A DNA stretch of 64,000 nt. It comes from a virus. Both the position numbers and the translations under genes were made by a program. Every line of letters begins with the position of its first letter. Within the stretch, counting starts at the first letter, position 1. Below the pieces are notes generated by a model. The model saw only the letters and a list, made by a program, of their open reading frames with translations, was not told where the DNA came from and searched no databases. The DNA lies in the IMG/VR virus record IMGVR_UViG_3300044899_000017, positions 13,781 to 77,780 of that record; one strand, 5' to 3'. This document shows, piece by piece, positions 1-64,000 of the stretch.

Positions 1-60
1 GTCGGCTTCGGCCGGGACGGCTACACGGGGCCGCTGAAGCGGGCGAAGGTCGTCCGATAG
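1..60 (+). CDS. 3' end of hypothetical protein (truncated by window edge)
   Basis: Open frame VGFGRDGYTGPLKRAKVVR* with phage-typical codons, TAG at 58-60. Confidence 0.5.
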   Translation, partial: VGFGRDGYTGPLKRAKVVR

Positions 61-106
61 CGCGCTTATCGTGCGGCTCTTACCCGAGCTGGCGACGAAG
101 AGGAGC
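55..106 (+). promoter_or_regulatory. Early promoter/operator plus conserved leader, copy 1 (degenerate)
   Basis: CGATAGCGCGCTTATCG (55-71) overlapping -10-like TATCGT, then TTACCCGAGCTG (80-91) and GAGGAG RBS. Confidence 0.7.
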
Positions 107-111
107 GTGGG

Positions 112-987
112 ATGGGCGCGACGGCGTGGTGGGAGCAGCGGATGGCGGGCTTCGACCTAGAGACGACGGCGCCCGATCCGGAGGAGGCGCGAATCGTGAC
201 GGCCGCGGTCGCGCTGTGCGGTGGCGGCGGGCCGACGGACTCGCGCGTGTGGCTCGCCGATCCGGGCGTCGAGATTCCGGAGGAGGCCGCGGCGGTCCAC
301 GGCATCACGACGGAGCGCGCGCAGGCTGACGGCCGCGACCGCGCCGAGGTCGTTCGCGAGGTCGTCGAGAAGCTGACGCTCGCCGCGGCGGCGGGGTGGC
401 CGCTCGTGATCTTCAATGGCCGGTACGACCTGACGGTGATGGACCGCGAGTGCCGGCGGCTCGGGATACCGCCGCTGTCGGAGCGGCAGATCACGCTGCG
501 GGTGATCGACCCGCTCGTGATCGACAAGTGGCTGCACCGGTTCCGCCCGAGCTATCCGAACAAGCTGTCGCCGGAGCGCGCGGCCGAGTTGGGCATCCCG
601 AGTTCGAGGACGCTCGACGGTATGTGCCGGGAGTACGGGGCGATCCTCGACGGCGCGCACGACGCGGCGTACGACGCGGTGGCCGCGTGCCGGCTCGCGT
701 GGGTTCTCGGCGCGAAGGGGAAGGTCGTCCGGAACATCCGCACGTGGGGCGGGCACGCCGGGCACGACACGGCCGAGCGGCGCCAGCTCGAAGAGCAGTG
801 GGAGGCCGTGCGGTACGACCTCGACCTGCTGCACGCGGCGCAGATCGGGTGGGCTGCCGAGCAGGCCGCGGGCCTCGCGGACTACTGGCGCGAGAAGATG
901 GCGAAGGGCGAGGAAGTGCCCGGCGATCCCGACGAGGTTCGCGGCGACTGGCCGTTCGTGCCGGCGTCGTCCGCCGTGGTCGGGTAG
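112..987 (+). CDS. DEDDh 3'-5' exonuclease (DnaQ / Pol III epsilon-like)
   Basis: ExoI FDLETT, IPEEAAAVHGIT, ExoII FNGRYDL, ExoIII AHDAAYDA. Confidence 0.9.
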   Translation: MGATAWWEQRMAGFDLETTAPDPEEARIVTAAVALCGGGGPTDSRVWLADPGVEIPEEAAAVHGITTERAQADGRDRAEVVREVVEKLTLAAAAGWPLVIFNGRYDLTVMDRECRRLGIPPLSERQITLRVIDPLVIDKWLHRFRPSYPNKLSPERAAELGIPSSRTLDGMCREYGAILDGAHDAAYDAVAACRLAWVLGAKGKVVRNIRTWGGHAGHDTAERRQLEEQWEAVRYDLDLLHAAQIGWAAEQAAGLADYWREKMAKGEEVPGDPDEVRGDWPFVPASSAVVG

Positions 988-1026
988 AGTTCGCGGCTGC
1001 GAAAGGCGTACTCCTCTGTCCGCGGT

Positions 1027-1060
1027 CACGGCCTCGCTTCGGCGGGGTCGTGGTCGTTCT
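1027..1060 (+). terminator. Intrinsic terminator-like hairpin
   Basis: CACGGCCTCGC-TTCG-GCGGGGTCGTG followed by GTCGTTCT. Confidence 0.7.
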
Positions 1061-1066
1061 AGGGGA

Positions 1067-1094
1067 GGGATCGGTCCGCATCCCGTCGTACTCT
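1067..1094 (+). promoter_or_regulatory. Putative late-class promoter
   Basis: GGGATC-N16-TACTCT, 7 nt before ATG 1102. Confidence 0.6.
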
Positions 1095-1101
1095 CCGCGG
1101 G

Positions 1102-1635
1102 ATGGCGACCCTGATGCGACGTGCCGCGCTCGACGACCTGCCGCGGGTCGTGTGCCCGGCTGCGCTGCCCATAGCGGGCGCGCTGCCGAGCTGCGGCGGC
1201 GTCGTCTGCCGGGTGATGCAGCAGGAACGCGGCCGCGAGACGGGCGTCGGCTACAACCCGGCGCAGACGGCGCTCGCGCGTGACGGTTCGGATGGCGTCT
1301 TCCTGACGCTCGCCGGCGATCCGTCCACGGTCGAGCGCTTCTGCTGCGGCGACGGCGTGCCCGTGATGGACAATCGGGAGAAGCGGGGCGGGCGCGACAC
1401 GTACACGTACTGTCCCGTGTGGCAGGCCGAGCAGGAGAGGATCGCCGAGGGCCGCGGGCAGCTCGCCGGCGGCGGCGTCCTGCCCGAGCCGGAGAAGGTG
1501 TCCCATTGGGACGACGGCCGCGGGACCGTGCGCGAAGCGCCGGCGGGCAGCTCGTACGCGTCGGAGGACCCGTGGGCGCAGGCGCGCCGCGACCTCGACG
1601 TGCTGGCGCCGCCACCCGTGACCGTGGGGAGCTAG
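1102..1635 (+). CDS. Hypothetical Cys-containing protein
   Basis: ORF with good codon usage directly upstream of portal. Confidence 0.7.
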   Translation: MATLMRRAALDDLPRVVCPAALPIAGALPSCGGVVCRVMQQERGRETGVGYNPAQTALARDGSDGVFLTLAGDPSTVERFCCGDGVPVMDNREKRGGRDTYTYCPVWQAEQERIAEGRGQLAGGGVLPEPEKVSHWDDGRGTVREAPAGSSYASEDPWAQARRDLDVLAPPPVTVGS

Positions 1636-1639
1636 CGCC

Positions 1640-3652
1640 GTGGCGCTGCTCGACCGCCCGGTGGTCGCTCGACTCGCCGAGGCCGCGGAAGAACGACTCG
1701 GCTTCGGCATCCGCCCGACCTCGGAGCTGAAGCGCTCCGAGCTGATCGAGTCGGAGTTCCGCGAGCTGGCCGACGATGCCGAAGACCTCGCGCTGCACTC
1801 GATGGACTACTTCACCGGGCGCCCGCACGAGATGGGCACGGAGCGCCGGAAGCGGATCGCGCAGCGGTCGCGCGTCGCGCTGAAGTTCGACCCGCTCGCC
1901 GGCGCCGAGTCGCAGCTCCTCGCGGACTTCTCGTTCGGTAAGGGGATCGGGAAGCCGACGGCGCGCGAGGAGAAGGTGCAGGAGGTCATCGACGAGGCGT
2001 GGACCGATCCGAATAACGAGGAGAAGCTGACCGGCTTCATGGCGCAGCGGAAGCTGTCAAACGAGCTGATGACGGCCGGCGAGCTATTCCCGACGCTGTA
2101 CGTGGGCGGCGGGAAGGTGCGGGTCGGACGGCTCGACGCGGACACGGTGGAGGCCGTCGTGCCGGACCCGGAAGACCGGCTGCGGCCGCTGTGGTACATG
2201 GCGCGGCAGCGCCGCTTCAAGTGGGATTACGAGCAGGACCGCGCCGCCATCGAGGACGAGCTGACGGAGGCGGGCAAGCCGAAGGTGAAGTACTGGAAGC
2301 ACTGGCGGAACTTCGACGACGCGACGCGCGAGCGGGAACTCGGCCTCGTCGAAGTCGATGAAGAGCTGCTGATCGAGCCGCCGACGGAGAAGCAGGCGAA
2401 GGGCGTCGTCTTCCATCTCGCGATCAATCAGACGGGCGAGGAGCTGCGCGGGAACCCGCCGTGGGCGCGGTCGCTGCGGTTCTTCGAGGCGATGAACATC
2501 CTGACCGAAGCGCACGTGACGATGGCGCAGGGCGCCGCGACGTTCATCGCGAAGCGGGTGATGAAGGGGTCGCCGAAGCAGATCGCGAAGGCGGCGGCGT
2601 CCGTGCAGGGCCATATCTCCGAGCTGGGCGCCGGCAGGTACGACGGGCCGGGCTTCCCGCAGGGCGAGGGGCCGGCGGCGTTCGCTCCGGGCGCTCCTCC
2701 ACCGGTGGCGCCGGCGTCGTGGTGGAACGAGAACGAGTCGTCGAAGCTCGAAGCGCTGTCGCTGAACTCGGGCGCGGCGCAGGCGGCGCAGACGGCGCAG
2801 ATCGTGCGGGCGCCCATCGCGGCCGCGGCCGGCTTCGGGCAGCACTACCTCGGCGACGCGTCGAACTCGAACCTCGCGACGGCCTCGACGCTCGAACTCC
2901 CCGCGACGATGCGGATCGAGTCGTGGCAGGAGTACTTCGCGCAGATGTACCGGTGGTTCACGGACCGCGCTATCGAGGAGGCCGTGCGCGCGGGCAGGCT
3001 CGGCGGGATGGACGGCTTCCCGGACGACGGGCCGATGGCCGAGCTGTACCTGCACGAGTCCGAGGGCCGCGCGGCGATGGAGAAGCGCACGGGCCTCGAC
3101 CTCTCGTACGAGTTCGTGATGCCGTTCCCCGGCCGGCGCCAGCTCCCGGAGGTCGTGACCTTCGTGCAGATCATCGCGACCTCGATGGACCCGAACGGCG
3201 TGAACATCCCGCTCCGGCGTCACCTGCTGCGCTTCGCGTTCGAGCAGATGGGCATGGACGACATCGGGCACGCCGTCGAGGAGTGCATCCCGGACAATCC
3301 CATCGCCGGCGGCATCGGGCCGCAGGAGCCTTCGGTGGACCCGGTGACGGGCGAGCCGACGCTGAAGCCGGCGGGCACGCTGACCGTGCCGCCGCCGCCG
3401 GGCGCGCGGAAGGCTGCACCGGTGGGCGCCGCTCCGACGGATCGGCCGGCGAACGTGAAGCAGGGCACGACCGTCGGCGGGAAGCCGACCTCGCCGGCGC
3501 GCGAGTCGGAGTGGATACCGGCCGAGCTGCGCGGGCCGCTCGGCGAGTTCACGGACGAGTCCGCGGCGCTCTTTCAGAAGCTCGTGTCCGAGCCGGCTGT
3601 CCTCGCGACGTTGCAGCTCGCCGGCTCGAACGGCAACTCCGCAGGGAGCTAG
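1640..3652 (+). CDS. Portal protein
   Basis: 670 aa, first large head gene; portal-like segments (LMTAGELFPTL, VVPDPED, FHLAINQ, HYLGDASNSNLATASTLELP). Confidence 0.85.
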   Translation: MALLDRPVVARLAEAAEERLGFGIRPTSELKRSELIESEFRELADDAEDLALHSMDYFTGRPHEMGTERRKRIAQRSRVALKFDPLAGAESQLLADFSFGKGIGKPTAREEKVQEVIDEAWTDPNNEEKLTGFMAQRKLSNELMTAGELFPTLYVGGGKVRVGRLDADTVEAVVPDPEDRLRPLWYMARQRRFKWDYEQDRAAIEDELTEAGKPKVKYWKHWRNFDDATRERELGLVEVDEELLIEPPTEKQAKGVVFHLAINQTGEELRGNPPWARSLRFFEAMNILTEAHVTMAQGAATFIAKRVMKGSPKQIAKAAASVQGHISELGAGRYDGPGFPQGEGPAAFAPGAPPPVAPASWWNENESSKLEALSLNSGAAQAAQTAQIVRAPIAAAAGFGQHYLGDASNSNLATASTLELPATMRIESWQEYFAQMYRWFTDRAIEEAVRAGRLGGMDGFPDDGPMAELYLHESEGRAAMEKRTGLDLSYEFVMPFPGRRQLPEVVTFVQIIATSMDPNGVNIPLRRHLLRFAFEQMGMDDIGHAVEECIPDNPIAGGIGPQEPSVDPVTGEPTLKPAGTLTVPPPPGARKAAPVGAAPTDRPANVKQGTTVGGKPTSPARESEWIPAELRGPLGEFTDESAALFQKLVSEPAVLATLQLAGSNGNSAGS

Positions 3653-3654
3653 CC

Positions 3655-6063
3655 GTGGCGTTCGGGGGCGCATACGAGCGCCCGGAGTTCCGCGGGCCGG
3701 TGGTCGAGTTGGCCGAGGCCGAGCAGACGCCGGCCGAGGCGAAGGCGCAGCAGCGCCGGCGCATAGCGGCTACCGCCGCGGTGGCGGCGACGGTCGCGGC
3801 CACGGGGGACGAGGGCGACGGCAGCGCTGTCGGGCAGGTGCCGGCGAAGGCCGCGCGCGCCACGGCCGCGGGGGCGATCCTTTCGGCGCTCGTGGCGTTC
3901 CTCGCGGTGCAGCGCGCGCGGGTGCGGTCGTGGCTTTCGACGCAGCTCCGCACGCGGCAGCCGTCCGTGCCGCTCGACGACGTGGCCGCGCTGATCGACG
4001 AGGAGGAACGCCGCGGCGCGGAGTTCGAGAAGCGCTCGGCGGCGCGGTTCGCTCGCGACCTGACGACGGCGCTCGCGATCCCGGATAAGGCCGCACGCGA
4101 GGCTGCGATCCGCGGCATCACTTCGCGGGAGCAGCGCTACGCGCGCCAGCGTGACGAGGCGATGGCAGCTCGCGCGTTCGCCGCGGTGGATCGAATCGTC
4201 CTGAAGGGCGAGTCGCCGCAGGGCGCGTATTGGTGGAACGACCCGACGGTGAGCGAACACACGGCGGGCTGTCTGATCATGGGGGGCAAGTTCTGGCCGT
4301 GGGCCGTCCTCGACCGCGTGCATCCGCCGCGGCACGGTGGCTGCCCGTGCCGGCTGCGCGGCTATGGCGAGGCCATAGCGGACGGGCTGATGTCGCCGGG
4401 CGACGTGGTGGACGTGCAGACCGCGATCCGCCGGGCCGCGCACGTGGTGATGGAGGGCGTGCTGACGGTCGAGATGCCCGAGGACGCCGAGGCGCTGATC
4501 GAGGCCGCGGGCGGGCGCGACCTGCTCGAACTCCGCGGCGGGCTGCTCGAAGCGGGCCTCGTGGCCGACGAGTCGATGCTCGACCGGCTGCTCGACGAGA
4601 CGGACCTCTCCGAAGCGTTCAACCCGACGCAGGCGCGATGGCCGAAGGGGCACCCGAAGGCGGGGCAGTGGCGCCCAAAAGTCGGGGGTAGCGGCTTCGG
4701 TGCCCGCACTTCCGCGGGGTGGCTGAAGCGCGACCTCGACGAGCTGCGGACGATGGCCGCTCCGCAGCACGTCGGCACGTCGCGGACCGGCGACGGTCCC
4801 GAGGTCCCGGTGATGCACACGCCGTCGTCGCCGGCCGAGCTGCGCGCCGTCGGCGCCCGCGTCGCGGCCGTGGCCGACCGGCACGGCGCGCACCACGCAT
4901 ACCGGCAGCGAATCGACGAGCTGCACGTCGAGCGGCGGAAGCTGTCGGACGCGCATAGCGACCGGCTCGATGCTGCCGGCGGCATCTCCCACTTCTTCGA
5001 CGAGGAGGACGCGGCCGCGAAGCGAGCCGGCCGCGAGCCGGATAACTCCGCGGTGGTCGCACGGATGGACGCGCTCCGGCCCGAGGCCGAGCGGGAGCGG
5101 CTGCGGGCGATAGACGCCGAAGTGCAGCGTCTCCTGCCGGCCGAGGAGCAGGCTCGCGTGGACGCGCTGCTCGGCGTCCTCGCGGAGATACGGCCGATGG
5201 GCGGGACGAAGCTGAACGTCTCGAAGGTCGAGGGCGCCGACCGGATTCAGCAGCGCGAGGAGCTGCCGGCGTCGCTGCGCGAGGCGTCGCGGTACGTGCC
5301 GCGGGCGTGGCTCGACGACTCGAACGCGAAGGGCAGCATCCGCTTCGTGGTCAGTGAAGAGCGCGCGCATCACCTGCTCGAAGACAAGCGCGGCGCCGAC
5401 ACGCCGGGGATGGGGCACGCGGAGCAGGAGAAGAGCGTGGACGAGCTGCTGAAGCGCGACGGGTGGAAGTTCGCCGGGTACGAGATGGGCGTCTTCCCCG
5501 TGCTGCGCGACCCGGAGGGGAAGCTGCACGCTATCTCGTGGTCCGGTGCGGCGACGACGACAATCGGCGTAGGGCCGAACCGGCACGAGGTCGGCGCCGA
5601 TCCGCAGCACTTCGAGGCCGGCGCCCGGAAGCCCTACGTGCCGCCGCCGATTGACTCGAAGATTCGCGTGAAGGCCGGCGATCCCTCGACGCTGCTGCAC
5701 GAGCTGGCGCACCGGTTCGAGCAGGTCTACGGCGAGCCGAACGCGCTGTCCGGACAGCGGCCGCTGATGGCGGCGACGCAGCGGTTCCTGCGCGACCGCC
5801 GCGGCGCCGAGATGGCGCGGCAGCTCGACGAGCTGCGACCCGGCCACGGGTACGAGCCGCACGAGCGCGCGTGGGAGGACGAGTTCGTGGACCCGTACAT
5901 CGGGAAGGACTACGGCGCTCGGGCGACCGAAGTCCTTACGATGGGGATGCAGATGCTCTTCTTCCCGACATACGGCCGCGAGTTCGACCCGCCGAAGAGC
6001 CGCGGGCGGAAGGGCGACGCGGAGATGCGGGACTTCATCCTCGGCGTGATGGCGGCGCTGTGA
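3655..6063 (+). CDS. MuF/SPP1 gp7-like minor head protein with C-terminal zincin metallopeptidase-like domain
   Basis: GTG 3655 just after portal stop; MuF-like HTAGC...HPPRHGGCPCRL; C-terminal LLHELAHRFE plus YIGKDY..ATEVLTMG. Confidence 0.8.
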   Translation: MAFGGAYERPEFRGPVVELAEAEQTPAEAKAQQRRRIAATAAVAATVAATGDEGDGSAVGQVPAKAARATAAGAILSALVAFLAVQRARVRSWLSTQLRTRQPSVPLDDVAALIDEEERRGAEFEKRSAARFARDLTTALAIPDKAAREAAIRGITSREQRYARQRDEAMAARAFAAVDRIVLKGESPQGAYWWNDPTVSEHTAGCLIMGGKFWPWAVLDRVHPPRHGGCPCRLRGYGEAIADGLMSPGDVVDVQTAIRRAAHVVMEGVLTVEMPEDAEALIEAAGGRDLLELRGGLLEAGLVADESMLDRLLDETDLSEAFNPTQARWPKGHPKAGQWRPKVGGSGFGARTSAGWLKRDLDELRTMAAPQHVGTSRTGDGPEVPVMHTPSSPAELRAVGARVAAVADRHGAHHAYRQRIDELHVERRKLSDAHSDRLDAAGGISHFFDEEDAAAKRAGREPDNSAVVARMDALRPEAERERLRAIDAEVQRLLPAEEQARVDALLGVLAEIRPMGGTKLNVSKVEGADRIQQREELPASLREASRYVPRAWLDDSNAKGSIRFVVSEERAHHLLEDKRGADTPGMGHAEQEKSVDELLKRDGWKFAGYEMGVFPVLRDPEGKLHAISWSGAATTTIGVGPNRHEVGADPQHFEAGARKPYVPPPIDSKIRVKAGDPSTLLHELAHRFEQVYGEPNALSGQRPLMAATQRFLRDRRGAEMARQLDELRPGHGYEPHERAWEDEFVDPYIGKDYGARATEVLTMGMQMLFFPTYGREFDPPKSRGRKGDAEMRDFILGVMAAL

Positions 6064-6329
6064 AGTGGCAGGGCAAGATGCACGGCCGCGCCGTCGAGGG
6101 CACGGTGCTAGGCGGCGCGTGCCACGGCTCGTTCGAGGTCGTCTCGATGGTCGAGGCGATGGTCGCGGCGCAGACACGCGTCGGCGAAGGGCCGGTGTCC
6201 GGGCCGGCCGACCTGACGGACCCGATCCTCTCGCGGGCGACGCTGCGCGCCGTCCTCGATCCCGACACGGCCACGTTCGAGGGCGACGAAGCGCCCGTCG
6301 GGACGGTGCCGGCGGACGCCGAGACGTGA
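6060..6329 (+). CDS. Small hypothetical protein, candidate immunity partner of the MuF effector domain
   Basis: GTGA overlap with MuF stop; 89 aa MKWQGKMHGR... Confidence 0.6.
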   Translation: MKWQGKMHGRAVEGTVLGGACHGSFEVVSMVEAMVAAQTRVGEGPVSGPADLTDPILSRATLRAVLDPDTATFEGDEAPVGTVPADAET

Positions 6330-6366
6330 CCGATCCGTCCGCGCTGTGCGGCATCCTCGCGGGTGA

Positions 6367-6768
6367 ATGGCTCCCCCGCAGACGTACGAGAAGCCGCATA
6401 AGCAGCTAGGGCGCCTGATGGTGATGGGCCGGCGCCGCGGCCTCGGCTTCGAGGAGTGGTGGGAGGAGGCCGTCCGGCCGAGGAAGCGGGTCGTGATGAC
6501 GAACGACCCGGACCCGCCACCGCACGCCGTCCGATGGCCGTCGGACCGGAACGACCGCGTGGAGTGGCGCGACGCGATCCTCGACGCGAAGGAAGGGTGG
6601 CGGCGCGCGTACGAGCAGGTCGAGCGGTCGCCGTTCGACGAGGCGCTGCTCGTCCTCGCCGACTTCCTCGGGCTGGCGGACAGCATCGAGGGCTTCTCGG
6701 AGCTATTCGACGAGCCGGACGAGCCGGACGAGACTGCCGAGCTGGCCGAGCTGATGGCGGCGGCGTAG
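6367..6768 (+). CDS. Hypothetical protein
   Basis: 133-aa ORF, phage codon usage, acidic tail. Confidence 0.7.
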   Translation: MAPPQTYEKPHKQLGRLMVMGRRRGLGFEEWWEEAVRPRKRVVMTNDPDPPPHAVRWPSDRNDRVEWRDAILDAKEGWRRAYEQVERSPFDEALLVLADFLGLADSIEGFSELFDEPDEPDETAELAELMAAA

Positions 6769-6795
6769 GGATCGACCCGCAGGCGGGGGTACTCT
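6768..6795 (+). promoter_or_regulatory. Putative late-class leaderless promoter
   Basis: GGGATC-N16-TACTCT, 6 nt before GTG 6802. Confidence 0.6.
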
Positions 6796-6801
6796 GTCCC
6801 C

Positions 6802-6963
6802 GTGATCGGCGTCCTGATAGCTGTCCTCGTGGCCGCGCTCGTGTGGGCGCTGTGCCTAGCGCTCGGCCTCCCGAGCATCGTCGGCATCGTGGCAGCGATC
6901 CTCGTGCTGCTCGCCGGCATCCCGTCCGGCGGCTACGGCCTCGGGCGGCGATGGCCGCGATGA
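6802..6963 (+). CDS. Small two-helix membrane protein (53 aa, not in ORF track)
   Basis: MIGVLIAVLVAALVWALCLALGLPSIVGIVAAILVLLAGIPSGGYGLGRRWPR; ATGA overlap with next gene. Confidence 0.75.
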   Translation: MIGVLIAVLVAALVWALCLALGLPSIVGIVAAILVLLAGIPSGGYGLGRRWPR

Positions 6964-8615
6964 CGGCGCTCGTCGAGTACTACTACGGCGAGTCGAACGC
7001 GCCACACGAAGCGCTCGGCCGTGCAGCTCGCCGGCTGTCGCAGGGCGGGGCGCTGTACCTCGGCGGCGGCATCGGCATCGAGAAGCAGGTCACGAAGTCC
7101 GGCGACCGCTTCAACTTGACGCGCGCCGACGCGACGGGGAAGCCCGAGTCGTTCACCGGACCGCTGTCGGCGGTGATGCGTGGCTTCGCTGTGGCGGGCG
7201 GCTCGACCGCGACGGACACGCCGGGCGGGGCGACGAAGGTCACGGACCCGGCCGCGGCCGCGCGGCTGCGCGAGCTGAACGACGCGCAGCGCGAGACGGA
7301 GAAGGACATCGAGCGGTATCAGTCGCGGCTCGCGGCGAAGGTGCCCGATCAGACGACGGTCGGCAGCATCGTCGCGCCGACGGAGAAGGACCCGTGGGAG
7401 GCGCGCCGGCTCGCCGAGCTGAAGCGCGAGCTGAAGCAGATCGAGGACGAGCGCACGACGCTCCTCTCGACGGGCAAGGTCGAAGAGGCCGAAGTCGGGA
7501 AGCCCGGCACGAATTGGACGCAGGTCACGCCGGCGGCGCGGAAGAAGGTCGATCCGCTCGTGAAGCACTGGATGGGCAAGGCGCATCCGTGGCAGGCGTG
7601 CGTGGACGAGCTGACGCCGGAGAAGGGCGCCGAGGCCGCGAAGAAGATTTGCTCTGTCGTCAAGGACATGGGCATGAAGACGACGAAGTGGCGCGCCGGC
7701 GGGAAGAAGAAGCTGAAGGAAGAGCAGGACGCCGTGATCGTGACCGCGATGCAGGAGGCGTGCGGACGCATCGCCACCATCGAGGCATCGTTCGGCGCCG
7801 GCGCGGCCGTCGAGCTGGCCGAGCGTGCCGGCTCGTTCGGGGACGCGCTGCTCGACACGCTCGGCGAGTCCGCGTTCGACGACCTCTCGACGCTCTTCGT
7901 CTGCGGCCACCCGCTCGGCGAGTTGTGGCAGGAGGTCCGCGAGGGCTTCGCCGAGAACCTGCACCCGCGCGACTTCCTCGGGAAGTGGAAGACAAAGGTC
8001 GGCGGGCTGAAGGTCGGCGAGAAGGCTGCCATCGGCGACGGCGTGTCCGTGCATCGGACGGCAGTCAAGGGGTACGAGGTCCACGGGCCGGCGCGCGTCG
8101 GCGACCTCGCGACGAGTGCCGCGCATAAGGCGCAGCTCGAACGCAACGGCACGCCGATCACGCGGCTCGGGCAGCTCTTCCCGACTCCTGATCGAGCAGC
8201 GATCCTCTCCGCGCAGAAGTCGGCGTCGCTCGATCACCCGATGTCTGTCGGGGGCCGGACGAAGTACCCGTCGCTGAACGCGGCGCTGAAGAGCGGCGAG
8301 GGCAAGGGCGAGCCGAATCTCGCGGTGCGGAGTAAGCAGCGCGAGGCCGAGGCAAACAATCGCCAGCACACGACGATCCGCGGCCTCGCCGGGAAGCTCG
8401 ACTCGCAGAGTCAGGGAGGGAAGTCGGGAGCTGCGGAGACGGCTGTCGCACTCACGCACGCGCTGACCACGTACAAGCGCAACGGCGGCAAAGAGACGGA
8501 ACACACACGCCGCGCGCAGACGATCCTCGACCGCCACCGCGCGAAGAAGCCGAAGGTCCGCGAGGCGGCGCCCGCCGGCGGGCTGCTCGGCGACCTCCTC
8601 GAATCGAGGCGCTGA
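6960..8615 (+). CDS. Head-module multi-domain protein (probable internal head protein)
   Basis: ATG 6960; W..CV.EL..AK.IC segment and FAENLHPRDFLGKW motif. Confidence 0.7.
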   Translation: MTALVEYYYGESNAPHEALGRAARRLSQGGALYLGGGIGIEKQVTKSGDRFNLTRADATGKPESFTGPLSAVMRGFAVAGGSTATDTPGGATKVTDPAAAARLRELNDAQRETEKDIERYQSRLAAKVPDQTTVGSIVAPTEKDPWEARRLAELKRELKQIEDERTTLLSTGKVEEAEVGKPGTNWTQVTPAARKKVDPLVKHWMGKAHPWQACVDELTPEKGAEAAKKICSVVKDMGMKTTKWRAGGKKKLKEEQDAVIVTAMQEACGRIATIEASFGAGAAVELAERAGSFGDALLDTLGESAFDDLSTLFVCGHPLGELWQEVREGFAENLHPRDFLGKWKTKVGGLKVGEKAAIGDGVSVHRTAVKGYEVHGPARVGDLATSAAHKAQLERNGTPITRLGQLFPTPDRAAILSAQKSASLDHPMSVGGRTKYPSLNAALKSGEGKGEPNLAVRSKQREAEANNRQHTTIRGLAGKLDSQSQGGKSGAAETAVALTHALTTYKRNGGKETEHTRRAQTILDRHRAKKPKVREAAPAGGLLGDLLESRR

Positions 8616-9145
8616 TGTCGGGCGTTCTCGACGCGCTGCTCGAATCGTTCACCGGCTCCGGTAGCGCCGCGGCGCAGGCTCGGCAGACGAGCGCGGGGCA
8701 GAAGCCGCTGTCGCCGGCGACGCGAGCGCGGCAGCGGGCGAACGCGGCGCAGGCGAGCGCGAGGCCGTACGACGAGAAGAAGCATCCGCGCGGCCGCGCC
8801 GGCACGTCGCAGGGCGGGAAGTTCATCCGCTCGGGCAGCTCGGGTAACGATGTCCGGGCGGTGCAGGCGCGCGTCGGCGTGAAGCGCGACGGGCAGTTCG
8901 GGAATCAGACGCATAACGCGGTCCGCGACTTTCAGAAGCGGCACGGGCTTCAGGTGGACGGGGTGGTCGGGCATCAGACGGCGCTAGCCATCGCCGGGAA
9001 GTACGCGGCAGCTCGGCGGGCGCAGACGGGCGCGCTCCGGAAGTCGGACCGCTCGGCCATCTCGAAGACCCGGCAGCCGAAGCACGCGCAGCCGAAGCAC
9101 ACTCCTCGGGCGCCGACGCGCTCGCAGGGCGGCATCGTCGTCTAG
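8615..9145 (+). CDS. Peptidoglycan-binding domain protein in head module
   Basis: PG_binding_1-like DGQFGNQTHNAVRDFQKRHGLQVDGVVGHQT; N-terminal YDEKKHPRG..GGKF motif. Confidence 0.85.
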   Translation: MSGVLDALLESFTGSGSAAAQARQTSAGQKPLSPATRARQRANAAQASARPYDEKKHPRGRAGTSQGGKFIRSGSSGNDVRAVQARVGVKRDGQFGNQTHNAVRDFQKRHGLQVDGVVGHQTALAIAGKYAAARRAQTGALRKSDRSAISKTRQPKHAQPKHTPRAPTRSQGGIVV

Positions 9146-9146
9146 G

Positions 9147-9174
9147 GGTATCCGGCGACGAGCGGTCGTACCCT
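9147..9174 (+). promoter_or_regulatory. Putative late-class leaderless promoter
   Basis: GGTATC-N16-TACCCT, 6 nt before GTG 9181; near-identical to 60419-60446. Confidence 0.7.
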
Positions 9175-9180
9175 CCGGGC

Positions 9181-10677
9181 GTGGCTGCACCCGCCGAGAT
9201 TGAAGAGGACGACCGTCCGCTGACCGCCGAGGACATCCTCCGGTTCGGCCCGGTGGTCGAGGCGCAGGTGTGGACGGCGACGTTCCTCGAAGAGAAGCGG
9301 GCGCCCATCGCGCAGGCCGCGGGCCGGCCGAAGTTCGGCCCGGTCTTCAACTCCGACGGCATGGGGAAGGCCGTCCTGATCCGGCCGTGCGTGTCGCGAG
9401 GGAAGCGCATCCGCGGGCTGCCGCCGATCTACTCGCCGGCGATGCTCGAAGCGAACGCGAAGGTCTTCGAGGGCTGGCCGATGTACCTCGACCACGTGCC
9501 GGCCGAGCTGGCGGCGACGGCGGCGAAGCGCGGCCGCTCCGTGAAGGAACTCGGCGGGCAGGTCGTGACGCCGGGCTGGGACGGGACGTTCGTGCAGGAG
9601 TACGACGGCGACTTCGGCTATCAGCAGGGCGGCGTTCTCGCGGAGATATGGGCGACGAAGTTCCTGCGCGAGCTGGTCGGCGAAAACCCGCGGCTGCTGC
9701 ACACGAGCATCGCCGCGTGGCCGACCTCGGGCAAGCCGGCGAAGGTGCCGTGGAACTCGAAGGTGAAGGGCATGAACATCGAGGGCATCCGCCGGCAGCC
9801 GCAGGGCAGCGTGGACTTCGTGCCGCGTGGCGGCGCGGGTGGCCGTCTGCTGCTCGAAGGGGAGCAGGACCCGGACACTTCAGCGTGGCCGGAGCCGACG
9901 TGGGAGGAGGCCGACAAGCGACTCGTGGTATCGCTTGCAGAATCGTTCTACGCTTCCGGCGAAATGGCAGGCACGACCGAAAACACCGACACGACTCCCG
10001 ACTTCTCGTCGATGACGCCGCAGGCGTTTCAGACGTGGGTCAGGGAGAACGCCGGCCACCTTGCACCGGCGCTCGTCGAGCAGGCAGCGCCCGCTCCGGC
10101 TCCCGCTCCCGCACCGGCCGCAGGGCCGTCGCTGACGGAGGCGGACTACCGCCGCATCGCAGCCGAAGAGGCCGCGAAGGCGACGAAGCCCGAGGACGTG
10201 CAGCGTCTCGCCGAAGAGCTGATCGAGGAGCGCGAGGGGCAGCGCGAGCTGTCGCGTGTCGCGCACGAGATGATCGCCGAGGCCGAGGGCATCCCGAAGT
10301 CGTGGAAGGCGGACCTGAAGGCGCGGTACTCCGTGCTGCCGTCCGGTCCGCAGCCGGCACTGCTCGTCGAGTCCGCCACGGGCGACGACGGCGCGGAGCT
10401 GTCCGAAGAGGACGTGCTTCGAGCGAACGTGCAGGCTGACCTCGACCACGCTCGCGACCTGATCGCCGAGGCGAAGGGCAAGCCGCGGGTGACGGGCGAG
10501 GGCGCAGGCTCGCGCAAGTCTTCCGGTGACGAGCGGACTCCCCGCGAGGGCGGGACCGCCGGCGCCGTGCAGGAGGGCGAAGTGCCCTACTGGCGGCAGG
10601 AGTTCGCAGACCTCGGCGTGGTCGAGTCTGCCGACGACGCGCTGTCCATCCACGGAGTCGAGAAGGTGGAGGCGTAA
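9181..10677 (+). CDS. Capsid maturation protease with C-terminal scaffold region
   Basis: YS..ML..FEGWPMYLDH, RSVKELGG, TSIAAW, SVDFVPRGGAGGRLL; acidic helical C-terminus; upstream of capsid genes. Confidence 0.85.
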   Translation: MAAPAEIEEDDRPLTAEDILRFGPVVEAQVWTATFLEEKRAPIAQAAGRPKFGPVFNSDGMGKAVLIRPCVSRGKRIRGLPPIYSPAMLEANAKVFEGWPMYLDHVPAELAATAAKRGRSVKELGGQVVTPGWDGTFVQEYDGDFGYQQGGVLAEIWATKFLRELVGENPRLLHTSIAAWPTSGKPAKVPWNSKVKGMNIEGIRRQPQGSVDFVPRGGAGGRLLLEGEQDPDTSAWPEPTWEEADKRLVVSLAESFYASGEMAGTTENTDTTPDFSSMTPQAFQTWVRENAGHLAPALVEQAAPAPAPAPAPAAGPSLTEADYRRIAAEEAAKATKPEDVQRLAEELIEEREGQRELSRVAHEMIAEAEGIPKSWKADLKARYSVLPSGPQPALLVESATGDDGAELSEEDVLRANVQADLDHARDLIAEAKGKPRVTGEGAGSRKSSGDERTPREGGTAGAVQEGEVPYWRQEFADLGVVESADDALSIHGVEKVEA

Positions 10678-11093
10678 TGCCGTACGAAGAGGGCGGCACT
10701 CGGAAGTCCGTCATCGCGACGAAGGCGACCGCGCACGGCCGTCCGGTCGTCGAGCGCAAGCGCTTCGCCGGCATCGCCGCGAAGTCCGCGGCAGCGGCAC
10801 CCGCCGCGGTGTCCGTCGCGAACGCGACCGCCGCGCAGCAGATCGCCATCGGCGAGGAGTTCGTGATCATGCTGGCCGGACTCCACGAGGTCGCGACTTC
10901 GATCCTTCCCGCGGGCGCCGTCGAGGGCGACCGCCTGTACGTGCAGCTCGACGACAACTCGCTCGCCGACGCTGCCGAGGCGCTGACCGCCGGCATCCTC
11001 GAACCGGAGTACTCCCCGCTGGGCATCCTCGACGAAGTGGATGCCACGCTCGGGCGTGCGAAGGTGAACCTCAACCTGAAGGGCCTCTGCTGA
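10677..11093 (+). CDS. Capsid cement/decoration protein (DUF2190-like)
   Basis: 138 aa between protease and capsid; FAGIAA..., GDRLYV, LG..A.VNL pattern. Confidence 0.7.
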   Translation: MPYEEGGTRKSVIATKATAHGRPVVERKRFAGIAAKSAAAAPAAVSVANATAAQQIAIGEEFVIMLAGLHEVATSILPAGAVEGDRLYVQLDDNSLADAAEALTAGILEPEYSPLGILDEVDATLGRAKVNLNLKGLC

Positions 11094-12241
11094 TGGCTGC
11101 CGGAGCTGGCACTCGCGCACGTGGCCGTGGCCGCTCCCGGTGGGGGCACTACGGGAAGCACATCGAACTCTTCGAGCTGTTCGAGTCGTGGGCCGACGAC
11201 CCGGCGGCGCAGACCGCGCTCGCCGAGGAAGAGGGCTTCGACATCGAGGAGGGCACCGGCGCACCCGAGGGCCGCGCCGACTTCCCGCTCTTCCTTCTCT
11301 CCGTCACGCGGCACAAGATGCGCGAGGGCTTCCGCCGGCGCGCGGCGCAGTGGGACCGGTACGTCGGCGTCGAGCGCGCCGAGGACTTCCGGCAGCACAC
11401 GGTGTCGCAGCTCAACGGCCTCTCGGGCATGGGGCCGGTGCCGGAGTTCGACGAGTACCCGATGATCCGCAGCTCCGAGGAGATGGGTCCGCCCTTCTCC
11501 GTGGGCAAGCACGGCGGGCTGTACGGCGTCACGTTCGAGATGATCGTGAACGACGAGACGAACAAGATTCTGAACCGGACGCCGACCGAACTCGGCCGGA
11601 TGTCCGCGGCGTACGTCTCGCAGGTCGTGGTCGGCCTGATCGAGACGAATGCAAACTGGATCGACGGCCTTCCCTTCTTCACCGCGACCGCGCGTCAGGG
11701 CCTCCCGACGGGGAACGAGTTCACCGGATCGGCTGCGGAGCCGACGGAGGACAACCTGATCAGCATCGTCGCGTCGTTGCAGAACACGGTGGACTCCGAG
11801 GGGATGCCCATCGACATCGAGCCGGGCGTGATCATCACGAAGGACGAGCGCACCCGCTACATCTTCCGCCGCATCCTGCGGTCGCAGCAGACGGGCACGG
11901 TCACGAACGACTCGGCCGGCGACGTGTTCGACAAGGGCACGTACAACGCGGCGCAGGACACGGGGCTGACTCCCGACGACATCATCGTGGAGCAGTACAT
12001 GCGCGACCCGAACGACTGGATTCTGCTCGCGAACACGGGCCGTCCGGCGTTCATCATCGCGTTCCTGCGCGATATGCGCGAGCCGTTCATCGGGATCGAG
12101 GAAGGCTCCGTGCGCTCGTTCGGCGGCGGCGTCCGCGACCCGTACCGCACGCGGATCGACGAGATTCGCATGAAGATCAGGCACGTCTTCGGCGTGGCAC
12201 TCGGCGACCCGCGCTCGGCGCGGCGCGCCCGGAGGGCCTAA
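11093..12241 (+). CDS. Major capsid protein (Mu gpT-like, HK97 fold)
   Basis: ATG overlaps prior TGA; DFP, DFR, VPEFDEYP, HGGLYGVTFEMIVND, DWILLA, KIRHVFG..D.R motifs. Confidence 0.88.
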   Translation: MAAGAGTRARGRGRSRWGHYGKHIELFELFESWADDPAAQTALAEEEGFDIEEGTGAPEGRADFPLFLLSVTRHKMREGFRRRAAQWDRYVGVERAEDFRQHTVSQLNGLSGMGPVPEFDEYPMIRSSEEMGPPFSVGKHGGLYGVTFEMIVNDETNKILNRTPTELGRMSAAYVSQVVVGLIETNANWIDGLPFFTATARQGLPTGNEFTGSAAEPTEDNLISIVASLQNTVDSEGMPIDIEPGVIITKDERTRYIFRRILRSQQTGTVTNDSAGDVFDKGTYNAAQDTGLTPDDIIVEQYMRDPNDWILLANTGRPAFIIAFLRDMREPFIGIEEGSVRSFGGGVRDPYRTRIDEIRMKIRHVFGVALGDPRSARRARRA

Positions 12242-12244
12242 CGC

Positions 12245-13162
12245 ATGGCGCTCGAAGGTGTGCGGGTCGGCCCGCTCGACCCTGACCGCGGCGAGATGTT
12301 CGGGCAGGTCGGCGGGCAGATGTCCGCTCGGCAGCTCGTCCGGCATCACATGGCGCTGAACCCGCCGGCGCTCGTCGCCGCGCTTTCAGGCAAGCCGCAC
12401 CCGGAGCGCTCCGAAGCGCTCGACCGGGAGGAAGTCTCTGCCGCCGTGATCGAGTACTACGCGGACACGGCCTCGCCGCTGCCCGACGGAGCGGTGATCA
12501 CCGGGGCGAACGTCCGCGGCGTGGACGACACGCCGGACCGCCAGTTCGTCACGGTCACGTGGCACGTGCCGACGGACGCCGGCGGCTCGGGTCGCTCGGG
12601 CAAGGCGTTCATCCCGTACAACTCCGACACGGTGCCGAACTCGAAGTCGCTCGGCGACGAAGCCGTCCGGATCGAGAAGCTGAAGAAGGCCGGCCTGCCG
12701 TGGCATCCTTCGCAGCTCGCGCACGCACTCGCCGGGACCTCCGTCGTGGGCGCGCAGGACCCGGACGAAGCGCTCGTGGAGGAGCGCGACGGGCTGGCAG
12801 CCGAGGCCGAGACGCTGCGGAAGCAGCTCGCCGACTCCGAGGCCGCGCGAGTGGCCGCAGAGACGCAGGCCGAGGAAGCAGCGGCCGCGCTCGCGGCAGC
12901 GCAGACGCCGGCGGCGCCGGCGGACGACTCTTCAGGCGCGGCCGAGGCCGGCGCCACCGACGATGCCAGCTCCGACGCGGAGCCTTCGGAGCCGTGGGAC
13001 GGCTACGACTCGCAGAACGCGGACAAGATCAGGAAGCGTCTGCGCGAGAAGAAGGACGTGCCCGAGGCCGAAGCGGTCGTGGCGTACGAGTCGAAGCACG
13101 CCAACCGCGGCACTGTCGTCGCGGCCGCGAACGAAGTCCTCGACCGCACGCCGTCGCAGTAA
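12245..13162 (+). CDS. Head-associated protein with coiled coil and C-terminal HeH-like domain
   Basis: Follows capsid; EPWDGYD..KIR.RL..YE.KH.NR.TVV C-terminal motif. Confidence 0.65.
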   Translation: MALEGVRVGPLDPDRGEMFGQVGGQMSARQLVRHHMALNPPALVAALSGKPHPERSEALDREEVSAAVIEYYADTASPLPDGAVITGANVRGVDDTPDRQFVTVTWHVPTDAGGSGRSGKAFIPYNSDTVPNSKSLGDEAVRIEKLKKAGLPWHPSQLAHALAGTSVVGAQDPDEALVEERDGLAAEAETLRKQLADSEAARVAAETQAEEAAAALAAAQTPAAPADDSSGAAEAGATDDASSDAEPSEPWDGYDSQNADKIRKRLREKKDVPEAEAVVAYESKHANRGTVVAAANEVLDRTPSQ

Positions 13163-13185
13163 GGGCCGCGGGCTAGGGTGGCGGC

Positions 13186-13773
13186 GTGGACACGCCGACT
13201 CCTGATCAGCTCCGCGCCGACTCGGACCTGATCGCGGCGAAGTTCCCCGATGGGGGCGACGACGCGAAGCTAGAGGCGCGAGCTGCGACCGCCGCGGCGT
13301 TCGTCGCGAGCCTGACCTTCCGGCTGATCGAGCCGGTGGACACTTCGACCGTCGAGGACGAAGTGTTCGAGGAGGTCCCGGCGGGCCTCGTGCCGGTCGC
13401 GATCCACGCCGTCGCGGTGATGGTCGAGCGGATGGTCGTCACGGGCGCGCCCGACTTCGCGGAGCAGGCGGCGACGGGCCGCAGGCTGCGGGGCTTCTCG
13501 GCGGGGCCGTACTCGGAGCAATACTTCGCGCCGGGCGAGTTCGCGCGGCGAGGGGCGCAGCAGGGGCGCCCGCCGATGGACCCGGACGAAGCGCTCGACG
13601 CGGCGCTGTGGGCGCTCGCGACGGAGGCAGCTCGCGAGTCGTTCTTCGCGTGGGCGACGGGCGTGCAGCCGCCGGCGGGTGCGGTGACGACGTTCGACGG
13701 GCGGCGCTCGGGTGGCGGCTACTTCGGCCACGGCGTGCGTCGCGGGTTCATCGGTGGGCCTGACGGCTTCTAG
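13186..13773 (+). CDS. Putative head-to-tail adaptor
   Basis: Position; FSAGPYSEQY motif typical of adaptors. Confidence 0.6.
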   Translation: MDTPTPDQLRADSDLIAAKFPDGGDDAKLEARAATAAAFVASLTFRLIEPVDTSTVEDEVFEEVPAGLVPVAIHAVAVMVERMVVTGAPDFAEQAATGRRLRGFSAGPYSEQYFAPGEFARRGAQQGRPPMDPDEALDAALWALATEAARESFFAWATGVQPPAGAVTTFDGRRSGGGYFGHGVRRGFIGGPDGF

Positions 13774-13782
13774 GCTCGGCGC

Positions 13783-14208
13783 ATGGGACAGCTTCGGCAT
13801 ATCCTCGTCCACACGGCGACGCCGGTCCGCTTCGAGGAGGCCGACGCCGGCGCGGCGACGTGGGTAGAGGGCGAGCGCGGCGAGACGGGGCCGGAGCCGG
13901 TGCTGCGAGACGCGTTCCCGGCCGTCCTCTTCCTGCCCGGCGGGTCCGAGGAGTCCGACCACCCGCGGACGAAGAAGATCACGAGGCCGACGCTGCTGTA
14001 CGAGCCGGTGAACGCCGACACGGGGCAGCCGGTGCCCGAGCTGACGGCCGAGGACGAGCTGATGGTCGAGGCGCCCGAGCTGGCGCAGTGGACGGGCGAG
14101 GTCGAGGCGCGGTGGCAGGTCGAGGGCACGCCGCAGCCGTTCGGGCCTCCGGGGCGCGTGATCGGCGTGCAGGCGACGCTGAAGCAGGTCCGCGAAGGGA
14201 AGAAGTGA
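13783..14208 (+). CDS. Putative head closure/stopper protein
   Basis: Position; beta-rich, WQVEGTPQP motif. Confidence 0.6.
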   Translation: MGQLRHILVHTATPVRFEEADAGAATWVEGERGETGPEPVLRDAFPAVLFLPGGSEESDHPRTKKITRPTLLYEPVNADTGQPVPELTAEDELMVEAPELAQWTGEVEARWQVEGTPQPFGPPGRVIGVQATLKQVREGKK

Positions 14209-14327
14209 TGCCCGAGCCGTTCGAGACGGAATCGCTCGAAGACGGCGGCTCGACCGCGGCCGTGGCGCTGCTGCTGCTCGCGCTCGTGCTGATCGGCGTC
14301 GCGGTGGTCGTGGCGGTGCTGGGCTGA
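14208..14327 (+). CDS. Small single-pass membrane protein (39 aa)
   Basis: TGATG coupling on both sides; hydrophobic C-terminus. Confidence 0.55.
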   Translation: MPEPFETESLEDGGSTAAVALLLLALVLIGVAVVVAVLG

Positions 14328-14869
14328 TGGGCTACCACGGCGGCGAGCTGACGGACCTCGTGGCGCCGCTCGAACGCGGCGTCGAGCGGTTCGCGAAGAA
14401 CGCCGTGCCCGACGTGGGCCGCGAGCTGCGCCGACGCGTCCGCCGGCATACCCCCGTGTCGAAGACGACGCCGGCGCAAGTGCTGTCGTTCGGCCTGCGC
14501 GGCGCGGAGCTGATGCGTAAGGGCCGACCTCATGGGGCGCTGCGGGACTCGTGGCAGGTCGGCGAGACGACGGTCCTGTACGCGGGCAGCGTCTTCCGCG
14601 TGCCGGTCTTCACGCTCGATCCGGTGGCGCCAAACGTCGAGTGGGACACGCAGCCGCACCTGATCGTGCCGCGCAAGCCGGGTGGGCTGCTGACGGTTCC
14701 GACGCCGGACGGCCTCGTCTTCGCGCGGCTCGTGAATCATCCGGGCACGAGGGGCGCGCATATGATGGCGACCGCGCTTCAGGAACTCGCGGCCGAGTGG
14801 CAGCGGATCGTCGCGCGGCAGTGGCGGAACGAGGCGCGCGGCCGGCGCTTCTGGCGGGTGGGCGAGTGA
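14327..14869 (+). CDS. HK97 gp10-like tail completion protein
   Basis: TPV..G.LRDSW, APNVEW.T.PH.I, VNHPGT.G.HMM motifs. Confidence 0.8.
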   Translation: MGYHGGELTDLVAPLERGVERFAKNAVPDVGRELRRRVRRHTPVSKTTPAQVLSFGLRGAELMRKGRPHGALRDSWQVGETTVLYAGSVFRVPVFTLDPVAPNVEWDTQPHLIVPRKPGGLLTVPTPDGLVFARLVNHPGTRGAHMMATALQELAAEWQRIVARQWRNEARGRRFWRVGE

Positions 14870-15465
14870 ACTACGCGCTCGACGACCGGCATCGGAGCCT
14901 GCGCCGCTTCGTGATGAACGCGCTCGGCTCGCCGCCGTGGACGGTCCGCACGGAGCGGCAGCCGGTCGCCGACGAGGAGCGGCCGGTGGCCGTCGTCGAG
15001 GTCAGTACGGCGGTCGTGACGCTGCGGGCGCGCACGTCGATCCCGCAGGGCAACGTCGAGCGGCAGCAGACGTTCACGATCACGCTGTACCCGGTGATGG
15101 AGGAGACGGCAGCGGAGTCGCGGCTCGCGGCCGAGGCGGCGTCGCAGCAGCTCGATCAGGCGCTCGTGGTCGGCCTCTCGAACGACGACGAGACGGTGCT
15201 GTCGTATCCGGAGATGCTGCCCGTGTACGACTTCGCCGGCGTGGCGGTGAAGGGCGCGGACCGCGCCGGCCCGATGGACCCGTACGGGTGGATGCGCGCT
15301 GACGACTACCCCGTGCGGACGATTCAGGACCCGGACGACCCGCTGCGGTGGACGGTGGCGTGCGACCTGCGGGCCTCGTGGGAGCAGGCGGGGCGCGAGC
15401 GTCCTCCTGCGCCGACCGTCGGCTCGATGCCGGCGCACGACTGGACGGCGCCCGGCGGACCGTAG
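14866..15465 (+). CDS. Putative tail terminator
   Basis: GTGA overlap; position between gp10-like gene and sheath. Confidence 0.55.
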   Translation: MNYALDDRHRSLRRFVMNALGSPPWTVRTERQPVADEERPVAVVEVSTAVVTLRARTSIPQGNVERQQTFTITLYPVMEETAAESRLAAEAASQQLDQALVVGLSNDDETVLSYPEMLPVYDFAGVAVKGADRAGPMDPYGWMRADDYPVRTIQDPDDPLRWTVACDLRASWEQAGRERPPAPTVGSMPAHDWTAPGGP

Positions 15466-15492
15466 GTATCGCGTGCATTTCGGTCGTACGAT
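15465..15492 (+). promoter_or_regulatory. Putative late-class promoter
   Basis: GGTATC-N16-TACGAT. Confidence 0.65.
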
Positions 15493-15501
15493 GCGCCGCA
15501 G

Positions 15502-15771
15502 ATGGCCGAGACGACTGCAACCGCGAAGCCGGATCGAGCTGCCGAGAAGGCAGCCGCACGCGGCACGCAGTCGAATCCCGCCGCGGAACCCGACGAGGTT
15601 CGCTACTCCCGCGAGGAGCTGATCGAGCAGGCGGGGAACCTGCTCGGCGTCTCGTCTCACGCCGTGGTCGGCGGGCTGTACGGCGAGTCGGCGCAGACGT
15701 TCACGCTCGACCGCGCGACGAAGCTCGTGAACGCTTTCCTGAAGCGCCCGGCTGAAGGGGAAGAGTCCTGA
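15502..15771 (+). CDS. Small pre-sheath protein (YqzN/YkzM-like)
   Basis: YSREEL..A..LLGV....V.GGL...T...A..LV.AFL.R pattern; position before sheath as in PBSX-like tails. Confidence 0.55.
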   Translation: MAETTATAKPDRAAEKAAARGTQSNPAAEPDEVRYSREELIEQAGNLLGVSSHAVVGGLYGESAQTFTLDRATKLVNAFLKRPAEGEES

Positions 15772-17234
15772 TGGCGATGGTGCTGAAGCCGATCATCCCG
15801 CAGACGAAGATTCGTTTCGTCGGCGAGACGAGCGTGCAGGTCGCGCCGAGCCTCGGGCAGATCGTCGGGCTGCTGCTGAAGCACAATTGGGGGCCGCTCG
15901 CAACGGAGCTGGCGAAGCCCGAGATTCTTCCCGACTTCGCCGCGTGGACCCGCCGGTATGGCGACTCCGACACGGAGGGCCGCACGGCAGTCGCCGGCGC
16001 GTTCGCCGGGCACGGCGTCGCGGCAGGCTCGGGCGCCGGCGGCGTGATCCCGATCCGTCTCGGCACGAACGCAGCGCGCGCCACGAAGACTCTTGCGAAC
16101 ACGGCGGCAGTGAACGCCGTTCGCATCGACGCGAAGTGGACCGGCACCCGCGGGAACGATTACGACTACGTGATCGACGCGAACCCGGCCGACGCGTCGC
16201 AGGACCGCTTCCGGCTCCGCTACAAGGGCGCCGTGGTCGAGACGGTCGCGTATCCGCGCGCCGACCTCGCCGCGCTCGTGGCGTCGATCAATGCGCGCGA
16301 CGCGGGGAACATCACGGCGACGCTGCTCGTGGACGGCACGGGCCTCGCGCTGACCGCCGGCACGTCGCTCCTCGGCGGACTCGACGGTGACGCGCTGACC
16401 GGCGCCGACTACCTCGCCGGCCTCGACGTGTTGGAGTTCCAGCCGTTCACGATCCTCGCCGCGGCGAACCTGACGGACGGCGCCATTCAGGCGTCGATCC
16501 TCGCGTGGGTCCGCCAGCAGGAGGACGCGAACCGCCCGGTCGAGTTCGCAGTCGGGGGCCTCGCCGGCGAAACGCTCGCGACGGCCATCGCGCGTTCGAC
16601 CGCGCTCGCCGATCCGCACGTGGTGAACCTCGGCGTGGGCACGTACCGCGACGACCTGCTCGCGAAAGACCTCTCGACGGCGCAGCTCGCGCCGCGCATC
16701 GCCGGCATCCTCGCGAACCGCGGCGAGGAGCGCGCACTGACCGGTGCCGAGATTGGCGGGCTGCACGCAATCGGCCTGACCGGCGCTTCGTCCGCTGACG
16801 CCGAGTCGGCGATTCAGCGGGGCGTGACGGTGCTGATCCGCACGGACTCCGACGTGGCCGATCTTCGTGTCGCGATGGGCCTGACGACCTTCACTTCCGA
16901 GGCCGACCCGGCGCGGCCGCGGCGCATCTTCTCCGAGCCGCGCTTCATCCGGATCATGGACCTCTTCATCCGCCGCATGAAGCAGTGGGGCGACCGGACC
17001 GTGATCGGGAACGTGCCCGTGAACGAGGACACTCGCGACGCCGTGCGCGCCGAGGGTTCCCGCCTGATCGACGACCTGCTCCGGCGCGGCCTGATTCTCA
17101 CGAAGGCCGACGGCGCCGAGGAAGACCCCTTCATCCGCACGCCGGTCACGACCGACGACACGCTCCCGTTCGAGTTCGGGTGGCAGTTCGCGTACACGGC
17201 GAACTTCCTGCTCGGCGAGGGGAGGGTTCGCTAA
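15771..17234 (+). CDS. Contractile tail sheath protein (XkdK-like)
   Basis: NWGP, AKWTGTRGN, LLGGLDG, RIAGILA..ALT, RFIRIMD..W....IG motifs; 487 aa. Confidence 0.92.
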   Translation: MAMVLKPIIPQTKIRFVGETSVQVAPSLGQIVGLLLKHNWGPLATELAKPEILPDFAAWTRRYGDSDTEGRTAVAGAFAGHGVAAGSGAGGVIPIRLGTNAARATKTLANTAAVNAVRIDAKWTGTRGNDYDYVIDANPADASQDRFRLRYKGAVVETVAYPRADLAALVASINARDAGNITATLLVDGTGLALTAGTSLLGGLDGDALTGADYLAGLDVLEFQPFTILAAANLTDGAIQASILAWVRQQEDANRPVEFAVGGLAGETLATAIARSTALADPHVVNLGVGTYRDDLLAKDLSTAQLAPRIAGILANRGEERALTGAEIGGLHAIGLTGASSADAESAIQRGVTVLIRTDSDVADLRVAMGLTTFTSEADPARPRRIFSEPRFIRIMDLFIRRMKQWGDRTVIGNVPVNEDTRDAVRAEGSRLIDDLLRRGLILTKADGAEEDPFIRTPVTTDDTLPFEFGWQFAYTANFLLGEGRVR

Positions 17235-17740
17235 TGGCGACCGTCGGCCCGACCGCAAACCTGCCGGGACGCGCACGCCGCTCGGGCCGCGCGGGCACCG
17301 TGTGGGAGAACGCGCGCCATCTCGGCGAAGTGATCGCTGTCGAGTGGAACGTGAACGTGCAGCAGATCGCAGTCGTGATCGCCGGCGCGTGGAGGAACGA
17401 GCAGAAGCCCGGCGTCGAGGAGCGAGCTGGCACGTTCCGCGTGCAGGACGTTCACGACAAGTGGGCGCTCCGCGTGTGGCGCTTCGTGCGCGCCCGCCGC
17501 GACGGCGACCGCTCGGCCGCTTCGTTCCCGGAGTTCTCCGTCGTCACGAAGATCGACGACATCGGGGCGCCCGATCAGACGCGTTGGCAGCTCGACGGCT
17601 GCACGCTCTTCGAGTACTCCGGCGGGCACTCGCAGGAGGACGACCTCCTCATCCGCGAGATTCCCTTCAGCTTCCGCGACGACAAGCCGCTGCACGCGTT
17701 CGAGTACACGGACGACGGCATCGCGGTCACGGAGGCGTGA
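17234..17740 (+). CDS. Tail tube protein (XkdM-like)
   Basis: TAATG coupling to sheath; SG..G.VW, KIDD, EIPFSF motifs. Confidence 0.85.
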   Translation: MATVGPTANLPGRARRSGRAGTVWENARHLGEVIAVEWNVNVQQIAVVIAGAWRNEQKPGVEERAGTFRVQDVHDKWALRVWRFVRARRDGDRSAASFPEFSVVTKIDDIGAPDQTRWQLDGCTLFEYSGGHSQEDDLLIREIPFSFRDDKPLHAFEYTDDGIAVTEA

Positions 17741-17859
17741 TGCCTTCGCTCGGGTACAGCTCGCCGCAGCCGCAGGACACGCGCTCGCGCGCAGGCCGGC
17801 CTCGCCGCGACCGGCGTGCGAACCGCGCGGCTCGCGCAGCGCGCCGGCGCAACCGCTGA
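17740..17859 (+). CDS. Arg-rich 39-aa peptide
   Basis: TGATG coupling; MPSLGYSSPQPQDTRSRAGRPRRDRRANRAARAARRRNR. Confidence 0.4.
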   Translation: MPSLGYSSPQPQDTRSRAGRPRRDRRANRAARAARRRNR

Positions 17860-17868
17860 GGCGGCATC

Positions 17869-18270
17869 GTGGTCGCCGACTACGAGGCCGCGTGGGTCGC
17901 GCTTCAGCGACTCGTGGCGTCAAAGACTCAGCACGGCCGCGAGCCGCTGCTGACCGCGATGGCCGACCTTCTGGCCGAGCATCGCGTTCCCGCCGGGGAG
18001 CTGTCGCGGCTTCTCCGGCTGCATGGCGTCGAGGTCGAGCGTGCGCGCTCGATGTCGGCCGAACTCGACCGGGACGAGCTGTCCCCTTCCGCCGTGGACG
18101 ACGTTCACGACGGGACCGCAGCTCCCCGGCCTTCATTGATCGGAGGCGATCACGATGGGCGGAATGACAGCAGCAGACGAGAAGGCGAAGGACGGCGCGG
18201 TGGGGCAGGACGACCGCGATCCGGGGCCGGCAGCGCAGGTGGCCGCAGCGGAGCCGCGGTCGGCGCCTGA
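17869..18270 (+). CDS. Hypothetical protein
   Basis: Helical N-terminal half looks real; 3' end overlaps the chaperone gene by ~115 bp. Confidence 0.5.
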   Translation: MVADYEAAWVALQRLVASKTQHGREPLLTAMADLLAEHRVPAGELSRLLRLHGVEVERARSMSAELDRDELSPSAVDDVHDGTAAPRPSLIGGDHDGRNDSSRREGEGRRGGAGRPRSGAGSAGGRSGAAVGA

Positions 18271-18841
18271 CGCCGGCGAGGAGCGCGGCGACCTCGCGGT
18301 GGAGGCGTACGCGCGCGACCACGAGGGCCTGTCGGACGAGGACGAGCGGGACGCGCTCGACTTCCTGCTCGCGCCGAAGCCGCCGCGCATCTACGGCGTG
18401 AAGGTGAAGTACGACACGGAGGCCGGCATCCGCCCGCTGACGTTCGTCGTGCGGGCCTCGGACGGTCGCAAGATCGACGGCATCGAGCAGGCGAACGTCT
18501 CCGAGGCGACGGGCAAGATCGACCGCATCACGGCCGACTGTCAGATCGTCGCGCTGGCGTGCGTGGCGCTCGAATCGGCGAGCGGCCGGGCGGTCGAGCT
18601 GACCTCCGCGGAGTTCCTGACGGTGCGCGTCCCGAAGCGGGACGACTCCTCGGGCGAGCCGACGGGGGAGATGGTCGAGACGCGGCTCGCGTCGCCGGCG
18701 GACGCGCTCGAAGCACGCTTCAAGACGCAACTCGGCATCGTGTCGGGCGTCGCTCGCGAGGTCCGACGCATCTCGGGTTACGACCCGGAGCGGGTGGGCG
18801 TGGCGCAGCGCCGGCTCGTGGACGCGGCGGGAAACTCCTAA
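18155..18841 (+). CDS. Tail assembly chaperone
   Basis: GGAGG RBS; position between tube and tape measure; ends in slippery G GGA AAC. Confidence 0.8.
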   Translation: MGGMTAADEKAKDGAVGQDDRDPGPAAQVAAAEPRSAPDAGEERGDLAVEAYARDHEGLSDEDERDALDFLLAPKPPRIYGVKVKYDTEAGIRPLTFVVRASDGRKIDGIEQANVSEATGKIDRITADCQIVALACVALESASGRAVELTSAEFLTVRVPKRDDSSGEPTGEMVETRLASPADALEARFKTQLGIVSGVAREVRRISGYDPERVGVAQRRLVDAAGNS

Positions 18842-19080
18842 AGGCCGATGGTGCCGCATGGGAGCTGTACGTTCAGTGGCGCTTCCGCGGGGAGGACCCT
18901 GCGGAGACGTGGCGTCGCTGGCGTCGGCGCCCGGCACTGTCGGACCCGGAGTGGGGAGCGGCGCGCCGCGAGGCGTTCCTGACGGCCTGCGCGATCTACG
19001 CGGGTCTTCAGGAGCGCATCGTGGCGGACATCGCCGAGGCGTTCTCGAAGCAGGCCGAGAAGAAGAAGGGCGGTAAGTAG
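18829..19080 (+). CDS. -1 frameshift extension of tail assembly chaperone (gpGT-like)
   Basis: XXXYYYZ heptamer GGGAAAC at 18829-18835; -1 frame open to TAG 19080. Confidence 0.8.
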   Translation, partial: GKLLKADGAAWELYVQWRFRGEDPAETWRRWRRRPALSDPEWGAARREAFLTACAIYAGLQERIVADIAEAFSKQAEKKKGGK

Positions 19081-19082
19081 CC

Positions 19083-22000
19083 GTGGCCGAGGGCACGGTC
19101 CGCGGAGCGTTCGACCTCGACACGAGGCCGGCGGTCCGCGGCGTCCGCGATTACCGGCAGGAGGCCGAGCGCGCGGACGCGGCCACGAAGTCGCTCGGGT
19201 CGAGCATCGACGACGCGTTCGGGCCGTCGGAGGTCGCGCATATCCAGACGGTGCGCGAGGAGATGAAGGGCCTCGGCACGCAGTCGAGGGAGACGCGCAT
19301 CGAGGTCCGCGATCAGTGGAAGGGGATGCGCCGCGAGATAGAGCGCGAGGCCGCGGGGATCAGCTCGTCCATCGCCGCGGTGAAGCAGCGGATGGGGGCG
19401 CTCGGGCGCGAGCGGGCGACTCCGCACGTGGACGTGTCGGGCATCACGGCGGCTATCGCGCAGGTGGACCTCCTCGAATCGAGGCTGAACTCGCTGTCGA
19501 GGCAGCGGGCGACGCCGCGAGTGGCGATGGGCGGCGGCTTCGGAGGGGCCGCAGCTCGCGCGGCCTCGGGCGCCGCCGGCGGTGGGCGCGCTGGCGTCTT
19601 CGCGAACTCCGGCACGGGCGGCTCGGGCTTCAGCGTGGGGCCGCTGTCAGGCCGTGCGCTCGCGCTCGGCGCGGGCCTCGGGCTACCGGCCGTCTCGTCG
19701 CTCGCGGGAGGCGCTGTGGGCCTCGGAGGCTCCGCAGGGGGTGCGCTGCTCGGCGCGGGTGCTGGCGGGTTAGCGGGCTTCGGAGCGCTCGCTGTGGGCG
19801 GGGGCAGCGCGTTCTCCGTGGCGAAGCCGGCGCAGACGGCGCTCGCAGCGACGATCAAGGTCCAGACGAAGTACACGGCGGCGGTGCGCGACTTCGGGCG
19901 GGCCTCGACGCAGGCGAAGAACGCGAAGCGCGAACTCGATCAGGCGTACGCGGATAACCGCGGGGTGCAGCACGCCACGCGCCAGCTCTCGGCCTTCAAG
20001 CGCGAGTGGAAGTCGCTAACGGCGCCGGGCCGGCGCGACTACTTCGGGATGATCGGCGACGTAACGCAGATCGGCCGGCGGGTGGCTCCGAACCTCGCGG
20101 CGAACGCGAACACGAGTATGCACGCGGTGCGCGGCGCGGCGACGAACTTCGCGGGGTTCGCCGCGGGGAACGAGACGCAGCGCTTCCTCGGCTTCGAGAC
20201 GCAGACGTTCGCGCGCGAGCTGCCCATCGCCGAGCGCTCGCTCGAAAACGTGACGCTCGGGATCGAACACCTGATCCGGGCCGCGACGCCGTTCTTCCAC
20301 GAGGCGAACGTGTGGGTCGAGCATTGGTCGGCCGGCTGGGCGGACTCGACCTCGAACATCGACGAGCAGCACCGGAAGATGGAACCGCTCGTGCAGTCGT
20401 GGCGGACGTGGTGGCACCTGCTCGGCACCACGAAGACGCTGCTGCGCGACATCTTCACGGCGGGGCAGCCGTCGGGCGACTCGCTCGTGATGTCGCTCGA
20501 TCACACGTTCCAACATTGGGACGACTGGATCAAGCAGCACCCGGCCTCGACGCGGAAGTGGTTCGCCGACTCGGCGGACTCCGTGCGCGGGATGGCCGAT
20601 GCGCTTCGCCACGTCGTGCATTGGCTGTCGCAGATGGCCGACCTGCTGCGGCCGCTGCTCGACCGCTTCTCGCAGCTCGTCGGCTTCGCGTCGCAGCTCG
20701 GGCTGATCGGCACGCCGGGCGCGCTCGCCGCGGTGATGGGCGGCGTCCGCGGCTTCCGCGGCCGCGGGGGCGGGGGTGCCGCCGGCGGGATGGGCGGCGG
20801 GATGGTGCCGTACTTCGGCGCGCCGGCGCCGGCGGCTGCGATGGGCGGCGGCATGGCCGGTGCTGGCGGCATGGCCGCGGGCGGCGCGGCGTACCTCGCA
20901 GCTCGCGGCCGGATGACGTGGGGATCGCTCGGGCCTATCGCGACGCCGGAGGCGTTCGCGCAGCGCTACGGCGGCGTGGCCGGCGCGCGCTACGGGATGC
21001 CGATGTCGCAGGTCGGCGCCGTGCGCGGACCGTGGGCGAGCCGCGCGGCCTCGGGCATGGGCCGCGTCGGCGGGGCGCTGAAGGGAGCTGGCCGCGCGGC
21101 GCTGCCGCTCGCGCTCGGCTTCTCGGCGCTCGACTTCGCGACGTTCGACGGTGGCTTCGGGCAGAAGCTCGACGCCGGCCTCTCGTCGCTGACGCTCGGC
21201 GCGCTGCCGCGGCCGCGCACCGCGGCGCAGACGCAGGACGCCGCGAGTCAGTACGTGCAGAAGTTCCAAGCCTCGCACGTGGACGCGCTGCCGGCGACGC
21301 TCGGCGGCGGCACGACCGCGCTCGGGCGGATCAATGCGGAGATAGGGCGGCTGTCGGGGAAGAAGGGCCTGACGAGCGGGCAGCGGCTCCTCGGCGGCGG
21401 CGACGCGTCGATGTTCGGCCTCTTCTCGACGGGGCAGGGCAACCGCCTTACGGACGAGCAGATGGCCGAGAATAAGAAGCGGATCGAGCTGCTGAACGAC
21501 GAGCGCGCCGCGCTGATCGGCACGAATCATCAGATGGCCGTGGCGCGCAACCGGCGCCGGAACGAGCAGTCGAAGCTCGACGCGACGAGGTTCGGCGCGG
21601 AGCTGCCCGGCGCCATGAGCGTCTACCGCCGGCGCGGCCTCTCCGTCGGCGATGCGATGGACAAGACCGTGAATCAGGTCGAGGGCAAGCTGAAGAAGAT
21701 TCGCGGCGCCGGCGTCGAGACGCTAGGCGAGGCGTCGCTCGCGTGGGCGCGCGAGCTGGCGAAGCACAATCCGGCGCTGAAGAAGCAGGTGGACGAGCTG
21801 AACGACGCCATCGAGGCGCGGTTCCGCCGGATGGGTAAGCGCGTGCAGATCGTGAACGGCGACATCCTGACCGGCTCGAAGCGGGAGTGGCGCGACATCC
21901 GGACGGCGATGTCCGATCCCATCGAGAAGGCGCGCGCGCAGATGACGGACGACTTCACGGCGATTCAGCAGAAGGCCATCGGGTCGCTCGTGTCGATGGG

Positions 22001-24035
22001 CTTCAACCGCGGCGACGCGCAGTCTCTCGTGCAGGGCATCGAGAAGGGCGGGAAGGCCGGCACCACGGCGAGGCAGGACACGAACCTCGGGCCGCAGGGC
22101 GCGAGCGGGTTGCGCGCGTCGGACATCGCGCGGCCGGGCTTCACGCCGACGAAGAAGGCGCGCGGCGGCGTGATCGGCGGGCGCGGGCTGATGGACACGG
22201 TGCCCATCGGCGGCGGCGGGATGGCGGCACCGGGCGAGGCGTGGATCGCGAACCGGCACACGCTCGGCGACCTCTCGCGTGCCACGGTCGCGATGTACGG
22301 CCTGACGGCGCAGCAGATCATCCGCGGCGAGACGCGCCGACACGGCTACGCGCGTGGCGGGATGGCTCGCGGCGGTCCGACGGGCGGCGGCATCGGCGGC
22401 GCGAACCCGGCCGTCTCCGAGATAGCTCGCGCGGCGATGTCGCAGTTCCCCGGCCTGTCCGTCACGTCCACGACGGGCGGCGGGCACGCGACGAACTCGC
22501 TGCACTACCGCGGCGCGGCTATCGACCTCGCCGGCGGGAACATGAACGCGGCCGCGGCGTTCATCGGGCAGCAGTTCGGGAAGACGCTCGCCGAGGGCAT
22601 CCATAACCCGAACCTCTCCGTGAAGGGCGGGCACACGGTGTCGCCGGCCTTCTGGGGTGCGAAGACGTGGGCCGAACACGCGAATCACATTCACATCGGC
22701 GCGTTCGGCCTCGGCGCGAAGGGCGCCGCGGGGATGATCGGCGGCGGCATGGGCGGCGGCGGGAAGCAGTTCCCGCACGTGGCGCTGCACGGCCTCGGGC
22801 GCCAGCAGCCGGGCGTGCCGGGAGCGCTGCGCCAGCGCGGCGGCGACATCTTCGCCGCGGGCCTTCAGCGGAAGCTCAATAAGGCAATAGACAAGAAGAA
22901 CGCCGCGATGGGCGGCGGCGGCGGGAGCCTCGCGGGCTTCTCCGGCGGCGGCAGCGCGACCGCGAATATGCGGCTCGGCCGGAAGATGATGCTCGCCGCG
23001 GGCTTCGGCGGCGATCAGTGGGGCGCGCTGCGGACGCTGTGGCAAGGCGAGTCGGGGTGGTCGAACACCGCGCGGAACCCGTCCTCGGGCGCGTTCGGCA
23101 TCCCGCAGGCGCTCCCGCCGGGCAAGATGGGGCCGAAGGCTGCCGCCGGCGATCCTGCGGCGCAGATCGCGTGGGGCCTGAACTACATCCGCGGCCGCTA
23201 CGGCTCGCCGGCGGGCGCGCTGTCGGCATGGCAGGCGCGCTCCCCGCACTGGTACGCGCGCGGCGGGCGCGCCGCCGGCGGGACGCTGCTCGTGGGCGAC
23301 TCGCTCGGCGTCGGTACGTCCCCCTACCTGAAGCGGATGCTCGGCGACGTGACGACGGACGCCGTGGTCGGCCGGTCGAGCGCGAGCGGCGTCTCCGCGA
23401 TGGCCGAGAAGATGCGCGGCGGCGACTTCAGCTCGATCTTCTTCGACCTCGGCACGAACGACGCGTCGGCGAAGCAGCTCCGCGCGAGCCTGAACCGGGC
23501 ACGCGACCTCGCGCACGGCATCCCGATCACCGCGGCGACCGTGCGCGGGCCGGGAGCTGCCCGGAAGAACTCGATGCTGCGCGACTTCGCGAGCGAGGGC
23601 CTGATCAGTCTCGTCGATTGGGCCGGGCACTCCGGGGGCCTCGTCGGCGGCGACGGCATCCACGCGTCGGGCAAGGGCTATAAGGCGCGGGCGCAGATGG
23701 TCGCCGGCGCGCTTCAGCAGGGTTCCGTGATGGATTGGGGCGGCGGCTTCAAGAACGGCGGCTCGATGGTCACGAACGGGCCGACCGCGTTCGTCGCCGG
23801 CGAGGGCCACCGGCGCCGCGAGCGCGTGACCGTCTCGCCGGACCTGACCGGCCGCGGCGGGCAGCACGCCGGGCCGCGCGTCGTGATCGAGAAGGGGGCG
23901 GTGCAGGTGCATATCGACGGCAGCGGGCACTCGCCGAAGGACATCGAAGCGCTGGCCGAGAAGGTCGGCACGAAGGTCGTGCGGAAGATCATCGACGCGA
24001 TAGACCGCAAGGGCGGCGTGGCGGTGATCGACTGA
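19083..24035 (+). CDS. Tape measure protein with C-terminal M15-like peptidase, lytic transglycosylase and SGNH hydrolase domains
   Basis: 1650 aa Ala/Gly-rich helical; H..NSLHY.G.AID..H..H.H; ESGW..ARNPSSGAFGIPQ..YI..RYG; GDS/GR/GTND/DGIH. Confidence 0.92.
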   Translation: MAEGTVRGAFDLDTRPAVRGVRDYRQEAERADAATKSLGSSIDDAFGPSEVAHIQTVREEMKGLGTQSRETRIEVRDQWKGMRREIEREAAGISSSIAAVKQRMGALGRERATPHVDVSGITAAIAQVDLLESRLNSLSRQRATPRVAMGGGFGGAAARAASGAAGGGRAGVFANSGTGGSGFSVGPLSGRALALGAGLGLPAVSSLAGGAVGLGGSAGGALLGAGAGGLAGFGALAVGGGSAFSVAKPAQTALAATIKVQTKYTAAVRDFGRASTQAKNAKRELDQAYADNRGVQHATRQLSAFKREWKSLTAPGRRDYFGMIGDVTQIGRRVAPNLAANANTSMHAVRGAATNFAGFAAGNETQRFLGFETQTFARELPIAERSLENVTLGIEHLIRAATPFFHEANVWVEHWSAGWADSTSNIDEQHRKMEPLVQSWRTWWHLLGTTKTLLRDIFTAGQPSGDSLVMSLDHTFQHWDDWIKQHPASTRKWFADSADSVRGMADALRHVVHWLSQMADLLRPLLDRFSQLVGFASQLGLIGTPGALAAVMGGVRGFRGRGGGGAAGGMGGGMVPYFGAPAPAAAMGGGMAGAGGMAAGGAAYLAARGRMTWGSLGPIATPEAFAQRYGGVAGARYGMPMSQVGAVRGPWASRAASGMGRVGGALKGAGRAALPLALGFSALDFATFDGGFGQKLDAGLSSLTLGALPRPRTAAQTQDAASQYVQKFQASHVDALPATLGGGTTALGRINAEIGRLSGKKGLTSGQRLLGGGDASMFGLFSTGQGNRLTDEQMAENKKRIELLNDERAALIGTNHQMAVARNRRRNEQSKLDATRFGAELPGAMSVYRRRGLSVGDAMDKTVNQVEGKLKKIRGAGVETLGEASLAWARELAKHNPALKKQVDELNDAIEARFRRMGKRVQIVNGDILTGSKREWRDIRTAMSDPIEKARAQMTDDFTAIQQKAIGSLVSMGFNRGDAQSLVQGIEKGGKAGTTARQDTNLGPQGASGLRASDIARPGFTPTKKARGGVIGGRGLMDTVPIGGGGMAAPGEAWIANRHTLGDLSRATVAMYGLTAQQIIRGETRRHGYARGGMARGGPTGGGIGGANPAVSEIARAAMSQFPGLSVTSTTGGGHATNSLHYRGAAIDLAGGNMNAAAAFIGQQFGKTLAEGIHNPNLSVKGGHTVSPAFWGAKTWAEHANHIHIGAFGLGAKGAAGMIGGGMGGGGKQFPHVALHGLGRQQPGVPGALRQRGGDIFAAGLQRKLNKAIDKKNAAMGGGGGSLAGFSGGGSATANMRLGRKMMLAAGFGGDQWGALRTLWQGESGWSNTARNPSSGAFGIPQALPPGKMGPKAAAGDPAAQIAWGLNYIRGRYGSPAGALSAWQARSPHWYARGGRAAGGTLLVGDSLGVGTSPYLKRMLGDVTTDAVVGRSSASGVSAMAEKMRGGDFSSIFFDLGTNDASAKQLRASLNRARDLAHGIPITAATVRGPGAARKNSMLRDFASEGLISLVDWAGHSGGLVGGDGIHASGKGYKARAQMVAGALQQGSVMDWGGGFKNGGSMVTNGPTAFVAGEGHRRRERVTVSPDLTGRGGQHAGPRVVIEKGAVQVHIDGSGHSPKDIEALAEKVGTKVVRKIIDAIDRKGGVAVID

Positions 24036-24916
24036 TGGCCGTGCGCGGCTCGGGTCCGGGCATCTTCAGCGGCGTTCGCGGCTCCGGGCCGGGCGTCTCG
24101 GGCGGCGGCGGCAGCATCCACGGCGTCGGGCCGGGCATCTACGGGCCGCAGGGGATCGGCCGGAAGGGCGAGGGGCTGCGGGTCCGCATCTCGCGCATAA
24201 ACGGCGAGACGCCGAAGGGCGTGCTAGCGAAGCCGCTGTACCTGCCGGCGACGCTGCGCGGCTTCGGGTGGACGGAGGAGTTCTCGCACGTCGAGTACGA
24301 CACGGTGCGCTCCGGTCAGTTCTCGCAGCCGGCGATGGGGCCGGCCTCGGCGCGCCAGCTCCGCGACGTGGACGACACGGAGACGCTGACGATGGAGTGG
24401 CAGCCGGCGTGGCTCGTCGAACACGGCGTCAATCCCGCACACGTGGCGAGCGCGCTTCGGGCCGCGGGCCGCTCGCGGAAGGCGGTCGAACTCCTCGCGT
24501 ACATCCGCCGCGGCGATCCGGCGCTGCTGCGGATGGACATCACGATCCGCTCGCTGAAGACCGAACTCCGCGAGGGCGAGCCGGACACGCTGTACTACGT
24601 GCTGCGCTTCAAGGAGTGGCGCAACCCGTCCACGCGGCGCAAGGGCGCCGGGCACGCGTCGAGGCTGCCGACGACGCACACGCTTACCGCCGACGACTCG
24701 CTGTACTCGCTGTCGATGCACTACTACCGGACGCACGAGGGGTGGGACGACATCGCTCGGGCGAACCGGATCAAGGGCTTCGGGAAGAAGACTCCGCTCG
24801 TGAAGCACCGGCGCTTCAAGGTCGGCTCGAAGATCAAGATTCCGATCCCGTCGTTCCCGACGGTGCGAGGTCCCGGCCACGTGCAGCCGGGATCGCACGG
24901 GCCGAGGATTCGCTGA
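24035..24916 (+). CDS. LysM-domain baseplate/tube initiator (XkdP-like)
   Basis: C-terminal LysM HTL..DDSLYSLS..YY..W..IARAN..G.KIKIP; N-terminal GSGPG repeats. Confidence 0.85.
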   Translation: MAVRGSGPGIFSGVRGSGPGVSGGGGSIHGVGPGIYGPQGIGRKGEGLRVRISRINGETPKGVLAKPLYLPATLRGFGWTEEFSHVEYDTVRSGQFSQPAMGPASARQLRDVDDTETLTMEWQPAWLVEHGVNPAHVASALRAAGRSRKAVELLAYIRRGDPALLRMDITIRSLKTELREGEPDTLYYVLRFKEWRNPSTRRKGAGHASRLPTTHTLTADDSLYSLSMHYYRTHEGWDDIARANRIKGFGKKTPLVKHRRFKVGSKIKIPIPSFPTVRGPGHVQPGSHGPRIR

Positions 24917-26166
24917 TGGCGACGGCGCTACAGCGGCGCGCGCGGAAGGACCGCACGGGGCGGACGCAGCGCCGGCGCTCGCACACGGCGCGCACGCGGC
25001 ATCCGAACCTCGCGAAGTACTACGGGAAGCGGCTGCCGTCCGTGACGGCGGGCGAGTTCGACTTCTCGCTGACGCTGCTCCGAGGGAAGGGCAATCGCTC
25101 GATCCCGCTCGACTCGATGCTCGTCTCGTTCGAGTGGGCCGACGAGGAGTCGATGCTGTCGGGGAACCTTCAGCTCCGGCGACCCGACGCGGAAGACCGC
25201 AGCTCGCTCCCGATTGGCTCGGGCCACCGCGTGCGGTGCCGCGTGAAGTGGGGCGCGCATTGGTACGAGCTGTGGACGATGCGCTGCTCCGCGCCGACGA
25301 CGACCGTCGAGACGGGCGAAGTGTCCGTGGACCTGAAGGACGACCTCGACCTCGTGCGCCGCGGCGTGCGGCACTACCTCTTCAGGAAGACGAAGCGGCG
25401 GAAGCACGGGTACTTCGGGCACGACGTGCTGCGGATCGCAGCTCGCCGCGAAGGCATCCGGCTCGGGCAGATCGCGAAGTGCCGGCACCGGATGGACAAG
25501 ATCGACATCCACGGCTCGTTCCTTCAGCTCGCCGAGAAGGTCTACACGGAGGAGCGCACGAAGACGGGCCGGAAGTTCGTGCTGCGGATGCGCGACGGGC
25601 GGTTCGAGGTCGTGCCGTACAAGCGGAACGCGATCCTCTACATCCTCGCCGAGCAGCTTCGGACCGCGAGCGTCGTGAAGACGCCGAAGAAGGAAAACCC
25701 GGTGACGGTGCTGAAGGGCCGCGCCCGCATCGGGAAGGGCAAGGCCGCGAAAAAGATCCGGCACACGGACTACCGTCGGGACCTCGTGGCGCGCTTCGGC
25801 TACATGGAGAAAGAGAAGGACTTCGGCCGGGTGAAGTCGCACGCCGACCTGCGCGCGCAGATGCGCCGCGAGCTGGCGCAGGAGTACAAGATCGACACGA
25901 CGTTCTCCGTGCAGCATCAGGGCATCCCGTTCATCCGCCGCGGCGACGGCTGCCAGCTCGTGATCCCGTCGGAGGACATCACGGGCACGCGCTCGTTCGT
26001 GTACGCGACCGCCGGCCGGCATCAGGTGCAGCGCGGGACCTACACGTCGGAGTGGGACTTCAACCGCGACGACCTGTACGAGCAGGACCGCGAGCGGCGC
26101 GAGAAGGAAGCGCGCGCCCGGAAGCGCAAGGCGCGGAAGAAGCGCAAGCGCGGGGATCAGCACTGA
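24916..26166 (+). CDS. Baseplate hub protein (XkdQ-like)
   Basis: Position after LysM gene; GRKFVLR..G, FGYME, GIPFIR.GD motifs. Confidence 0.75.
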   Translation: MATALQRRARKDRTGRTQRRRSHTARTRHPNLAKYYGKRLPSVTAGEFDFSLTLLRGKGNRSIPLDSMLVSFEWADEESMLSGNLQLRRPDAEDRSSLPIGSGHRVRCRVKWGAHWYELWTMRCSAPTTTVETGEVSVDLKDDLDLVRRGVRHYLFRKTKRRKHGYFGHDVLRIAARREGIRLGQIAKCRHRMDKIDIHGSFLQLAEKVYTEERTKTGRKFVLRMRDGRFEVVPYKRNAILYILAEQLRTASVVKTPKKENPVTVLKGRARIGKGKAAKKIRHTDYRRDLVARFGYMEKEKDFGRVKSHADLRAQMRRELAQEYKIDTTFSVQHQGIPFIRRGDGCQLVIPSEDITGTRSFVYATAGRHQVQRGTYTSEWDFNRDDLYEQDRERREKEARARKRKARKKRKRGDQH

Positions 26167-26522
26167 TGGCCGTCCGCGACGAGCCGGAGCTGCTGAACGC
26201 TCGCCGCGCGTTCCCGAAGGCGCAGCAGCTCCTCGCCGGCGTGCCGCTTCGGCGGCTGCCGGGCACGGTCACGGTCGGGTGGCACGACTCGCGCACGCAC
26301 GGCGAGGCGGGGGCGGTCGCCGTGGTGGGCGTCGGCGCCGGCCTCGACGATCTGATCGGCGAAGTGGTGCGCGTCAGTAGCGGCGCCCGCGAGGTCTTCG
26401 TGTACGTCGTGGCCGCGCGCCCGGTGCCGGTGGCGCTGTCGCTGTGGCGTCGGGCGTTCTTCCCGAGCCTCGGGCTGCTCGCGGCCGAGTCGAAGCAGTG
26501 CATCGTGGAGGTCGTGGAGTAA
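26166..26522 (+). CDS. Hypothetical protein, possible double-psi beta-barrel (RlpA-like) fold
   Basis: G..V.V....R.V.V.V...LSL.RRAF..LG...V.V pattern. Confidence 0.5.
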   Translation: MAVRDEPELLNARRAFPKAQQLLAGVPLRRLPGTVTVGWHDSRTHGEAGAVAVVGVGAGLDDLIGEVVRVSSGAREVFVYVVAARPVPVALSLWRRAFFPSLGLLAAESKQCIVEVVE

Positions 26523-26806
26523 TGGCGCGCACGGTGTACGACGAGCTGGCCGACCGGCTGCACGGCCTCGCGCATCGCACGGCGAAGGCCGCGTCGCCGC
26601 CGGTCGAGCGCGGGAAGGTGACGCACGCGGACCCGCTCGTCGTCGAGATGATCGACTCCGACCTGACGCTCGAAGAGGGCGACCCGGACGTGGAGATAGA
26701 CCGCGGCCTGCTGACGGACCGCCCGGCGGTCGGCGACACGGTGCGGGTCCATAAGGACGGCGGGCCGGGCGGCTCCGACTACGTGATCGCGGGGGTGGTG
26801 GAGTAG
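26522..26806 (+). CDS. Baseplate spike-like protein (XkdR/DUF2577-like)
   Basis: GKV...PL.V, VGD.V.V...YVI.G; position. Confidence 0.7.
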   Translation: MARTVYDELADRLHGLAHRTAKAASPPVERGKVTHADPLVVEMIDSDLTLEEGDPDVEIDRGLLTDRPAVGDTVRVHKDGGPGGSDYVIAGVVE

Positions 26807-27345
26807 TGGCGGGCCTCGACGGCTTCGAGCTGATCCCGGACGACGACGACCTCGCGCCGAGCGCCGACGAGGAGCTGAACGCGGCCGCGGCCTCGGCGCT
26901 CGAAGACCCGGAGGCGCCGATCACGGTCCCGACGGACGATCCCGACCCGCTCGGGTACTCGTGGGCGTTCGACTTCGCGGCGGGGCGCTTCATCCGGCAG
27001 GGTGGGCGCCCGGCGCGCGTGACGGGCTACAAGGCGCTAGAGCAGCGGTGCCTGATGGCGCTGTACTCGGCCCGGTACGCGCACGCCGTGTTCTCGGACA
27101 CGTTCGGCGTCGAGCGGCCGCAGGAGGGCATCGGCGAGGCCGGCGACGGCGCGCACGTCGCCGCCGAGGACTGGCGCGTGCAGCTCCGCGAGGCGCTGCT
27201 CGCTTTCGACGACGTGGCCGATGTCTCGCTCGACACGGGATACGACCCGGTGGACGGCGTGATCTACATATGGAATCTCGTCGTGACGACGAACGAAGAG
27301 GTCGAGCTGCCGTTCGACGACATAGCGATAAGCGTGGAGGACTGA
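26806..27345 (+). CDS. Baseplate gp25-like wedge protein (XkdS/DUF2634-like)
   Basis: WAFDF..G.F, G..AL.Q....AL...RY...FS..FGVE, REALL motifs. Confidence 0.8.
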   Translation: MAGLDGFELIPDDDDLAPSADEELNAAAASALEDPEAPITVPTDDPDPLGYSWAFDFAAGRFIRQGGRPARVTGYKALEQRCLMALYSARYAHAVFSDTFGVERPQEGIGEAGDGAHVAAEDWRVQLREALLAFDDVADVSLDTGYDPVDGVIYIWNLVVTTNEEVELPFDDIAISVED

Positions 27346-27348
27346 GCG

Positions 27349-28560
27349 ATGGCGACGGCCGACGAGGAACTACTCGACTTCCTGCCGCTGTACCCGGACG
27401 ACGACGAGGAGTCGATCCTCGAACGGATGCGGGTATGGGCGAACGAGGGCCTAGACCCGGCCATCGACACGGACGCATGGGTGGACACGTCGGAGGGATC
27501 GCACTGGCACGCGTGCGTGATGCCGACGGTGCGCGAGCTGGCGCGCCTGTACGACCTCGCCGGCACTGAGGTCCCGGCCTCGGGCTTCCCCGTGTGGGCG
27601 TGGGCCGACTACCTCGACGACCACGCCGAGGTTCAGGACATCGTGCGGCTGCCGGCGACGCCGGCGGCGGGCGTGGCGACCTTCAGGGGGCCGGAGGGCA
27701 CGCTGATCGCGACGGGCACGACCGTCTCCGTCGAGGTCGTGACGGAGGACGCCGCGGTGCCCGAGTTCGAGGTCACGGCGGGAGGCGTGATCCCGGCGCC
27801 CATCGCGCCGGCGGTGGTCGGCGTGCTGTCCGTGCCGATCAGCGCGACGGAGGATGGCGTCCTCGGGAACGTCGCCGCCGGCGCCATCACGGAGTTCTCG
27901 ACGCCGCCACCCGAGCCGACGGTCACGGTCACGAACGCCGACCCGACGTTCGGCGGCACGGAGGCCGAGTCGGACGAGGGCCTGCGCGAGCGCGTCCTCG
28001 GCGCCTTCACCGGGCAGGGCGCCGGCAATAAGCGCGATTACGAGCGGTGGGCGCGCGCGTGGGCCGGCGTCGGCCGCGTGACGGTGATCCCGCTGTGGAA
28101 CGGGCCGGGCACGGTGAAGGTGATCGTGACGGACGCGAACGGCGACCCGGTGACGCCGGAGACGGTGGCCGGGCTTCAGGCCGACCTCGACCCGGTGCCC
28201 GGACACGCCGAGGGGCGCGCTCCGGTGTCCGCGAACGTGACGGTCGAGACGGCCACGGCGCGGCCTATCGAGGTCGTCGCGCTGATCGAGTTCGAGCCGG
28301 GCTACTCCCTCGACGGGGATGCCGGCACGGTGGCGCTGCGGACGATGGTCGAGGACGCGCTGCGCCAGTACATCGAGCGGGTCGAGCCGGGCGGCGAGGT
28401 CGTGATCGCGAAGGTGCGCGGCGTGATCGTGACCGTGCCGGGCGTCCACGATGTCGGCGCCGTCACCATCGAAGGCGGCGCGGTGAACGTCGCCATCGAC
28501 GACGACCCGCCGGAGGTCCCGACGCTGCCCGTGCCGACGCTGACCGAAGGCGCCGTCTGA
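27349..28560 (+). CDS. Baseplate J-like protein (XkdT-like)
   Basis: DTSEGS, YLD.HA, A...G..GNV, GG...ESDE.LR.R, GN..DY..WA...GVG..P.WNGPGTVKV. Confidence 0.93.
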   Translation: MATADEELLDFLPLYPDDDEESILERMRVWANEGLDPAIDTDAWVDTSEGSHWHACVMPTVRELARLYDLAGTEVPASGFPVWAWADYLDDHAEVQDIVRLPATPAAGVATFRGPEGTLIATGTTVSVEVVTEDAAVPEFEVTAGGVIPAPIAPAVVGVLSVPISATEDGVLGNVAAGAITEFSTPPPEPTVTVTNADPTFGGTEAESDEGLRERVLGAFTGQGAGNKRDYERWARAWAGVGRVTVIPLWNGPGTVKVIVTDANGDPVTPETVAGLQADLDPVPGHAEGRAPVSANVTVETATARPIEVVALIEFEPGYSLDGDAGTVALRTMVEDALRQYIERVEPGGEVVIAKVRGVIVTVPGVHDVGAVTIEGGAVNVAIDDDPPEVPTLPVPTLTEGAV

Positions 28561-29114
28561 TGCCTGCGCTCGCGTCGATGACGCCGCTCGGGCTGGCGTG
28601 GCGCGACCGGCTGCCGGTCGTGCTGCGCGACTCCCCCGAACACCTAGCCGTGATCCACTCGACGATGCGCGAGGTCGAGCGGCTAGAGGCAGCCATCGAG
28701 CAGGTGCGCCGGCAGTTCTTCCCGCAGCAGGCCGACATTCTGCTGAAGGTGTGGGAGCGGCAGGTCGGCATCACGGTCGAGCCGCCGGGATGGACTATCG
28801 AGCAGCGCCGCACGGCCGTCGTCGCGCAGCTCCGGAAGATGCGCTCCTCGCCGAGCGGCGCCGACTGGATGGCCGACGTGTCGCTGCTCGTCGGCGCGGG
28901 GTGGACGTATGCCGAACACGTGCCCGGCGACGTGACCTCGCCGCCGGCCGACACGGTGCGGATCGAGCTGCCGTTCCCGCCGACCTCGGGCATGTACGGG
29001 CTGATCGAACGGACGCTCCGCGAGATGATCCCGGCGCACGTGGACCTCGTGGTGACGTTCTCCGGCGGCTTCGTCCTCGACGAGTCGCAGCTCGATCAGG
29101 AGGCGATGCAGTAG
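28560..29114 (+). CDS. Baseplate protein (XkdU/DUF2313-like)
   Basis: QFF..A..L..WE..VGI, RR..V, IPAH motifs. Confidence 0.85.
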   Translation: MPALASMTPLGLAWRDRLPVVLRDSPEHLAVIHSTMREVERLEAAIEQVRRQFFPQQADILLKVWERQVGITVEPPGWTIEQRRTAVVAQLRKMRSSPSGADWMADVSLLVGAGWTYAEHVPGDVTSPPADTVRIELPFPPTSGMYGLIERTLREMIPAHVDLVVTFSGGFVLDESQLDQEAMQ

Positions 29115-29115
29115 G

Positions 29116-29143
29116 GGTATCGGCCTACGGCCGGACCTAGACT
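29116..29143 (+). promoter_or_regulatory. Putative late-class leaderless promoter
   Basis: GGTATC-N16-TAGACT, 6 nt before GTG 29150. Confidence 0.65.
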
Positions 29144-29149
29144 CACTCC

Positions 29150-31324
29150 GTGGCGGTCGCTCGACATCACACGTTCATCCGCGACGAGATTCTTCCGTCG
29201 TGGTGGGCGAACGCGATTCAGGTCCCGCTGTCCGTCCTCGCGCAGAACTTCCACGTCCGCCGGCAGGCCGCGGCGAGCGTGCGCGTGCCCGCCGGGCCGG
29301 GGGAGGATGTCGCCGCCATTTCGATAGACGGGCGGTGGCGGTGGGCCGAGACAGCTCCCGGCGTCGATGCCGCGCATCCCGGCGGTGCGGCGGGCCTGTA
29401 CCGCGTGTGGGCGACGGCGAAGGAAAACAACATCGTCAACGCGCCCGACCCGAACACGGACCTGACGGACTACTCGTTCGGCCTCGTGATCCGCTCGAAC
29501 GCCGCCGGGCCTCCTCCGGTCGTCGCCGGCGTCGTGGACCTCTTCGTCGAGGTCGCGAACCTCGATTGGGACGGCGCGCAGATAACCGCCCTGCGCCAGT
29601 CGCGCGGTTCCGTCGCCGGCGCGCAGCTCGAAGACGGCACGTTCACGGCCGGGACGCAGATCACCTGCACGCGCCAGCCGGACGGCAGCTACCTCTTCTC
29701 GCTCGTGGCCGATGGCGTCGGCGCCGTCGCGCTCGCGCCCGGCGCGGTCACGGACGCCGAGGTCAACGCCGCGGCGGCGATAGCCGAGTCGAAGCTCGCA
29801 CTTGCGTCCGACGCAGCCGCCGGCACGCCGTCGCGCCGCACTCTCGGCGCGGGGGCGCTTCAGGCAGCCGCAGGGAACGACGGCCGCTTCCCCGCCGGCG
29901 TGGACATCGTGAACGCCGACATCGCCGCGGCGGCAGCCATCGCCGAGTCGAAGCTCGCGCTCGCGTCCGACGCGGCCGCGGGCACGCCGTCGAGGCGGAC
30001 ACTCGGCGCCGGCGCTCTTCAGGCGGCAGCGGGGAACGACGCGCGACTCTCCGACACGAGGACGCCGAGCGCGGGCAGCATCACGGACGCGATGGTCGCG
30101 GTCGGCGCGGCTATCGCGATGTCGAAGCTCGCGCTGTCGATCACGAACGCCGAAGTGAACGCGGCCGCGGCCATAGCCGAGTCGAAGCTGAACCTCGCGT
30201 CCGACGCTGTAGCGGGGACGGCGAGCCGCCGCACGCTCGGAGCGGGCGCGCAGCAGGCGACCGCCGGGAACGACGCACGGCTGTCGGACACGCGCACGCC
30301 GACGGACGCCACGGTCACGAACGCGAAGGTCGCCGCGGCCGCGGGCATCGTCTACTCGAAGCTGAACCTCGCGGCCTCCCTCGTGAACGCCGACATCGCG
30401 GCCGCGGCAGCTATCGCGTACTCGAAGCTCAACCTCGCCGCGAGCCTCGTGAACGCGGACGTGGCGGTGGCAGCGGCCATCGCGGAGTCGAAGCTGTCGC
30501 TCGCTTCGGATGCCGTCGCCGGCACGGCCTCGCGCCGCACGCTCGGCGTCGGGGCGCAGCAGGCCGCGGCCGGGAACGACTCGCGTCTCTCGGACACGCG
30601 CACGCCGAGCGCGGCGAGCATCGTCGATTCGATGGTCAACGCCGCCGCAGCGATTGCAATGTCGAAGCTCGCGCTGTCGATCACGAACGCCGAGGTCAAC
30701 GCGGCCGCGGCTATCGCCGAATCGAAGCTGAACCTTGCGTCTGACGCGGCGGCAGGCACCGCGTCGCGCCGCACGCTCGGGACCGGCGCCGCGCAGGCAG
30801 CTCCGGGCGATGTCGTCGCGAACTCCATCGGGAATCGGAAGCTGCTCTGCGAGGGCACGGGCTACCTGCTCGGCGGCGACACGCCGAATGCGCTGATCTA
30901 CATCCTTCAGGCCGGCGGCTCGGGCCGGCTGGTTCAGCACGGCGTCGCGGGGACCTACATCCCGGCCGTAGCTCAGATCACGGCCGCGGAGCTTGCGGTT
31001 GCGGGGAAGACGCCGAAGCTCCAGATCGAAATCCTCGGACAGTCGAACTCAAGTCTCGGGCTGAACATCTTCACGGCGCGGCTGTACTCGATCCTCAGCT
31101 CCGGGGCGGGCGGCGCGAACACGAACTCTTTCCAGACGAATGTCGGGCAGACGACGCTGATCGCGCTCGGCTTACTTGGGGGTTCCAACTTCCTCCGAGC
31201 CATCAGCGGCGACTTCACCATCCCGGCAGACGGTCAGTACGTCCTCGGGCTGTCGTCGGATATAGCCGTCGCCGCGAACGCGTTCGTGTCGTTCGTCGTG
31301 CGGCTGTGGGTCCGCTGGGTCTAA
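29150..31324 (+). CDS. Tail fibre / receptor-binding protein with internal repeats
   Basis: Last gene of the baseplate block; repeated shaft modules and distinct C-terminal domain. Confidence 0.8.
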   Translation: MAVARHHTFIRDEILPSWWANAIQVPLSVLAQNFHVRRQAAASVRVPAGPGEDVAAISIDGRWRWAETAPGVDAAHPGGAAGLYRVWATAKENNIVNAPDPNTDLTDYSFGLVIRSNAAGPPPVVAGVVDLFVEVANLDWDGAQITALRQSRGSVAGAQLEDGTFTAGTQITCTRQPDGSYLFSLVADGVGAVALAPGAVTDAEVNAAAAIAESKLALASDAAAGTPSRRTLGAGALQAAAGNDGRFPAGVDIVNADIAAAAAIAESKLALASDAAAGTPSRRTLGAGALQAAAGNDARLSDTRTPSAGSITDAMVAVGAAIAMSKLALSITNAEVNAAAAIAESKLNLASDAVAGTASRRTLGAGAQQATAGNDARLSDTRTPTDATVTNAKVAAAAGIVYSKLNLAASLVNADIAAAAAIAYSKLNLAASLVNADVAVAAAIAESKLSLASDAVAGTASRRTLGVGAQQAAAGNDSRLSDTRTPSAASIVDSMVNAAAAIAMSKLALSITNAEVNAAAAIAESKLNLASDAAAGTASRRTLGTGAAQAAPGDVVANSIGNRKLLCEGTGYLLGGDTPNALIYILQAGGSGRLVQHGVAGTYIPAVAQITAAELAVAGKTPKLQIEILGQSNSSLGLNIFTARLYSILSSGAGGANTNSFQTNVGQTTLIALGLLGGSNFLRAISGDFTIPADGQYVLGLSSDIAVAANAFVSFVVRLWVRWV
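29745..30810 (+). repeat. Coding tandem repeats in fibre shaft
   Basis: About 10 copies of NA(E/D)(V/I)..AAAIA.SKL.L and 5 copies of SDA.AGT.SRRTLG.GA.QA. Confidence 0.9.
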
Positions 31325-31358
31325 GGGTCTGTCCGAGGCGCCTGCTGCACTTCGCCGC

Positions 31359-32789
31359 GTGGGCGAGTTCCGCATCTTCACGGGCGCCGGCGGGAAGCGG
31401 TTCGTCGGCGAGACGGGTCAGGGCGAGCTAGTCGAGCGCATCTCGCGCGCGGCGGGCGCTCCGATCAACTCGAACGCTCGCGATCAGGCGGCGGCGGGCC
31501 TGCTGCACTCCATCGGCCTTCACGCGCAGGCCGAAGTGATCATCCTCCACGCTCGCGGCGTGCCCGGCTTCGGGCCTGCGAACCCGGTGAACCGCTCGAC
31601 GCACTGCCGGTTCAATGACGGCGCCGCGTACCGGCGCTTCGTCGCGGGCTTCAAGCTCGGCGTGCGCGGCCGCGGCGTGGACACGGCGAACACGCCGGCG
31701 TTCCTCGCCGAAGCGCATAAGCAGGGCCTCGCGTTCTTCCTGACCTACCCCGGCTCCGTCGGCGAGCGCCAGCACGTGAACGAGGCGACCTCGACGTGGG
31801 GGAAGCGGCTCGTGCCGCAGTTCCACGCCGCACCGGGCGACCGTGGCCGCAACGTCCGCCGGCTCCGGAACGTCCTCGTCGTCCTCGGGCTGCTCGACAA
31901 ACGCGGCAGCGTCTTCGGCACGAAGGTCGAGGCCGCGGTCCGCGTCTTTCAGTTGCACCACCACCTGAAGGTCGATGGCGTCGTCGGCCCGATGACGTGG
32001 GCGCAGCTCGTCGTCGCGTACCGGCAGAAGAAGAAGCACCCGCCGAAGCCGCCGGCGCCGCATCCGCCGCACACGCATCCGCCGGCGCAGCCGATCCCGC
32101 ATCAGCTTCATAAGGGCGTGGTGAACGGGCCGGACGTGTCCGAGCATCAGGGAGACGTGGACTGGCGGAAAGTGTCCGTCGGCATGAACGAGTTCGCCGG
32201 CGTCCGCGTGAACGACGGGGACCACCGCGACTCGCGCTTCTCGAAGGCGCGGCTCGACTCGATGCGCGCGCAGCGGGTGATCCCGATGCCGTACGCGTAC
32301 CTGCGGGTGGCGTCGCCGGGGAACGGCGAGCGCAACGGCGCGGCCGAGTGCGATATGACGCTCCGGTGGGCGCACGAGGCCGGGTGGGGGAAGCCCGGCG
32401 ACCTACAGATAGCGGCCGACTTCGAGGAGGCGAACGGGCAGTCGCTCCGGAAGGCCGGCGTGCATCTCGTGCAATGGGTCGCGCGCTACCACGACCGGAC
32501 CGGCGCGTGGCCGACGCTCTACAGCTCGCCGGCGTTCCTCGCCGCGGTGATGGCGACGCTGAGTCCGCAGGCGCGGGCGATGCTCGCGAAGTGCCCGCTG
32601 TGGATCGCGCACGTCGGGCCGGGCGGGAAGCCGCGCACGGCGAAGCCGACGGTGCCGCGGCCGTGGAAGCGGTACACCTTCTGGCAGTTCTCGTGGGTCG
32701 GGCGGCAGCCGGGAATCTCGACGCCGTGCGATATGTCCATCTTCAACGGGTCGTTTAGCGCACTGCTGCGACTCACCATCCGGAGGTAG
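31359..32789 (+). CDS. Endolysin: M15-like peptidase + PG-binding domain + GH25 muramidase
   Basis: STH..GVD..E.QHV; FG..VEAAV..FQ....LKVDGVVGP.TW; DVSEHQG.VDW, ADFEE, LWIA, FWQFS, DMS. Confidence 0.9.
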   Translation: MGEFRIFTGAGGKRFVGETGQGELVERISRAAGAPINSNARDQAAAGLLHSIGLHAQAEVIILHARGVPGFGPANPVNRSTHCRFNDGAAYRRFVAGFKLGVRGRGVDTANTPAFLAEAHKQGLAFFLTYPGSVGERQHVNEATSTWGKRLVPQFHAAPGDRGRNVRRLRNVLVVLGLLDKRGSVFGTKVEAAVRVFQLHHHLKVDGVVGPMTWAQLVVAYRQKKKHPPKPPAPHPPHTHPPAQPIPHQLHKGVVNGPDVSEHQGDVDWRKVSVGMNEFAGVRVNDGDHRDSRFSKARLDSMRAQRVIPMPYAYLRVASPGNGERNGAAECDMTLRWAHEAGWGKPGDLQIAADFEEANGQSLRKAGVHLVQWVARYHDRTGAWPTLYSSPAFLAAVMATLSPQARAMLAKCPLWIAHVGPGGKPRTAKPTVPRPWKRYTFWQFSWVGRQPGISTPCDMSIFNGSFSALLRLTIRR

Positions 32790-32794
32790 CCGCT

Positions 32795-33145
32795 GTGTCT
32801 CCCCTGTCGAAGCTCTATCCGCTGCTCGAAGCAGCTCGCGCCGTCCTCGCCGCGCTCGCCGGCCTCGCTGCCGTCCTCGCGTCCTCGGGCGACCTCCTGC
32901 ACCTTCCCGCCGGCGTGACGGGCGCGCTCGTCGCGTTCGTGGCGTATGTCGGGCAGCTCGGCATCCGCTCGAAGACGACGCCGTTCGCCGAGCCGGACAC
33001 GTCGCAGGTGCCCGAGCTGGCGGACACGCCGGAGTTCGCTGCCGTGGCCGCGCCGCCGCAGCGTGCCGAGGCCGAGGAGCCGCCGGCGCGGAAGCGCGCG
33101 AGCCGCGCCGGAGCTGCGCGCTCGAAGTCTTCGCGCTCGCGCTGA
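32795..33145 (+). CDS. Putative holin
   Basis: Two hydrophobic helices then IRSKTTP; directly after endolysin. Confidence 0.65.
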   Translation: MSPLSKLYPLLEAARAVLAALAGLAAVLASSGDLLHLPAGVTGALVAFVAYVGQLGIRSKTTPFAEPDTSQVPELADTPEFAAVAAPPQRAEAEEPPARKRASRAGAARSKSSRSR

Positions 33146-33182
33146 TCCGGGGCTTCCACCTGCGCGAGCGGGTACGATTGCG

Positions 33183-33283
33183 GCCGACGGTAATCGTCGA
33201 TCCTCGTGCGGCTCGGGTAAAGCAGCGCGACCGGCGAGCTGTCGAACGAAGGCGGGTCTTCACGGCCCGCCTTCGTCGTTCTC
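33183..33283 (+). ncRNA. Candidate trans-acting antisense small RNA
   Basis: -10 TACGAT at 33173-33178; 5' hairpin, unpaired seed 33200-33222, second hairpin, 13-bp terminator stem 33246-33276; seed complementary to 8 gene leaders. Confidence 0.7.
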
Positions 33284-33371
33284 GGAGGGGAATCGCGGCC
33301 GCGCTCGAAGGGATGCCGACCGATGCCGAACGTATCGTCGCCGCATCGTCACCCGAGCCGCAGGAGGAACC

Positions 33372-34721
33372 GTGGGAGCAGCAGACGCAGGGACCGCGCT
33401 AGACACGATCCCGGAGGAGGAGCGTAACCTCCGGGGCCTCGAACTCGCCGAGCAGCACTTCCCGCCGGAGCGCCGAGCGCAGGTCGCCGCGTTTCTCGAA
33501 GTGCCCGCGGAGTCGCCGGCGCTGCTGCCGTTCCTCGCGTGGTGCGCTGCGAACCGGTACTCGCCGATAGCCGGCCACGTGTGGCTGATCCCGAAGAAGA
33601 TCAAGGCGAAGGACGGCGAGCCGGAGCGGACGATCTACAAGCCGGCGGTGGGGCGCGACGGGCTGCTGCACAAAGCTCGCGAGTCGAAGGGCAAGCCGAA
33701 CGGCTACCGCGGCCTGAAGTTCGGCGTCGTCTGCGAGCGCGACACGTTCGAGGTCGAGGAGGACGGCTCGATGGACGGGCCGAAGATTCTCCACCGCTAC
33801 GCGTCGAAGCCGACGGAGTTCGCGCCGGACGAGTCGCCGGACCGCTACCGCGGCCGCGTGATCGGCGCGTGGGCGAAGTGCTTCGTGGACGGCGAGCCGC
33901 CGACGTTCTACTTCGCCAACCTGCGCGAGCATGGCCGGCTGCGGCACGTGTGGGACTACAACCCGAACGAACACTCGCGGAAGCCGATCTACCTCGACGC
34001 CGAGGGGAAGAAGACGTGGGCAGAGTTCGGCGAGGGCGGGATGCGGAACCGGCCTCTTCAGGAGTGGGAGGGCGCGTGGGAGTACCTGTCCACGATGATC
34101 CTGAAGGCGGCGCAGTCGTACGTGCTGCGGATCGCGCTCGGGATCACGGGCATCGTGCCGGTGGACGAGCTGCGCGACGTGACCTCGTGGAAGGAAGGCG
34201 ACACGGGCGCGGCCGTCGAGACGGGCGTGATGGCTGCACCCGAGGCCGAGTTCGACTTCGACGTGCTGACCGCTGACGAGGAGCTGCGCGAGCGGCTGCG
34301 CCACGCGGTCGAGACGGCGAACGAGCAGGAGCCGTTCGCGTGGGGGCCGGCGAAGTGCGAGATGGTGCTGTCGGGCCGCACGGACGACGAGCTGCGGACC
34401 TTCGTCGAGCAGATCGAGCGCGAGAACGACCTGCGCGAGCAGCGCATCGCGAAGGCGGCTGGCGAGGAGCCGGTCGTGGACGCCGAGGTCGTCGAGGAGG
34501 AGCCGGAGGAGGAGAAGCCCGCCGGCGCCGGCGTGTCGATCACCGCGGCGGCGCTCGACGTGGGGGACCGCGTGTGGCGCGGCGAGACGCTGCGCGTCGT
34601 GACGGTGAAGGAACGCGACGGCGACACGGTGACGCTCGGCTTCGAGGGCGAGGACGAGCCGGTGACGGTCCCGTCCGGGGAGGGCTTCATGGTCGTGCAG
34701 GGCGGCGCCGGCGGGAGCTAG
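33372..34721 (+). CDS. RecT/Red-beta-like single-strand annealing protein
   Basis: GGAGG RBS then GTG 33372; SP...VWLIP, VGRDGL...A, IGAWAK, W....TMI.KAA...LR.A.G..G. Confidence 0.8.
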   Translation: MGAADAGTALDTIPEEERNLRGLELAEQHFPPERRAQVAAFLEVPAESPALLPFLAWCAANRYSPIAGHVWLIPKKIKAKDGEPERTIYKPAVGRDGLLHKARESKGKPNGYRGLKFGVVCERDTFEVEEDGSMDGPKILHRYASKPTEFAPDESPDRYRGRVIGAWAKCFVDGEPPTFYFANLREHGRLRHVWDYNPNEHSRKPIYLDAEGKKTWAEFGEGGMRNRPLQEWEGAWEYLSTMILKAAQSYVLRIALGITGIVPVDELRDVTSWKEGDTGAAVETGVMAAPEAEFDFDVLTADEELRERLRHAVETANEQEPFAWGPAKCEMVLSGRTDDELRTFVEQIERENDLREQRIAKAAGEEPVVDAEVVEEEPEEEKPAGAGVSITAAALDVGDRVWRGETLRVVTVKERDGDTVTLGFEGEDEPVTVPSGEGFMVVQGGAGGS

Positions 34722-34725
34722 CTCG

Positions 34726-34899
34726 ATGCGGTGGTGGCGACGGGGGCGTCCGAGAGTTCGACCTCGGCGCCGTCCGTGTCCCGACTGCGGCGCGCGGCTC
34801 TTCCACTACCGCGGGCTGTGGCACTGCGAGCGGTGCCCGTACCCCTACAAGTTCCCCCGCGGCGCCGGCCGCGTGATCAGCTCCTCGAAAGGCGAATGA
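34726..34899 (+). CDS. Small zinc-ribbon protein (57 aa, not in ORF track)
   Basis: MRWWRRGRPRVRPRRRPCPDCGARLFHYRGLWHCERCPY...; fills the gap exactly. Confidence 0.65.
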   Translation: MRWWRRGRPRVRPRRRPCPDCGARLFHYRGLWHCERCPYPYKFPRGAGRVISSSKGE

Positions 34900-36282
34900 A
34901 TGAACGAAGCGAAGGTCGGGCGCATAGATCGCGTCGCCGTCAGGCGGTGGATCGAAGAGAAGGAAGAGCTGCCGCTCGACGCGGTGATGGGGATGTTCCC
35001 GACGATGCGGCAGTCGCTCCTCGCGAAGCACGACGACTGCGCGCTGTCCTCGTTCTTCGAGCTGCGCTACGCGAACGGGTGGAACACGCACCCGCAGGCG
35101 CGGGGCACGGTCTTCCATCTCTTCGCGGCGAAGTTCCTGCAAGAGCTGCGCGAGCAGAAGAAGAAGACGCTGCCGGTCGGCGTCGCCGAGGCGATCCTCG
35201 TCGAAGCGTGCCGGCAGCGCGAGGACTCGCAGGGCCGGCCGATCCCGCCGGAGGACATCGTGCGCGTGCCGCTGCGCTCGATGCCGGAGCTGCGGGGGGC
35301 GGCGCGGAAGTTCGCGAAGGACAACGAGTTCTCTTACGACCGGATCGTGGACATCGAGCGGCGGCTAGGCGCCGAACTCGTCTACCCGAGCGCCGACGGC
35401 CGGCTCGTGAAGCGGTGGCTGACGGGGCAGCTCGACGCGGTGCTTTTCGAGAAGCCGGACGGCGCCGTGGTGATCGACTGGAAGGACACGTGGGCGCTGC
35501 CGCCGGAGCCGAAGGAACGCGACCCGGAGGACTTCGTGGGGGCCGACGACGAGCTGCGCGGCATCTCGTACCACGGCTACTTCCAGCAGCGCTTTTACGG
35601 GTGGCTGGTGATGAAGACCTATCGCAACGTGAACCGCGTCACGCTGCGCGAGTTCTACGCGCGGAAGACGAAGGCGCGGAAGGCGACGCTGACTCGTGAC
35701 CGGCTGCCCGAGGTCGAGGAAGAGCTAGGGCTGCTCGCCGCGGCGTTCGACGAGGCGATCATGCAGGGTCCGCCCGAGTGGCCGTACATCATCGACGAGC
35801 AGGAGGCCGAGGCGCGCGGCGTGAAGCCGCTCGGGCGGTGGGCGCCGCAGCCGGGGAAGCACTGCGGCTTCTGCGCGATGTCGCGCCACTGCCCGGTCGA
35901 AGAGGACGCGCGGATCGAGTCGGCCGCGCAGACCGGCGGCGCCGCGATCACGTCGTTCGAGCAGGCGAAGCGGGCGACGGGCGAACTTCAGGTCGTCGAG
36001 CGGGTGCGTGCGGTGCTGCTGTCGGCGCTGAAGTCGTACGTCGAGACGAGCGGCGCTCCCGTGCCCGTGAAGGCGGGCAAGGGCCGGCGAGTCCTCGGGT
36101 GGTACGAGACGAAGCGCGGCCGGCGGTTCGGCCTCTTCACGCCGGACGACTCCGACCGCGGTGGGCACGCCGACCTCGACCGCCAGCTCGAAGAGGCGAT
36201 GCGCGAGGCGACCGCGCGAGCGCAGGAGGCGAAGCCGAAGCGCCGGCGCTCGGGCCGCAACCGGCCGGCCGGGAAGGTATGA
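34900..36282 (+). CDS. PD-(D/E)XK exonuclease, Cas4/RecB-like
   Basis: GT.FH, G.LD, IDWK, Q..FY, N-terminal Cys plus CGFC.....CP. Confidence 0.88.
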   Translation: MNEAKVGRIDRVAVRRWIEEKEELPLDAVMGMFPTMRQSLLAKHDDCALSSFFELRYANGWNTHPQARGTVFHLFAAKFLQELREQKKKTLPVGVAEAILVEACRQREDSQGRPIPPEDIVRVPLRSMPELRGAARKFAKDNEFSYDRIVDIERRLGAELVYPSADGRLVKRWLTGQLDAVLFEKPDGAVVIDWKDTWALPPEPKERDPEDFVGADDELRGISYHGYFQQRFYGWLVMKTYRNVNRVTLREFYARKTKARKATLTRDRLPEVEEELGLLAAAFDEAIMQGPPEWPYIIDEQEAEARGVKPLGRWAPQPGKHCGFCAMSRHCPVEEDARIESAAQTGGAAITSFEQAKRATGELQVVERVRAVLLSALKSYVETSGAPVPVKAGKGRRVLGWYETKRGRRFGLFTPDDSDRGGHADLDRQLEEAMREATARAQEAKPKRRRSGRNRPAGKV

Positions 36283-36527
36283 CGACGGCCACGAAGCCCT
36301 GCTCGTGTGGCTGGCCGGACTGCCCGGAACTCGGGCCGGCCGGCGAGCATGAGTGGAACCCGCTCGCCGAGCCGGTGGACGACTGCGGGCTGTGCGCGGG
36401 GCGACTCGACCGGCTCCCGTGGACGGAGATTGCAGCGCGCCACGGCGAGCGGCTGCCGGTGGGGCCGGTGCAGCTCCCGGTCCGGATCGCGGTCGGCTAC
36501 GCGCACCCGGAGTGCGTCGAGCCGTGA
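36279..36527 (+). CDS. Small Cys/His-rich protein
   Basis: ATGA overlap; CSCGWPDC, CGLC, HPEC. Confidence 0.6.
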   Translation: MTTATKPCSCGWPDCPELGPAGEHEWNPLAEPVDDCGLCAGRLDRLPWTEIAARHGERLPVGPVQLPVRIAVGYAHPECVEP

Positions 36528-36739
36528 CGGGGATGGACGAGACGGAGCGCCGGCTACTCGCGGCCGCGGAGGAGGCGAACGAGCGCATCAGGACGTGCCA
36601 CGAGCGCGTCGCGTGCCCGCTGTGCGGTGCGCCGGTAGGCACGCGGTGCCGACGCGTGAACGCCATCTCGTCGCTGTCTCGCGCTCCGCTGAAGCATCCG
36701 CACCGGCAGCGGTGGACGCTCGTGCAGCCGGCGCGCTGA
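36524..36739 (+). CDS. Phage zinc-finger protein
   Basis: V.CP.C.A..G..C.....H..R motif. Confidence 0.7.
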   Translation: MTGMDETERRLLAAAEEANERIRTCHERVACPLCGAPVGTRCRRVNAISSLSRAPLKHPHRQRWTLVQPAR

Positions 36740-36742
36740 CGG

Positions 36743-37315
36743 ATGGCGTTCGGCGACCGGAAGAAGGGCCTGCGCCGCGACGGGAAGAAGGCGCGGGACT
36801 TCGCCGAGCAGCGCCACGAGCTGCACGCAGATCGCGAGACGACGGCGCGCTTCAGGCAGCGCGGCCGCGAGTCGGGGGCGCGCTCGCTGCGCGAGGCGGC
36901 GGTGCGCGCTGCCCGCGCGCCGAAGCCGGTCGAGGGTCCGCTGACGCCGCGCGAGTGGCGCGAACGCGCGTTCGAGTCGTCCGGAGGGCTGTGCAAGATC
37001 ACCCGGACCCGAGCCTCCGATGCCGACGATCCCCGCTTCCACGTACATCACCCGCTCCCGAAGGGCCTGCTCCGCGAGCGGGGCCTCTACGGGCACGTGT
37101 GGGATGCGAGGAACGCGCTGTGGGTCGCCGAGGTCGTCCATATGAATCACGAGGGCGGCACGAGGCGCATAGCGCGCGGCTGGCTGCTTCCTTGCACGTG
37201 GGCGTTCGCGCAGGAGATGGACGCCACGGACGGAACGCAGTGGGCCACGGAGACGGTTCGCAGGCTTCACCCGGCCGCGGGGCACGCGGCGTATTCGGAC
37301 CCGAGGAGGGACTGA
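36743..37315 (+). CDS. HNH endonuclease-like protein
   Basis: HVHH.LPK....N.....H..H. Confidence 0.65.
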   Translation: MAFGDRKKGLRRDGKKARDFAEQRHELHADRETTARFRQRGRESGARSLREAAVRAARAPKPVEGPLTPREWRERAFESSGGLCKITRTRASDADDPRFHVHHPLPKGLLRERGLYGHVWDARNALWVAEVVHMNHEGGTRRIARGWLLPCTWAFAQEMDATDGTQWATETVRRLHPAAGHAAYSDPRRD

Positions 37316-37318
37316 ACG

Positions 37319-37840
37319 ATGGCGAAGGACGACGAGACGGGAGTCGATGCTGTGTCGGCAGACGGCGCAGGCGCGACGGACGACGAGCTAGAGGCTCGTC
37401 GGAAGAAGGGCAACGGCGGGACCTCGATGGCGGCTCGCGCGCAGGCCGGCGAGTTCGACGACACGGGCGCCGCGCCCGAGTCCGAGGAGGACGACGGGCA
37501 GGGGACGTTCGTGTGGGAGCAGGGCCGGAAGGTCACGCTCGCGAACATCATCGCTCGTGGCACGCCGACGGAACACGTCTTCGTGTTCGGCGGTCGGCGC
37601 TCGCGCGGCTCGGGCGGGCTGATGGGCTTCGATGCGAAGCCGCTGATGGTCGTCTCCGGGATGCCGGGGCCGGTGACGCTCGTGCCGACGTACGACGACG
37701 AGGACAAGGTGACGAAGGTCGTCGTCGAGTCGCACGTGCGAGCGCGCAACGTCGCGAACGCCGACTCCGAGGAGGGGCTGCTGATGATCGCGCACCTGCT
37801 CGAAGCGCACGGCTACGTGAAGAGGGACGCCGCGGCCTGA
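37319..37840 (+). CDS. Hypothetical protein
   Basis: GAGG RBS, acidic N-terminus, beta-rich core. Confidence 0.7.
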   Translation: MAKDDETGVDAVSADGAGATDDELEARRKKGNGGTSMAARAQAGEFDDTGAAPESEEDDGQGTFVWEQGRKVTLANIIARGTPTEHVFVFGGRRSRGSGGLMGFDAKPLMVVSGMPGPVTLVPTYDDEDKVTKVVVESHVRARNVANADSEEGLLMIAHLLEAHGYVKRDAAA

Positions 37841-37860
37841 CGGCACCGGCCTAGAACGAG

Positions 37861-37892
37861 GACGGGCGCCGGTGTGGGAACCGGCGCCCGTC
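37861..37892 (+). terminator. GC-rich hairpin (terminator or attenuator) upstream of initiator
   Basis: GACGGGCGCCGGT-GTGGGA-ACCGGCGCCCGTC. Confidence 0.55.
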
Positions 37893-37925
37893 AAGCATTC
37901 GCGACTCTGAGGAGGAGTTCGGAAC

Positions 37926-38852
37926 GTGGGGAACACTAGCCGCCGTGGCGGACGCATAGCAGTCGAAGATCATCGCGCGCTGCCGGTGTCCGTGATCCGT
38001 CACGCCGACCTCGACCGCATCGCCGAGATGTTCGACGGGCGCCGGCTGCCGGTCGCGCGGTCCGTGTACTTCGCGGTCGTGCAGCTCGTCGCCGAGGCCG
38101 GCGGACCGCACGGCGAGGCGACGCGCCGCGAGTTGGCCGTCCTCGCCGGCGTGTCCGTGCGGACGCTCGACGAGAACGTGACGGCGCTCGAAGGCGCCGG
38201 CCTGATGCACCGGCAGAAGCGCCGCGAGGACGGCCTGAACTTGCCGAATCTGTGGGCGCTCGGACCGCCGGGGGGTGGTGCAGCAGACGGCACTACCCCC
38301 GCGAGCTGCACTAGCGCAGCAGACCGCACCCAGCAGTCTTCTTCCCCTGCCGGTGCTTCCTCGTCGAGTGGGGTGAAGGACGGTGGGGGCGGTCCGGCAG
38401 CACTACCGCTCCCGGAGGGCGTCGAGGTCCCGGACGACCTGCTCGCCGACGCCGGCGAGCTGCTGCGCCGGAAGAAGCGCGTGGACGGGCAGCAGGTCCG
38501 GCCGGGAGAGATGATCGTCGCCGCGGCTGCCATCGCCGAGTTCAATCGGCAGGCCGACTCGGACTTCGGCCTCGGCGCGCACGTCGTGTCGCTCGTGATG
38601 CGAATCCGCGAGCGGCCGTCGTACACGGCCGAGGCGCACGTGCGGCTCGTGCAGTCGGCGTTCCGGATCGCGTGGTGGAAGAAGAACGGTCGCCGCGGTG
38701 GTCGTCCGACCCCTGCTGTGATCTATGGGCACGCTGGCGTGTTCGAGCAGGTCGTGCAGGACGCGACGGACGAGAAGCGAGGGCGCGAAGTGGCGGACAC
38801 GCCGGAGCGTCGAGGTCGATTCGAGCGGCAGGGCGCCGCGGAGAGGCAGTGA
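37926..38852 (+). CDS. Replication initiator (N-terminal winged HTH)
   Basis: T..ELA..AGVS.RT.......LE.AGL..R......PN.W.L; followed by DnaC-like gene. Confidence 0.8.
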   Translation: MGNTSRRGGRIAVEDHRALPVSVIRHADLDRIAEMFDGRRLPVARSVYFAVVQLVAEAGGPHGEATRRELAVLAGVSVRTLDENVTALEGAGLMHRQKRREDGLNLPNLWALGPPGGGAADGTTPASCTSAADRTQQSSSPAGASSSSGVKDGGGGPAALPLPEGVEVPDDLLADAGELLRRKKRVDGQQVRPGEMIVAAAAIAEFNRQADSDFGLGAHVVSLVMRIRERPSYTAEAHVRLVQSAFRIAWWKKNGRRGGRPTPAVIYGHAGVFEQVVQDATDEKRGREVADTPERRGRFERQGAAERQ

Positions 38853-39607
38853 TGGCCGGAGAGTTCGACGACGACGGGCTACAGGAGCCGACGCGGAAGA
38901 AGTTCCGCCGGCGGGACGCGCGGGGGCTAGGGGCCGTGATCGACGAGAAGGACCCGCTGCCCGTGCCCGAGGGCGTCGAGCCGGAGGAGGACGAGGAGAC
39001 GTGGGATCAGCGCGCGGCGCGCGAGCATCGCGAGATGTACGCGGAGCTGGCGCCGCGGCGGCGCGAGGCGTCGCGCGTGCCGGAGCGGCATCGCGTGTCG
39101 TTCGACGACTTCGACCTCGACGACCGCGCGGAAGCGATCCGCGAGGCGCAGGCGTGGGCCGAGGGCACCGGCCCGCGGGGGCTGCTGCTGCACGGCGAGG
39201 TCGGCCGCGGGAAGTCGAGGATCGCCGGCGCCGCGGCGTGGCATCGCTGTCTGATCGGGCCGGTGCGCTGGCGCAACGTCGCCGAGCTGCTGCTGTCGCT
39301 GTCGTACGACTTCGGCCACCCGGAGCGCGAGAAGGCGCTCGCGGCGCTCGCGCCGAAGTCCGGCTCGGCGCTGATCCTCGACGACCTCGATAAGACGAAG
39401 GCGACCGATCACGCGCTGCAACCGCTGTACCTCGCGGTGAACGCGTTCGTCGAGGCTAAGGCGCCGCTGATCGTGACGACGAACCGCTCGATAGACCGGC
39501 TCGCCGAGGAGTTCGGCGACCGCTTCGGGACGGCCATCGGCTCGCGGCTCGGCGGTTACTGCGCGGTCTTCGAGATAGGCGGGCGCGACCGGAGGCTCGA
39601 ACCGTGA
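38852..39607 (+). CDS. DnaC/IstB-like AAA+ helicase loader
   Basis: Walker A GEVGRGKS, Walker B LILDDL, TTN, SRL. Confidence 0.9.
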   Translation: MAGEFDDDGLQEPTRKKFRRRDARGLGAVIDEKDPLPVPEGVEPEEDEETWDQRAAREHREMYAELAPRRREASRVPERHRVSFDDFDLDDRAEAIREAQAWAEGTGPRGLLLHGEVGRGKSRIAGAAAWHRCLIGPVRWRNVAELLLSLSYDFGHPEREKALAALAPKSGSALILDDLDKTKATDHALQPLYLAVNAFVEAKAPLIVTTNRSIDRLAEEFGDRFGTAIGSRLGGYCAVFEIGGRDRRLEP

Positions 39608-40308
39608 CCGCCGACCCGTTCTATGACGGGCTGCCCGGCGCGCAGGTCGAGGAGGATGCTCCCGCCGGCGAGACGTTCGAGGTCGAGATGCTGCCGGTCG
39701 AGCAGTGGCCTCCGGCGCACGCGCAGCTCGTCGCCGAGTTCGTCGTGATCGGCACCGCGAAGCCGGCCGGCTCGAAGAGCGCCGGCGTCGTCTACCGGAC
39801 GAATAAGGAGACGGGGCAGCGCGAGCCGGTGAAGGTGCCGAAGAAGGGCGGCGGCGAGCGCATCCTCGTCGCGGTGAAGGACAGCTCGGGCGACGCCGGG
39901 AAGTCGTGGCGGCAGGACGTGGCGCTCGCGGCGCTCGCGGCACGTCAGTCGCCGGCGCCGCTCGACTGCCGGCTCGCCGCAGAGTTCACGTTCGTCAGGA
40001 CGTGGAAGCCTGCCGACTACTCGAAGCGCGAGCCGGGCCGGCTGCGCGACTCCGTGGACGCGGCACCGCATAAGCGGCCGGACGCGCTGAAGCTCGCGCG
40101 CGCCGTCGAGGACGCGCAGACGACGATCCTCTACTCCGACGATGCTCGCATCACGGAGGAGCGCATCCGGAAGGTGTACGTGCCGCCGGAGCAGGGGCCG
40201 GATCGCTGCGAGATTCGGCTGTGGACGCTGCCGACCACCATCGGCGAGCTGCGGCTGCTCGGCCTCGACCGGTACGAGCCGGACGAGCAGGAGACGCTGC
40301 CCGTCTGA
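39604..40308 (+). CDS. RusA-like Holliday junction resolvase
   Basis: P.GSK, WR..V, PD..KL.RAV.DA......DD..I. Confidence 0.85.
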   Translation: MTADPFYDGLPGAQVEEDAPAGETFEVEMLPVEQWPPAHAQLVAEFVVIGTAKPAGSKSAGVVYRTNKETGQREPVKVPKKGGGERILVAVKDSSGDAGKSWRQDVALAALAARQSPAPLDCRLAAEFTFVRTWKPADYSKREPGRLRDSVDAAPHKRPDALKLARAVEDAQTTILYSDDARITEERIRKVYVPPEQGPDRCEIRLWTLPTTIGELRLLGLDRYEPDEQETLPV

Positions 40309-40322
40309 CGGCCGCACGCCGC

Positions 40323-40365
40323 CGATAACTCTGTTATCGTCGCAGGCGTACCCGAGCCGTAGGAG
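40323..40365 (+). promoter_or_regulatory. Early promoter/operator plus leader, copy 2
   Basis: CGATAACTCTGTTATCG then TACCCGAGCCGTAGGAG. Confidence 0.85.
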
Positions 40366-40371
40366 AACACG

Positions 40372-40767
40372 ATGGAGCAGAAGACCGAACTCTCGCAGGG
40401 CGCCCGACTCCTGAAGCGTGGCGACACGTTCGACCCGGAGTGCCATCGCACGACGCACCGGCTCGCGCGTGCGCTGACGATCCTGCGGGCGATGGGCATC
40501 GAGCCGAAGCACGCCGAGCATGATCCCGAGACGTGCCTCCTGCACCCGGACAATCGCTCGAAGCGGATGATGCAGTTCCGCGGCGAGCCGGCTCCCTGCA
40601 CGTGCGGCGCGCAGCGCAAGGCGCCGACGTGGCCGGCGCACGTGGACGCCGAGACGTTCAATCTCGCGTACCGGCTCGCCGACCACGAGCAGACGATTCG
40701 CGGGCAGTGGCATCAGGCCGAGATAAACCGCGAGCAGGCCGAGCGCCGCGCGGCCGCGGCGAGCTGA
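40372..40767 (+). CDS. Hypothetical protein
   Basis: RBS; H...C..H...CTCG motif. Confidence 0.7.
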   Translation: MEQKTELSQGARLLKRGDTFDPECHRTTHRLARALTILRAMGIEPKHAEHDPETCLLHPDNRSKRMMQFRGEPAPCTCGAQRKAPTWPAHVDAETFNLAYRLADHEQTIRGQWHQAEINREQAERRAAAAS

Positions 40768-41009
40768 TGCCGCGCGCCGGCCTCGCGTTCCGGCAGGCGG
40801 CGGCGCTCGACGCCGCGGCCGCGCGTCCGTGCCCGAACGGGTGCGGGCATCCGTCGGGCGCGCACTTCGAGCTGAAGCCGACGTGGGAACTCGGCGAGGA
40901 GGACGGGAAGCCGACGCTCGTCGAGGTCCCGCATCCGGAGTACAAGCCGTTCCACTTTCACTGCCAGCACGAGGGCTGCTCGTGCATCATCGACCGAACG
41001 GGGGGCTGA
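40767..41009 (+). CDS. Small zinc-binding protein
   Basis: TGATG coupling; CPNGCGH...H, C....C.C. Confidence 0.65.
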   Translation: MPRAGLAFRQAAALDAAAARPCPNGCGHPSGAHFELKPTWELGEEDGKPTLVEVPHPEYKPFHFHCQHEGCSCIIDRTGG

Positions 41010-41012
41010 TCA

Positions 41013-41432
41013 TTGGAAGCGACCGATAAGTCTGTGCTGCTGACGGAGGACTTCCTCGCAGACGAGGCGCGCGAAGCGCAGGAGGTCGCGGAGACGGTGC
41101 CGCAGGCCGACGCAGCTCGCCGGCGCTTCGACCGGCAGATGGGCCTGCTGCACGCGCTGCCCGAGGGGTGGACGGTCGTGCGCGACGACTACACGGTGGC
41201 GTTCCGGAAGGCGGGGCACTACTTCACGGTGTACGACGCGGACCGCTCGCAGGTCGCGCAGGCGCGTCGCGTGTCGGCGCGCGAGCCGGGCCGGCTGAAG
41301 CAGGCCGTGCATTGGGGCGGCGTCGGCGGCGCGTCGGCCGGCTCGGCGTGGGCGCAGGGAATCGCGCTGATGTTCGCGGCCATCGACGCCGAGGCGCACC
41401 TGCCGGCCGAGGCGCGCGAGGTCACGGACTAG
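41013..41432 (+). CDS. Hypothetical protein
   Basis: ORF fills gap, typical codons; start uncertain. Confidence 0.6.
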   Translation: MEATDKSVLLTEDFLADEAREAQEVAETVPQADAARRRFDRQMGLLHALPEGWTVVRDDYTVAFRKAGHYFTVYDADRSQVAQARRVSAREPGRLKQAVHWGGVGGASAGSAWAQGIALMFAAIDAEAHLPAEAREVTD

Positions 41433-41433
41433 C

Positions 41434-41485
41434 CGATAGCTCCGTTATCCTTCGGGCGACCACCCGAGCTGAACGAACGAGGAGG
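41434..41485 (+). promoter_or_regulatory. Early promoter/operator plus leader, copy 3
   Basis: CGATAGCTCCGTTATCC then CACCCGAGCTGAACGAACGAGGAGG. Confidence 0.8.
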
Positions 41486-41490
41486 AAGCG

Positions 41491-41676
41491 ATGTCGATGA
41501 AGATGCGCCGAAGGACCGGCGCCGTGATGGTGGTGGTGGCCGCGCTGCTGGCCGTGGTGGCGACGGGGCCGCTCGGGTGGGGCTTCGGCGTCGTGCTGGC
41601 GATCCTCGTCGGCCTCGCCGGCGCGTCGCTCGCCACGGCGCGCCACCCGTACGACCACGTGCGGGACGGCTTCTGA
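41491..41676 (+). CDS. Small two-helix membrane protein
   Basis: Strong RBS; two hydrophobic segments. Confidence 0.75.
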   Translation: MSMKMRRRTGAVMVVVAALLAVVATGPLGWGFGVVLAILVGLAGASLATARHPYDHVRDGF

Positions 41677-41894
41677 TGGCGAAGGTGATCGCACCCGTGA
41701 AGCTCGCCGAGCTGATCAAGTCGCAGCCGCTCGTCGGCGTGAGTGGGGCGGCGAAGATTCTCGGCATCGTGCCGCCGAACTTCAGGCGCTACCGCGACCG
41801 GCTGACGGAGATACCCATCGAGGGTTCGGCGTCGGCGTTCGTGAAGGCCGAGGTCGAAGAGCTGCGCGACGAGTTGCAGCTCGGCCGCTCCTGA
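41676..41894 (+). CDS. Small HTH DNA-binding protein (excisionase/MerR-like)
   Basis: LVGVSGAAKILGI....FRRY, F....VE. Confidence 0.7.
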   Translation: MAKVIAPVKLAELIKSQPLVGVSGAAKILGIVPPNFRRYRDRLTEIPIEGSASAFVKAEVEELRDELQLGRS

Positions 41895-42136
41895 TGCCGA
41901 CGGACTACGGCACGCTGCACACGGTGGCCGATTACGAGGAGGCCGCGAGCAGCGTGCCGGGCGTGCTGCACGTCCGGGTGCGCGCGGCCGCGAACGATCC
42001 CCGGATGCCGCGCGGCGTCGTCGAGGTCCGCGCTCGTGGACCGTGGCGCCGGCGGCTGTCGAAGGCGGTCGAGATGCAGCTCCGCACGGCGCTCGTCGAG
42101 CGCCACCCGATAGGCGTCGAGCTGCGGCTGAAGTAG
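41894..42136 (+). CDS. 80-aa protein resembling an isolated baseplate J domain
   Basis: T..DYE.AA..VPGV..V.V......G.V.V.....L...L....PIGV.L. Confidence 0.6.
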   Translation: MPTDYGTLHTVADYEEAASSVPGVLHVRVRAAANDPRMPRGVVEVRARGPWRRRLSKAVEMQLRTALVERHPIGVELRLK

Positions 42137-42194
42137 TTCCGTCCGGGCTGCGCGGTGTACTCCGCGCCATGCCCGAGCCGACCCGGCGCGCGTA

Positions 42195-44033
42195 ATGTCG
42201 CCGGCAGAGATTTACCTCGCGAAGTCCGGAAGCCGCCGCGGCGCCACGCTGCCGGCCGATTCGGTCACTCGGACGTTCGGCATCTTCGGCGTGAAGGACT
42301 CGGGCAAGTCCACCACGGCGCGCACGCTCGCCGAGGGCGTCGTGAAGCTCGGCGGGCACGTCGTGATCCTCGACCCGGTGGGCGTGTGGTGGGGCATCAC
42401 GCGCCGCGGCGAGGGGCCGGGCCTGCCGGGCATCGTGATCGGCGGCGAGCATGGGGACGTGCCGCTAGAGAAGGAAGGCGGCGCGCTCGTCGCGGAGTTC
42501 GTGGTGGGCCGGCATTACCCGGTCGTCGTGATTGACACGATGCTGCTGCGGAAGGGCGCGCGGCTCGCGTTCCTCGCCGACTTCCTCGAAGGCGTCTACC
42601 ACTCGAACCGGCGTCCGCTTCAGCTCGTGTTCGAGGAGGCGGACGAGGCGCTGCCGCAGTCGCCGCGGGGCATGAACCCGACGCTCGGGCGCGTGCTGGG
42701 CGCGGCCGAGGACATCGTGAAGAAGGGCCGCTCGCGCGGCCTCGGCTCGACGTTCATCTCGCAGCGGTTCGCCACGGTGACGAAGAACGTCACGACGCAG
42801 GTCGAGTGCCTGATCCTCCACGCGCAGCCGGCGCCGCAGGATCAGAAGGCGGTGAAGGAATGGGTCGCGACGAACGGCGACACGCGCGTCACGGACCGCG
42901 TGATGGCGTCGATGGCGTCGCTCGATGTCGGCGAGGCATGGCTGTACTCGCCGAAGTGGCTGAAGCTGCTCGCGCAGATTCGCGTGCGGAAGCCGAAGAC
43001 GCTCGACTCGTCCTCGACGCCGACGGACGACGAGCGCGAGCTAGACGAGCAGGCGCCGCGCGCGCCGGTCGATAAGGCCGAGCTGGCGCGGCAGATGTCG
43101 GAGGTCGTCGAGCGCGCGAAGGGTAAGGACCCGGCCGAGCTGAAGAAGCGGATCGCCGAACTCGAAGCGCAGCTCGCAGACGTGAAGCCCGAGGTCGTCG
43201 AGGTCGCCGGCGAGCGGGTGATCGTGCCGGACGCCGAGACGGTGCGGGAGTTGGCCGAGTCCGTGGAGGTCTTCGCGGACGCCGCGCAGGCGATCACGGA
43301 CTCCGTGGAACACCTGCTGTCCGAGGCCGAGGGGCTAGATAGGCGGATCACCCGAGCCGAGGAGACGCGCCGCGAAGTCGTGGACGCGCTCGCGGCCGCG
43401 CGGGCGACGCTCGACGAGCTGAAGGGCATCCCGGCCGAGGGCGTGCCCGTCACGCCGGCGCCGCGCGCTGCGCCAGCTCCGCGGCCTCGTGCCGCCGCGG
43501 CGTCGAACGGGAAGCCCGCAGCGCCGGCGGGCGATGCCGAGGACGTGTCGCCGGGCGCGCTGAAGCTGCTCGACGAGATGCGCGAGGTGTACCCCCTACG
43601 GTTGAACCGTATTCAGCTCGCGACGATCCTCGGGCGGGGGAAGAAGTCCTCGACGCTGACGCAGCAGCTCGCCGAGCTGAAGGACGCGGACCTGATCCGG
43701 GAGGACGGCTCGAAGCTGCTGTCGGCGGTCGTCACGGGCGCGCAGGCCGAGATGTCGAAGGGCGAGCTGATCGACCGGTGGCGCTCGGCGCTGCCCGAGG
43801 GTCCGCTCGCGCTGCTCGACGTGCTGCTCGGACTGCCCGGCGGCGGCGGCATCGGGAAGGACGACCTCTTCGTGCAGGCGGGCTTCTCGGCCACGTCCTC
43901 GACGCCGGTCGGGCACCTGAAGATGCTGAAGGACAATGGGCTGGCATTCGAGCCGCAGAAGAAGGTCGTGATGCTCGGGCCGGCGCTCGCCGATCAGGAG
44001 GCGGACCCGCGGGGAGCTGCGACCGTCCGATAA
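42195..44033 (+). CDS. HerA/FtsK-superfamily ATPase with coiled coil and C-terminal wHTH-like domains
   Basis: G..DSGKS, ILDP.G, FEEAD...PQ, GRSRGLG...SQR. Confidence 0.88.
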   Translation: MSPAEIYLAKSGSRRGATLPADSVTRTFGIFGVKDSGKSTTARTLAEGVVKLGGHVVILDPVGVWWGITRRGEGPGLPGIVIGGEHGDVPLEKEGGALVAEFVVGRHYPVVVIDTMLLRKGARLAFLADFLEGVYHSNRRPLQLVFEEADEALPQSPRGMNPTLGRVLGAAEDIVKKGRSRGLGSTFISQRFATVTKNVTTQVECLILHAQPAPQDQKAVKEWVATNGDTRVTDRVMASMASLDVGEAWLYSPKWLKLLAQIRVRKPKTLDSSSTPTDDERELDEQAPRAPVDKAELARQMSEVVERAKGKDPAELKKRIAELEAQLADVKPEVVEVAGERVIVPDAETVRELAESVEVFADAAQAITDSVEHLLSEAEGLDRRITRAEETRREVVDALAAARATLDELKGIPAEGVPVTPAPRAAPAPRPRAAAASNGKPAAPAGDAEDVSPGALKLLDEMREVYPLRLNRIQLATILGRGKKSSTLTQQLAELKDADLIREDGSKLLSAVVTGAQAEMSKGELIDRWRSALPEGPLALLDVLLGLPGGGGIGKDDLFVQAGFSATSSTPVGHLKMLKDNGLAFEPQKKVVMLGPALADQEADPRGAATVR

Positions 44034-44077
44034 CCCTGTTATCGTGCCGTCCACCCGAGTCATTCGATCACGAGGAG
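44028..44077 (+). promoter_or_regulatory. Early promoter/operator plus leader, copy 4
   Basis: CGATAACCCTGTTATCG (overlaps HerA stop) then CACCCGAGTC...CACGAGGAG. Confidence 0.85.
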
Positions 44078-44085
44078 ACGGCGAG

Positions 44086-45129
44086 ATGGCGGAAGCAGCG
44101 AAGCGGAGCAGCGCGAACACGGACCTCTACATCGGCACGATGAAGGTCCCGGTGGGCCTCTTCGGCACGATGGCGTCGCCGGCGAAAGAGCAGAAGTTCG
44201 ACACGGCCGGACCGAACGGCGGGAAGCTGAAGTACGAGCAGCGCGCCGTGATCGCCGAGCAGGAGTCGGACGTGGCCGACGAGCCGGACGCGCCCGTGCA
44301 GTCCGACCCGCTCGCGACGAGCGATCCCGGCTCGGACGCGCCGGCGCTCGCCGATACCGTCGAGCGTGCCGAGGCGCGCTCGGCCGAGCTGCGGCAGGCT
44401 GCCGATGTCGGCCGGAAGATGATGGACTCCGGACCGGGGACGCTCGTGCCCGGCGAGTTCCGGCAGGTACTCGTCGAGGAAGGCTCCGGCGAGGTCGTCG
44501 AGGCCGAGGACGTGCGCCGCGGCGTGCGGCTCGAAGACGGCCGCTTCATCGACGTAACGGAGCAGGTGACGGCCATCGACACGCGCACGAAGCTCGACCG
44601 GATCGAGATTCTGCGGTGCGTGGACTCGACGCAGATCAGGCGCGAGCGTGTGATCGGCGCTTACTACGTCGGCGCGCAGGAGACGGAGGGCCTGCCGTAC
44701 CTGCGGCTGCTCTTCGAGGCGCTGAAGAAGCGGCGCGAGGTCGCCGTCGTGAAGTACACGACGAAGAGCCGGCAGAACCTCGGCGTGATCAGCGCGAACG
44801 CGAAGACCGGCACGCTGATCCTGAACTCGCTCGTCTTCGCCGAGGACTGGCGCGAGCCGCCGGCGAAGGCGCTCGGCATCGCAAAGGTGCAGGTCGCGGA
44901 GTCGCAGGTCGAGCAGATGGCCGAGCTGCTGTCCGTGATGCACGGCCACGTGGACGACGTGGACGCGCTCCGCGACGACGCGATAGCGCTGCGCGAGGAG
45001 CTGCGCGCGCGTGCCGAGGCGGGCGAGATGGCCGAGGTCGTCGAGCCGATGCCGGCGGCGGACGCGGTGCCGGACCTCGAAGGCGCGCTCGCCGCGTCGC
45101 TCGAAGCGGTCCGTGCGGGCAAGGTCTAG
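44086..45129 (+). CDS. ku: Ku-like DNA end-binding protein
   Basis: G...VPV.L, D..RG....G.F, IEI...V....I, YYV, LL..AL, L..L.F...R, DL..AL.ASL; start moved to ATG 44086 by RBS. Confidence 0.85.
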   Translation: MAEAAKRSSANTDLYIGTMKVPVGLFGTMASPAKEQKFDTAGPNGGKLKYEQRAVIAEQESDVADEPDAPVQSDPLATSDPGSDAPALADTVERAEARSAELRQAADVGRKMMDSGPGTLVPGEFRQVLVEEGSGEVVEAEDVRRGVRLEDGRFIDVTEQVTAIDTRTKLDRIEILRCVDSTQIRRERVIGAYYVGAQETEGLPYLRLLFEALKKRREVAVVKYTTKSRQNLGVISANAKTGTLILNSLVFAEDWREPPAKALGIAKVQVAESQVEQMAELLSVMHGHVDDVDALRDDAIALREELRARAEAGEMAEVVEPMPAADAVPDLEGALAASLEAVRAGKV

Positions 45130-45156
45130 CGGTCGAACGCGAACGAGGAGGAACGG

Positions 45157-45582
45157 ATGGCAGAGACAGCAGCAGCGCAGGGAACGGGCGGGCGCCGGCG
45201 CGCGGCCGCGCCGGCGGGCGACGGGAAGCCCGAGCAGCCGCGGAAGCCGACGAAGCGGACGGTGCTGCGGCGCGAGCGTGTTCTCGTGCTGCCGGAGGGC
45301 ATCGACGACGCGGCGCTCGCCGAGGTCGTGAAGGCGATCCCGAAGCTGCCCGAGAAGAAGCTCGCCGACGCGCTGAAGGCGAAGCCGGTCGAGGCGTGGG
45401 TCGTGATCGGCGAGTTCGAGGGCACGGACAAAGAGGACGCCATCGAGGCGCACGCCGGGAAGAAGAACACGCCGGACGCGAAGCCGGGCGCGTACAAGGC
45501 GCCGCCGGCGTCGGGGTGGTCGGGGGGCCTGCTGTACGAGCGCCCGCCGGAGCCGAAGGTCGAAGTGAAGGCGCTCGACTGA
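45157..45582 (+). CDS. Hypothetical protein
   Basis: GAGGAGG RBS; typical codons. Confidence 0.75.
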   Translation: MAETAAAQGTGGRRRAAAPAGDGKPEQPRKPTKRTVLRRERVLVLPEGIDDAALAEVVKAIPKLPEKKLADALKAKPVEAWVVIGEFEGTDKEDAIEAHAGKKNTPDAKPGAYKAPPASGWSGGLLYERPPEPKVEVKALD

Positions 45583-46037
45583 TGGGCGAGGACGAGGACG
45601 ACACGCAGGCAGTGGCCGACGCTCGGGAGACTCGCGACCTCGTGTTCTCCGTGGCGCTGAAGGCGGCGGCGAAGGCCGTCGCGCACGTCGAGGCGCACGA
45701 CATCGGCGGCGTGGTGATGACGGACGACCTGCCGGCGGGTGGCTTCACGTGGCACGTGGAGGCGCACTGCCGACGCGACTCGTCGTTCGTGAGCGTGCAG
45801 GGGAAGCCGCGCTCGGAGCAGCAGGTCTTCGGCTCGCTCGCCGAGATGGCGGCGGTGATGGGGAACGAGTCCGCGGCGTTTAGCTGCACGGTCCCGCGCG
45901 AGTGGGTCCTGCTCGCCGCGGAAGCAGCGGAGCGGCGCTCGGATGCGGTCTTCGGCGTAGCGGCCGAGGACGCAGCTCCGGGCGAACCGGTGCGGATCGA
46001 GCTGTCCGGCACGCGCGAGGTCGAGGAGCCGAGGTAG
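45582..46037 (+). CDS. Hypothetical protein with C-terminal cement-protein-like motif
   Basis: TGATG coupling; ends VFGVAAEDAAPGEPVRIELSG. Confidence 0.65.
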   Translation: MGEDEDDTQAVADARETRDLVFSVALKAAAKAVAHVEAHDIGGVVMTDDLPAGGFTWHVEAHCRRDSSFVSVQGKPRSEQQVFGSLAEMAAVMGNESAAFSCTVPREWVLLAAEAAERRSDAVFGVAAEDAAPGEPVRIELSGTREVEEPR

Positions 46038-46216
46038 TGCTGGTCGCGATCCTGATCGGCTGCGCGCCGATGGCGCTCGCGGACGGCGACGTGTGGGGGT
46101 GCGTGGGCATCCTCGGCGTCGTCGCCGTGATCGCGTGGGCGCGCAGCGGCGGGGGGCCGAGACTCCCGCGGATACCGTGGCGCGTGTCGTGGCCGGGTGG
46201 GCGCTGGCGCGGGTGA
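46037..46216 (+). CDS. Small membrane protein
   Basis: Hydrophobic; overlapping start/stop. Confidence 0.5.
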   Translation: MLVAILIGCAPMALADGDVWGCVGILGVVAVIAWARSGGGPRLPRIPWRVSWPGGRWRG

Positions 46217-46296
46217 TGCGCTTCGCCGTCTGGATCGGCGTCGCGCTGATCCTCGCGGCGCTGCTGTGGGGGTACGTGATCGGCTCGCACCTATGA
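46216..46296 (+). CDS. 26-aa membrane peptide
   Basis: MRFAVWIGVALILAALLWGYVIGSHL, coupled on both sides. Confidence 0.5.
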   Translation: MRFAVWIGVALILAALLWGYVIGSHL

Positions 46297-46562
46297 CGGG
46301 CGAGGTCGGCACCACCTGCACGGTGCGGTATCGGATTACGGGCGGCATCGAACCCGCCGATCCGGTAGACGGCGACCTGCTGCGGACGGTGCCGGGCGGA
46401 ACGTGCTACCGCATCGAGGAGGCGCGCCGGCTCCCGAACGATGCGCGGTGGCCGGGCGCGCGGCGCTACGTGCTGAAGTGCGTGCGGCTCGGGAAGGACG
46501 CGGTGCAGCTCGGCGAGCCGGGCGTCTTCCCGCTCGTGTGGGACTCGCGGAGACGCGGGTGA
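46293..46562 (+). CDS. Hypothetical protein
   Basis: ATGA overlap; GD.L....G.CY.I...R motif. Confidence 0.65.
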   Translation: MTGEVGTTCTVRYRITGGIEPADPVDGDLLRTVPGGTCYRIEEARRLPNDARWPGARRYVLKCVRLGKDAVQLGEPGVFPLVWDSRRRG

Positions 46563-46963
46563 TCGACGACCTGCTCGAACTCGTGGCGATGCTCGTCGGA
46601 GCGCTCGACGCGGCCGAGAACGAACTCGCGTCGCTCCGCGAGATGGATCACGTGCCGCTCCCGGACGAGCTGCACGCGAAGCTCGAAGAACGGCTCGTGC
46701 TGATCGAGACGCTGAAGCGCGTGCGTGGCGGGCTGAAGGCAGGGGCGGCGCTCGACGAGGCGAAGCTGACGGCCGTGTACCGCGAGGAGCGCAGCCGCCA
46801 CCCGCACGTCGAGGACTCGCTGCCGCCGGCGCCGGTACTCGGAGATGTCGAGCGCGAACTCGCCGACGTTCAGGAGGTCGTGCGCCGGCGGGCGCTCGTG
46901 CTGCCGGCGCTCGACCACGCGCTCCGCGGCGTGCCGCTGCGGGAGGACTTCGCGGGATGCTGA
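46559..46963 (+). CDS. Hypothetical helical protein
   Basis: GTGA overlap. Confidence 0.6.
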   Translation: MIDDLLELVAMLVGALDAAENELASLREMDHVPLPDELHAKLEERLVLIETLKRVRGGLKAGAALDEAKLTAVYREERSRHPHVEDSLPPAPVLGDVERELADVQEVVRRRALVLPALDHALRGVPLREDFAGC

Positions 46964-47139
46964 AGGCCGAAGGCGGCGATGATCGCCGGGCTGACGCTGC
47001 TGCGCGCGACGAGCGCGTCCATCACGAGGACGGCGGCGAGCTGCTGATCGGTGAGACGGGATCGGTCCATAGTCCCCTGTATCGGCAGCTCGCCGGATAC
47101 CTGAAGCGTGGCGCGGCGGTGCCTACGATGGGGGCGTGA
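46957..47139 (+). CDS. Hypothetical protein
   Basis: 60-aa ORF filling gap. Confidence 0.4.
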   Translation: MLKAEGGDDRRADAAARDERVHHEDGGELLIGETGSVHSPLYRQLAGYLKRGAAVPTMGA

Positions 47140-47783
47140 CGGTGGCCGAGAAGCAGAAGCCGAAGGCGGGGCAGCGTGGCGCGCGGACGCAGGCGAGGCA
47201 GACTCGCGAGCTGACGGTCGAGGAACGTGCCGAGCGCGAGGCCGCGAACGCGAAGCGCGCCGCGGCGAAGGGCGCCCGGCTGAACTCGGCGCAGACGGGC
47301 CTGCGGAACTCGCTGATCATCGCGCGCGCCGCGCAGGGCATGGAGTGGAAGGACATCGCGAAGGAAGCGGGCATCTCGGCGCGGCAGTGCCAGCGCGTCG
47401 CCGAGGCCGCGCGGTCCGTCGATTCGCCGGTGGACGAGTCGCCGATGCAGCTCCTCGAAGGGATCGCGTCGGGCTTCGCTCGAAGCATCGGCGACTACGA
47501 ACGGATGGCGTTCGCGTGGGCCGACACGAATCAGTCGGCGGCGCTCGGCGCGAAGAAGGCCGCGGACGAGACGCGCGCGCGGCTGGCGTCGCTGATGGCC
47601 GAGGTCGGGAAGCTGCCGTCGAACCTCGAACTCTTCCGGTCGGAGATGGCGATGCAGCGGATCGCGGAGCAGATGGTCGGGATGATGCGCGCGGTGGCCG
47701 CGGGCGAGAAGACGCCGGACGAGGCGGTGGCGTTCTTCCGCGAACTCGTCGGGCAGCGCGCACGCGCGCAGCTCGTGGCCTGA
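47136..47783 (+). CDS. HTH protein, candidate terminase small subunit
   Basis: RN..I...A.G..W..IA...GIS.RQ..R HTH followed by helical oligomerisation-like region; -10 TACGAT 6 nt upstream. Confidence 0.55.
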   Translation: MTVAEKQKPKAGQRGARTQARQTRELTVEERAEREAANAKRAAAKGARLNSAQTGLRNSLIIARAAQGMEWKDIAKEAGISARQCQRVAEAARSVDSPVDESPMQLLEGIASGFARSIGDYERMAFAWADTNQSAALGAKKAADETRARLASLMAEVGKLPSNLELFRSEMAMQRIAEQMVGMMRAVAAGEKTPDEAVAFFRELVGQRARAQLVA

Positions 47784-47786
47784 CGC

Positions 47787-47893
47787 GTCCGGGCCGGCGG
47801 GCACGATGCACTGCGGGCGCCGGCGTCGTCGGTCCTCCCCGGAAACGCCGCCGGCGCCCGCTCCGTAGGGTTCGACTCGCGGCGGGCCGGACC
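47787..47893 (+). other. Structured intergenic element (possible ncRNA)
   Basis: Perfect 13-bp stem GCGGGCGCCGGCG/CGCCGGCGCCCGC inside an outer GTCCGG/CCGGAC stem; GGTTCGACTC motif. Confidence 0.4.
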
Positions 47894-47914
47894 TTCACGG
47901 AGTAGCGCGTCGGG

Positions 47915-47968
47915 TGATAACTCTGTTATCGTGGTGGGCGTACCCGAGCTGTCCACCACCACGAGGAG
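47915..47968 (+). promoter_or_regulatory. Early promoter/operator plus leader, copy 5
   Basis: TGATAACTCTGTTATCG then TACCCGAGCTGT...CACGAGGAG. Confidence 0.85.
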
Positions 47969-47979
47969 AATCACCCGCA

Positions 47980-48756
47980 ATGTCCACACTTACCGCAGTC
48001 CCCGCAGCCGCCGCCATCGCGCCGGCGCCGCCGCAGCCGCAGGTCGCCGATCCCATCGCGCCGTTCATCGCGCCGCACCTGCTCGTGACGACCGCGCACC
48101 CGTCGCTGCTTCAGCATCCCGACCCGGACACGGACGCGCCGGTGCATCGCCATCTCGGCCGTCTGCTGCAACCGCGGCACACGTCAAGCGTCGAGGCGAC
48201 CGCCGCGGCCGGCATCCCGTGGGCCTGCGATAACGACTGCTTTCAGGGCCTCGACGAGAAGGCATTCGTGCGGATGATCGACCGCATGGTGGGCCTGCCC
48301 GGCTGCCGGTTCGTGACGGTGCCCGACGTGGTGGCCGACGCGCGCGCCACGGCGAAGCAGTTCGAGACGTGGGCGCCGGCGCTCGAACGCCGCGGCCTCC
48401 CGCTCGCGCTCGTGCTTCAGAACGGCATCGACGCGCCCGACCTTCAGGGGTGGCTCGCGTTCACGTGGCACCGGCTCGACGCGGTGTTCATCGGCGGCGA
48501 CGACGACTTCAAGCTCGGACCGCTCGCGGCCGAGCTGGCGCGCGACGCGAAGGCGCACGGCCTGCACGTTCACTGGGGCCGCGTGAACTCGCGCAAGCGG
48601 ATGAAGCACTGCATCGAGACGGGCGCGTGCGACTCGCTCGACGGCTCGATGTGGGCGCGCTTCCGAAAGACGCATCTCGATAAGGGGCTGCGGTGGCTCG
48701 GCGAGCTGTCGTCGGAGCCGATGCTGCCGTTCGAGCTGGCGGTCGCCGCGGCCTAG
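47980..48756 (+). CDS. TGT-fold / DpdA-like base-exchange enzyme
   Basis: W..DN.CF, VPD.V.D...T, V.Q.G, FIGG, H.GRVN...R, DS.DGS. Confidence 0.7.
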   Translation: MSTLTAVPAAAAIAPAPPQPQVADPIAPFIAPHLLVTTAHPSLLQHPDPDTDAPVHRHLGRLLQPRHTSSVEATAAAGIPWACDNDCFQGLDEKAFVRMIDRMVGLPGCRFVTVPDVVADARATAKQFETWAPALERRGLPLALVLQNGIDAPDLQGWLAFTWHRLDAVFIGGDDDFKLGPLAAELARDAKAHGLHVHWGRVNSRKRMKHCIETGACDSLDGSMWARFRKTHLDKGLRWLGELSSEPMLPFELAVAAA

Positions 48757-48848
48757 CCGCCGGCGACACGGGCCTCGTGCCCGAGGAGGTAGGGAAGCAT
48801 CCGCGGCGCCTTCGGGCGCCGCGATTCGTTCCGGGCCTCGCGTGCCGC

Positions 48849-48900
48849 CGATAACTCTGTTATCGTGCCGTGTGTACCCGAGCTGCACGACCTGAGGAGG
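48849..48900 (+). promoter_or_regulatory. Early promoter/operator plus leader, copy 6
   Basis: CGATAACTCTGTTATCG then TACCCGAGCTGCACGA..GAGGAGG. Confidence 0.85.
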
Positions 48901-48905
48901 TCGCG

Positions 48906-49961
48906 ATGTCCACCACCACTAGCACTTCCCACACGTACGCGGTAGGCGACCGCGTTCGCATCCTGAAGCCGGGCGAGGAGGGCGAGGGGCAGATCACCTT
49001 CGTCTCCGACGACGGCGCGCCGGCGAGCCTCGAAGTCTCCCGGCACTTCGCCGGCGGGCTGTGGCTGCGACCCGATCAGGTCGAGCTGATCACGCCGGCG
49101 CCCGAGGTTCAGAAGACGGAGGCCGGCGAAGACGGCATCCGCGCGGAGAAGGTGCTGATCACGGAGCGGAACGCCGGCGGGCAGTGCGTGCGCGAGGTCG
49201 TGGTCGAGCGGATCACGGAGGACGGCTCGATCCGGCAGACGACGGTCCGCGAGGTCGAGTACGACACGGAGACGGCGACCGCGAAGTGGGAGACGCCGCG
49301 CGCTGTCTCGCCGGACCGCGCGACCGCGTACATCGAGGAGTGCTACGAGCGCGAGCTGCTGACGCGGCCCGGGGAGGAGCTGATCATGCCGACGATGTTC
49401 GACGAGATTCGGAGCCGTCACGCGACGGAGCAGGACGCGGCGCGCGAGCTGGGCCGCGGGCTGATGCGCGGCGACCGCGCCAGCTTCAAGCTCGGGTGGT
49501 CGTGGGAGAACTCGGCGCTCGCCGCCATCGACGCGTACACGCTCGACGACGACGACATCGCGGAGCTGCGCTGCTACCTGCTCGGCTATGCGGTCGGGCT
49601 GTCCGCCGGCGGCGGCGACGAGATGGGCGAGCGGATGCTCGCGCGGCTGCCGCAGCCGGAGGAGTTCCGCGCGGCGTACACGACCGGGAAGCACGACGGC
49701 CGGCAGGAGCAGGTCGGCGTGACCTACCCGGACGTGATCGAGACGGCCGCGGCGCGGCGCCAGCGCGAGCGCGAAGAGCTGCTGACGATGCGCGAGTGCG
49801 GCTGCGGCGCGACGACGGAGGGCGAATGCTGCGCCGCGGTGGAGGGCTACTTCACGTCGCTCGGGCAGCGCTCCGAACACGAGCTGCGCGAGCTGCACGA
49901 GGGCGACGGCTGCGAGGCCGCGCGCATCCTCCTCGTGAAGCGCGCGGGGCGGGACTCCTAA
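48906..49961 (+). CDS. Hypothetical multi-domain protein, N-terminal SH3/KOW-like domain
   Basis: RBS then ATG 48906; Y.VGDRVRI...G.I. Confidence 0.75.
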   Translation: MSTTTSTSHTYAVGDRVRILKPGEEGEGQITFVSDDGAPASLEVSRHFAGGLWLRPDQVELITPAPEVQKTEAGEDGIRAEKVLITERNAGGQCVREVVVERITEDGSIRQTTVREVEYDTETATAKWETPRAVSPDRATAYIEECYERELLTRPGEELIMPTMFDEIRSRHATEQDAARELGRGLMRGDRASFKLGWSWENSALAAIDAYTLDDDDIAELRCYLLGYAVGLSAGGGDEMGERMLARLPQPEEFRAAYTTGKHDGRQEQVGVTYPDVIETAAARRQREREELLTMRECGCGATTEGECCAAVEGYFTSLGQRSEHELRELHEGDGCEAARILLVKRAGRDS

Positions 49962-49996
49962 CGAAACTTCGGCTCGGGTACAGCGACCGAAGGCGT

Positions 49997-50026
49997 GACC
50001 GGCCGGCTCCTCGTGGCCGGCCGGTC
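49997..50026 (+). terminator. Hairpin with TCCTCGTG loop
   Basis: GACCGGCCGGC-TCCTCGTG-GCCGGCCGGTC. Confidence 0.55.
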
Positions 50027-50076
50027 CGCAGCCTAAGATCGCGCCACCCGAGCTGTAGGAATCCGAGGATCGAGCG

Positions 50077-52974
50077 ATGGCCGACGAGAAGACACTCGAA
50101 GAGGAGCAGGCGAAGCTAGCCGAGCTGGCGCGCCGCGCCGAGGAGTTGCGCGCCGCGGAGACGGGCACGGACCTCGTGCCCGTCGGCGGGCAGTCGCCGG
50201 AGGCCGCGAAGCGCGAGATGGCGAAGACGAAGGCCGAGGCCGCGCGTCGCATGAAGGCCGTGCAGGTGCAGGGCGCGAAGGTCCGCGCGATCATCGAACG
50301 GCAGGCGAAGGAAGCCGAGCGCGTGATGCAGGCCGCACTCGCCGAACTCGAACCGATGCAGGAGATGGTCCGCCGGCTCGAAGAGGGCATATGGACGGTG
50401 AACCTGTACCTCGGCACGAGCGAGAAGATCGTGCAGCTCGCCGACGGGAAGCCGGCGTCGAAGGACACGCCGATCACGGTCCGGCAGCTCGTGCTGTCGA
50501 TGGACGAGGAGTGCGCCATCGAGGCCGACTCCGGCGGCATCGACTCGATGGACATCCCGAAGTTCGACCGGTGGCTGCAAGAGGACTGGCGCCACGTCGA
50601 GCAGGTGCTTCCCGAGCTGAAGGGCGTCGTCGCGCTCGTGCCGCGGCAGGGCGAGGGGAAGGACTACGGCGGCTATGGCGGCGGCATCCTTCAGTCCGAG
50701 GTCGAGAAGGAAAACAAGCGCACGTACATCCTGATCCGGAACGGCGAGAAGCTGTGGCGCGTGCGGCCGAACATGGTCGTCGGCGAACGGCTCGTGCCGA
50801 CCTCGGACGAGTTCACGGACCTCTTCCTCGACCGCGGCTTCGGTGGACGCTCGGAGCCGAAGGTGATGAAGCCCGGCTCGAAGGCGTGGGAGAACGCGGC
50901 TAAGGCGATGGAGGCGCGCGAGCGCCACTACATGCGCGTGGCGCTCGTGCTTCAGGGCCTTACGGATCGCACGCCGGTCTTCCACCCGATGCCCGAGGCC
51001 GGCGTGTCGTTCCTCGAACGCCAGCACTACGCGGAGCAGCGCGTGCGGTTCATCCTCGACGCCGAACGTTCGCTCGGCACGGGCCGCGAAGAGTTCCGCG
51101 ACTGGCAGAAGCGGCTGATGGGCGAGCTGCGCGTGGGGATGCGCGTCGTCGGCGACTTCCGCCGGTGGAAGGGCGCCGGCTTTGGCTCGCTGCACCGCGA
51201 GCCGCGCGACCGATGGGACCTGCGCGGGCACGAGCGGCTGCACCCGCCGGAGGCGATCTACCCGACGACGGGCGAGCTGTATGCCATCGAGGAGCGCCGC
51301 GGCGACGACCTGATCTTCCGCTACAGCCGCGGCACGATTTACGACCCGAAGCTGTGGGTCGAGTCGGAGACGCGGCCGGGGTGGGGGCACTACGGCGGCG
51401 AGCGCGAGGCGAAGCAGCGGGCCTCGTGCGTCGTGCAGCAGAAGGACGAGTGGGTCATGCCGTTCGACCTCGTGACGGAGGCCGAGTGCGAGGCGTACCT
51501 GCGGGCACGCACGGAGCGCCACGCATACCGGGAGATGTTCCCGCTGCTGAAGGCCGTGATCAAGGCGAAGCGCCGCGAGGCCGAGGAGGAGGCGCCGTTC
51601 CGGACGATGCTCGCCGGCGTGCTGGCGCGCGAGAACGGCGGGACGGTCGAGGAGGCCGAGGCCGAGCTGCCCGACCTCGTGTCGTGGTGGAAGCTGAAGA
51701 ACCGCAATCACCGGCCGCTCGTCGGCGACGAGGCGTCGAACGCGAAGGCCGTCCGGATGATCGTCGCCGAGCATCGCCGGCGGATCGAGGATCGGCACCG
51801 GCCGATCCGCGCCGAGGTCGTCGCCGAGCTGAAGCACGAGCATCCCGAGGCGGTCGTGATCGTGCGGCCGCGCCGCGGCGGGTATCTCGTGCTGCTGCCC
51901 GCGGAGCCGGTGAAGAACGTGTGGGTCCACGAGGTCGAGTACTCGGCGCGCGGCGAGTTGAAGGAACGCCGCGAGTGGCAGCTCGTGCGCGACCGGCAGA
52001 CGCGGTGGACGGTGGCGCACGCCGGCGCGCGGTGGGGCGAGTGGGACACGGGCGCGTCTGCGCTAGATCACCTGACCGGACCCGAGCGCGCGCAGCTCGC
52101 CGAGGCCGTGCGGCGGAAGCACGCCGGCACGAAGAAGGTCGAGCGGTACGACGGGCCGCTGCTCGCCATCACGCACGAGCTGACGAAGGACGGCGACGAC
52201 GAGTTCGTGGCGTGGATGCGGACGGGGTTTACTGCGACGCTCGACGAGGCGCACCCGCTGACCGTCAGGCCGTCGGAGCCGGACTCACACGGCGACGTGT
52301 ACGGCTGGCGGCGAACTACCGGCGGCGGCGTCACGCTCGCGCAGAGCGCGTGGGGCGGCACGCGCAGCGGGTGGCTCGGCCGGCACTTCATCGACGACGA
52401 CGGCGAGCCGGGGTGGGCGTGGGAGCAGGGCGCCGGCGAAGTGCTGTACCTCGACGAGAAGCGGATCGAGAAGCTGAAGGCCGACCGCGTGCGGTACGAG
52501 GCGCTTCAGGACCGCCGGCACGACCTCGAACGCGAGGCGGGCCGGTGGCACGGCGACATCGAGGCGCAGTGGCTCGCAGCGCGCGAGCGCGAGCGGTTCG
52601 AGGCGTTCCTGCGGGAGTACTCGGAGCCGGAGCTGTGGGCGGGGCACCGGAAGGGCCTGAAAGACCTGCGGTGGCCGACGGCGGCGCAGGCTGACCTGCT
52701 GTGGCAGGCGCTCGCCGATGCGGTCGAGCGCGGCGTGCCGATCAAGGGGCGGACTGTCGCCGACCTCGTGGGCGACCGGAAGGTGTCGAAGGGCGACCGC
52801 GAGAACTTCGGGCTGCCGAAGGGCGCCGGCGACCTCGTGTTCGGCGCCGAACCGGTGCAGGGGCCGTGGAACGCGCCCGAGGAGGACGACGAGCCGGAGG
52901 ACGAGCTGATCGTCGAGGAGGACGACGAGGAGCCGTTCGAGGTCGTCGAGGTCGATGCCGAGGAAGTCGCGTGA
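50077..52974 (+). CDS. Large hypothetical phage protein (965 aa)
   Basis: Long ORF, own -10 (TAAGAT) and leader; N-terminal coiled coil, globular core, acidic tail. Confidence 0.85.
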   Translation: MADEKTLEEEQAKLAELARRAEELRAAETGTDLVPVGGQSPEAAKREMAKTKAEAARRMKAVQVQGAKVRAIIERQAKEAERVMQAALAELEPMQEMVRRLEEGIWTVNLYLGTSEKIVQLADGKPASKDTPITVRQLVLSMDEECAIEADSGGIDSMDIPKFDRWLQEDWRHVEQVLPELKGVVALVPRQGEGKDYGGYGGGILQSEVEKENKRTYILIRNGEKLWRVRPNMVVGERLVPTSDEFTDLFLDRGFGGRSEPKVMKPGSKAWENAAKAMEARERHYMRVALVLQGLTDRTPVFHPMPEAGVSFLERQHYAEQRVRFILDAERSLGTGREEFRDWQKRLMGELRVGMRVVGDFRRWKGAGFGSLHREPRDRWDLRGHERLHPPEAIYPTTGELYAIEERRGDDLIFRYSRGTIYDPKLWVESETRPGWGHYGGEREAKQRASCVVQQKDEWVMPFDLVTEAECEAYLRARTERHAYREMFPLLKAVIKAKRREAEEEAPFRTMLAGVLARENGGTVEEAEAELPDLVSWWKLKNRNHRPLVGDEASNAKAVRMIVAEHRRRIEDRHRPIRAEVVAELKHEHPEAVVIVRPRRGGYLVLLPAEPVKNVWVHEVEYSARGELKERREWQLVRDRQTRWTVAHAGARWGEWDTGASALDHLTGPERAQLAEAVRRKHAGTKKVERYDGPLLAITHELTKDGDDEFVAWMRTGFTATLDEAHPLTVRPSEPDSHGDVYGWRRTTGGGVTLAQSAWGGTRSGWLGRHFIDDDGEPGWAWEQGAGEVLYLDEKRIEKLKADRVRYEALQDRRHDLEREAGRWHGDIEAQWLAARERERFEAFLREYSEPELWAGHRKGLKDLRWPTAAQADLLWQALADAVERGVPIKGRTVADLVGDRKVSKGDRENFGLPKGAGDLVFGAEPVQGPWNAPEEDDEPEDELIVEEDDEEPFEVVEVDAEEVA

Positions 52975-53522
52975 TGGCCGAGCCGACACGCGGGCCGACG
53001 CTCGAAGAGATGGCGCAGGCGCACGAGCGCGGCCGGCAGCAGCTCGCCGACGCGGAAGCGCGCGTCGAGGAGTTGCGCGGTCCGTGGGAGGAAGCGTGCG
53101 GCCATCGCGATCAGCTCGCGCAAGCGCTGAAGCTGATCGGGCACGGGATGGCGAACGCGCATCGCCAGCACGCCATCGAGCGGGCGCTCGACGAACGCGG
53201 CGTCTCGTACGTGGCGCCGCTGATCATCGCGCCCGAGACGACGCACGAGCGGATGGCGAGCGGCGTCTACGCGCGCACTGCCGAACTCGTGGCCGTCGGC
53301 CCGGAGGGCACGGGCCTCTATCGCACGTTCGGGTGGAATAAGAACGTCTCCGGCGCGCGGCAGGGGCGGCAGTTTAAGCGGCTCGACGATGACGGGAAGC
53401 TGATCGCGTGGGGCGAACATCGCGGCAGCATCTACTCGGACCCGTACAAGCCGAAGCCTCCTCCCGAGGGCGGGAAGTGGCGGTGGCTGAAGGTGCGCGA
53501 GCAGGAGGCGCTGACGACGTGA
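52974..53522 (+). CDS. Hypothetical protein
   Basis: TGATG coupling; N-terminal coiled coil. Confidence 0.7.
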   Translation: MAEPTRGPTLEEMAQAHERGRQQLADAEARVEELRGPWEEACGHRDQLAQALKLIGHGMANAHRQHAIERALDERGVSYVAPLIIAPETTHERMASGVYARTAELVAVGPEGTGLYRTFGWNKNVSGARQGRQFKRLDDDGKLIAWGEHRGSIYSDPYKPKPPPEGGKWRWLKVREQEALTT

Positions 53523-54259
53523 CGCTGCTGCCGCACTTCCACTACCGGGCGCCGGCGCTCGACCTGAAGCTGTCCGACCCGCGCGAGCAGATGCGGTGGG
53601 CGCTGAAGTACATCCGGAGCCGCTATGGCTTGACGCCGTTCCCGTGGTCGTCGTGGGCCGCGGGTCACTACGAACGAGGGGGAACGATGGGACGACGACT
53701 GAACACGCAAGCGCCGGCGAATCCGTACCGGCAGCCGGACACGCAGACGGAGGAGCTGTTCGCCGGCGCAGGGATGGGGTACGTCGGGCCGGGGCCGCGC
53801 CGGCACGACACGGAGGACGGGCCGGGCATCACGGCCGGCGACCTCGACCGCATCGCGCGGGATCATCATCGCGACGGCTACGCGAAGGCCGAGCGCAAGT
53901 ACGAGGCGCAGCTCGACGAGCTGCGGGCACGGCTCGCGGACGCGTACGACGAGGGATACTTCGCCGGCCGCATCGAGCGCGCGCAGGGCCTCGCTCGCGA
54001 CGTGTTCACGCGACTCTTCGATCCGCAGTCGAAGGTGATCACGGCACGCGGCATCGTTACGGACGCCATCACGGCCGGGCCGAAGGCGAAGGCGACCGAA
54101 CGGGTACACGTCGCGCTCGACGGCATCGAGGCGTCGCTCGTCGAGGTCCGCGAGTTCGCCGCGGCGCTCTTCACGCCGCACGACCCGGCCGGCGCTGAAG
54201 CGCTCGCGGCGGCGCACGTGGCCGCGACGGACCCGCACTCGACGACCTCTCTCCGCTGA
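53519..54259 (+). CDS. Hypothetical protein; N-terminus resembles the C-terminal end of a tape-measure transglycosylase (internal start at 53686 possible)
   Basis: GTGA overlap; DPREQMRWALKYIRSRYG...HYERGG. Confidence 0.65.
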   Translation: MTLLPHFHYRAPALDLKLSDPREQMRWALKYIRSRYGLTPFPWSSWAAGHYERGGTMGRRLNTQAPANPYRQPDTQTEELFAGAGMGYVGPGPRRHDTEDGPGITAGDLDRIARDHHRDGYAKAERKYEAQLDELRARLADAYDEGYFAGRIERAQGLARDVFTRLFDPQSKVITARGIVTDAITAGPKAKATERVHVALDGIEASLVEVREFAAALFTPHDPAGAEALAAAHVAATDPHSTTSLR

Positions 54260-55356
54260 TGGACGAGACGGAGCTGATGGCGCGCAGGCTGACGGGCGGG
54301 CTGCCGGACGAGATAGAGGCTCGGGCGCAGCCGCTCGGGCAGGCGGTGGTGCGCGTCGATCACGGGATGCACGAGCGCGGCGAGGAGGTCACGCTGTCGT
54401 TCGCCGGCGGCGACCTGCTGCTGACCGCGCGTGCGGACACGCCGGGCGTGATCGAAGTGAAGTGGCTCGACCCGACGATGCGGATGCTCGTGGCGACGAT
54501 CATGGAGACGGCGCACTCGAACCCGGAGCCGGCCGAGGGGATGCCGTTCTTCACGGTCGAGCGCGGCGCGGAGCCTCCCTCGGGCGATCCGGAGAAGCTG
54601 CCGCACGCGCCGGCGTACGAGGTCGGCGAGTTCGGGCCGGTCCACTCGATCACGTGGGGGCTGAAGCCGTGGTGGCGCGTCGCGCCGTGGCGGTGGCCGG
54701 CGCGGCTCGCGCGGTGGTGGCGCGGCGACGACCTGCGCGAGCGGGAGGCCGCGGGCGACTTCCCGGCCTACCTCTTCGACGTTGCGCGGAAGCGGCTCGG
54801 CGACGATCACGAAGTGGTGCGCGAGCGGCTTCGCGAGCTGCGGCTCGACGCAGCGCGGCGGCGCATCCGGGAGCGGTTCGACGCCGACGCACCCGAGGAG
54901 CTGCGGACGGACGGGCTGTCCTTCTGGCACGAGATGACGGAGCCGATGGTCGAAGAGCTGGCGCAGATGGAGGTCGCTATCGAGGCGGGCGAGGTCGAGG
55001 CGGAAGGGGTGGACGTGATGCCGGGGAGTTGCGACTGCCCGAAGGACGAGCGCGGGCCGCTCTTCACGAAGCACGCGTACGGGTGCCCGGAGGCGCCGCT
55101 CGCGAAGTGGCCGGGGATGACGACGTGCGGCGCGTTCCGCGATCCGTACGCGTTCGACGGCGTGCCGACGCCGCTCGTGCTGCGGAGCTGCGAGCGCGAG
55201 CCGGGGCACGAGCCGCCGCATCGCATCTCGTGGCAGGCGGGCGAGTCGCTAGACGGCTCGGAGCGGTGGGAGGCGGGCTTCCACGAGTGGGGCGGGACGC
55301 CGGCGCATTCGTCGGCGGCATACACGCGACGAGAAGGGGCTGACGATGGACGCTGA
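54259..55356 (+). CDS. Hypothetical mosaic protein
   Basis: 365-aa ORF; C-terminal C....GH...H motif. Confidence 0.7.
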   Translation: MDETELMARRLTGGLPDEIEARAQPLGQAVVRVDHGMHERGEEVTLSFAGGDLLLTARADTPGVIEVKWLDPTMRMLVATIMETAHSNPEPAEGMPFFTVERGAEPPSGDPEKLPHAPAYEVGEFGPVHSITWGLKPWWRVAPWRWPARLARWWRGDDLREREAAGDFPAYLFDVARKRLGDDHEVVRERLRELRLDAARRRIRERFDADAPEELRTDGLSFWHEMTEPMVEELAQMEVAIEAGEVEAEGVDVMPGSCDCPKDERGPLFTKHAYGCPEAPLAKWPGMTTCGAFRDPYAFDGVPTPLVLRSCEREPGHEPPHRISWQAGESLDGSERWEAGFHEWGGTPAHSSAAYTRREGADDGR

Positions 55357-56185
55357 CACGCTGGCGAGGGTGCTGCACGCGCACCCGATGCCGTGGGTAC
55401 GACCGCCCGATATCGAGCCGATGCCGTGGGAGCGGATGCACCCGAGCGCGCAGGGGCAGGCGGTCAGGCACGCGCAGGTGATCCTCGACGACCTCGCGGC
55501 GCGCGGCGAGTTCGGCGAGTGGTTGGAGTGCGAGGGCTGTCACGCGAAGACGCAGGTCCGGCTCGATGCCGGGTGGCACTGCGCGAGCTGCGGCGGGTCG
55601 CTCGCGGCCGTCCGCGCGTTCCGGCGGGTGCTGACGGACGACGAGCGCGCAATGTCGCCGGTGGACCGCGTGGCGTCGTTCATCACGCGGAACTCGTTCG
55701 AGCGCGACGGACTGCGGCTGATGGACATCCCGGCCGACCCGACGAGCCTCGCGGCGGCGTTCGTGCAGGCCGCGAACGGCGAGATAGAGCCGCGAAGCGA
55801 CGCTGAACGTCGCGGAAGCGTGGCCGGAAGGCTGCCGTGGGGCGTCGTGTTCGGCGGGAAGCGGCATCTCGTGCATGGCTCGGGCGACGGGCGGACGCTG
55901 TGCGACGTGCGGGTGCCGGGCCTCGCCGAGCTGGCGCGGGAGACGGTCGCCGCGGACACGCAGCCGTGCGAGCTGTGCGAGGTCGCGACGCTCCTGCCGG
56001 TCCCGAAGTGCGCCGGCTGCGGGGAGACGGTGGGCGACGGAACGCTGCTCGACTACGCGAAGAGGCAGACGGCGCAGGGCAGGCCGCGGCCGGAGCTGAT
56101 CCCGGAGGGGATGACGGACGACGAGGCCGCGGAGCAGGGCTGCCCGGCGTGCGTGCAGGCGCGCAGCGACGAGCGGGTCTTCTGA
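55346..56185 (+). CDS. Hypothetical protein with several CxxC motifs
   Basis: CEGC, CASC, CELC, CAGC, CPAC. Confidence 0.7.
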   Translation: MDADTLARVLHAHPMPWVRPPDIEPMPWERMHPSAQGQAVRHAQVILDDLAARGEFGEWLECEGCHAKTQVRLDAGWHCASCGGSLAAVRAFRRVLTDDERAMSPVDRVASFITRNSFERDGLRLMDIPADPTSLAAAFVQAANGEIEPRSDAERRGSVAGRLPWGVVFGGKRHLVHGSGDGRTLCDVRVPGLAELARETVAADTQPCELCEVATLLPVPKCAGCGETVGDGTLLDYAKRQTAQGRPRPELIPEGMTDDEAAEQGCPACVQARSDERVF

Positions 56186-56469
56186 TGCCGCGCCGGCGAC
56201 GGATCGTGCGGACGGTCGAGGAGTGCTGCCAGCTCGATCAGGACCCGGCGGCGATCAGCGTGCGGCGGATCAGGCTGTCGGACCCGCAGGAGCGGCTGCT
56301 GCGGCAGATCGCGGAGGGGCCGGTCGAGTTCACGGGCCGGATCGAGCGGCCGGCGGACACGCTGACGGAGTGGGGCTTCGCGACGCAGGGCCGGCGGAAC
56401 CTCGTGGAGATAACGGACCGCGGGCGCCGGTGGCTCGCGGCGCAACCGAAGGGGAGGGTGGTGGCGTGA
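56185..56469 (+). CDS. Winged-helix protein
   Basis: LS..Q..LL..I......L...G.......IT..GR..L. Confidence 0.7.
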   Translation: MPRRRRIVRTVEECCQLDQDPAAISVRRIRLSDPQERLLRQIAEGPVEFTGRIERPADTLTEWGFATQGRRNLVEITDRGRRWLAAQPKGRVVA

Positions 56470-56990
56470 CGCGCACGGCGAAGCTGACGCTGACGGACGA
56501 GTTCTTCAGGAACGAACACGACGGGCGGATGTTCGAGCGGCGCGTCGCCGAGCTGCTGAAGGGCGCGAGTGCCGACCCGAGCGAGGTCGTGGACCTCGCG
56601 CTTCAGGTGAAGCGGATGTCGGAGGGCGCGCCGCATTGGGGCCTGATGGAGCCGGAGGAGTTCGAGCGGATGGCCGTGCGGCTGGCGCAGCTCGTCCTCG
56701 AACTCCTCGGCGTCGTGGTCGAGGCAGCGCCGCCGCCGGCGCCGGCGGGCGCCGCGGTGCTGACGCAGGGGCCGCAGGTCACGGCGAGGCTGCGGCCGCT
56801 CTTCTCGCTGCTGTGGGCCGAGCGCACGCCGGAGGGCTTCGCGGTGCAGCTCTTCGACGGGTGGGACGCGGACTACCCGCCGGAAAAGATTCTGCGGGGC
56901 CTCGGGCGCCGTCTCGCGCAGCGTGCGTTCGAGGGGTGGATGCCGGAGTTCGCGCCGGGCGAGTTCGCTGCGCTACGGTGGCCGGGATGA
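56466..56990 (+). CDS. Hypothetical protein
   Basis: GTGA overlap. Confidence 0.65.
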   Translation: MTRTAKLTLTDEFFRNEHDGRMFERRVAELLKGASADPSEVVDLALQVKRMSEGAPHWGLMEPEEFERMAVRLAQLVLELLGVVVEAAPPPAPAGAAVLTQGPQVTARLRPLFSLLWAERTPEGFAVQLFDGWDADYPPEKILRGLGRRLAQRAFEGWMPEFAPGEFAALRWPG

Positions 56991-57163
56991 AGCTGCTGCA
57001 CGTCGATCCGGGCTTCGCGGAGTACGTGTGGGCCTTCGTGATGCGGCAGCGGTTGCGCGGCGTGACGGCGAAGACGCTGCCGGGGCACGACGAGCCGCTG
57101 CTCGTGTTCGAGAAGCATCGGACGCTCGGGCCGTCGATATGGAACACGGCGAAGGTGCGCTGA
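56987..57163 (+). CDS. Hypothetical protein
   Basis: ATGA overlap, 58 aa. Confidence 0.55.
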   Translation: MKLLHVDPGFAEYVWAFVMRQRLRGVTAKTLPGHDEPLLVFEKHRTLGPSIWNTAKVR

Positions 57164-57372
57164 TGGCCGACGAGCTGAACCCGGCGGTCGAGCTGGCGCG
57201 GAAGGTGCGCCGCGGCGAAGTGCCGGCGTCGGAGGCTTCTCCTAGTCGGCTGTGGCGTCTCGCCGGCGCCGGCTCGGAGTACCTGCACGCGATGTACGAG
57301 GCGGGCTTCATCGTGCGGACCTCGACGGGCAAGCCGTTCGAGGAGTGCCCGCGGTGCGGGTGGTCGCCGTGA
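57163..57372 (+). CDS. Hypothetical protein
   Basis: TGATG coupling; CPRC. Confidence 0.55.
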   Translation: MADELNPAVELARKVRRGEVPASEASPSRLWRLAGAGSEYLHAMYEAGFIVRTSTGKPFEECPRCGWSP

Positions 57373-57590
57373 TCGCGCTGCGCGTCGAGTGCGACCGCTG
57401 CCCGCGACACTTCTTCGTGCCGGGGCACGACCTGCGGCCGATGGCGTCCGTGAACCTCGGCCTCGACCGCGCGGCGTTCCTGCTCGACCCGGACCCGGTG
57501 ACGCTGCCGCAGGGGTGGGCGGTCGCCGATGGGCCGGAGGGCGGCGTCGAGCTGCTGTGCGCCGATCACGCGCCGGAGCCGCCGGCGTGA
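57369..57590 (+). CDS. Small zinc-binding protein
   Basis: CDRC ... GW ... LC.DH. Confidence 0.6.
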   Translation: MIALRVECDRCPRHFFVPGHDLRPMASVNLGLDRAAFLLDPDPVTLPQGWAVADGPEGGVELLCADHAPEPPA

Positions 57591-57718
57591 CGGCGCACGA
57601 GTGGGGCACGCTCGCGTTCGGGACGGCGTTCGCGCTGTGGCTCGTGTGGCTGATCGTGTGGCCGGTGCTGCGGGTCTTCGCTCGGGCGGCGGTGGCGCTA
57701 GTGCGGTGGCTGTCGTGA
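57587..57718 (+). CDS. Small membrane protein
   Basis: Trp-rich hydrophobic helix. Confidence 0.55.
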   Translation: MTAHEWGTLAFGTAFALWLVWLIVWPVLRVFARAAVALVRWLS

Positions 57719-58107
57719 TGGACGTGTGGGCGCTGCGCGTGTGGGACTTCTTCCGGCCGGGCACGCTGTGCGCGGTGACGCTGCCCGGCCACGAGCTGCA
57801 CGACTTCGGGCCTATCGCGGCCGCGATGAAGCAGATCGAGTGGGAGATGCGCGCGTGGGCTGACCGGCAGGTGATCGGCTCGCACGAGCCGGAGGATTCG
57901 CTCGGCGTGGTGGCGGACACGTTCCGACGCCACGGCGTGCCGGCGTCGCGGGCGTACTTCGACGGCGAGGCGATTCAGGTCGAGGTCGTCGAGCCGGTCG
58001 GCGGTGACGGCGGCGAATGCGAGGTCGCGGGGCACGTGTGGGCGCCGGCCGGTGGCGGGCTGCTCGTGTGCCTGCGCTGCGAGTCCGAGAAGTGGGCCGA
58101 CGGGTGA
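57718..58107 (+). CDS. Protein containing a tail-sheath-like segment and C-terminal zinc finger
   Basis: MKQIEWEMRAWADRQVIG resembles sheath MDLFIRRMKQWGDRTVIG; C...GH.W......C.RC. Confidence 0.65.
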   Translation: MDVWALRVWDFFRPGTLCAVTLPGHELHDFGPIAAAMKQIEWEMRAWADRQVIGSHEPEDSLGVVADTFRRHGVPASRAYFDGEAIQVEVVEPVGGDGGECEVAGHVWAPAGGGLLVCLRCESEKWADG

Positions 58108-58274
58108 AGCTCGACGAGGCCGAGGCGCTGCGCGACCGGCTCGACGAGAAGGCGCCCGACGGCGTGCATTACGAGGTCGGGGACAGCAGCGAGGGGGAGC
58201 TGCTGTACGACGAGCCGGAGTTCGGGGGCTTCTACGTGAAGCGCGTCGTCGAGCGCGGCAGGGTGAACTCGTGA
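58104..58274 (+). CDS. Hypothetical protein
   Basis: GTGA overlap, 56 aa. Confidence 0.55.
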   Translation: MKLDEAEALRDRLDEKAPDGVHYEVGDSSEGELLYDEPEFGGFYVKRVVERGRVNS

Positions 58275-58600
58275 GAGAGTCCGACGCTCGGATGATCGTG
58301 GCGACGCTGAACCGCGTGTCGTTCGTCGAATGGGACCGGCTCGTGCGCGGTCCCGCGGCGAACGATCCCGAGGCGTGGTACGTGACGGTGTACGGGTGGA
58401 TCGGGCGCGACGATGGCCGCTCGGACTTCGTGCTGATCGAGTTCTCCTCGTGGGCGCCGGAGCCGTACTTCCTTACGTCGAGCGCGGCGCGGTCGCACGA
58501 CATCGCGGCCGCGATCTACGGCACGCAGGAGGGGCACGCCGGCGACTGCGAGCGCGTCGAGGTCGTGTTCCCGGACGTGGTGCGGAAGGCCGAGCTGTGA
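58271..58600 (+). CDS. Hypothetical protein
   Basis: FVEWDR..VYGWI.R.DGRSDFV. Confidence 0.65.
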   Translation: MRESDARMIVATLNRVSFVEWDRLVRGPAANDPEAWYVTVYGWIGRDDGRSDFVLIEFSSWAPEPYFLTSSAARSHDIAAAIYGTQEGHAGDCERVEVVFPDVVRKAEL

Positions 58601-59049
58601 CGCTCGTGTGCGAGCGCAGGGCACGCGTGCTGTCCGCGACGGTGGTGAAGGCCGCGGCGGTCGCTATCGGCCTCGAACACGTGATGCGCGAGTCGCACGA
58701 GCAGATCGCGGCGGACGAAGGCCGGCGGTCCACGTGGCCGCACGCGTGCTGCACGGACGCGTCGGCGGACCTGTACGACGAGCTGAACGAGTGCGTGCCC
58801 GAGGCGTACGCGGAGCTAGTGTGGGGCGAGTGGGTCTACGAGCCGGGCGAGCTGGCGCCGTGGTGGGCGCTGTGGCGTGGGCCTCCGTGGCGCCGGTACG
58901 AGGGGCACACGTGGGTCGCGCTCGGCGAGTCGCTGCTGCCGCCGATCCTCGATATGACGCTCGGGCAGTTCGTCGGCGGCGACGCGTTCGGCCTCGTGCT
59001 GCCGGGCGACCCGCTGTACGAGCGCTACGTCGAGCGCGAGCGATGCTGA
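58597..59049 (+). CDS. Papain/transglutaminase-like Cys-His-Asp protein
   Basis: CC.DAS..L, H.WV, ILD.T..QF. Confidence 0.65.
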   Translation: MTLVCERRARVLSATVVKAAAVAIGLEHVMRESHEQIAADEGRRSTWPHACCTDASADLYDELNECVPEAYAELVWGEWVYEPGELAPWWALWRGPPWRRYEGHTWVALGESLLPPILDMTLGQFVGGDAFGLVLPGDPLYERYVERERC

Positions 59050-59264
59050 CCACGAAGGCCGGCGCGCACCGGAGGGCGACGCAGCTCGGGCATCGGCTCG
59101 GCTCGTGGCACCGGGCGGCGTTCCTCGGCGACGCCGGCGTGAAGGCGCAGTGCCGCGACTGCGGGCGGCACGTGGTGGTCGTGGCCGCGACGGTTCACGG
59201 CGACGCGGTGGAGGTCGAGTGCAGCGGTCCGACGACGACGCGCCGGCACCTGCACGTCGTGTGA
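59043..59264 (+). CDS. Small zinc-binding protein
   Basis: GH.L..W....C..CG...C. Confidence 0.6.
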   Translation: MLTTKAGAHRRATQLGHRLGSWHRAAFLGDAGVKAQCRDCGRHVVVVAATVHGDAVEVECSGPTTTRRHLHVV

Positions 59265-59395
59265 GCTGCGAGGCGTGGCCGGCGCCGCGGCCGCAGCTCG
59301 TGCTGCCCGACCTCGTGCGGACCGATCCGGAGTACCGGCGCCGGTACGAGCAGGCGCTCCTCGTGCTGAGGGCATCGGCCGGCAGGCGGCGCTAG
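59261..59395 (+). CDS. Hypothetical peptide
   Basis: GTGA overlap, 44 aa. Confidence 0.4.
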   Translation: MSCEAWPAPRPQLVLPDLVRTDPEYRRRYEQALLVLRASAGRRR

Positions 59396-59398
59396 GAT
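59371..59398 (+). promoter_or_regulatory. Putative late-class leaderless promoter
   Basis: GGCATC-N16-TAGGAT, 6 nt before ATG 59405. Confidence 0.6.
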
Positions 59399-59404
59399 GC
59401 GCGC

Positions 59405-59686
59405 ATGGCGTTCCGACTGAGCTATCCGGACGACGAGAAGCGCTCGAAGAACATCGACGACCGCGATCAGGCTGTCGAGCAGGCGCTCCGCGAGGCGGAC
59501 GAGTTCACGGTCGAGGTCTTCGAGGTCGCGACGAAGCGGGGCGAAGACGACGTGCTGCTCGCGCGGTACGAGGTTCGCGACGCGCCGCTGTACTCGGGCG
59601 ATGGCCGTCTCGCGCCCGAGCCGGAGCCGGAACCGGCCGACGAGCCGGACGCGCCGGCCGACGACGCTCCCGCTGCCGACGCGTAA
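59405..59686 (+). CDS. Acidic hypothetical protein
   Basis: 93-aa ORF with own promoter. Confidence 0.7.
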   Translation: MAFRLSYPDDEKRSKNIDDRDQAVEQALREADEFTVEVFEVATKRGEDDVLLARYEVRDAPLYSGDGRLAPEPEPEPADEPDAPADDAPAADA

Positions 59687-59808
59687 GGGCGCAGATGGGC
59701 GGGTGGGCCTCGCACGGGCCTCCTGACCGCCGTCCGCCGCAGGGGTGGGCCTCGGGCCTCGATGCGGGTACGATGGGCGCAGCACACGCCACGCGACGAG
59801 GAGGAAGC

Positions 59809-59934
59809 ATGGAGACGGAGCCGCAGGAAGACGAGGGCACCGGCACGGACGAGCCGCTGCGCGAGGAAGACGTGACGCGAGGGGACGCGCTCGACGACCG
59901 CGTGGAGGAAGGCGACGGGCTGCCGGAGGGCTGA
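59809..59934 (+). CDS. Very acidic 41-aa peptide
   Basis: -10 TACGAT, GAGGAGG RBS; METEPQEDEGTGTDEPLREEDVTRGDALDDRVEEGDGLPEG. Confidence 0.6.
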   Translation: METEPQEDEGTGTDEPLREEDVTRGDALDDRVEEGDGLPEG

Positions 59935-59938
59935 CCTC

Positions 59939-60205
59939 GTGTCCGAGGCCGTCACACGGAACGGCGAGCTGACGATGCAGTCGCTCGCCGATGCGCTCGA
60001 CGACGAACGACGCCGCGGCCGCGAGCCGCACGCGCTGTACGTCGGCGCCGAGATGCACGCCGCGGGTTTACGGATCGTCGGCGGCTTCGTCGGCTTCCCG
60101 GAGCTGTGCGCGGTGATGCCGCGCGTCGAGGTCGATGCCTCGCTCGCGCCGCACGAGTGGGAACTTCGTCAGGAGGACGAGATGGAGGGGCACGAAGCCC
60201 CGTGA
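59939..60205 (+). CDS. Small protein resembling a major-capsid subdomain
   Basis: G.EP..LYV..E......IV......VEVD..L....W.L. Confidence 0.55.
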   Translation: MSEAVTRNGELTMQSLADALDDERRRGREPHALYVGAEMHAAGLRIVGGFVGFPELCAVMPRVEVDASLAPHEWELRQEDEMEGHEAP

Positions 60206-60418
60206 AGGACTGCCGGCACGCGCGCACGGATCGCGGCGCGCCGGCGGGTACGTCCTGGCTGCTGGCTGCTCCGACCCGCCGGCGGCACCGTTTCCTTCTC
60301 TCTCGGGGGCCAGCGGTGCCGATGGTAAAAGTCGCGGCGGTCGGCAGCTCGGGGCGAGCCTCCCTCGATTGAGGTAGTCCGGCGCTGCGCGTACGCTGGG
60401 AAGCGTGGGATCAGCGAG

Positions 60419-60446
60419 GGTATCCGCCGACGACGGGACGTACCCT
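60419..60446 (+). promoter_or_regulatory. Putative late-class promoter
   Basis: GGTATC-N16-TACCCT, near copy of 9147-9174. Confidence 0.7.
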
Positions 60447-60454
60447 CCGTCTCT

Positions 60455-60628
60455 ATGGTCGCCACGGTGCCTCTGAACCTCCCCCCCTCGCGCGGCTGCC
60501 GTGTCCACGTGCCGGGGATGGCAGCGCTCGCTGTCGTGGCGATGCTGCTCGGCCTCGTGGTCGGAGGACTGCTCGGGCTGTCACTCGCCGGCGTCTGCTG
60601 CGGAGCATCGCGACTGCTGATCCGGTGA
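60455..60628 (+). CDS. Small membrane protein (57 aa; alternative start 60518)
   Basis: After late-class promoter; hydrophobic AALAVVAMLLGLVVGGLLGLSLAGV. Confidence 0.5.
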   Translation: MVATVPLNLPPSRGCRVHVPGMAALAVVAMLLGLVVGGLLGLSLAGVCCGASRLLIR

Positions 60629-60634
60629 CGGCGC

Positions 60635-60898
60635 GTGTCTCTGCTGCGGATCGTCGCGGCGGTCCTCGTGATGGTCGTGTGGGGAGCGCTGTACGGGAAG
60701 TACCTCCTCGTGGCGGGCACGCCGACGCCGCCGGCGGAAGTGTCGGGGATCATGCTCGCCGTGGTGACGTGGCTGATCGCGGGCGCCGCGAAGAAGGCGA
60801 GCGGCGGCAGCTCGGGCGAGTTGCGCCACGCGTTCGGGCGGTGGCTGCTGGGCGCCGGGAAGCACGACGGGGAGAAGTCCGACGATGACGCCGGATGA
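60635..60898 (+). CDS. Two-helix membrane protein (holin-like)
   Basis: TM1-PTPP-TM2 then charged tail. Confidence 0.7.
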   Translation: MSLLRIVAAVLVMVVWGALYGKYLLVAGTPTPPAEVSGIMLAVVTWLIAGAAKKASGGSSGELRHAFGRWLLGAGKHDGEKSDDDAG

Positions 60899-61475
60899 GA
60901 AGGCCGAGCGCCGGAAGTTCATCGCGCTCGACGACGACGAACTCGCCGAGGCCGAGCGCGTGAGCGAAGCGCTACACACGTGGCTCGCGGGGCGCCGCGT
61001 GCGGTGGGCGCTCGGCACCGTTGCGTGCGTGGTGATCGGCGGGCTGCTGGCGGTGCTGAGTGCCGGCGTGATCCGGAACGTGAACCGGCTCGATGCGCTA
61101 CAGCGCGCCGACTCGGACGGGGCGCGCACGGCCGGATACCGGACGTGCGTGCGGCAGGACGTGGAGCGGTTGGAGTTGCATCTCTCGGCGCGGCAGCGGC
61201 CGGGGGATCGCGCCATCGCGCGCGCTCGGCTGCGCCGCGACCCGATACTCGACTGCTCGCCGCTGCTCGTGATGCGCGACTCGCTACCGAAGCCGCTGCC
61301 GCGCCGCGAGCAGGTGCGCGCGACGCGGTTCTACGGGCGGACCTACCGTGTGCCGATCATCCGGAGCGGCCACGTTCGGCTGTGCCCGGACCGGAACGAC
61401 GCGCAGGCGCCGGTGACGCGGTGGGCGAACGTGCGTCCGGCGTGCTTCGGCCGCGGCCGCGACATCGGCCACTAG
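60885..61475 (+). CDS. Membrane-anchored Cys-containing protein (lysis accessory-like)
   Basis: Single TM, helical ectodomain with 4 Cys. Confidence 0.65.
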   Translation: MTPDEKAERRKFIALDDDELAEAERVSEALHTWLAGRRVRWALGTVACVVIGGLLAVLSAGVIRNVNRLDALQRADSDGARTAGYRTCVRQDVERLELHLSARQRPGDRAIARARLRRDPILDCSPLLVMRDSLPKPLPRREQVRATRFYGRTYRVPIIRSGHVRLCPDRNDAQAPVTRWANVRPACFGRGRDIGH

Positions 61476-61516
61476 CAGGGGAGAACTAGCCGAGCTGACG
61501 GCTACCGTCTCGGGCG

Positions 61517-63382
61517 ATGGCTACCCGAGCGCTGCTGCGGCCGACTGTGCGCCGCGACGAGGAGGACTTCGACTTCGCCGAGGCGGTGGACGACGAGTGG
61601 CGCGCCGGCGACGAGCAGGATGTCGCAGCGAAGCGGTCGCTGATGGACTACGCGGAGCTGATGCCGGAGCCGGGCATCGGGGCGCTGCGCTTCGACGACT
61701 TCCCGTTTCAGGTCGAGTGGTACTCGGACGAAGTGGCGAACGCGGACGAGTGCGTGTGGGCGAAGGGCGCGCAGGTGGGCGCGTCGGGAGCTGGCATCCG
61801 ATGGGTGATTCGGCAGGTCGATCAGTTCGGCGACACGGGCCTCTACGTGATGCCGACGGACGAAGTGGTCGAGAAGTTCTCGGACGAGCGCGTCGAGCCG
61901 GCCATCGAAGAGTCGCCGTACCTGCTGTCGAAGATCAAGCGGAAGTGGGTCCGCAATAAGAAGCACAAGCGGATCAATCGTGGGTTTCTCCATATGCGCG
62001 GCTCGAACTCGAAGGCGGGCGCGCAGTCGGTAGCGGCGCAGTTCCTCTTCCTCGATGAGCGCGACTTACTCGATCAGGGGAACGTCGAGATGATCATGCG
62101 CCGCGTGTCGGGCGCGGTGCAGATCGGGAAGCGCCCGAAGATTCGGCACGCCGGCTATCCGCTGATCCCGAACGACGGGATCGACCTGCTGTACCGCCAG
62201 TCCGATCAGCGCGTGTGGCACGTGACCTGCCCGAGCTGCGGCGAGGAGCAGCCGATCACGTGGGAGGAGAACGTGCGGTGGACGATGCCGGGCACGGACC
62301 GCGCGCACCGGGCCGGCGACGACGAGTTCGAGGATCGGAAAGAGGTCGGCGACGTGTGGCGGCAGTGCCGCTCGTGCGAGGCGTCGCTCGAAGACACGAG
62401 GCCGGGCCGGAAGGACGGGGCGCTGCGGACGGGCAGGTGGATCGCGAAGTTCCCGGAGCGCGACGTGATCGGCTTCCACGTGTGGCGCGGGATGGTGCCG
62501 GTGACGGACCTGAAGGCGCTCGTGGTCGCGAGCCGCGGCACGAAGGAAACGGATAAAGAGGCGTTCGCTGCGCTCGACCTCGGGCGCCCGTACTCCTCCG
62601 GGCAGCAGTCTCTCTCGGACGGCGACCTCGCGCGGGCCTGCGGCTTCGGCATCGAGCAGGTGGAGGCGTACTACGGGGCGAACGTGACGACTATGGGCGT
62701 CGATGTCGCCGGCGAGCGCGACCTAAACGTGCAGATCGACGAGCAGCTACCGCCGGAGCGGGCCGGGATGCCGAACCGCCGGCGCGCGCTGTGGATCGGG
62801 CGCGTGTCGTCGTTCGAGGGCGTCGTCGAGCTGATGGTGCGCTTCCGTGTCCTCGTGTGCGCCATCGACTCGAACCCGGAGCGGCGAGCGGCGAAGGCGC
62901 TGCGGGCGGCGTTCCCCGGTCGTGTCGTTCTCGTGGAGTACGACGCGCGGTACGACTCGGAGCCGCTGATCCTGAAGAGTGACGAGGCGGGCGTGCCGCT
63001 GATCGCTCGGGTGAACCGCACGGACGCCATCGACGGGATGATGGACAGCGTGCGGCAGGTGCGGTGGATGCCGCTCGCGACGCCGCCGCCGGGGTGGATG
63101 GCGCAGATGAAGGCGCTGCACCGAAAGTCCGAGCTGAATAAGAAGGGCACGGGCATCGAGCGCCACTACGTCACGACGGGCACGGACGGCGACGACTTCG
63201 CGCACGCTGCGACGTACGGCCTCGTGGCGACGGAGCTGTGGCGGGCGAACGTCGTCGCGGACGAGCGGATCGCGGCCGGGGCGGGGACTCAGATGTCGGA
63301 TGAAGATATGGGCTTCAGGCGCGTCCGGCTGTCGGCCGAGAACGCGGACAGCTACTCGCCGGGCCTCGGCGAACACGGATAG
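61517..63382 (+). CDS. terL: Terminase large subunit (lambda gpA family)
   Basis: PFQ, KGAQVG.S, FLDE.D, SDQR.W...CP.CG..Q, C..C, G.W, MGVDV, D.AHA. Confidence 0.92.
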   Translation: MATRALLRPTVRRDEEDFDFAEAVDDEWRAGDEQDVAAKRSLMDYAELMPEPGIGALRFDDFPFQVEWYSDEVANADECVWAKGAQVGASGAGIRWVIRQVDQFGDTGLYVMPTDEVVEKFSDERVEPAIEESPYLLSKIKRKWVRNKKHKRINRGFLHMRGSNSKAGAQSVAAQFLFLDERDLLDQGNVEMIMRRVSGAVQIGKRPKIRHAGYPLIPNDGIDLLYRQSDQRVWHVTCPSCGEEQPITWEENVRWTMPGTDRAHRAGDDEFEDRKEVGDVWRQCRSCEASLEDTRPGRKDGALRTGRWIAKFPERDVIGFHVWRGMVPVTDLKALVVASRGTKETDKEAFAALDLGRPYSSGQQSLSDGDLARACGFGIEQVEAYYGANVTTMGVDVAGERDLNVQIDEQLPPERAGMPNRRRALWIGRVSSFEGVVELMVRFRVLVCAIDSNPERRAAKALRAAFPGRVVLVEYDARYDSEPLILKSDEAGVPLIARVNRTDAIDGMMDSVRQVRWMPLATPPPGWMAQMKALHRKSELNKKGTGIERHYVTTGTDGDDFAHAATYGLVATELWRANVVADERIAAGAGTQMSDEDMGFRRVRLSAENADSYSPGLGEHG

Positions 63383-63390
63383 GGGGACGG

Positions 63391-63861
63391 GTGCCGACAC
63401 GTAGGCAACATCAGTCGCAGTTCCGTCCGCTGTCGGGCGATCAGGCCGAGCGCAAGCGGCCGCGCGGGGGGCGTGCGAGTCGGCCGGCGAAGGGGAACCT
63501 GTCGGCGACCTCGCGCGATCCGGAGGAGTGGGCGGCGGCGACGGCCGCGGCTCGGGAGACGCGCCGGCAGGTCGCGCACGAGGTCGCGATGAACATCGCG
63601 GAGCAGGTCGAGACGCTGCTCGTGGAGGGCGACATCATGGGCGGGCGGGCGCTCTTCGCGCGGCGCGTCGAGCAGCTAGTGAGCGCGGAGAAGCAGCTCG
63701 CGGGGCGCCGCGCCATCGCTCGCGACGCCGGCGACGACCCGCCGGAGCGCGACATCGAGCGGGCCGCGTGGATGGACCTCTCCGTCGCGGCCGCGGCGTG
63801 CGCGGCCGCTATCGACTACGTGCCGCCGAAGCCCGAGGCCGAGGACGACGAGGAGCCGTGA
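63391..63861 (+). CDS. Hypothetical protein
   Basis: 156-aa helical ORF after terminase. Confidence 0.7.
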   Translation: MPTRRQHQSQFRPLSGDQAERKRPRGGRASRPAKGNLSATSRDPEEWAAATAAARETRRQVAHEVAMNIAEQVETLLVEGDIMGGRALFARRVEQLVSAEKQLAGRRAIARDAGDDPPERDIERAAWMDLSVAAAACAAAIDYVPPKPEAEDDEEP

Positions 63862-64000
63862 TCGTGACGCGCTCGGACGTGGCGGGGCTGATCGGCCGCA
63901 TCCGGGGCTTCGACGAGGCGGCGCGGTCGTGCGGCGTGGCGAAGCTCGTGTGCGTCGCGGTCGGCCACGTGCCCGAGGGTCACGTGCCAGCCGAGGGGCC
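63858..64000 (+). CDS. 5' part of hypothetical protein (truncated)
   Basis: GTGA overlap, open to window end; C...GH motif. Confidence 0.5.
   Translation, partial: MIVTRSDVAGLIGRIRGFDEAARSCGVAKLVCVAVGHVPEGHVPAEG

Follow-up and report, generated by a model that had tools for sequence, protein, structure and literature searches.

Peptidoglycan O-acetylation is a known lysozyme shield and a brake on lytic transglycosylases, both enzyme types being blocked by it (PMC6174289), and its effect on phage entry and the responses of phages to it are largely unexplored. [quoted passage not shown] In Neisseria, the SGNH protein Ape1, encoded by the third gene of the patA-patB-ape cluster, strips the MurNAc 6-O-acetyl group, which allows lytic transglycosylases to work (PMC6174289). 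On the phage side, MurNAc O-acetyl groups play a part in adsorption of the S. aureus phage phi11 (PMC4876445, PMC7048315), and wall-hydrolase motifs have been described in mycobacteriophage tape measures, such as motif 3 of TM4 and the Rpf-like motif 1 of Barnyard, where they aid stationary-phase infection (Piuri and Hatfull 2006, PMC1796659).

The tape measure analyzed here belongs to an uncultured, high-GC, metagenomic myophage and carries three enzyme domains in a row within its C-terminal third: an LAS/M15-type peptidase, an SLT-like domain and, separated from the latter by 8 residues, a compact SGNH domain. Their coordinates (Table 1) refer to the window, the whole stretch of 64,000 nucleotides that was analyzed. 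The gene product is a tape measure, as the first-pass annotation had proposed, and the phage has a contractile tail; the tape measure identity was borne out by synteny, since the gene lies, after small ORFs, between the tail sheath gene and the genes for a YqbQ-like protein and the baseplate. In the relatives L003 and L004, the corresponding genes follow major tail protein genes. The SLT and LAS parts had counterparts in actinophage isolates, in proteins annotated as tape measures, the former in Streptomyces and Mycobacterium phages and the latter in Rhodococcus and Gordonia phages, and a phrog_991 match to the protein was confined to the SLT part. Residues 1-1006 had no PHROG, Pfam or NCBIfam match, and the language-model features of residues 1-1000 fell with tape measure clusters at 0.90-0.92, which is taken as a lead only. 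A conserved tail of about 90 residues at the C-terminus was common only to P0003, P0004 and P0011, and the family scan returned no match for it. The source genome is a complete virus genome of 77.8 kb with terminal repeats and a terminase, which ruled out a prophage or a tailocin. Its terminase was at most 26% identical to that of any isolate, and searches with its sheath protein found no relatives among 151 Thermoleophilia genomes or 50,697 isolated phages. The host is pointed to solely by where the SGNH family occurs, which suggests Thermoleophilia.

Table 1. Features of the tape measure gene and its surroundings, in window coordinates
Feature	Position	Strand	Residues (aa)	Details
Tail sheath gene (context)	15771..17234	+		phrog_279 2.8e-42
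Tape measure protein gene (P0001)	19083..24035	+	1-1650	single open frame, 1650 aa
YARGG boundary motif, just upstream of the peptidase domain	22347..22361	+
LAS/M15-type zinc peptidase domain	22404..22712	+	1108-1210	ligand motifs H1141-x6-D1148 and H1202-x-H1204; HATNSLHYRGAAID aa 1135 (nt 22485); HANHIH aa 1199
SLT-like lytic transglycosylase / lysozyme-like domain	22950..23252	+	1290-1390	catalytic E1323-S1324; ESGW aa 1323; NPSSGAFGIPQ aa 1332
YARGG boundary motif, SLT/SGNH junction	23253..23267	+
Compact SGNH domain	23277..23726	+	1399-1548	Ser1407 (nt 23301-23303), Gly1430, Asn1459 (23457-23459), Asp1524 (23652-23654), His1527 (23661-23663); GDSL aa 1405 (nt 23295), GRS aa 1430, LGTND aa 1456, VDW aa 1511, DGIH aa 1524
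Conserved C-terminal tail, about 90 aa	23733..24005	+
YqbQ-like tail protein gene, downstream of the tape measure (context)	24268..26166	+		phrog_400; Pfam YQBQ 4.1e-9
Baseplate wedge (J-like) gene (context)	27349..28560	+		phrog_6 8.3e-54
Endolysin gene (context)	31359..32789	+		PG_binding_1 + GH25 muramidase

The M15-like, SLT and complete SGNH motifs reported by the first-pass annotation are real and are all found in one open frame. Whole-protein scans with Pfam and NCBIfam gave no significant SGNH, SLT or M15 match, and Pfam on the excised domains stayed below threshold throughout (SLT 0.021, Lipase_GDSL 0.023, HH_signal 0.15), so the evidence for the domains comes from homologue profiles and structural models. 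For the peptidase, the model was most similar to the C-terminal domain of VldE (Z 11.1, rmsd 2.6 A over 100 residues), followed by LysECD7 (Z 7.8) and the Streptomyces Zn DD-peptidase 1LBU (Z 7.5), and its motif aligned with the zinc site of the Hedgehog N-domain (phmmer, E 0.006). An M15-like call thus agrees with the LAS zinc peptidase fold and with the H-x6-D and H-x-H ligands, all four of which were invariant in 19 tape-measure-type relatives. Similarly, the SLT call held, with a catalytic E-S pair on a lysozyme-like fold and matches to NF052397 (NCBIfam, 2e-23) and to phrog_12661, 'transglycosylase' (1.6e-19). Fold matches of this domain were of moderate Z (MltF 7.4, MltC 7.3, MltE 7.1, phiKZ gp144 7.0, Slt70 6.9), and E1323, S1324, Q1342 and Y1373 were invariant in its relatives. 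All catalytic motifs of the three domains were kept in relatives, and the long relatives contained 103 motifs of the [YF]A.GG type, located at domain starts, where shuffled sequences predicted 19.

The SGNH domain presented blocks I (GDS), II (Gly), III (the Asn of GxND) and V (DxxH) of the superfamily, all in order, and its catalytic columns were invariant or at least 90% conserved among 82 relatives; such family-wide retention of Ser, Asn, Asp and His argues for an active enzyme. The AlphaFold model (pLDDT 94.4) had five strands alternating with helices, forming the three-layer alpha/beta/alpha fold with a five-stranded parallel sheet that is shared with more than 500 SGNH chains at Z of at least 8, and Foldseek returned TM scores of 0.77-0.82. 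In profile searches, the top solved match of the family was OatA-C (6WN9/6VJP), at E 2.7e-17 over the full length, and the VIA fold search was likewise led by the three OatA-C entries 6WN9 (Z 20.1, rmsd 2.0 A, 147 residues), 6VJP (19.7) and 5UFY (19.4), with a lead of only about 2 Z units over generic SGNH esterases and thioesterases. The sequence profiles and the structure search that the first-pass annotation had proposed both upheld its 'OatA-like' label. Its 'Ape-like' label stood for the proposed function alone, the match to Ape1 covering 35 residues at E 2e-4 and the inserted beta-sandwich of Ape1 being absent. Pfam PF19040 had no match anywhere in the phage genome at a cutoff of E<=0.001 and did not appear in the domain scan even at E<=10. 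The position four residues past the nucleophile (S+4) is occupied by Gly1411, a near-invariant glycine in the family, versus an aspartate in S. aureus-type OatA that we take to be residue 457. In S. aureus OatA this aspartate, which has been proposed as an adaptation to transferase chemistry, holds a water and restrains turnover, and its replacement raised the transferase and esterase rates alike (PMC9487903), so the glycine is weak evidence as to the reaction.

The cassette is far above chance level, as indicated by the OatA-C profile match, the confident model and the hits of the SGNH piece to 673 protein clusters (E<=1e-3) in a set of 1.84 billion representatives. The SGNH domain was absent from 50,697 isolated phage records searched by tblastn, and a literature search found no report of such a domain within a tape measure. 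SGNH, SLT and LAS domains were repeatedly combined with one another, in three or more arrangements; the proteins concerned are phage tape measures and a single wall hydrolase from a conjugative type IV secretion system (T4SS). The order LAS-SLT-SGNH was observed in 21 of the 39 long proteins, and relatives of 450-620 residues were arranged as SLT-SGNH-LAS or SGNH-SLT-LAS. One of these shorter proteins is the T4SS hydrolase (L017), whose gene is placed between those of a VirB4-like ATPase and the coupling protein, and in a Firmicutes homologue (L073) the SGNH domain was fused to a glucosaminidase. The phage and T4SS SGNH domains formed a clade of their own (SH-like support 97), with the cellular proteins as its sister clade; since they were not nested among the cellular copies, a recent capture of a host gene was ruled out.

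The cellular homologues are secreted, and in Thermoleophilia they are encoded in operons of the type MBOAT, DUF459 (PatB family) and SGNH, with a second, divergent SGNH gene. A scan of genome contigs with an alignment of closer relatives found this layout in 21-22 of 80 Thermoleophilia loci, and in a second, independent set of 151 genomes the SGNH gene lay within about 3 kb of DUF459 in 11 of the 37 SGNH-positive ones. The layout agrees with the patA-patB-ape1 cluster of Neisseria as described in PMC6174289. The phage SGNH gene has no patA/patB-type neighbours, and neither an AT3 nor an MBOAT acetyl-donor partner was found in the complete phage genome or fused to the SGNH domain.

The predicted best reading, to which we give an even chance, is that the phage SGNH domain de-O-acetylates peptidoglycan and thereby licenses the adjacent glycan cutter. 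It is favoured by the closeness to the peptidoglycan-specific OatA-C, by the conserved catalytic residues and, weakly, by the glycine at S+4, and further because the domains recur together, because the cellular kin sit in PatA/PatB-type clusters, a line of evidence that comes from proteins outside the phage/T4SS clade, and because the phage has no acetyl-donor partner. On tail firing, the tape measure would be expelled into the envelope, where its globular domains, carried until then in the tail lumen, are presumed to refold and become active. The SGNH domain would then hydrolyze MurNAc 6-O-acetyl groups, exposing the free C6 hydroxyl on which lytic transglycosylases depend, and the SLT-like domain would cut the glycan while the peptidase would cut the peptide stems, which may open the wall locally for DNA passage. 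The licensing argument is valid for a transglycosylase or for a lysozyme-type cutter, because O-acetylation hinders lysozymes too (PMC6174289). What we infer in this reading is hydrolase rather than transferase chemistry, a peptidoglycan substrate, the expulsion and refolding of the domains and an O-acetylated host peptidoglycan.

The substrate could be another acetylated envelope polymer, such as teichoic or teichuronic acid, a secondary wall glycan or an exopolysaccharide, which the esterase would clear from the path of the tail. Phage tail fibres and tail-tip proteins bear SGNH domains that are generally interpreted as glycan deacetylases (PMC3853054, PMC9862828). Carbohydrate esterases are close to OatA-C in fold score (CE3 TcAE206, Z 17.9; Est24, Z 16.8), and MBOAT-SGNH systems acetylate several polymers, not peptidoglycan alone (PMC12148441). 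This domain, however, is not exposed on a fibre: it lies within the tape measure, hidden in the tail until firing, right beside a domain that cleaves peptidoglycan glycan, and peptidoglycan hydrolase domains are its constant companions. Since the peptidoglycan-specific OatA-C also leads the next profile match by five orders of magnitude and the cellular kin adjoin DUF459, we consider this substrate unlikely. A role as lipase or lysophospholipase, in which the domain would attack the cytoplasmic membrane or some other layer of lipid and so aid the DNA channel of the tape measure, is quite improbable. Entries of the TesA and lysophospholipase L1 type do rank high (9OTV, E 7.7e-12; 4JGG, E 3.9e-9; TesA, Z 18.1), but they are weaker than OatA-C, the secreted homologues are found in acetylation clusters rather than in lipid-metabolism loci, and a partnership with wall hydrolases speaks for another target.

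The direction of the reaction is beyond the reach of homology, because the nearest solved relatives are acetyltransferases and because PatB was at first mis-called an esterase (PMC6174289). An OatA/PatB-like O-acetyltransferase or transacetylase might re-decorate the peptidoglycan of the entry site, for example against host autolysins or the lysins of rival phages; its kinship with OatA-C and PatB, both transferases, and the reclassification of earlier SGNH 'esterases' as transferases (PMC6174289) would fit such a role. We regard it as very improbable, given that the AT3/MBOAT donor is missing from the protein and from the phage genome, that no acetyl donor is known outside the membrane, that glycine stands where the S. 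aureus OatA clade has its water-holding aspartate, and that acetyl groups added by the domain would disable the adjacent glycan cutter. Least probable of all is a catalytically idle module that binds glycan or acts as a structural spacer. The role of a tape measure is primarily structural and its wall-hydrolase motifs are dispensable for viability (PMC1796659), but across 82 to 160 diverse sequences the nucleophile, the Asn of the oxyanion hole and the Asp-His pair vary little or not at all.

If de-O-acetylation is the activity, the phage domain would be a virion-delivered counter to wall modification, and a tape measure with its own de-O-acetylase beside a glycan cutter would be a concrete example of a phage answer to O-acetylation. 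A wider proposal, which we hold tentatively and at somewhat less than even chances, is that the SGNH family makes up a class of peptidoglycan O-acetyl esterases that has so far gone undescribed and has the OatA-C scaffold, an Ape counterpart for Gram-positive-type walls that is used by Thermoleophilia cells, phage tape measures and conjugative T4SSs and licenses the neighbouring glycan cutter in each. The operons suggest, moreover, that Thermoleophilia, a deep class of actinobacteria, may use for wall O-acetylation a pathway known from Gram-negative bacteria, and the presence of the family in PatA/PatB-type clusters would supply a candidate for the matching esterase.

Compared with described systems, the phage domain shares the compact scaffold of about 150 residues with OatA-C, and the GDS, G-R, GTN, V-D-W and D-G-I-H blocks are in register at an identity of 24-25%. 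Unlike OatA, it is not fused to an AT3 membrane domain, does not match PF19040 and has Gly at S+4; being embedded in a virion protein beside wall hydrolases, it is expected to perform hydrolysis rather than transfer. With Ape1 (4K3U, 4K7J) it shares the proposed job, and its cellular homologues occupy the Ape1-equivalent slot after MBOAT and DUF459/PatB-type genes. Ape1 appears to belong to another SGNH lineage, as 4K3U matched only around Block V, and it differs from the phage domain by an inserted CBM35-like beta-sandwich and by its length, about 390 versus about 150 residues (Ape1 architecture: PMC6174289).

Among phage proteins, the motifs of mycobacteriophage tape measures are likewise host-related, peptidoglycan-degrading inserts, thought to be active on ejection and useful on modified walls, such as those of stationary phase. 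Those tape measures carry one hydrolase motif, whereas here three enzymes are chained, one of them of the esterase type. The Tal tail-tip protein of S. aureus siphophages (phi11 Gp44, 80alpha gp59) also bears a virion-borne SGNH/GDSL domain, presumed to aid wall penetration; it is located on a baseplate hub protein, is larger (about 230 residues) and carbohydrate-esterase-like, is unpaired with a transglycosylase, and its activity is putative.

The conjugative T4SSs of the Gram-positive type use wall hydrolases (PrgK, TraG, TcpG and CwlT type) for the same task, the local opening of the wall for DNA, as stand-alone secretion-system proteins and not as phage tail parts. The described ones carry SLT, CHAP or LytM domains, and we know of none with an SGNH domain. 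The short relatives with SLT and SGNH domains, in some cases with LAS, share a clade with the tape measure domains, and the presence of one cassette in phage tails as well as in conjugation machines suggests a shared means of passing DNA through modified walls.

The full virus record comprises 77,780 bp with direct terminal repeats and was judged complete; the window covers 64 kb of it, with a G+C content of approximately 71%. The ORF at 19083-24035 is placed between a tail sheath gene and a series of tail, baseplate and lysis genes, where phages with PBSX/P2-like contractile tails encode the tape measure. Since its residues 1-1006 had no match to any family model, the tape measure assignment depends on this synteny and on three further lines of support: two of its domains match annotated tape measures of isolated actinophages, relatives at two other loci (L003 and L004) are located after major tail protein genes, and a language-model lead pointed to the same function. 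This phage was very distant from cultured phages, as its sheath protein gave zero tblastn matches in 50,697 isolated phage records and its GpA-type large terminase shared at most ~26% identity with any phage among them.

Features of the window (positions without prefix) and of loci carrying SGNH relatives (L-numbers)
Feature	Position	Strand	Remarks
Tail sheath gene	15771-17234		phrog_279, 2.8e-42; several small ORFs before the candidate tape measure
Candidate tape measure ORF	19083-24035	+	1650 residues
YARGG motif	22347-22361 and 23253-23267		a few residues ahead of the peptidase domain and of the SGNH domain, respectively
SGNH domain	aa 1399-1548 of the ORF
YqbQ-like tail protein	24268-26166		downstream of the ORF
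Baseplate genes	26806-27345 and 27349-28560		downstream of the ORF
Fibre-like protein			downstream of the ORF, before the endolysin
Endolysin	31359-32789		PG_binding_1 domain and GH25 muramidase
GpA-type large terminase	61517-63382
MBOAT-DUF459-SGNH operon and divergent SGNH gene	L033:6915-10735		also L027, L032, L035, L038, L042, L050, L052, L061 and others
Long ORF and separate SGNH-SLT-LAS gene	L001:4021-7713 and 8068-9753		1231 aa and 562 aa
SLT and SGNH protein	L017:9428-10912		495 aa; neighbours within 2643-17869
Glucosaminidase-SGNH protein	L073:9428-11782		785 aa
Long carrier P0013	L055:5081-11701		2207 aa

Whole-protein family scans of this ORF were nearly silent and its excised pieces gave only sub-threshold Pfam hits; the homologue-based evidence for its three domains was clear. 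The zinc ligands of LAS peptidases, here H1141, D1148, H1202 and H1204 within the motifs S-x-H-x2-G-x-A-x-D and H-x-H, did not vary across 19 aligned tape-measure-type relatives; with phmmer, the peptidase motif aligned to the zinc site that Hedgehog N-domains carry. The predicted model of residues 1101-1396 held two confident domains, the first of which had VldE's zinc L,D-endopeptidase domain as its best match (Z 11.1, rmsd 2.6 Å, 100 residues), followed by M15 endolysins and a Streptomyces Zn DD-peptidase. E1323, S1324, Q1342 and Y1373 of the SLT-like domain were invariant in the same alignment; this region matched NF052397 (2e-23) and the 'transglycosylase' family phrog_12661, and its model gave Z values near 7 with MltF, MltC, MltE, phiKZ gp144 and Slt70, although sequence cannot tell a transglycosylase from a hydrolase here. 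The motifs quoted by the first-pass annotation all lay in the frame of this ORF at the positions it had assigned, and its peptidase and SLT calls are borne out by these results.

The same annotation had described the SGNH domain as OatA/Ape-like, of which the OatA part held and the Ape part held for the proposed function only. A search of 1.84 billion representatives yielded 673 clusters; an alignment of 82 members showed complete or at least 90% conservation of the Ser nucleophile, the Asn of Block III and both residues of Asp-x-x-His. [quoted passage not shown] With the predicted model (pLDDT 94.4), OatA-C entries ranked first both in Foldseek (TM 0.77-0.82) and in VIA-align (Z 20.1, 19.7 and 19.4, against 18.1 for TesA, 17.9 for a CE3 acetyl esterase and 16.9 for PatB). 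These results make the domain OatA-C-like, with a margin over generic SGNH enzymes that is small in structure but larger in sequence.

The architecture survey covered the best 150 of the 673 clusters and four IMG/VR loci. Among 39 proteins longer than 1200 aa, 21 carried LAS, SLT and SGNH domains in that order, seven SLT then SGNH, seven LAS then SGNH, and four SGNH only; in about a dozen, the present ORF included, SGNH starts no more than 15 residues past the SLT end. The motif [YF]A.GG, of which YARGG is the form in the present ORF, occurred 103 times in these proteins, whereas shuffling predicted 19. Most copies lie where a domain begins, and the motif may serve as a marker of junctions between modules or of processing. 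Proteins of 450-620 aa had the order SLT-SGNH-LAS or SGNH-SLT-LAS, and those of 250-290 aa were SGNH proteins with signal peptides. In L001, an IMG/VR contig, the three enzymes form a separate gene directly after a long ORF, neither having a PHROG match, which suggests that this cassette can be either a gene of its own or part of a long protein and moves between the two states. Not all long carriers are proven phage tape measures, since P0013, on a Thermoleophilaceae contig, had an integrase and an AAA_25 protein nearby and no recognised tail genes among the few neighbours scanned. The L017 protein, whose SGNH domain belongs to the phage-type clade, is encoded on a 240-kb Solirubrobacteraceae contig within a conjugative type IV secretion locus, among genes for a VirB4-like AAA_10 ATPase, a TcpC-like protein, a TrwC relaxase and a type IV coupling protein (TraG/VirD4). 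It is thus taken as the wall hydrolase of this conjugative element, and the cassette is common to phage tails and conjugation machines. The SGNH domain was absent from the 50,697 isolated phage records. In Ignavigranum ruoffiae (Firmicutes), a homologue carried a glucosaminidase (PF01832, 5.2e-34) at its N terminus, which adds, from a distant phylum, a further peptidoglycan hydrolase as partner.

When cellular genomes were scanned, one for each species, 80 loci emerged, and almost all belong to Thermoleophilia (Solirubrobacterales, Thermoleophilaceae, Gaiellales). As these genomes share kinship, their loci do not count as independent cases. By neighbour clustering, 21-22 of the 80 loci had MBOAT (PF03062, 3.8e-28), DUF459 (PF04311, 2.9e-42; PatB family) and a secreted, OatA-C-like SGNH gene consecutively on one strand, with a second SGNH gene divergent upstream of MBOAT. 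A second sample, drawn evenly and independently of the first, comprised 151 Thermoleophilia genomes: the SGNH family was present in 37 and DUF459 in 49; both occurred in 18 (12 expected), within ~3 kb of each other in 11. This layout is the same as that of the Neisseria O-acetylation cluster patA-patB-ape1, whose third gene encodes an esterase freeing MurNAc for lytic transglycosylases (PMC6174289); such clusters were described for Gram-negative bacteria, whereas the look-alike is found in an actinobacterial class. It suggests that Thermoleophilia O-acetylate a wall polymer by a patA-patB-ape-like route. As a caveat, MBOAT-SGNH pairs also serve polymers other than peptidoglycan (PMC12148441). 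In a FastTree phylogeny of 184 SGNH domains, one clade (SH-like support 97) united 40 proteins of tape-measure type, 21 short multi-domain ones and only three other members; this clade was sister to cellular secreted proteins, so the neighbourhood evidence comes from a related subfamily.

Homology cannot decide whether the phage domain is an esterase or a transferase, because PatB itself was formerly mis-named an esterase (PMC6174289). Kinship to OatA-C would suit a transferase, but acetylation beside its own glycan cutter would counteract the cassette. Hydrolysis is favoured by donor absence, location and an Asp-to-Gly change: the domain lacks an AT3 fusion partner and has no PF19040 match, neither AT3 nor MBOAT genes were found in the complete phage genome, and outside the membrane no acetyl donor is expected. 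A conserved Asp of S. aureus OatA-C holds the turnover-limiting water together with the nucleophile and the Block V carbonyl (PMC9487903), whereas the phage family has a near-invariant Gly at the aligned position; this point is weak, since replacing the Asp in OatA raised both activities (PMC9487903).

Under the favoured esterase reading, tail contraction would expel the tape measure, the SGNH domain would strip 6-O-acetyl groups locally, the SLT-like domain would cut the glycan and the LAS peptidase the stems. GH25 (Chalaropsis-type) enzymes tolerate 6-O-acetylated peptidoglycan, and the GH25 nature of the phage endolysin is only circumstantial in its relevance to an O-acetylated wall. The proposed mechanism is consistent with hydrolase motifs on tape measures aiding infection of stationary-phase cells (PMC1796659) and with the increase of O-acetylation in that phase (PMC6174289). 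In a literature search of partial coverage, neither a tape measure containing an SGNH/GDSL domain nor a phage O-acetylpeptidoglycan esterase was found described; wall-hydrolase motifs in tape measures (PMC1796659) and SGNH domains on tail-tip proteins (PMC4876445, PMC7048315) are already known.

Follow-up and report, generated by a model that had tools for sequence, protein, structure and literature searches.

A conserved anti-leader element upstream of the RecT gene is a candidate antisense regulator of early genes in an uncultured phage

The gap upstream of the RecT recombinase gene in an uncultured phage holds a discrete element, supported as non-coding, which carries a seed complementary to a box in the leaders of early genes and which is conserved in seven diverged genomes where it covaries with that box. 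We consider it somewhat more probable than otherwise that this element is a trans-acting antisense RNA which represses the leadered early genes and, where transcription reads through the terminator, works on RecT in cis as well; production of the RNA, its action in trans, repression and timing are all features that we infer. The phage genome (hereafter G000) is a 77,780-bp IMG/VR virus record (IMGVR_UViG_3300044899_000017) of soil metagenome origin with 127-bp terminal repeats and 71% GC, and the window analysed here, to which coordinates refer unless stated otherwise, is the 64,000-nucleotide stretch formed by its bases 13781–77780. All convincing G000 genes lie on the + strand. No cultured phage has a terminase more than about 25% identical to its own, indicating that G000 has no close cultured relative, and searches of cultured phages by megablast and tblastn with the region and with RecT returned no match.

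An earlier note on this DNA had placed a candidate small RNA in a "holin-recombinase gap". The gap exists, with its downstream boundary now corrected to a RecT start at GTG 33372, and the following features are located in or beside it.

32795–33145, + strand: gene for a small membrane-type protein, preceding the element and coming after the GH25 endolysin gene
33146–33371, + strand: gap between the upstream gene and RecT
33151–33178, + strand: putative small-RNA promoter, GGCTTC, 16 nt, TACGAT (from sequence)
33173–33178, + strand: -10 box TACGAT (from sequence)
33185–33199, + strand: 5' hairpin CGACG/GTAAT/CGTCG (from sequence and fold)
33197–33220, + strand: anti-leader stretch of 24 nt, reverse complement TTACCCGAGCCGCACGAGGATCGA
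about 33200–33208, + strand: anti-leader arm 2, AUCCUCGUG, complementary to the Shine-Dalgarno sequence (SD)
about 33208–33220, + strand: anti-leader arm 1, GCGGCUCGGGUAA, complementary to the leader box
33246–33284, + strand: terminator hairpin with a 13-bp stem (33246–33258 with 33264–33276), 5-nt loop and weak U-tail
33333–33374, + strand: RecT leader with -10 TATCGT (33333–33338), box ACCCGAGCCGCA (33351–33362) and SD AGGAGGA (33362–33368)
33372–34721, + strand: RecT recombinase gene, GTG start behind AGGAGGA, 449 aa

Positions 33185–33283 are predicted to encode a non-coding RNA of about 100 nt consisting of a seed-bearing 5' domain followed by a terminator, and the -10 box, 5' hairpin, 24-nt complement and 13-bp stem described earlier are all present at these positions. 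For the 103-nt RNA the predicted fold energy is -54.3 kcal/mol (z = -3.8). Its seed had been described as lying in an unpaired stretch, which is not what the minimum-energy fold gives, as there a short stem carries CGGGUAA (33214–33220) as its 7-nt loop. The U-run behind the terminator hairpin is weak (4 T in 8) and a simple terminator scan makes no call; read-through is thus plausible, and the same hairpin probably also ends the late lysis operon. A sigma-70 scan made no call for the small-RNA promoter, whose -35 is not conserved among the relatives described below. We class the element as non-coding on the composition of the gap open reading frame and the lack of conservation outside the seed in the closest relative, G001. 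The sole + strand frame spanning the gap (33178–33402) has, by eye, A/T in many third codon positions, and third-position GC in real G000 genes is 0.86–0.96. Searches against Rfam found no family at gathering score in the whole window and noise only at E values up to 10 over 33100–33420. By eye, no - strand gene or promoter accompanies this inverted copy of the leader sequence in G000 or G001.

A 601-codon stop-free frame (32919–34721) runs across the gap into RecT, and upstream of GTG 33372 it was rejected as a high-GC artefact; it illustrates that open frames at 71% GC do not prove coding. Within the 449-aa RecT protein, the Pfam RecT domain covers residues 51–269 only, and the long acidic C-terminal part, which is conserved in about 55 homologues, matches no family except for a weak match to DUF6767. 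Some 50 nearer RecT homologues are present in Logan assemblies. Contigs of two soil runs yielded the source contig and identical fragments only, without informative variants.

The proposed target of the seed is a leader box, ACCCGAGCYG, found behind a palindromic promoter box at 11 early and DNA-metabolism genes in G000 including RecT, Ku, a polymerase-exonuclease-like protein and several genes without known function. Eight of these leaders fall in the window, and all eight matches in the earlier note proved to be real; three further cassettes were found in the 13.8 kb before the window (genome positions 4168, 6743 and 11092). The leaders in the window, other than that of RecT, are as follows.

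82–112, + strand: leader of a DNA polymerase exonuclease-like gene
40350–40374, + strand: leader of a 131-aa gene
41462–41493, + strand: leader of a 61-aa membrane-like gene
44053–44088, + strand: leader of the Ku gene
47942–47982, + strand: leader of a 258-aa gene (phrog_15826)
48876–48908, + strand: leader of a 351-aa gene
50046–50079, + strand: leader of a 965-aa gene, with the best predicted duplex (-40 kcal/mol)
55–72, 40323–40340, 44028–44044, 47915–47932, 48849–48866 and others: palindrome over the early -10

The 11 promoter-linked copies share the + strand, and each stands between a TANNNT box and an SD with start codon; against these 11 forward copies G000 has one strong reverse copy, namely the anti-leader. 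The sequence TACCCGAGC occurs 50 times at up to one mismatch, compared to 17 expected. In the G000 cassette ACCCGAG comes 6–12 nt after the -10, which is mostly TATCGT, the right arm of the palindrome CGATAAC-N3-GTTATCG; this palindrome overlies the -10 at 9–10 of the 11 sites and is also present in the related genomes G001 and G006, and the relatives of group B are without it. It resembles a dimeric repressor's operator, and its presence over the early -10 boxes suggests that there is a repressor protein, whereas the earlier note had described a phage with no visible repressor gene. The box follows the -10 by 6–15 nt and precedes the SD by 2–15 nt in G000 (longer in relatives), lying 10–35 nt upstream of the start codon and separate from the SD. 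From its position just downstream of the -10, the predicted early mRNAs would begin with the box or close to it.

When the 127 predicted start regions of G000 were ranked by duplex energy with the seed, the ten leader genes that had been called, which are those covered by this ranking, took places 1–9 and 17, and six start regions attained the median leader energy compared to 0.3 on average with shuffled seeds. This is the ranking over background that the earlier note had looked for. Two-arm duplexes pairing with both box and SD are predicted at all 11 G000 leaders (-30 to -40 kcal/mol), and relatives form similar duplexes, the second arm extending to the start codon in G003. The idea that the second arm covers the SD therefore holds for these duplexes, whereas its complementarity to leader genes does not exceed that to the remaining genes with an SD (p = 0.03, 0.2 and 0.6 in three genomes), placing the specificity in arm 1. 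An RNAduplex scan of all 50-nt + strand windows did not single out the leaders; several coding windows score equally owing to the GC-rich (71%) genome. In the seven predicted RNAs the probability of being unpaired is 0.40–0.81 for UCGGG (0.81 in G000) compared to 0.16–0.42 for the rest of the 5' domain, and the fraction of shuffled-flank controls reaching the native accessibility of UCGGG is 0.03–0.25. UCGGG is placed in an apical loop in five of the RNAs; in the other two the loop is internal. A generic scan for UCGGG in hairpin loops was uninformative.

Six relatives were recovered for comparison. G001, an 86-kb record with a RecT 65% identical to that of G000, was located by an exact-pattern scan for the palindrome, and G002, G003, G004, G006 and G007 by profile-guided scans with RecT and the adjacent PD-(D/E)XK exonuclease, G006 and G007 having entered via the exonuclease (51% and 44% identical, respectively). 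RecT identity to G000 is 32–65% across G001–G004, and the seven genomes amount to about four lineages, so that counts across them are not independent. RecT searched as a single protein against IMG/VR and against genome contigs gave no match, and against metagenome contigs only two short distant matches; an exact pattern scan for the small-RNA core produced two chance matches, and scans for the palindrome and the promoter-leader pattern produced mostly chance matches in addition to G001. Three sequences with the exonuclease and no RecT (L194, L195 and L196) are without such leaders. A MAFFT alignment of the seven RNAs did not align the seeds across groups.

The order of features upstream of RecT is the same in all seven genomes: gene stop, TANNNT, anti-leader, hairpin, RecT promoter, leader box and SD. 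TANNNT and seed are separated by 17–64 nt, and the hairpin is GC-rich with 11–17 predicted pairs and a T-rich tail (weak in G000). The anti-leader core, TCGTGCG(G/A)CTCGGGTAAAG, is identical at 21 of 22 positions between G000 and G001 amid diverged flanks and terminator sequence, and its lone change, G to A, mirrors the change of the leader from ACCCGAGC to ACCCGAGT and is thus compensatory. The leader cores of the seven genomes are given below.

G000: leader core ACCCGAGC, anti-leader complementary
G001: leader core ACCCGAGT, anti-leader complementary
G006: leader core ACCCCGAG, anti-leader complementary
G002 and G007: leader core CACCCGATC, anti-leader complementary
G003: leader core CACCACCCGAAC, anti-leader complementary
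G004: leader core CACCCGAAC, anti-leader complementary

Genome sets are distinguished by GAGC, GAGT, CCCCGAG, GATC or GAAC in the leader core, and the anti-leader shifts with each. Even a 1-nt insertion in G006 is present in both leader and anti-leader (CUCGGGGU). Complete or near-complete relatives have 3–10 promoter-linked leaders each, with their own core, and when every seed was compared with every leader set, pairing was longest within the own genome in six of the seven rows of the resulting cross matrix. The covariation that the earlier note had proposed to look for in related phages is accordingly found, and across seven genomes it strengthens an RNA-level reading well beyond what a match in a single genome could, on the sequences compared. 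The earlier argument from G:U-compatible deviations stands locally and not globally: leaders of G000, G001 and G003 are C/U polymorphic beside the core at a position where the anti-leader has a G able to pair with both (in G000 and G001 this G is not the complement of the majority base), whereas transitions counted over a wide window comprised 120 wobble compared to 109 A.C pairs.

One further leadered gene was observed in group B, where a leftward gene about 2 kb upstream of RecT has the promoter and leader box of the rightward early genes.

G003 33919, - strand: leftward leadered gene
G002 16920, - strand (reoriented coordinates): leftward leadered gene
G004 26828, - strand (reoriented coordinates): leftward leadered gene
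G007 343, - strand: leftward leadered gene

Promoters of a second class, GGKATC-N16-TANNNT, are followed by a start codon 6–9 nt past the -10 and hence give leaderless mRNAs. Eight such promoters in G000 and seven to eight in G001 precede structural, lysis and packaging genes.

1067, 6768, 9147, 9927, 15465, 29116, 59371 and 60419: GGKATC-N16-TANNNT promoters of the window

The small-RNA promoter had been likened to this late class. Its -35, GGCTTC, has identical N16 spacing but matches at only four of six positions and is not conserved in the closest relative G001, which weakens the likeness. The element follows three tightly packed genes, the endolysin and membrane-type protein genes being last, downstream of the late promoter at 29116, and precedes the first strong hairpin. 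From this arrangement we expect late transcripts to end with the anti-leader regardless of the activity of the element's own promoter. Late mRNAs, being leaderless with neither box nor SD, would be immune to the RNA.

We posit the following mechanism for repression in trans. The antisense RNA would arise by transcription from the element's -10, by forming the tail of the late lysis-operon transcript, or in both ways, with a common terminator, and a hairpin loop would display the seed (C)UCGGGUA. The seed would nucleate on (U)ACCCGAGCYG at or near the 5' ends of the 11 promoter-proximal early and DNA-metabolism mRNAs, after which pairing would extend to the anti-SD arm CCUCGUG with the variable spacer between box and SD looped out. 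Ribosome loading would thereby be blocked, and the duplex may be open to RNase III. Late genes transcribed from GGKATC-N16-TANNNT promoters would escape. The net effect would be post-transcriptional shut-off, or an immunity-like damping, of the leadered early class, and in transcripts reading through the terminator the same seed would pair in cis with the RecT leader. Hfq is not known from Actinobacteria, which would count against this reading were the host one of them.

Pairing with the adjacent leader suggests an alternative in which the anti-leader acts only in cis as an insulator, within read-through and TACGAT-derived transcripts, such that only transcripts of its own regulated promoter yield RecT protein. 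The anti-leader is perfectly complementary over 12 nt, and to the SD in addition, to the RecT leader that follows it by 130 nt on the + strand, and the resulting stem is present in both the minimum-energy and the centroid folds of the 255 nt from 33146 to 33400. The adjacent RecT leader is also the sole perfect match to arm 1 in G000 and G001, and in G000, G001 and G003 no other leader is preceded by a significant complement, nine of the 11 G000 leaders being without any. The fixed place beside RecT in all seven genomes, the weak U-tail in G000 and the second anti-box modules described below, which are likewise just upstream of a leader, also favour a cis role, and the long stem could serve as an RNase III site by analogy with lambda sib retroregulation. 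We nevertheless consider an exclusively cis-acting insulator rather unlikely, since pairing confined to RecT cannot explain a box on all leaders: the ten other leaders and the genome-wide joint change of box and anti-leader are left unaccounted for. A conserved -10 and a loop-displayed seed would moreover be unnecessary for a long-range stem and would compete with it. Nor is the adjacent leader always the best match; the G003 anti-leader is perfect over 14 nt to the consensus of the other leaders and forms a U.G wobble with that of RecT, another G006 leader matches over 10 nt compared to 9 for RecT, and in G002 and G007 pairing with the RecT leader ends 4–6 nt short of the SD. The earlier proposal that one RNA could silence the early programme is partly supported, by a conserved covarying element, two-arm duplexes and top-ranked leaders; action in trans is our interpretation, and cis pairing with the RecT leader is predicted as well.

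A trans-acting RNA need not repress. It could shield mRNA 5' ends from 5'-end-dependent RNases or open self-sequestered SDs, as might fit the box at the very start of the predicted mRNAs, G003-type leaders with CUUCC...GGAGG that could self-mask the SD, and a seed that leaves the SD uncovered in G002 and G007, or it could act against host mRNAs. We regard such roles as improbable given that in G000, G001 and G003 pairing takes in the SD and in some cases the start codon, which is normally repressive, and that location at the end of a late operon suggests late expression. Even less probable in our estimation is that the box is an asymmetric DNA site bound by a phage or host protein just past the early promoters, a stoperator or roadblock, with 33208–33220 a site in the opposite orientation. 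Cluster A mycobacteriophage stoperators, many asymmetric DNA sites per genome bound by the phage repressor, provide a precedent; the box is within about 6–15 bp of the -10 at every early promoter, and genome-specific motif variants are equally expected from co-evolution with a protein. However, the spacing to -10 and SD varies, which is easier to reconcile with RNA pairing than with a protein site of rigid geometry, and the inverted copy keeps its SD-like extension with no - strand gene or promoter following, yet is flanked by a + strand -10 and terminator in all seven genomes. Its seed falls in predicted RNA loops, and at C/U positions it bears the base that pairs with both in RNA rather than one matching the majority base. 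A functionless relic or chance inverted duplication of the RecT leader, finally, we find barely credible: the element is short and many 8-mers recur in a high-GC genome, but it occupies the same place in seven genomes with RecT identity down to 32%, shows compensatory changes, and retains its core between G000 and G001 amid diverged flanks.

Weaker modules of a similar kind are present elsewhere in G000 and G001.

49967–50025, + strand: second, weaker anti-box module, a hairpin with GCTCGGGT followed by a GC-rich hairpin with loop TCCTCGT
G001 85670–85735: similar anti-box module, a hairpin showing TCGGGT followed by a GC-rich hairpin

Both occupy 3'UTR-like gaps just upstream of a leader-bearing promoter. 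The 8-nt match of the G000 module alone is not significant (23 of 200 shuffles), its TCCTCGT loop is an anti-SD, and the 965-aa gene that follows has no homologue in the relatives. In longer leaders of G003 (50387, 72797, 73303 and 33919 on the - strand), GGAGG or AAGGAG is preceded at a few bases' distance by CUUCC or CUCCU, which could mask the leader's own SD.

Were repression in trans by this RNA true, one short RNA would control about 11 scattered operons by means of the phage's own early-mRNA tag, early and late protein synthesis would be separated by RNA alone, and the element would offer synthetic biology a compact orthogonal regulator for high-GC Gram-positive hosts.

Among known systems, the T4 proteins RegA, a translational repressor, and RegB, an endoribonuclease, damp many early mRNAs at their ribosome-binding regions. 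The factor proposed for G000 would similarly turn down many early mRNAs, as an RNA instead of a protein. The c4 RNA of P1/P7 (immI) and the CI RNA of P4 are encoded upstream of their target on the same strand and use short seeds to ribosome-binding regions, acting both on the transcript that carries them and in trans; in the temperate phages concerned, they target a single operon at one or two sites. We know of no phage antisense RNA with experimental evidence that acts on more than one or two sites. The G000 seed is likewise complementary to the ribosome-binding region of a downstream same-strand gene (RecT); the element has no sequence or structure similarity to these RNAs and no match to the Rfam C4 model, and unlike them it has a box on 11 scattered promoter-proximal leaders and its own predicted terminator with no evident processing signal. 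It shares with bacterial-type small-RNA genes the predicted intrinsic terminator, non-coding nature and an accessible covarying seed. The C-rich-loop small RNAs of Gram-positives including Actinobacteria (6C/B11) are Hfq-independent and pair pyrimidine- or C-rich loops with G-rich SDs. PMC10470900 gives B11 as an example of this class. These RNAs are host-encoded, unlike the G000 element, the specificity of which would come from the phage box rather than the SD and the seed of which is G-rich (UCGGG). The Cluster A stoperators, which are mentioned in PMC3203893, differ from the G000 box in the latter's variable spacing and RNA-type features.

In Cluster K mycobacteriophages and Cluster EF Microbacterium phages, a conserved asymmetric motif, the start-associated sequence (SAS), precedes 10–19 non-structural genes in one orientation, and some of its sites are linked to a promoter-bearing inverted repeat further upstream (extended SAS, ESAS); the function of SAS is still described as unknown, a question open since 2011, and the SAS descriptions cited here propose no antisense RNA (PMC3203893, PMC11373665, PMC7302621, PMC12699233). 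SAS is a 13-bp sequence (GGGATAGGAGCCC, up to two mismatches) located 3–9 bp upstream of start codons at the SD, unlike the G000 box, which has a different sequence (ACCCGAGCYG) and lies 10–35 nt upstream apart from the SD. The inverted repeat over the -10 at 9–10 of 11 G000 sites is reminiscent of ESAS, and the single orientation plus one strong reverse copy of SAS in subcluster K1, where the reverse copy is situated away from gene starts (PMC3203893, PMC11373665, PMC7302621, PMC12699233). The K1 phage Adephagia has 16 forward SAS copies and one reverse copy (record 58682–58694), the latter forming the 10-nt apical loop of a very stable + strand hairpin (z = -6.7). A TAGACT box precedes this hairpin, which falls within 58580–58720 between genes 92 and 93, where late transcription is reported to start (PMC11373665), and which is a candidate anti-SAS RNA. 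No reverse copy occurs at the right ends of ZoeJ or Pixie, so SAS can be present in its absence and the Adephagia parallel is a lead, not a rule. A temporal switch common to actinobacterial-type phages, in which leader-tagged early genes are silenced by an anti-leader RNA that late transcripts contain or that is made alongside them, late genes being leaderless, would also explain the reverse SAS of K1; we advance it tentatively, thinking it less likely true than false. It nonetheless offers a testable idea for mycobacteriophage SAS/ESAS, as these phages are culturable and RNA-seq already exists. The closest counterparts of the G000 element are thus c4 and CI in mechanism and SAS/ESAS in anatomy.
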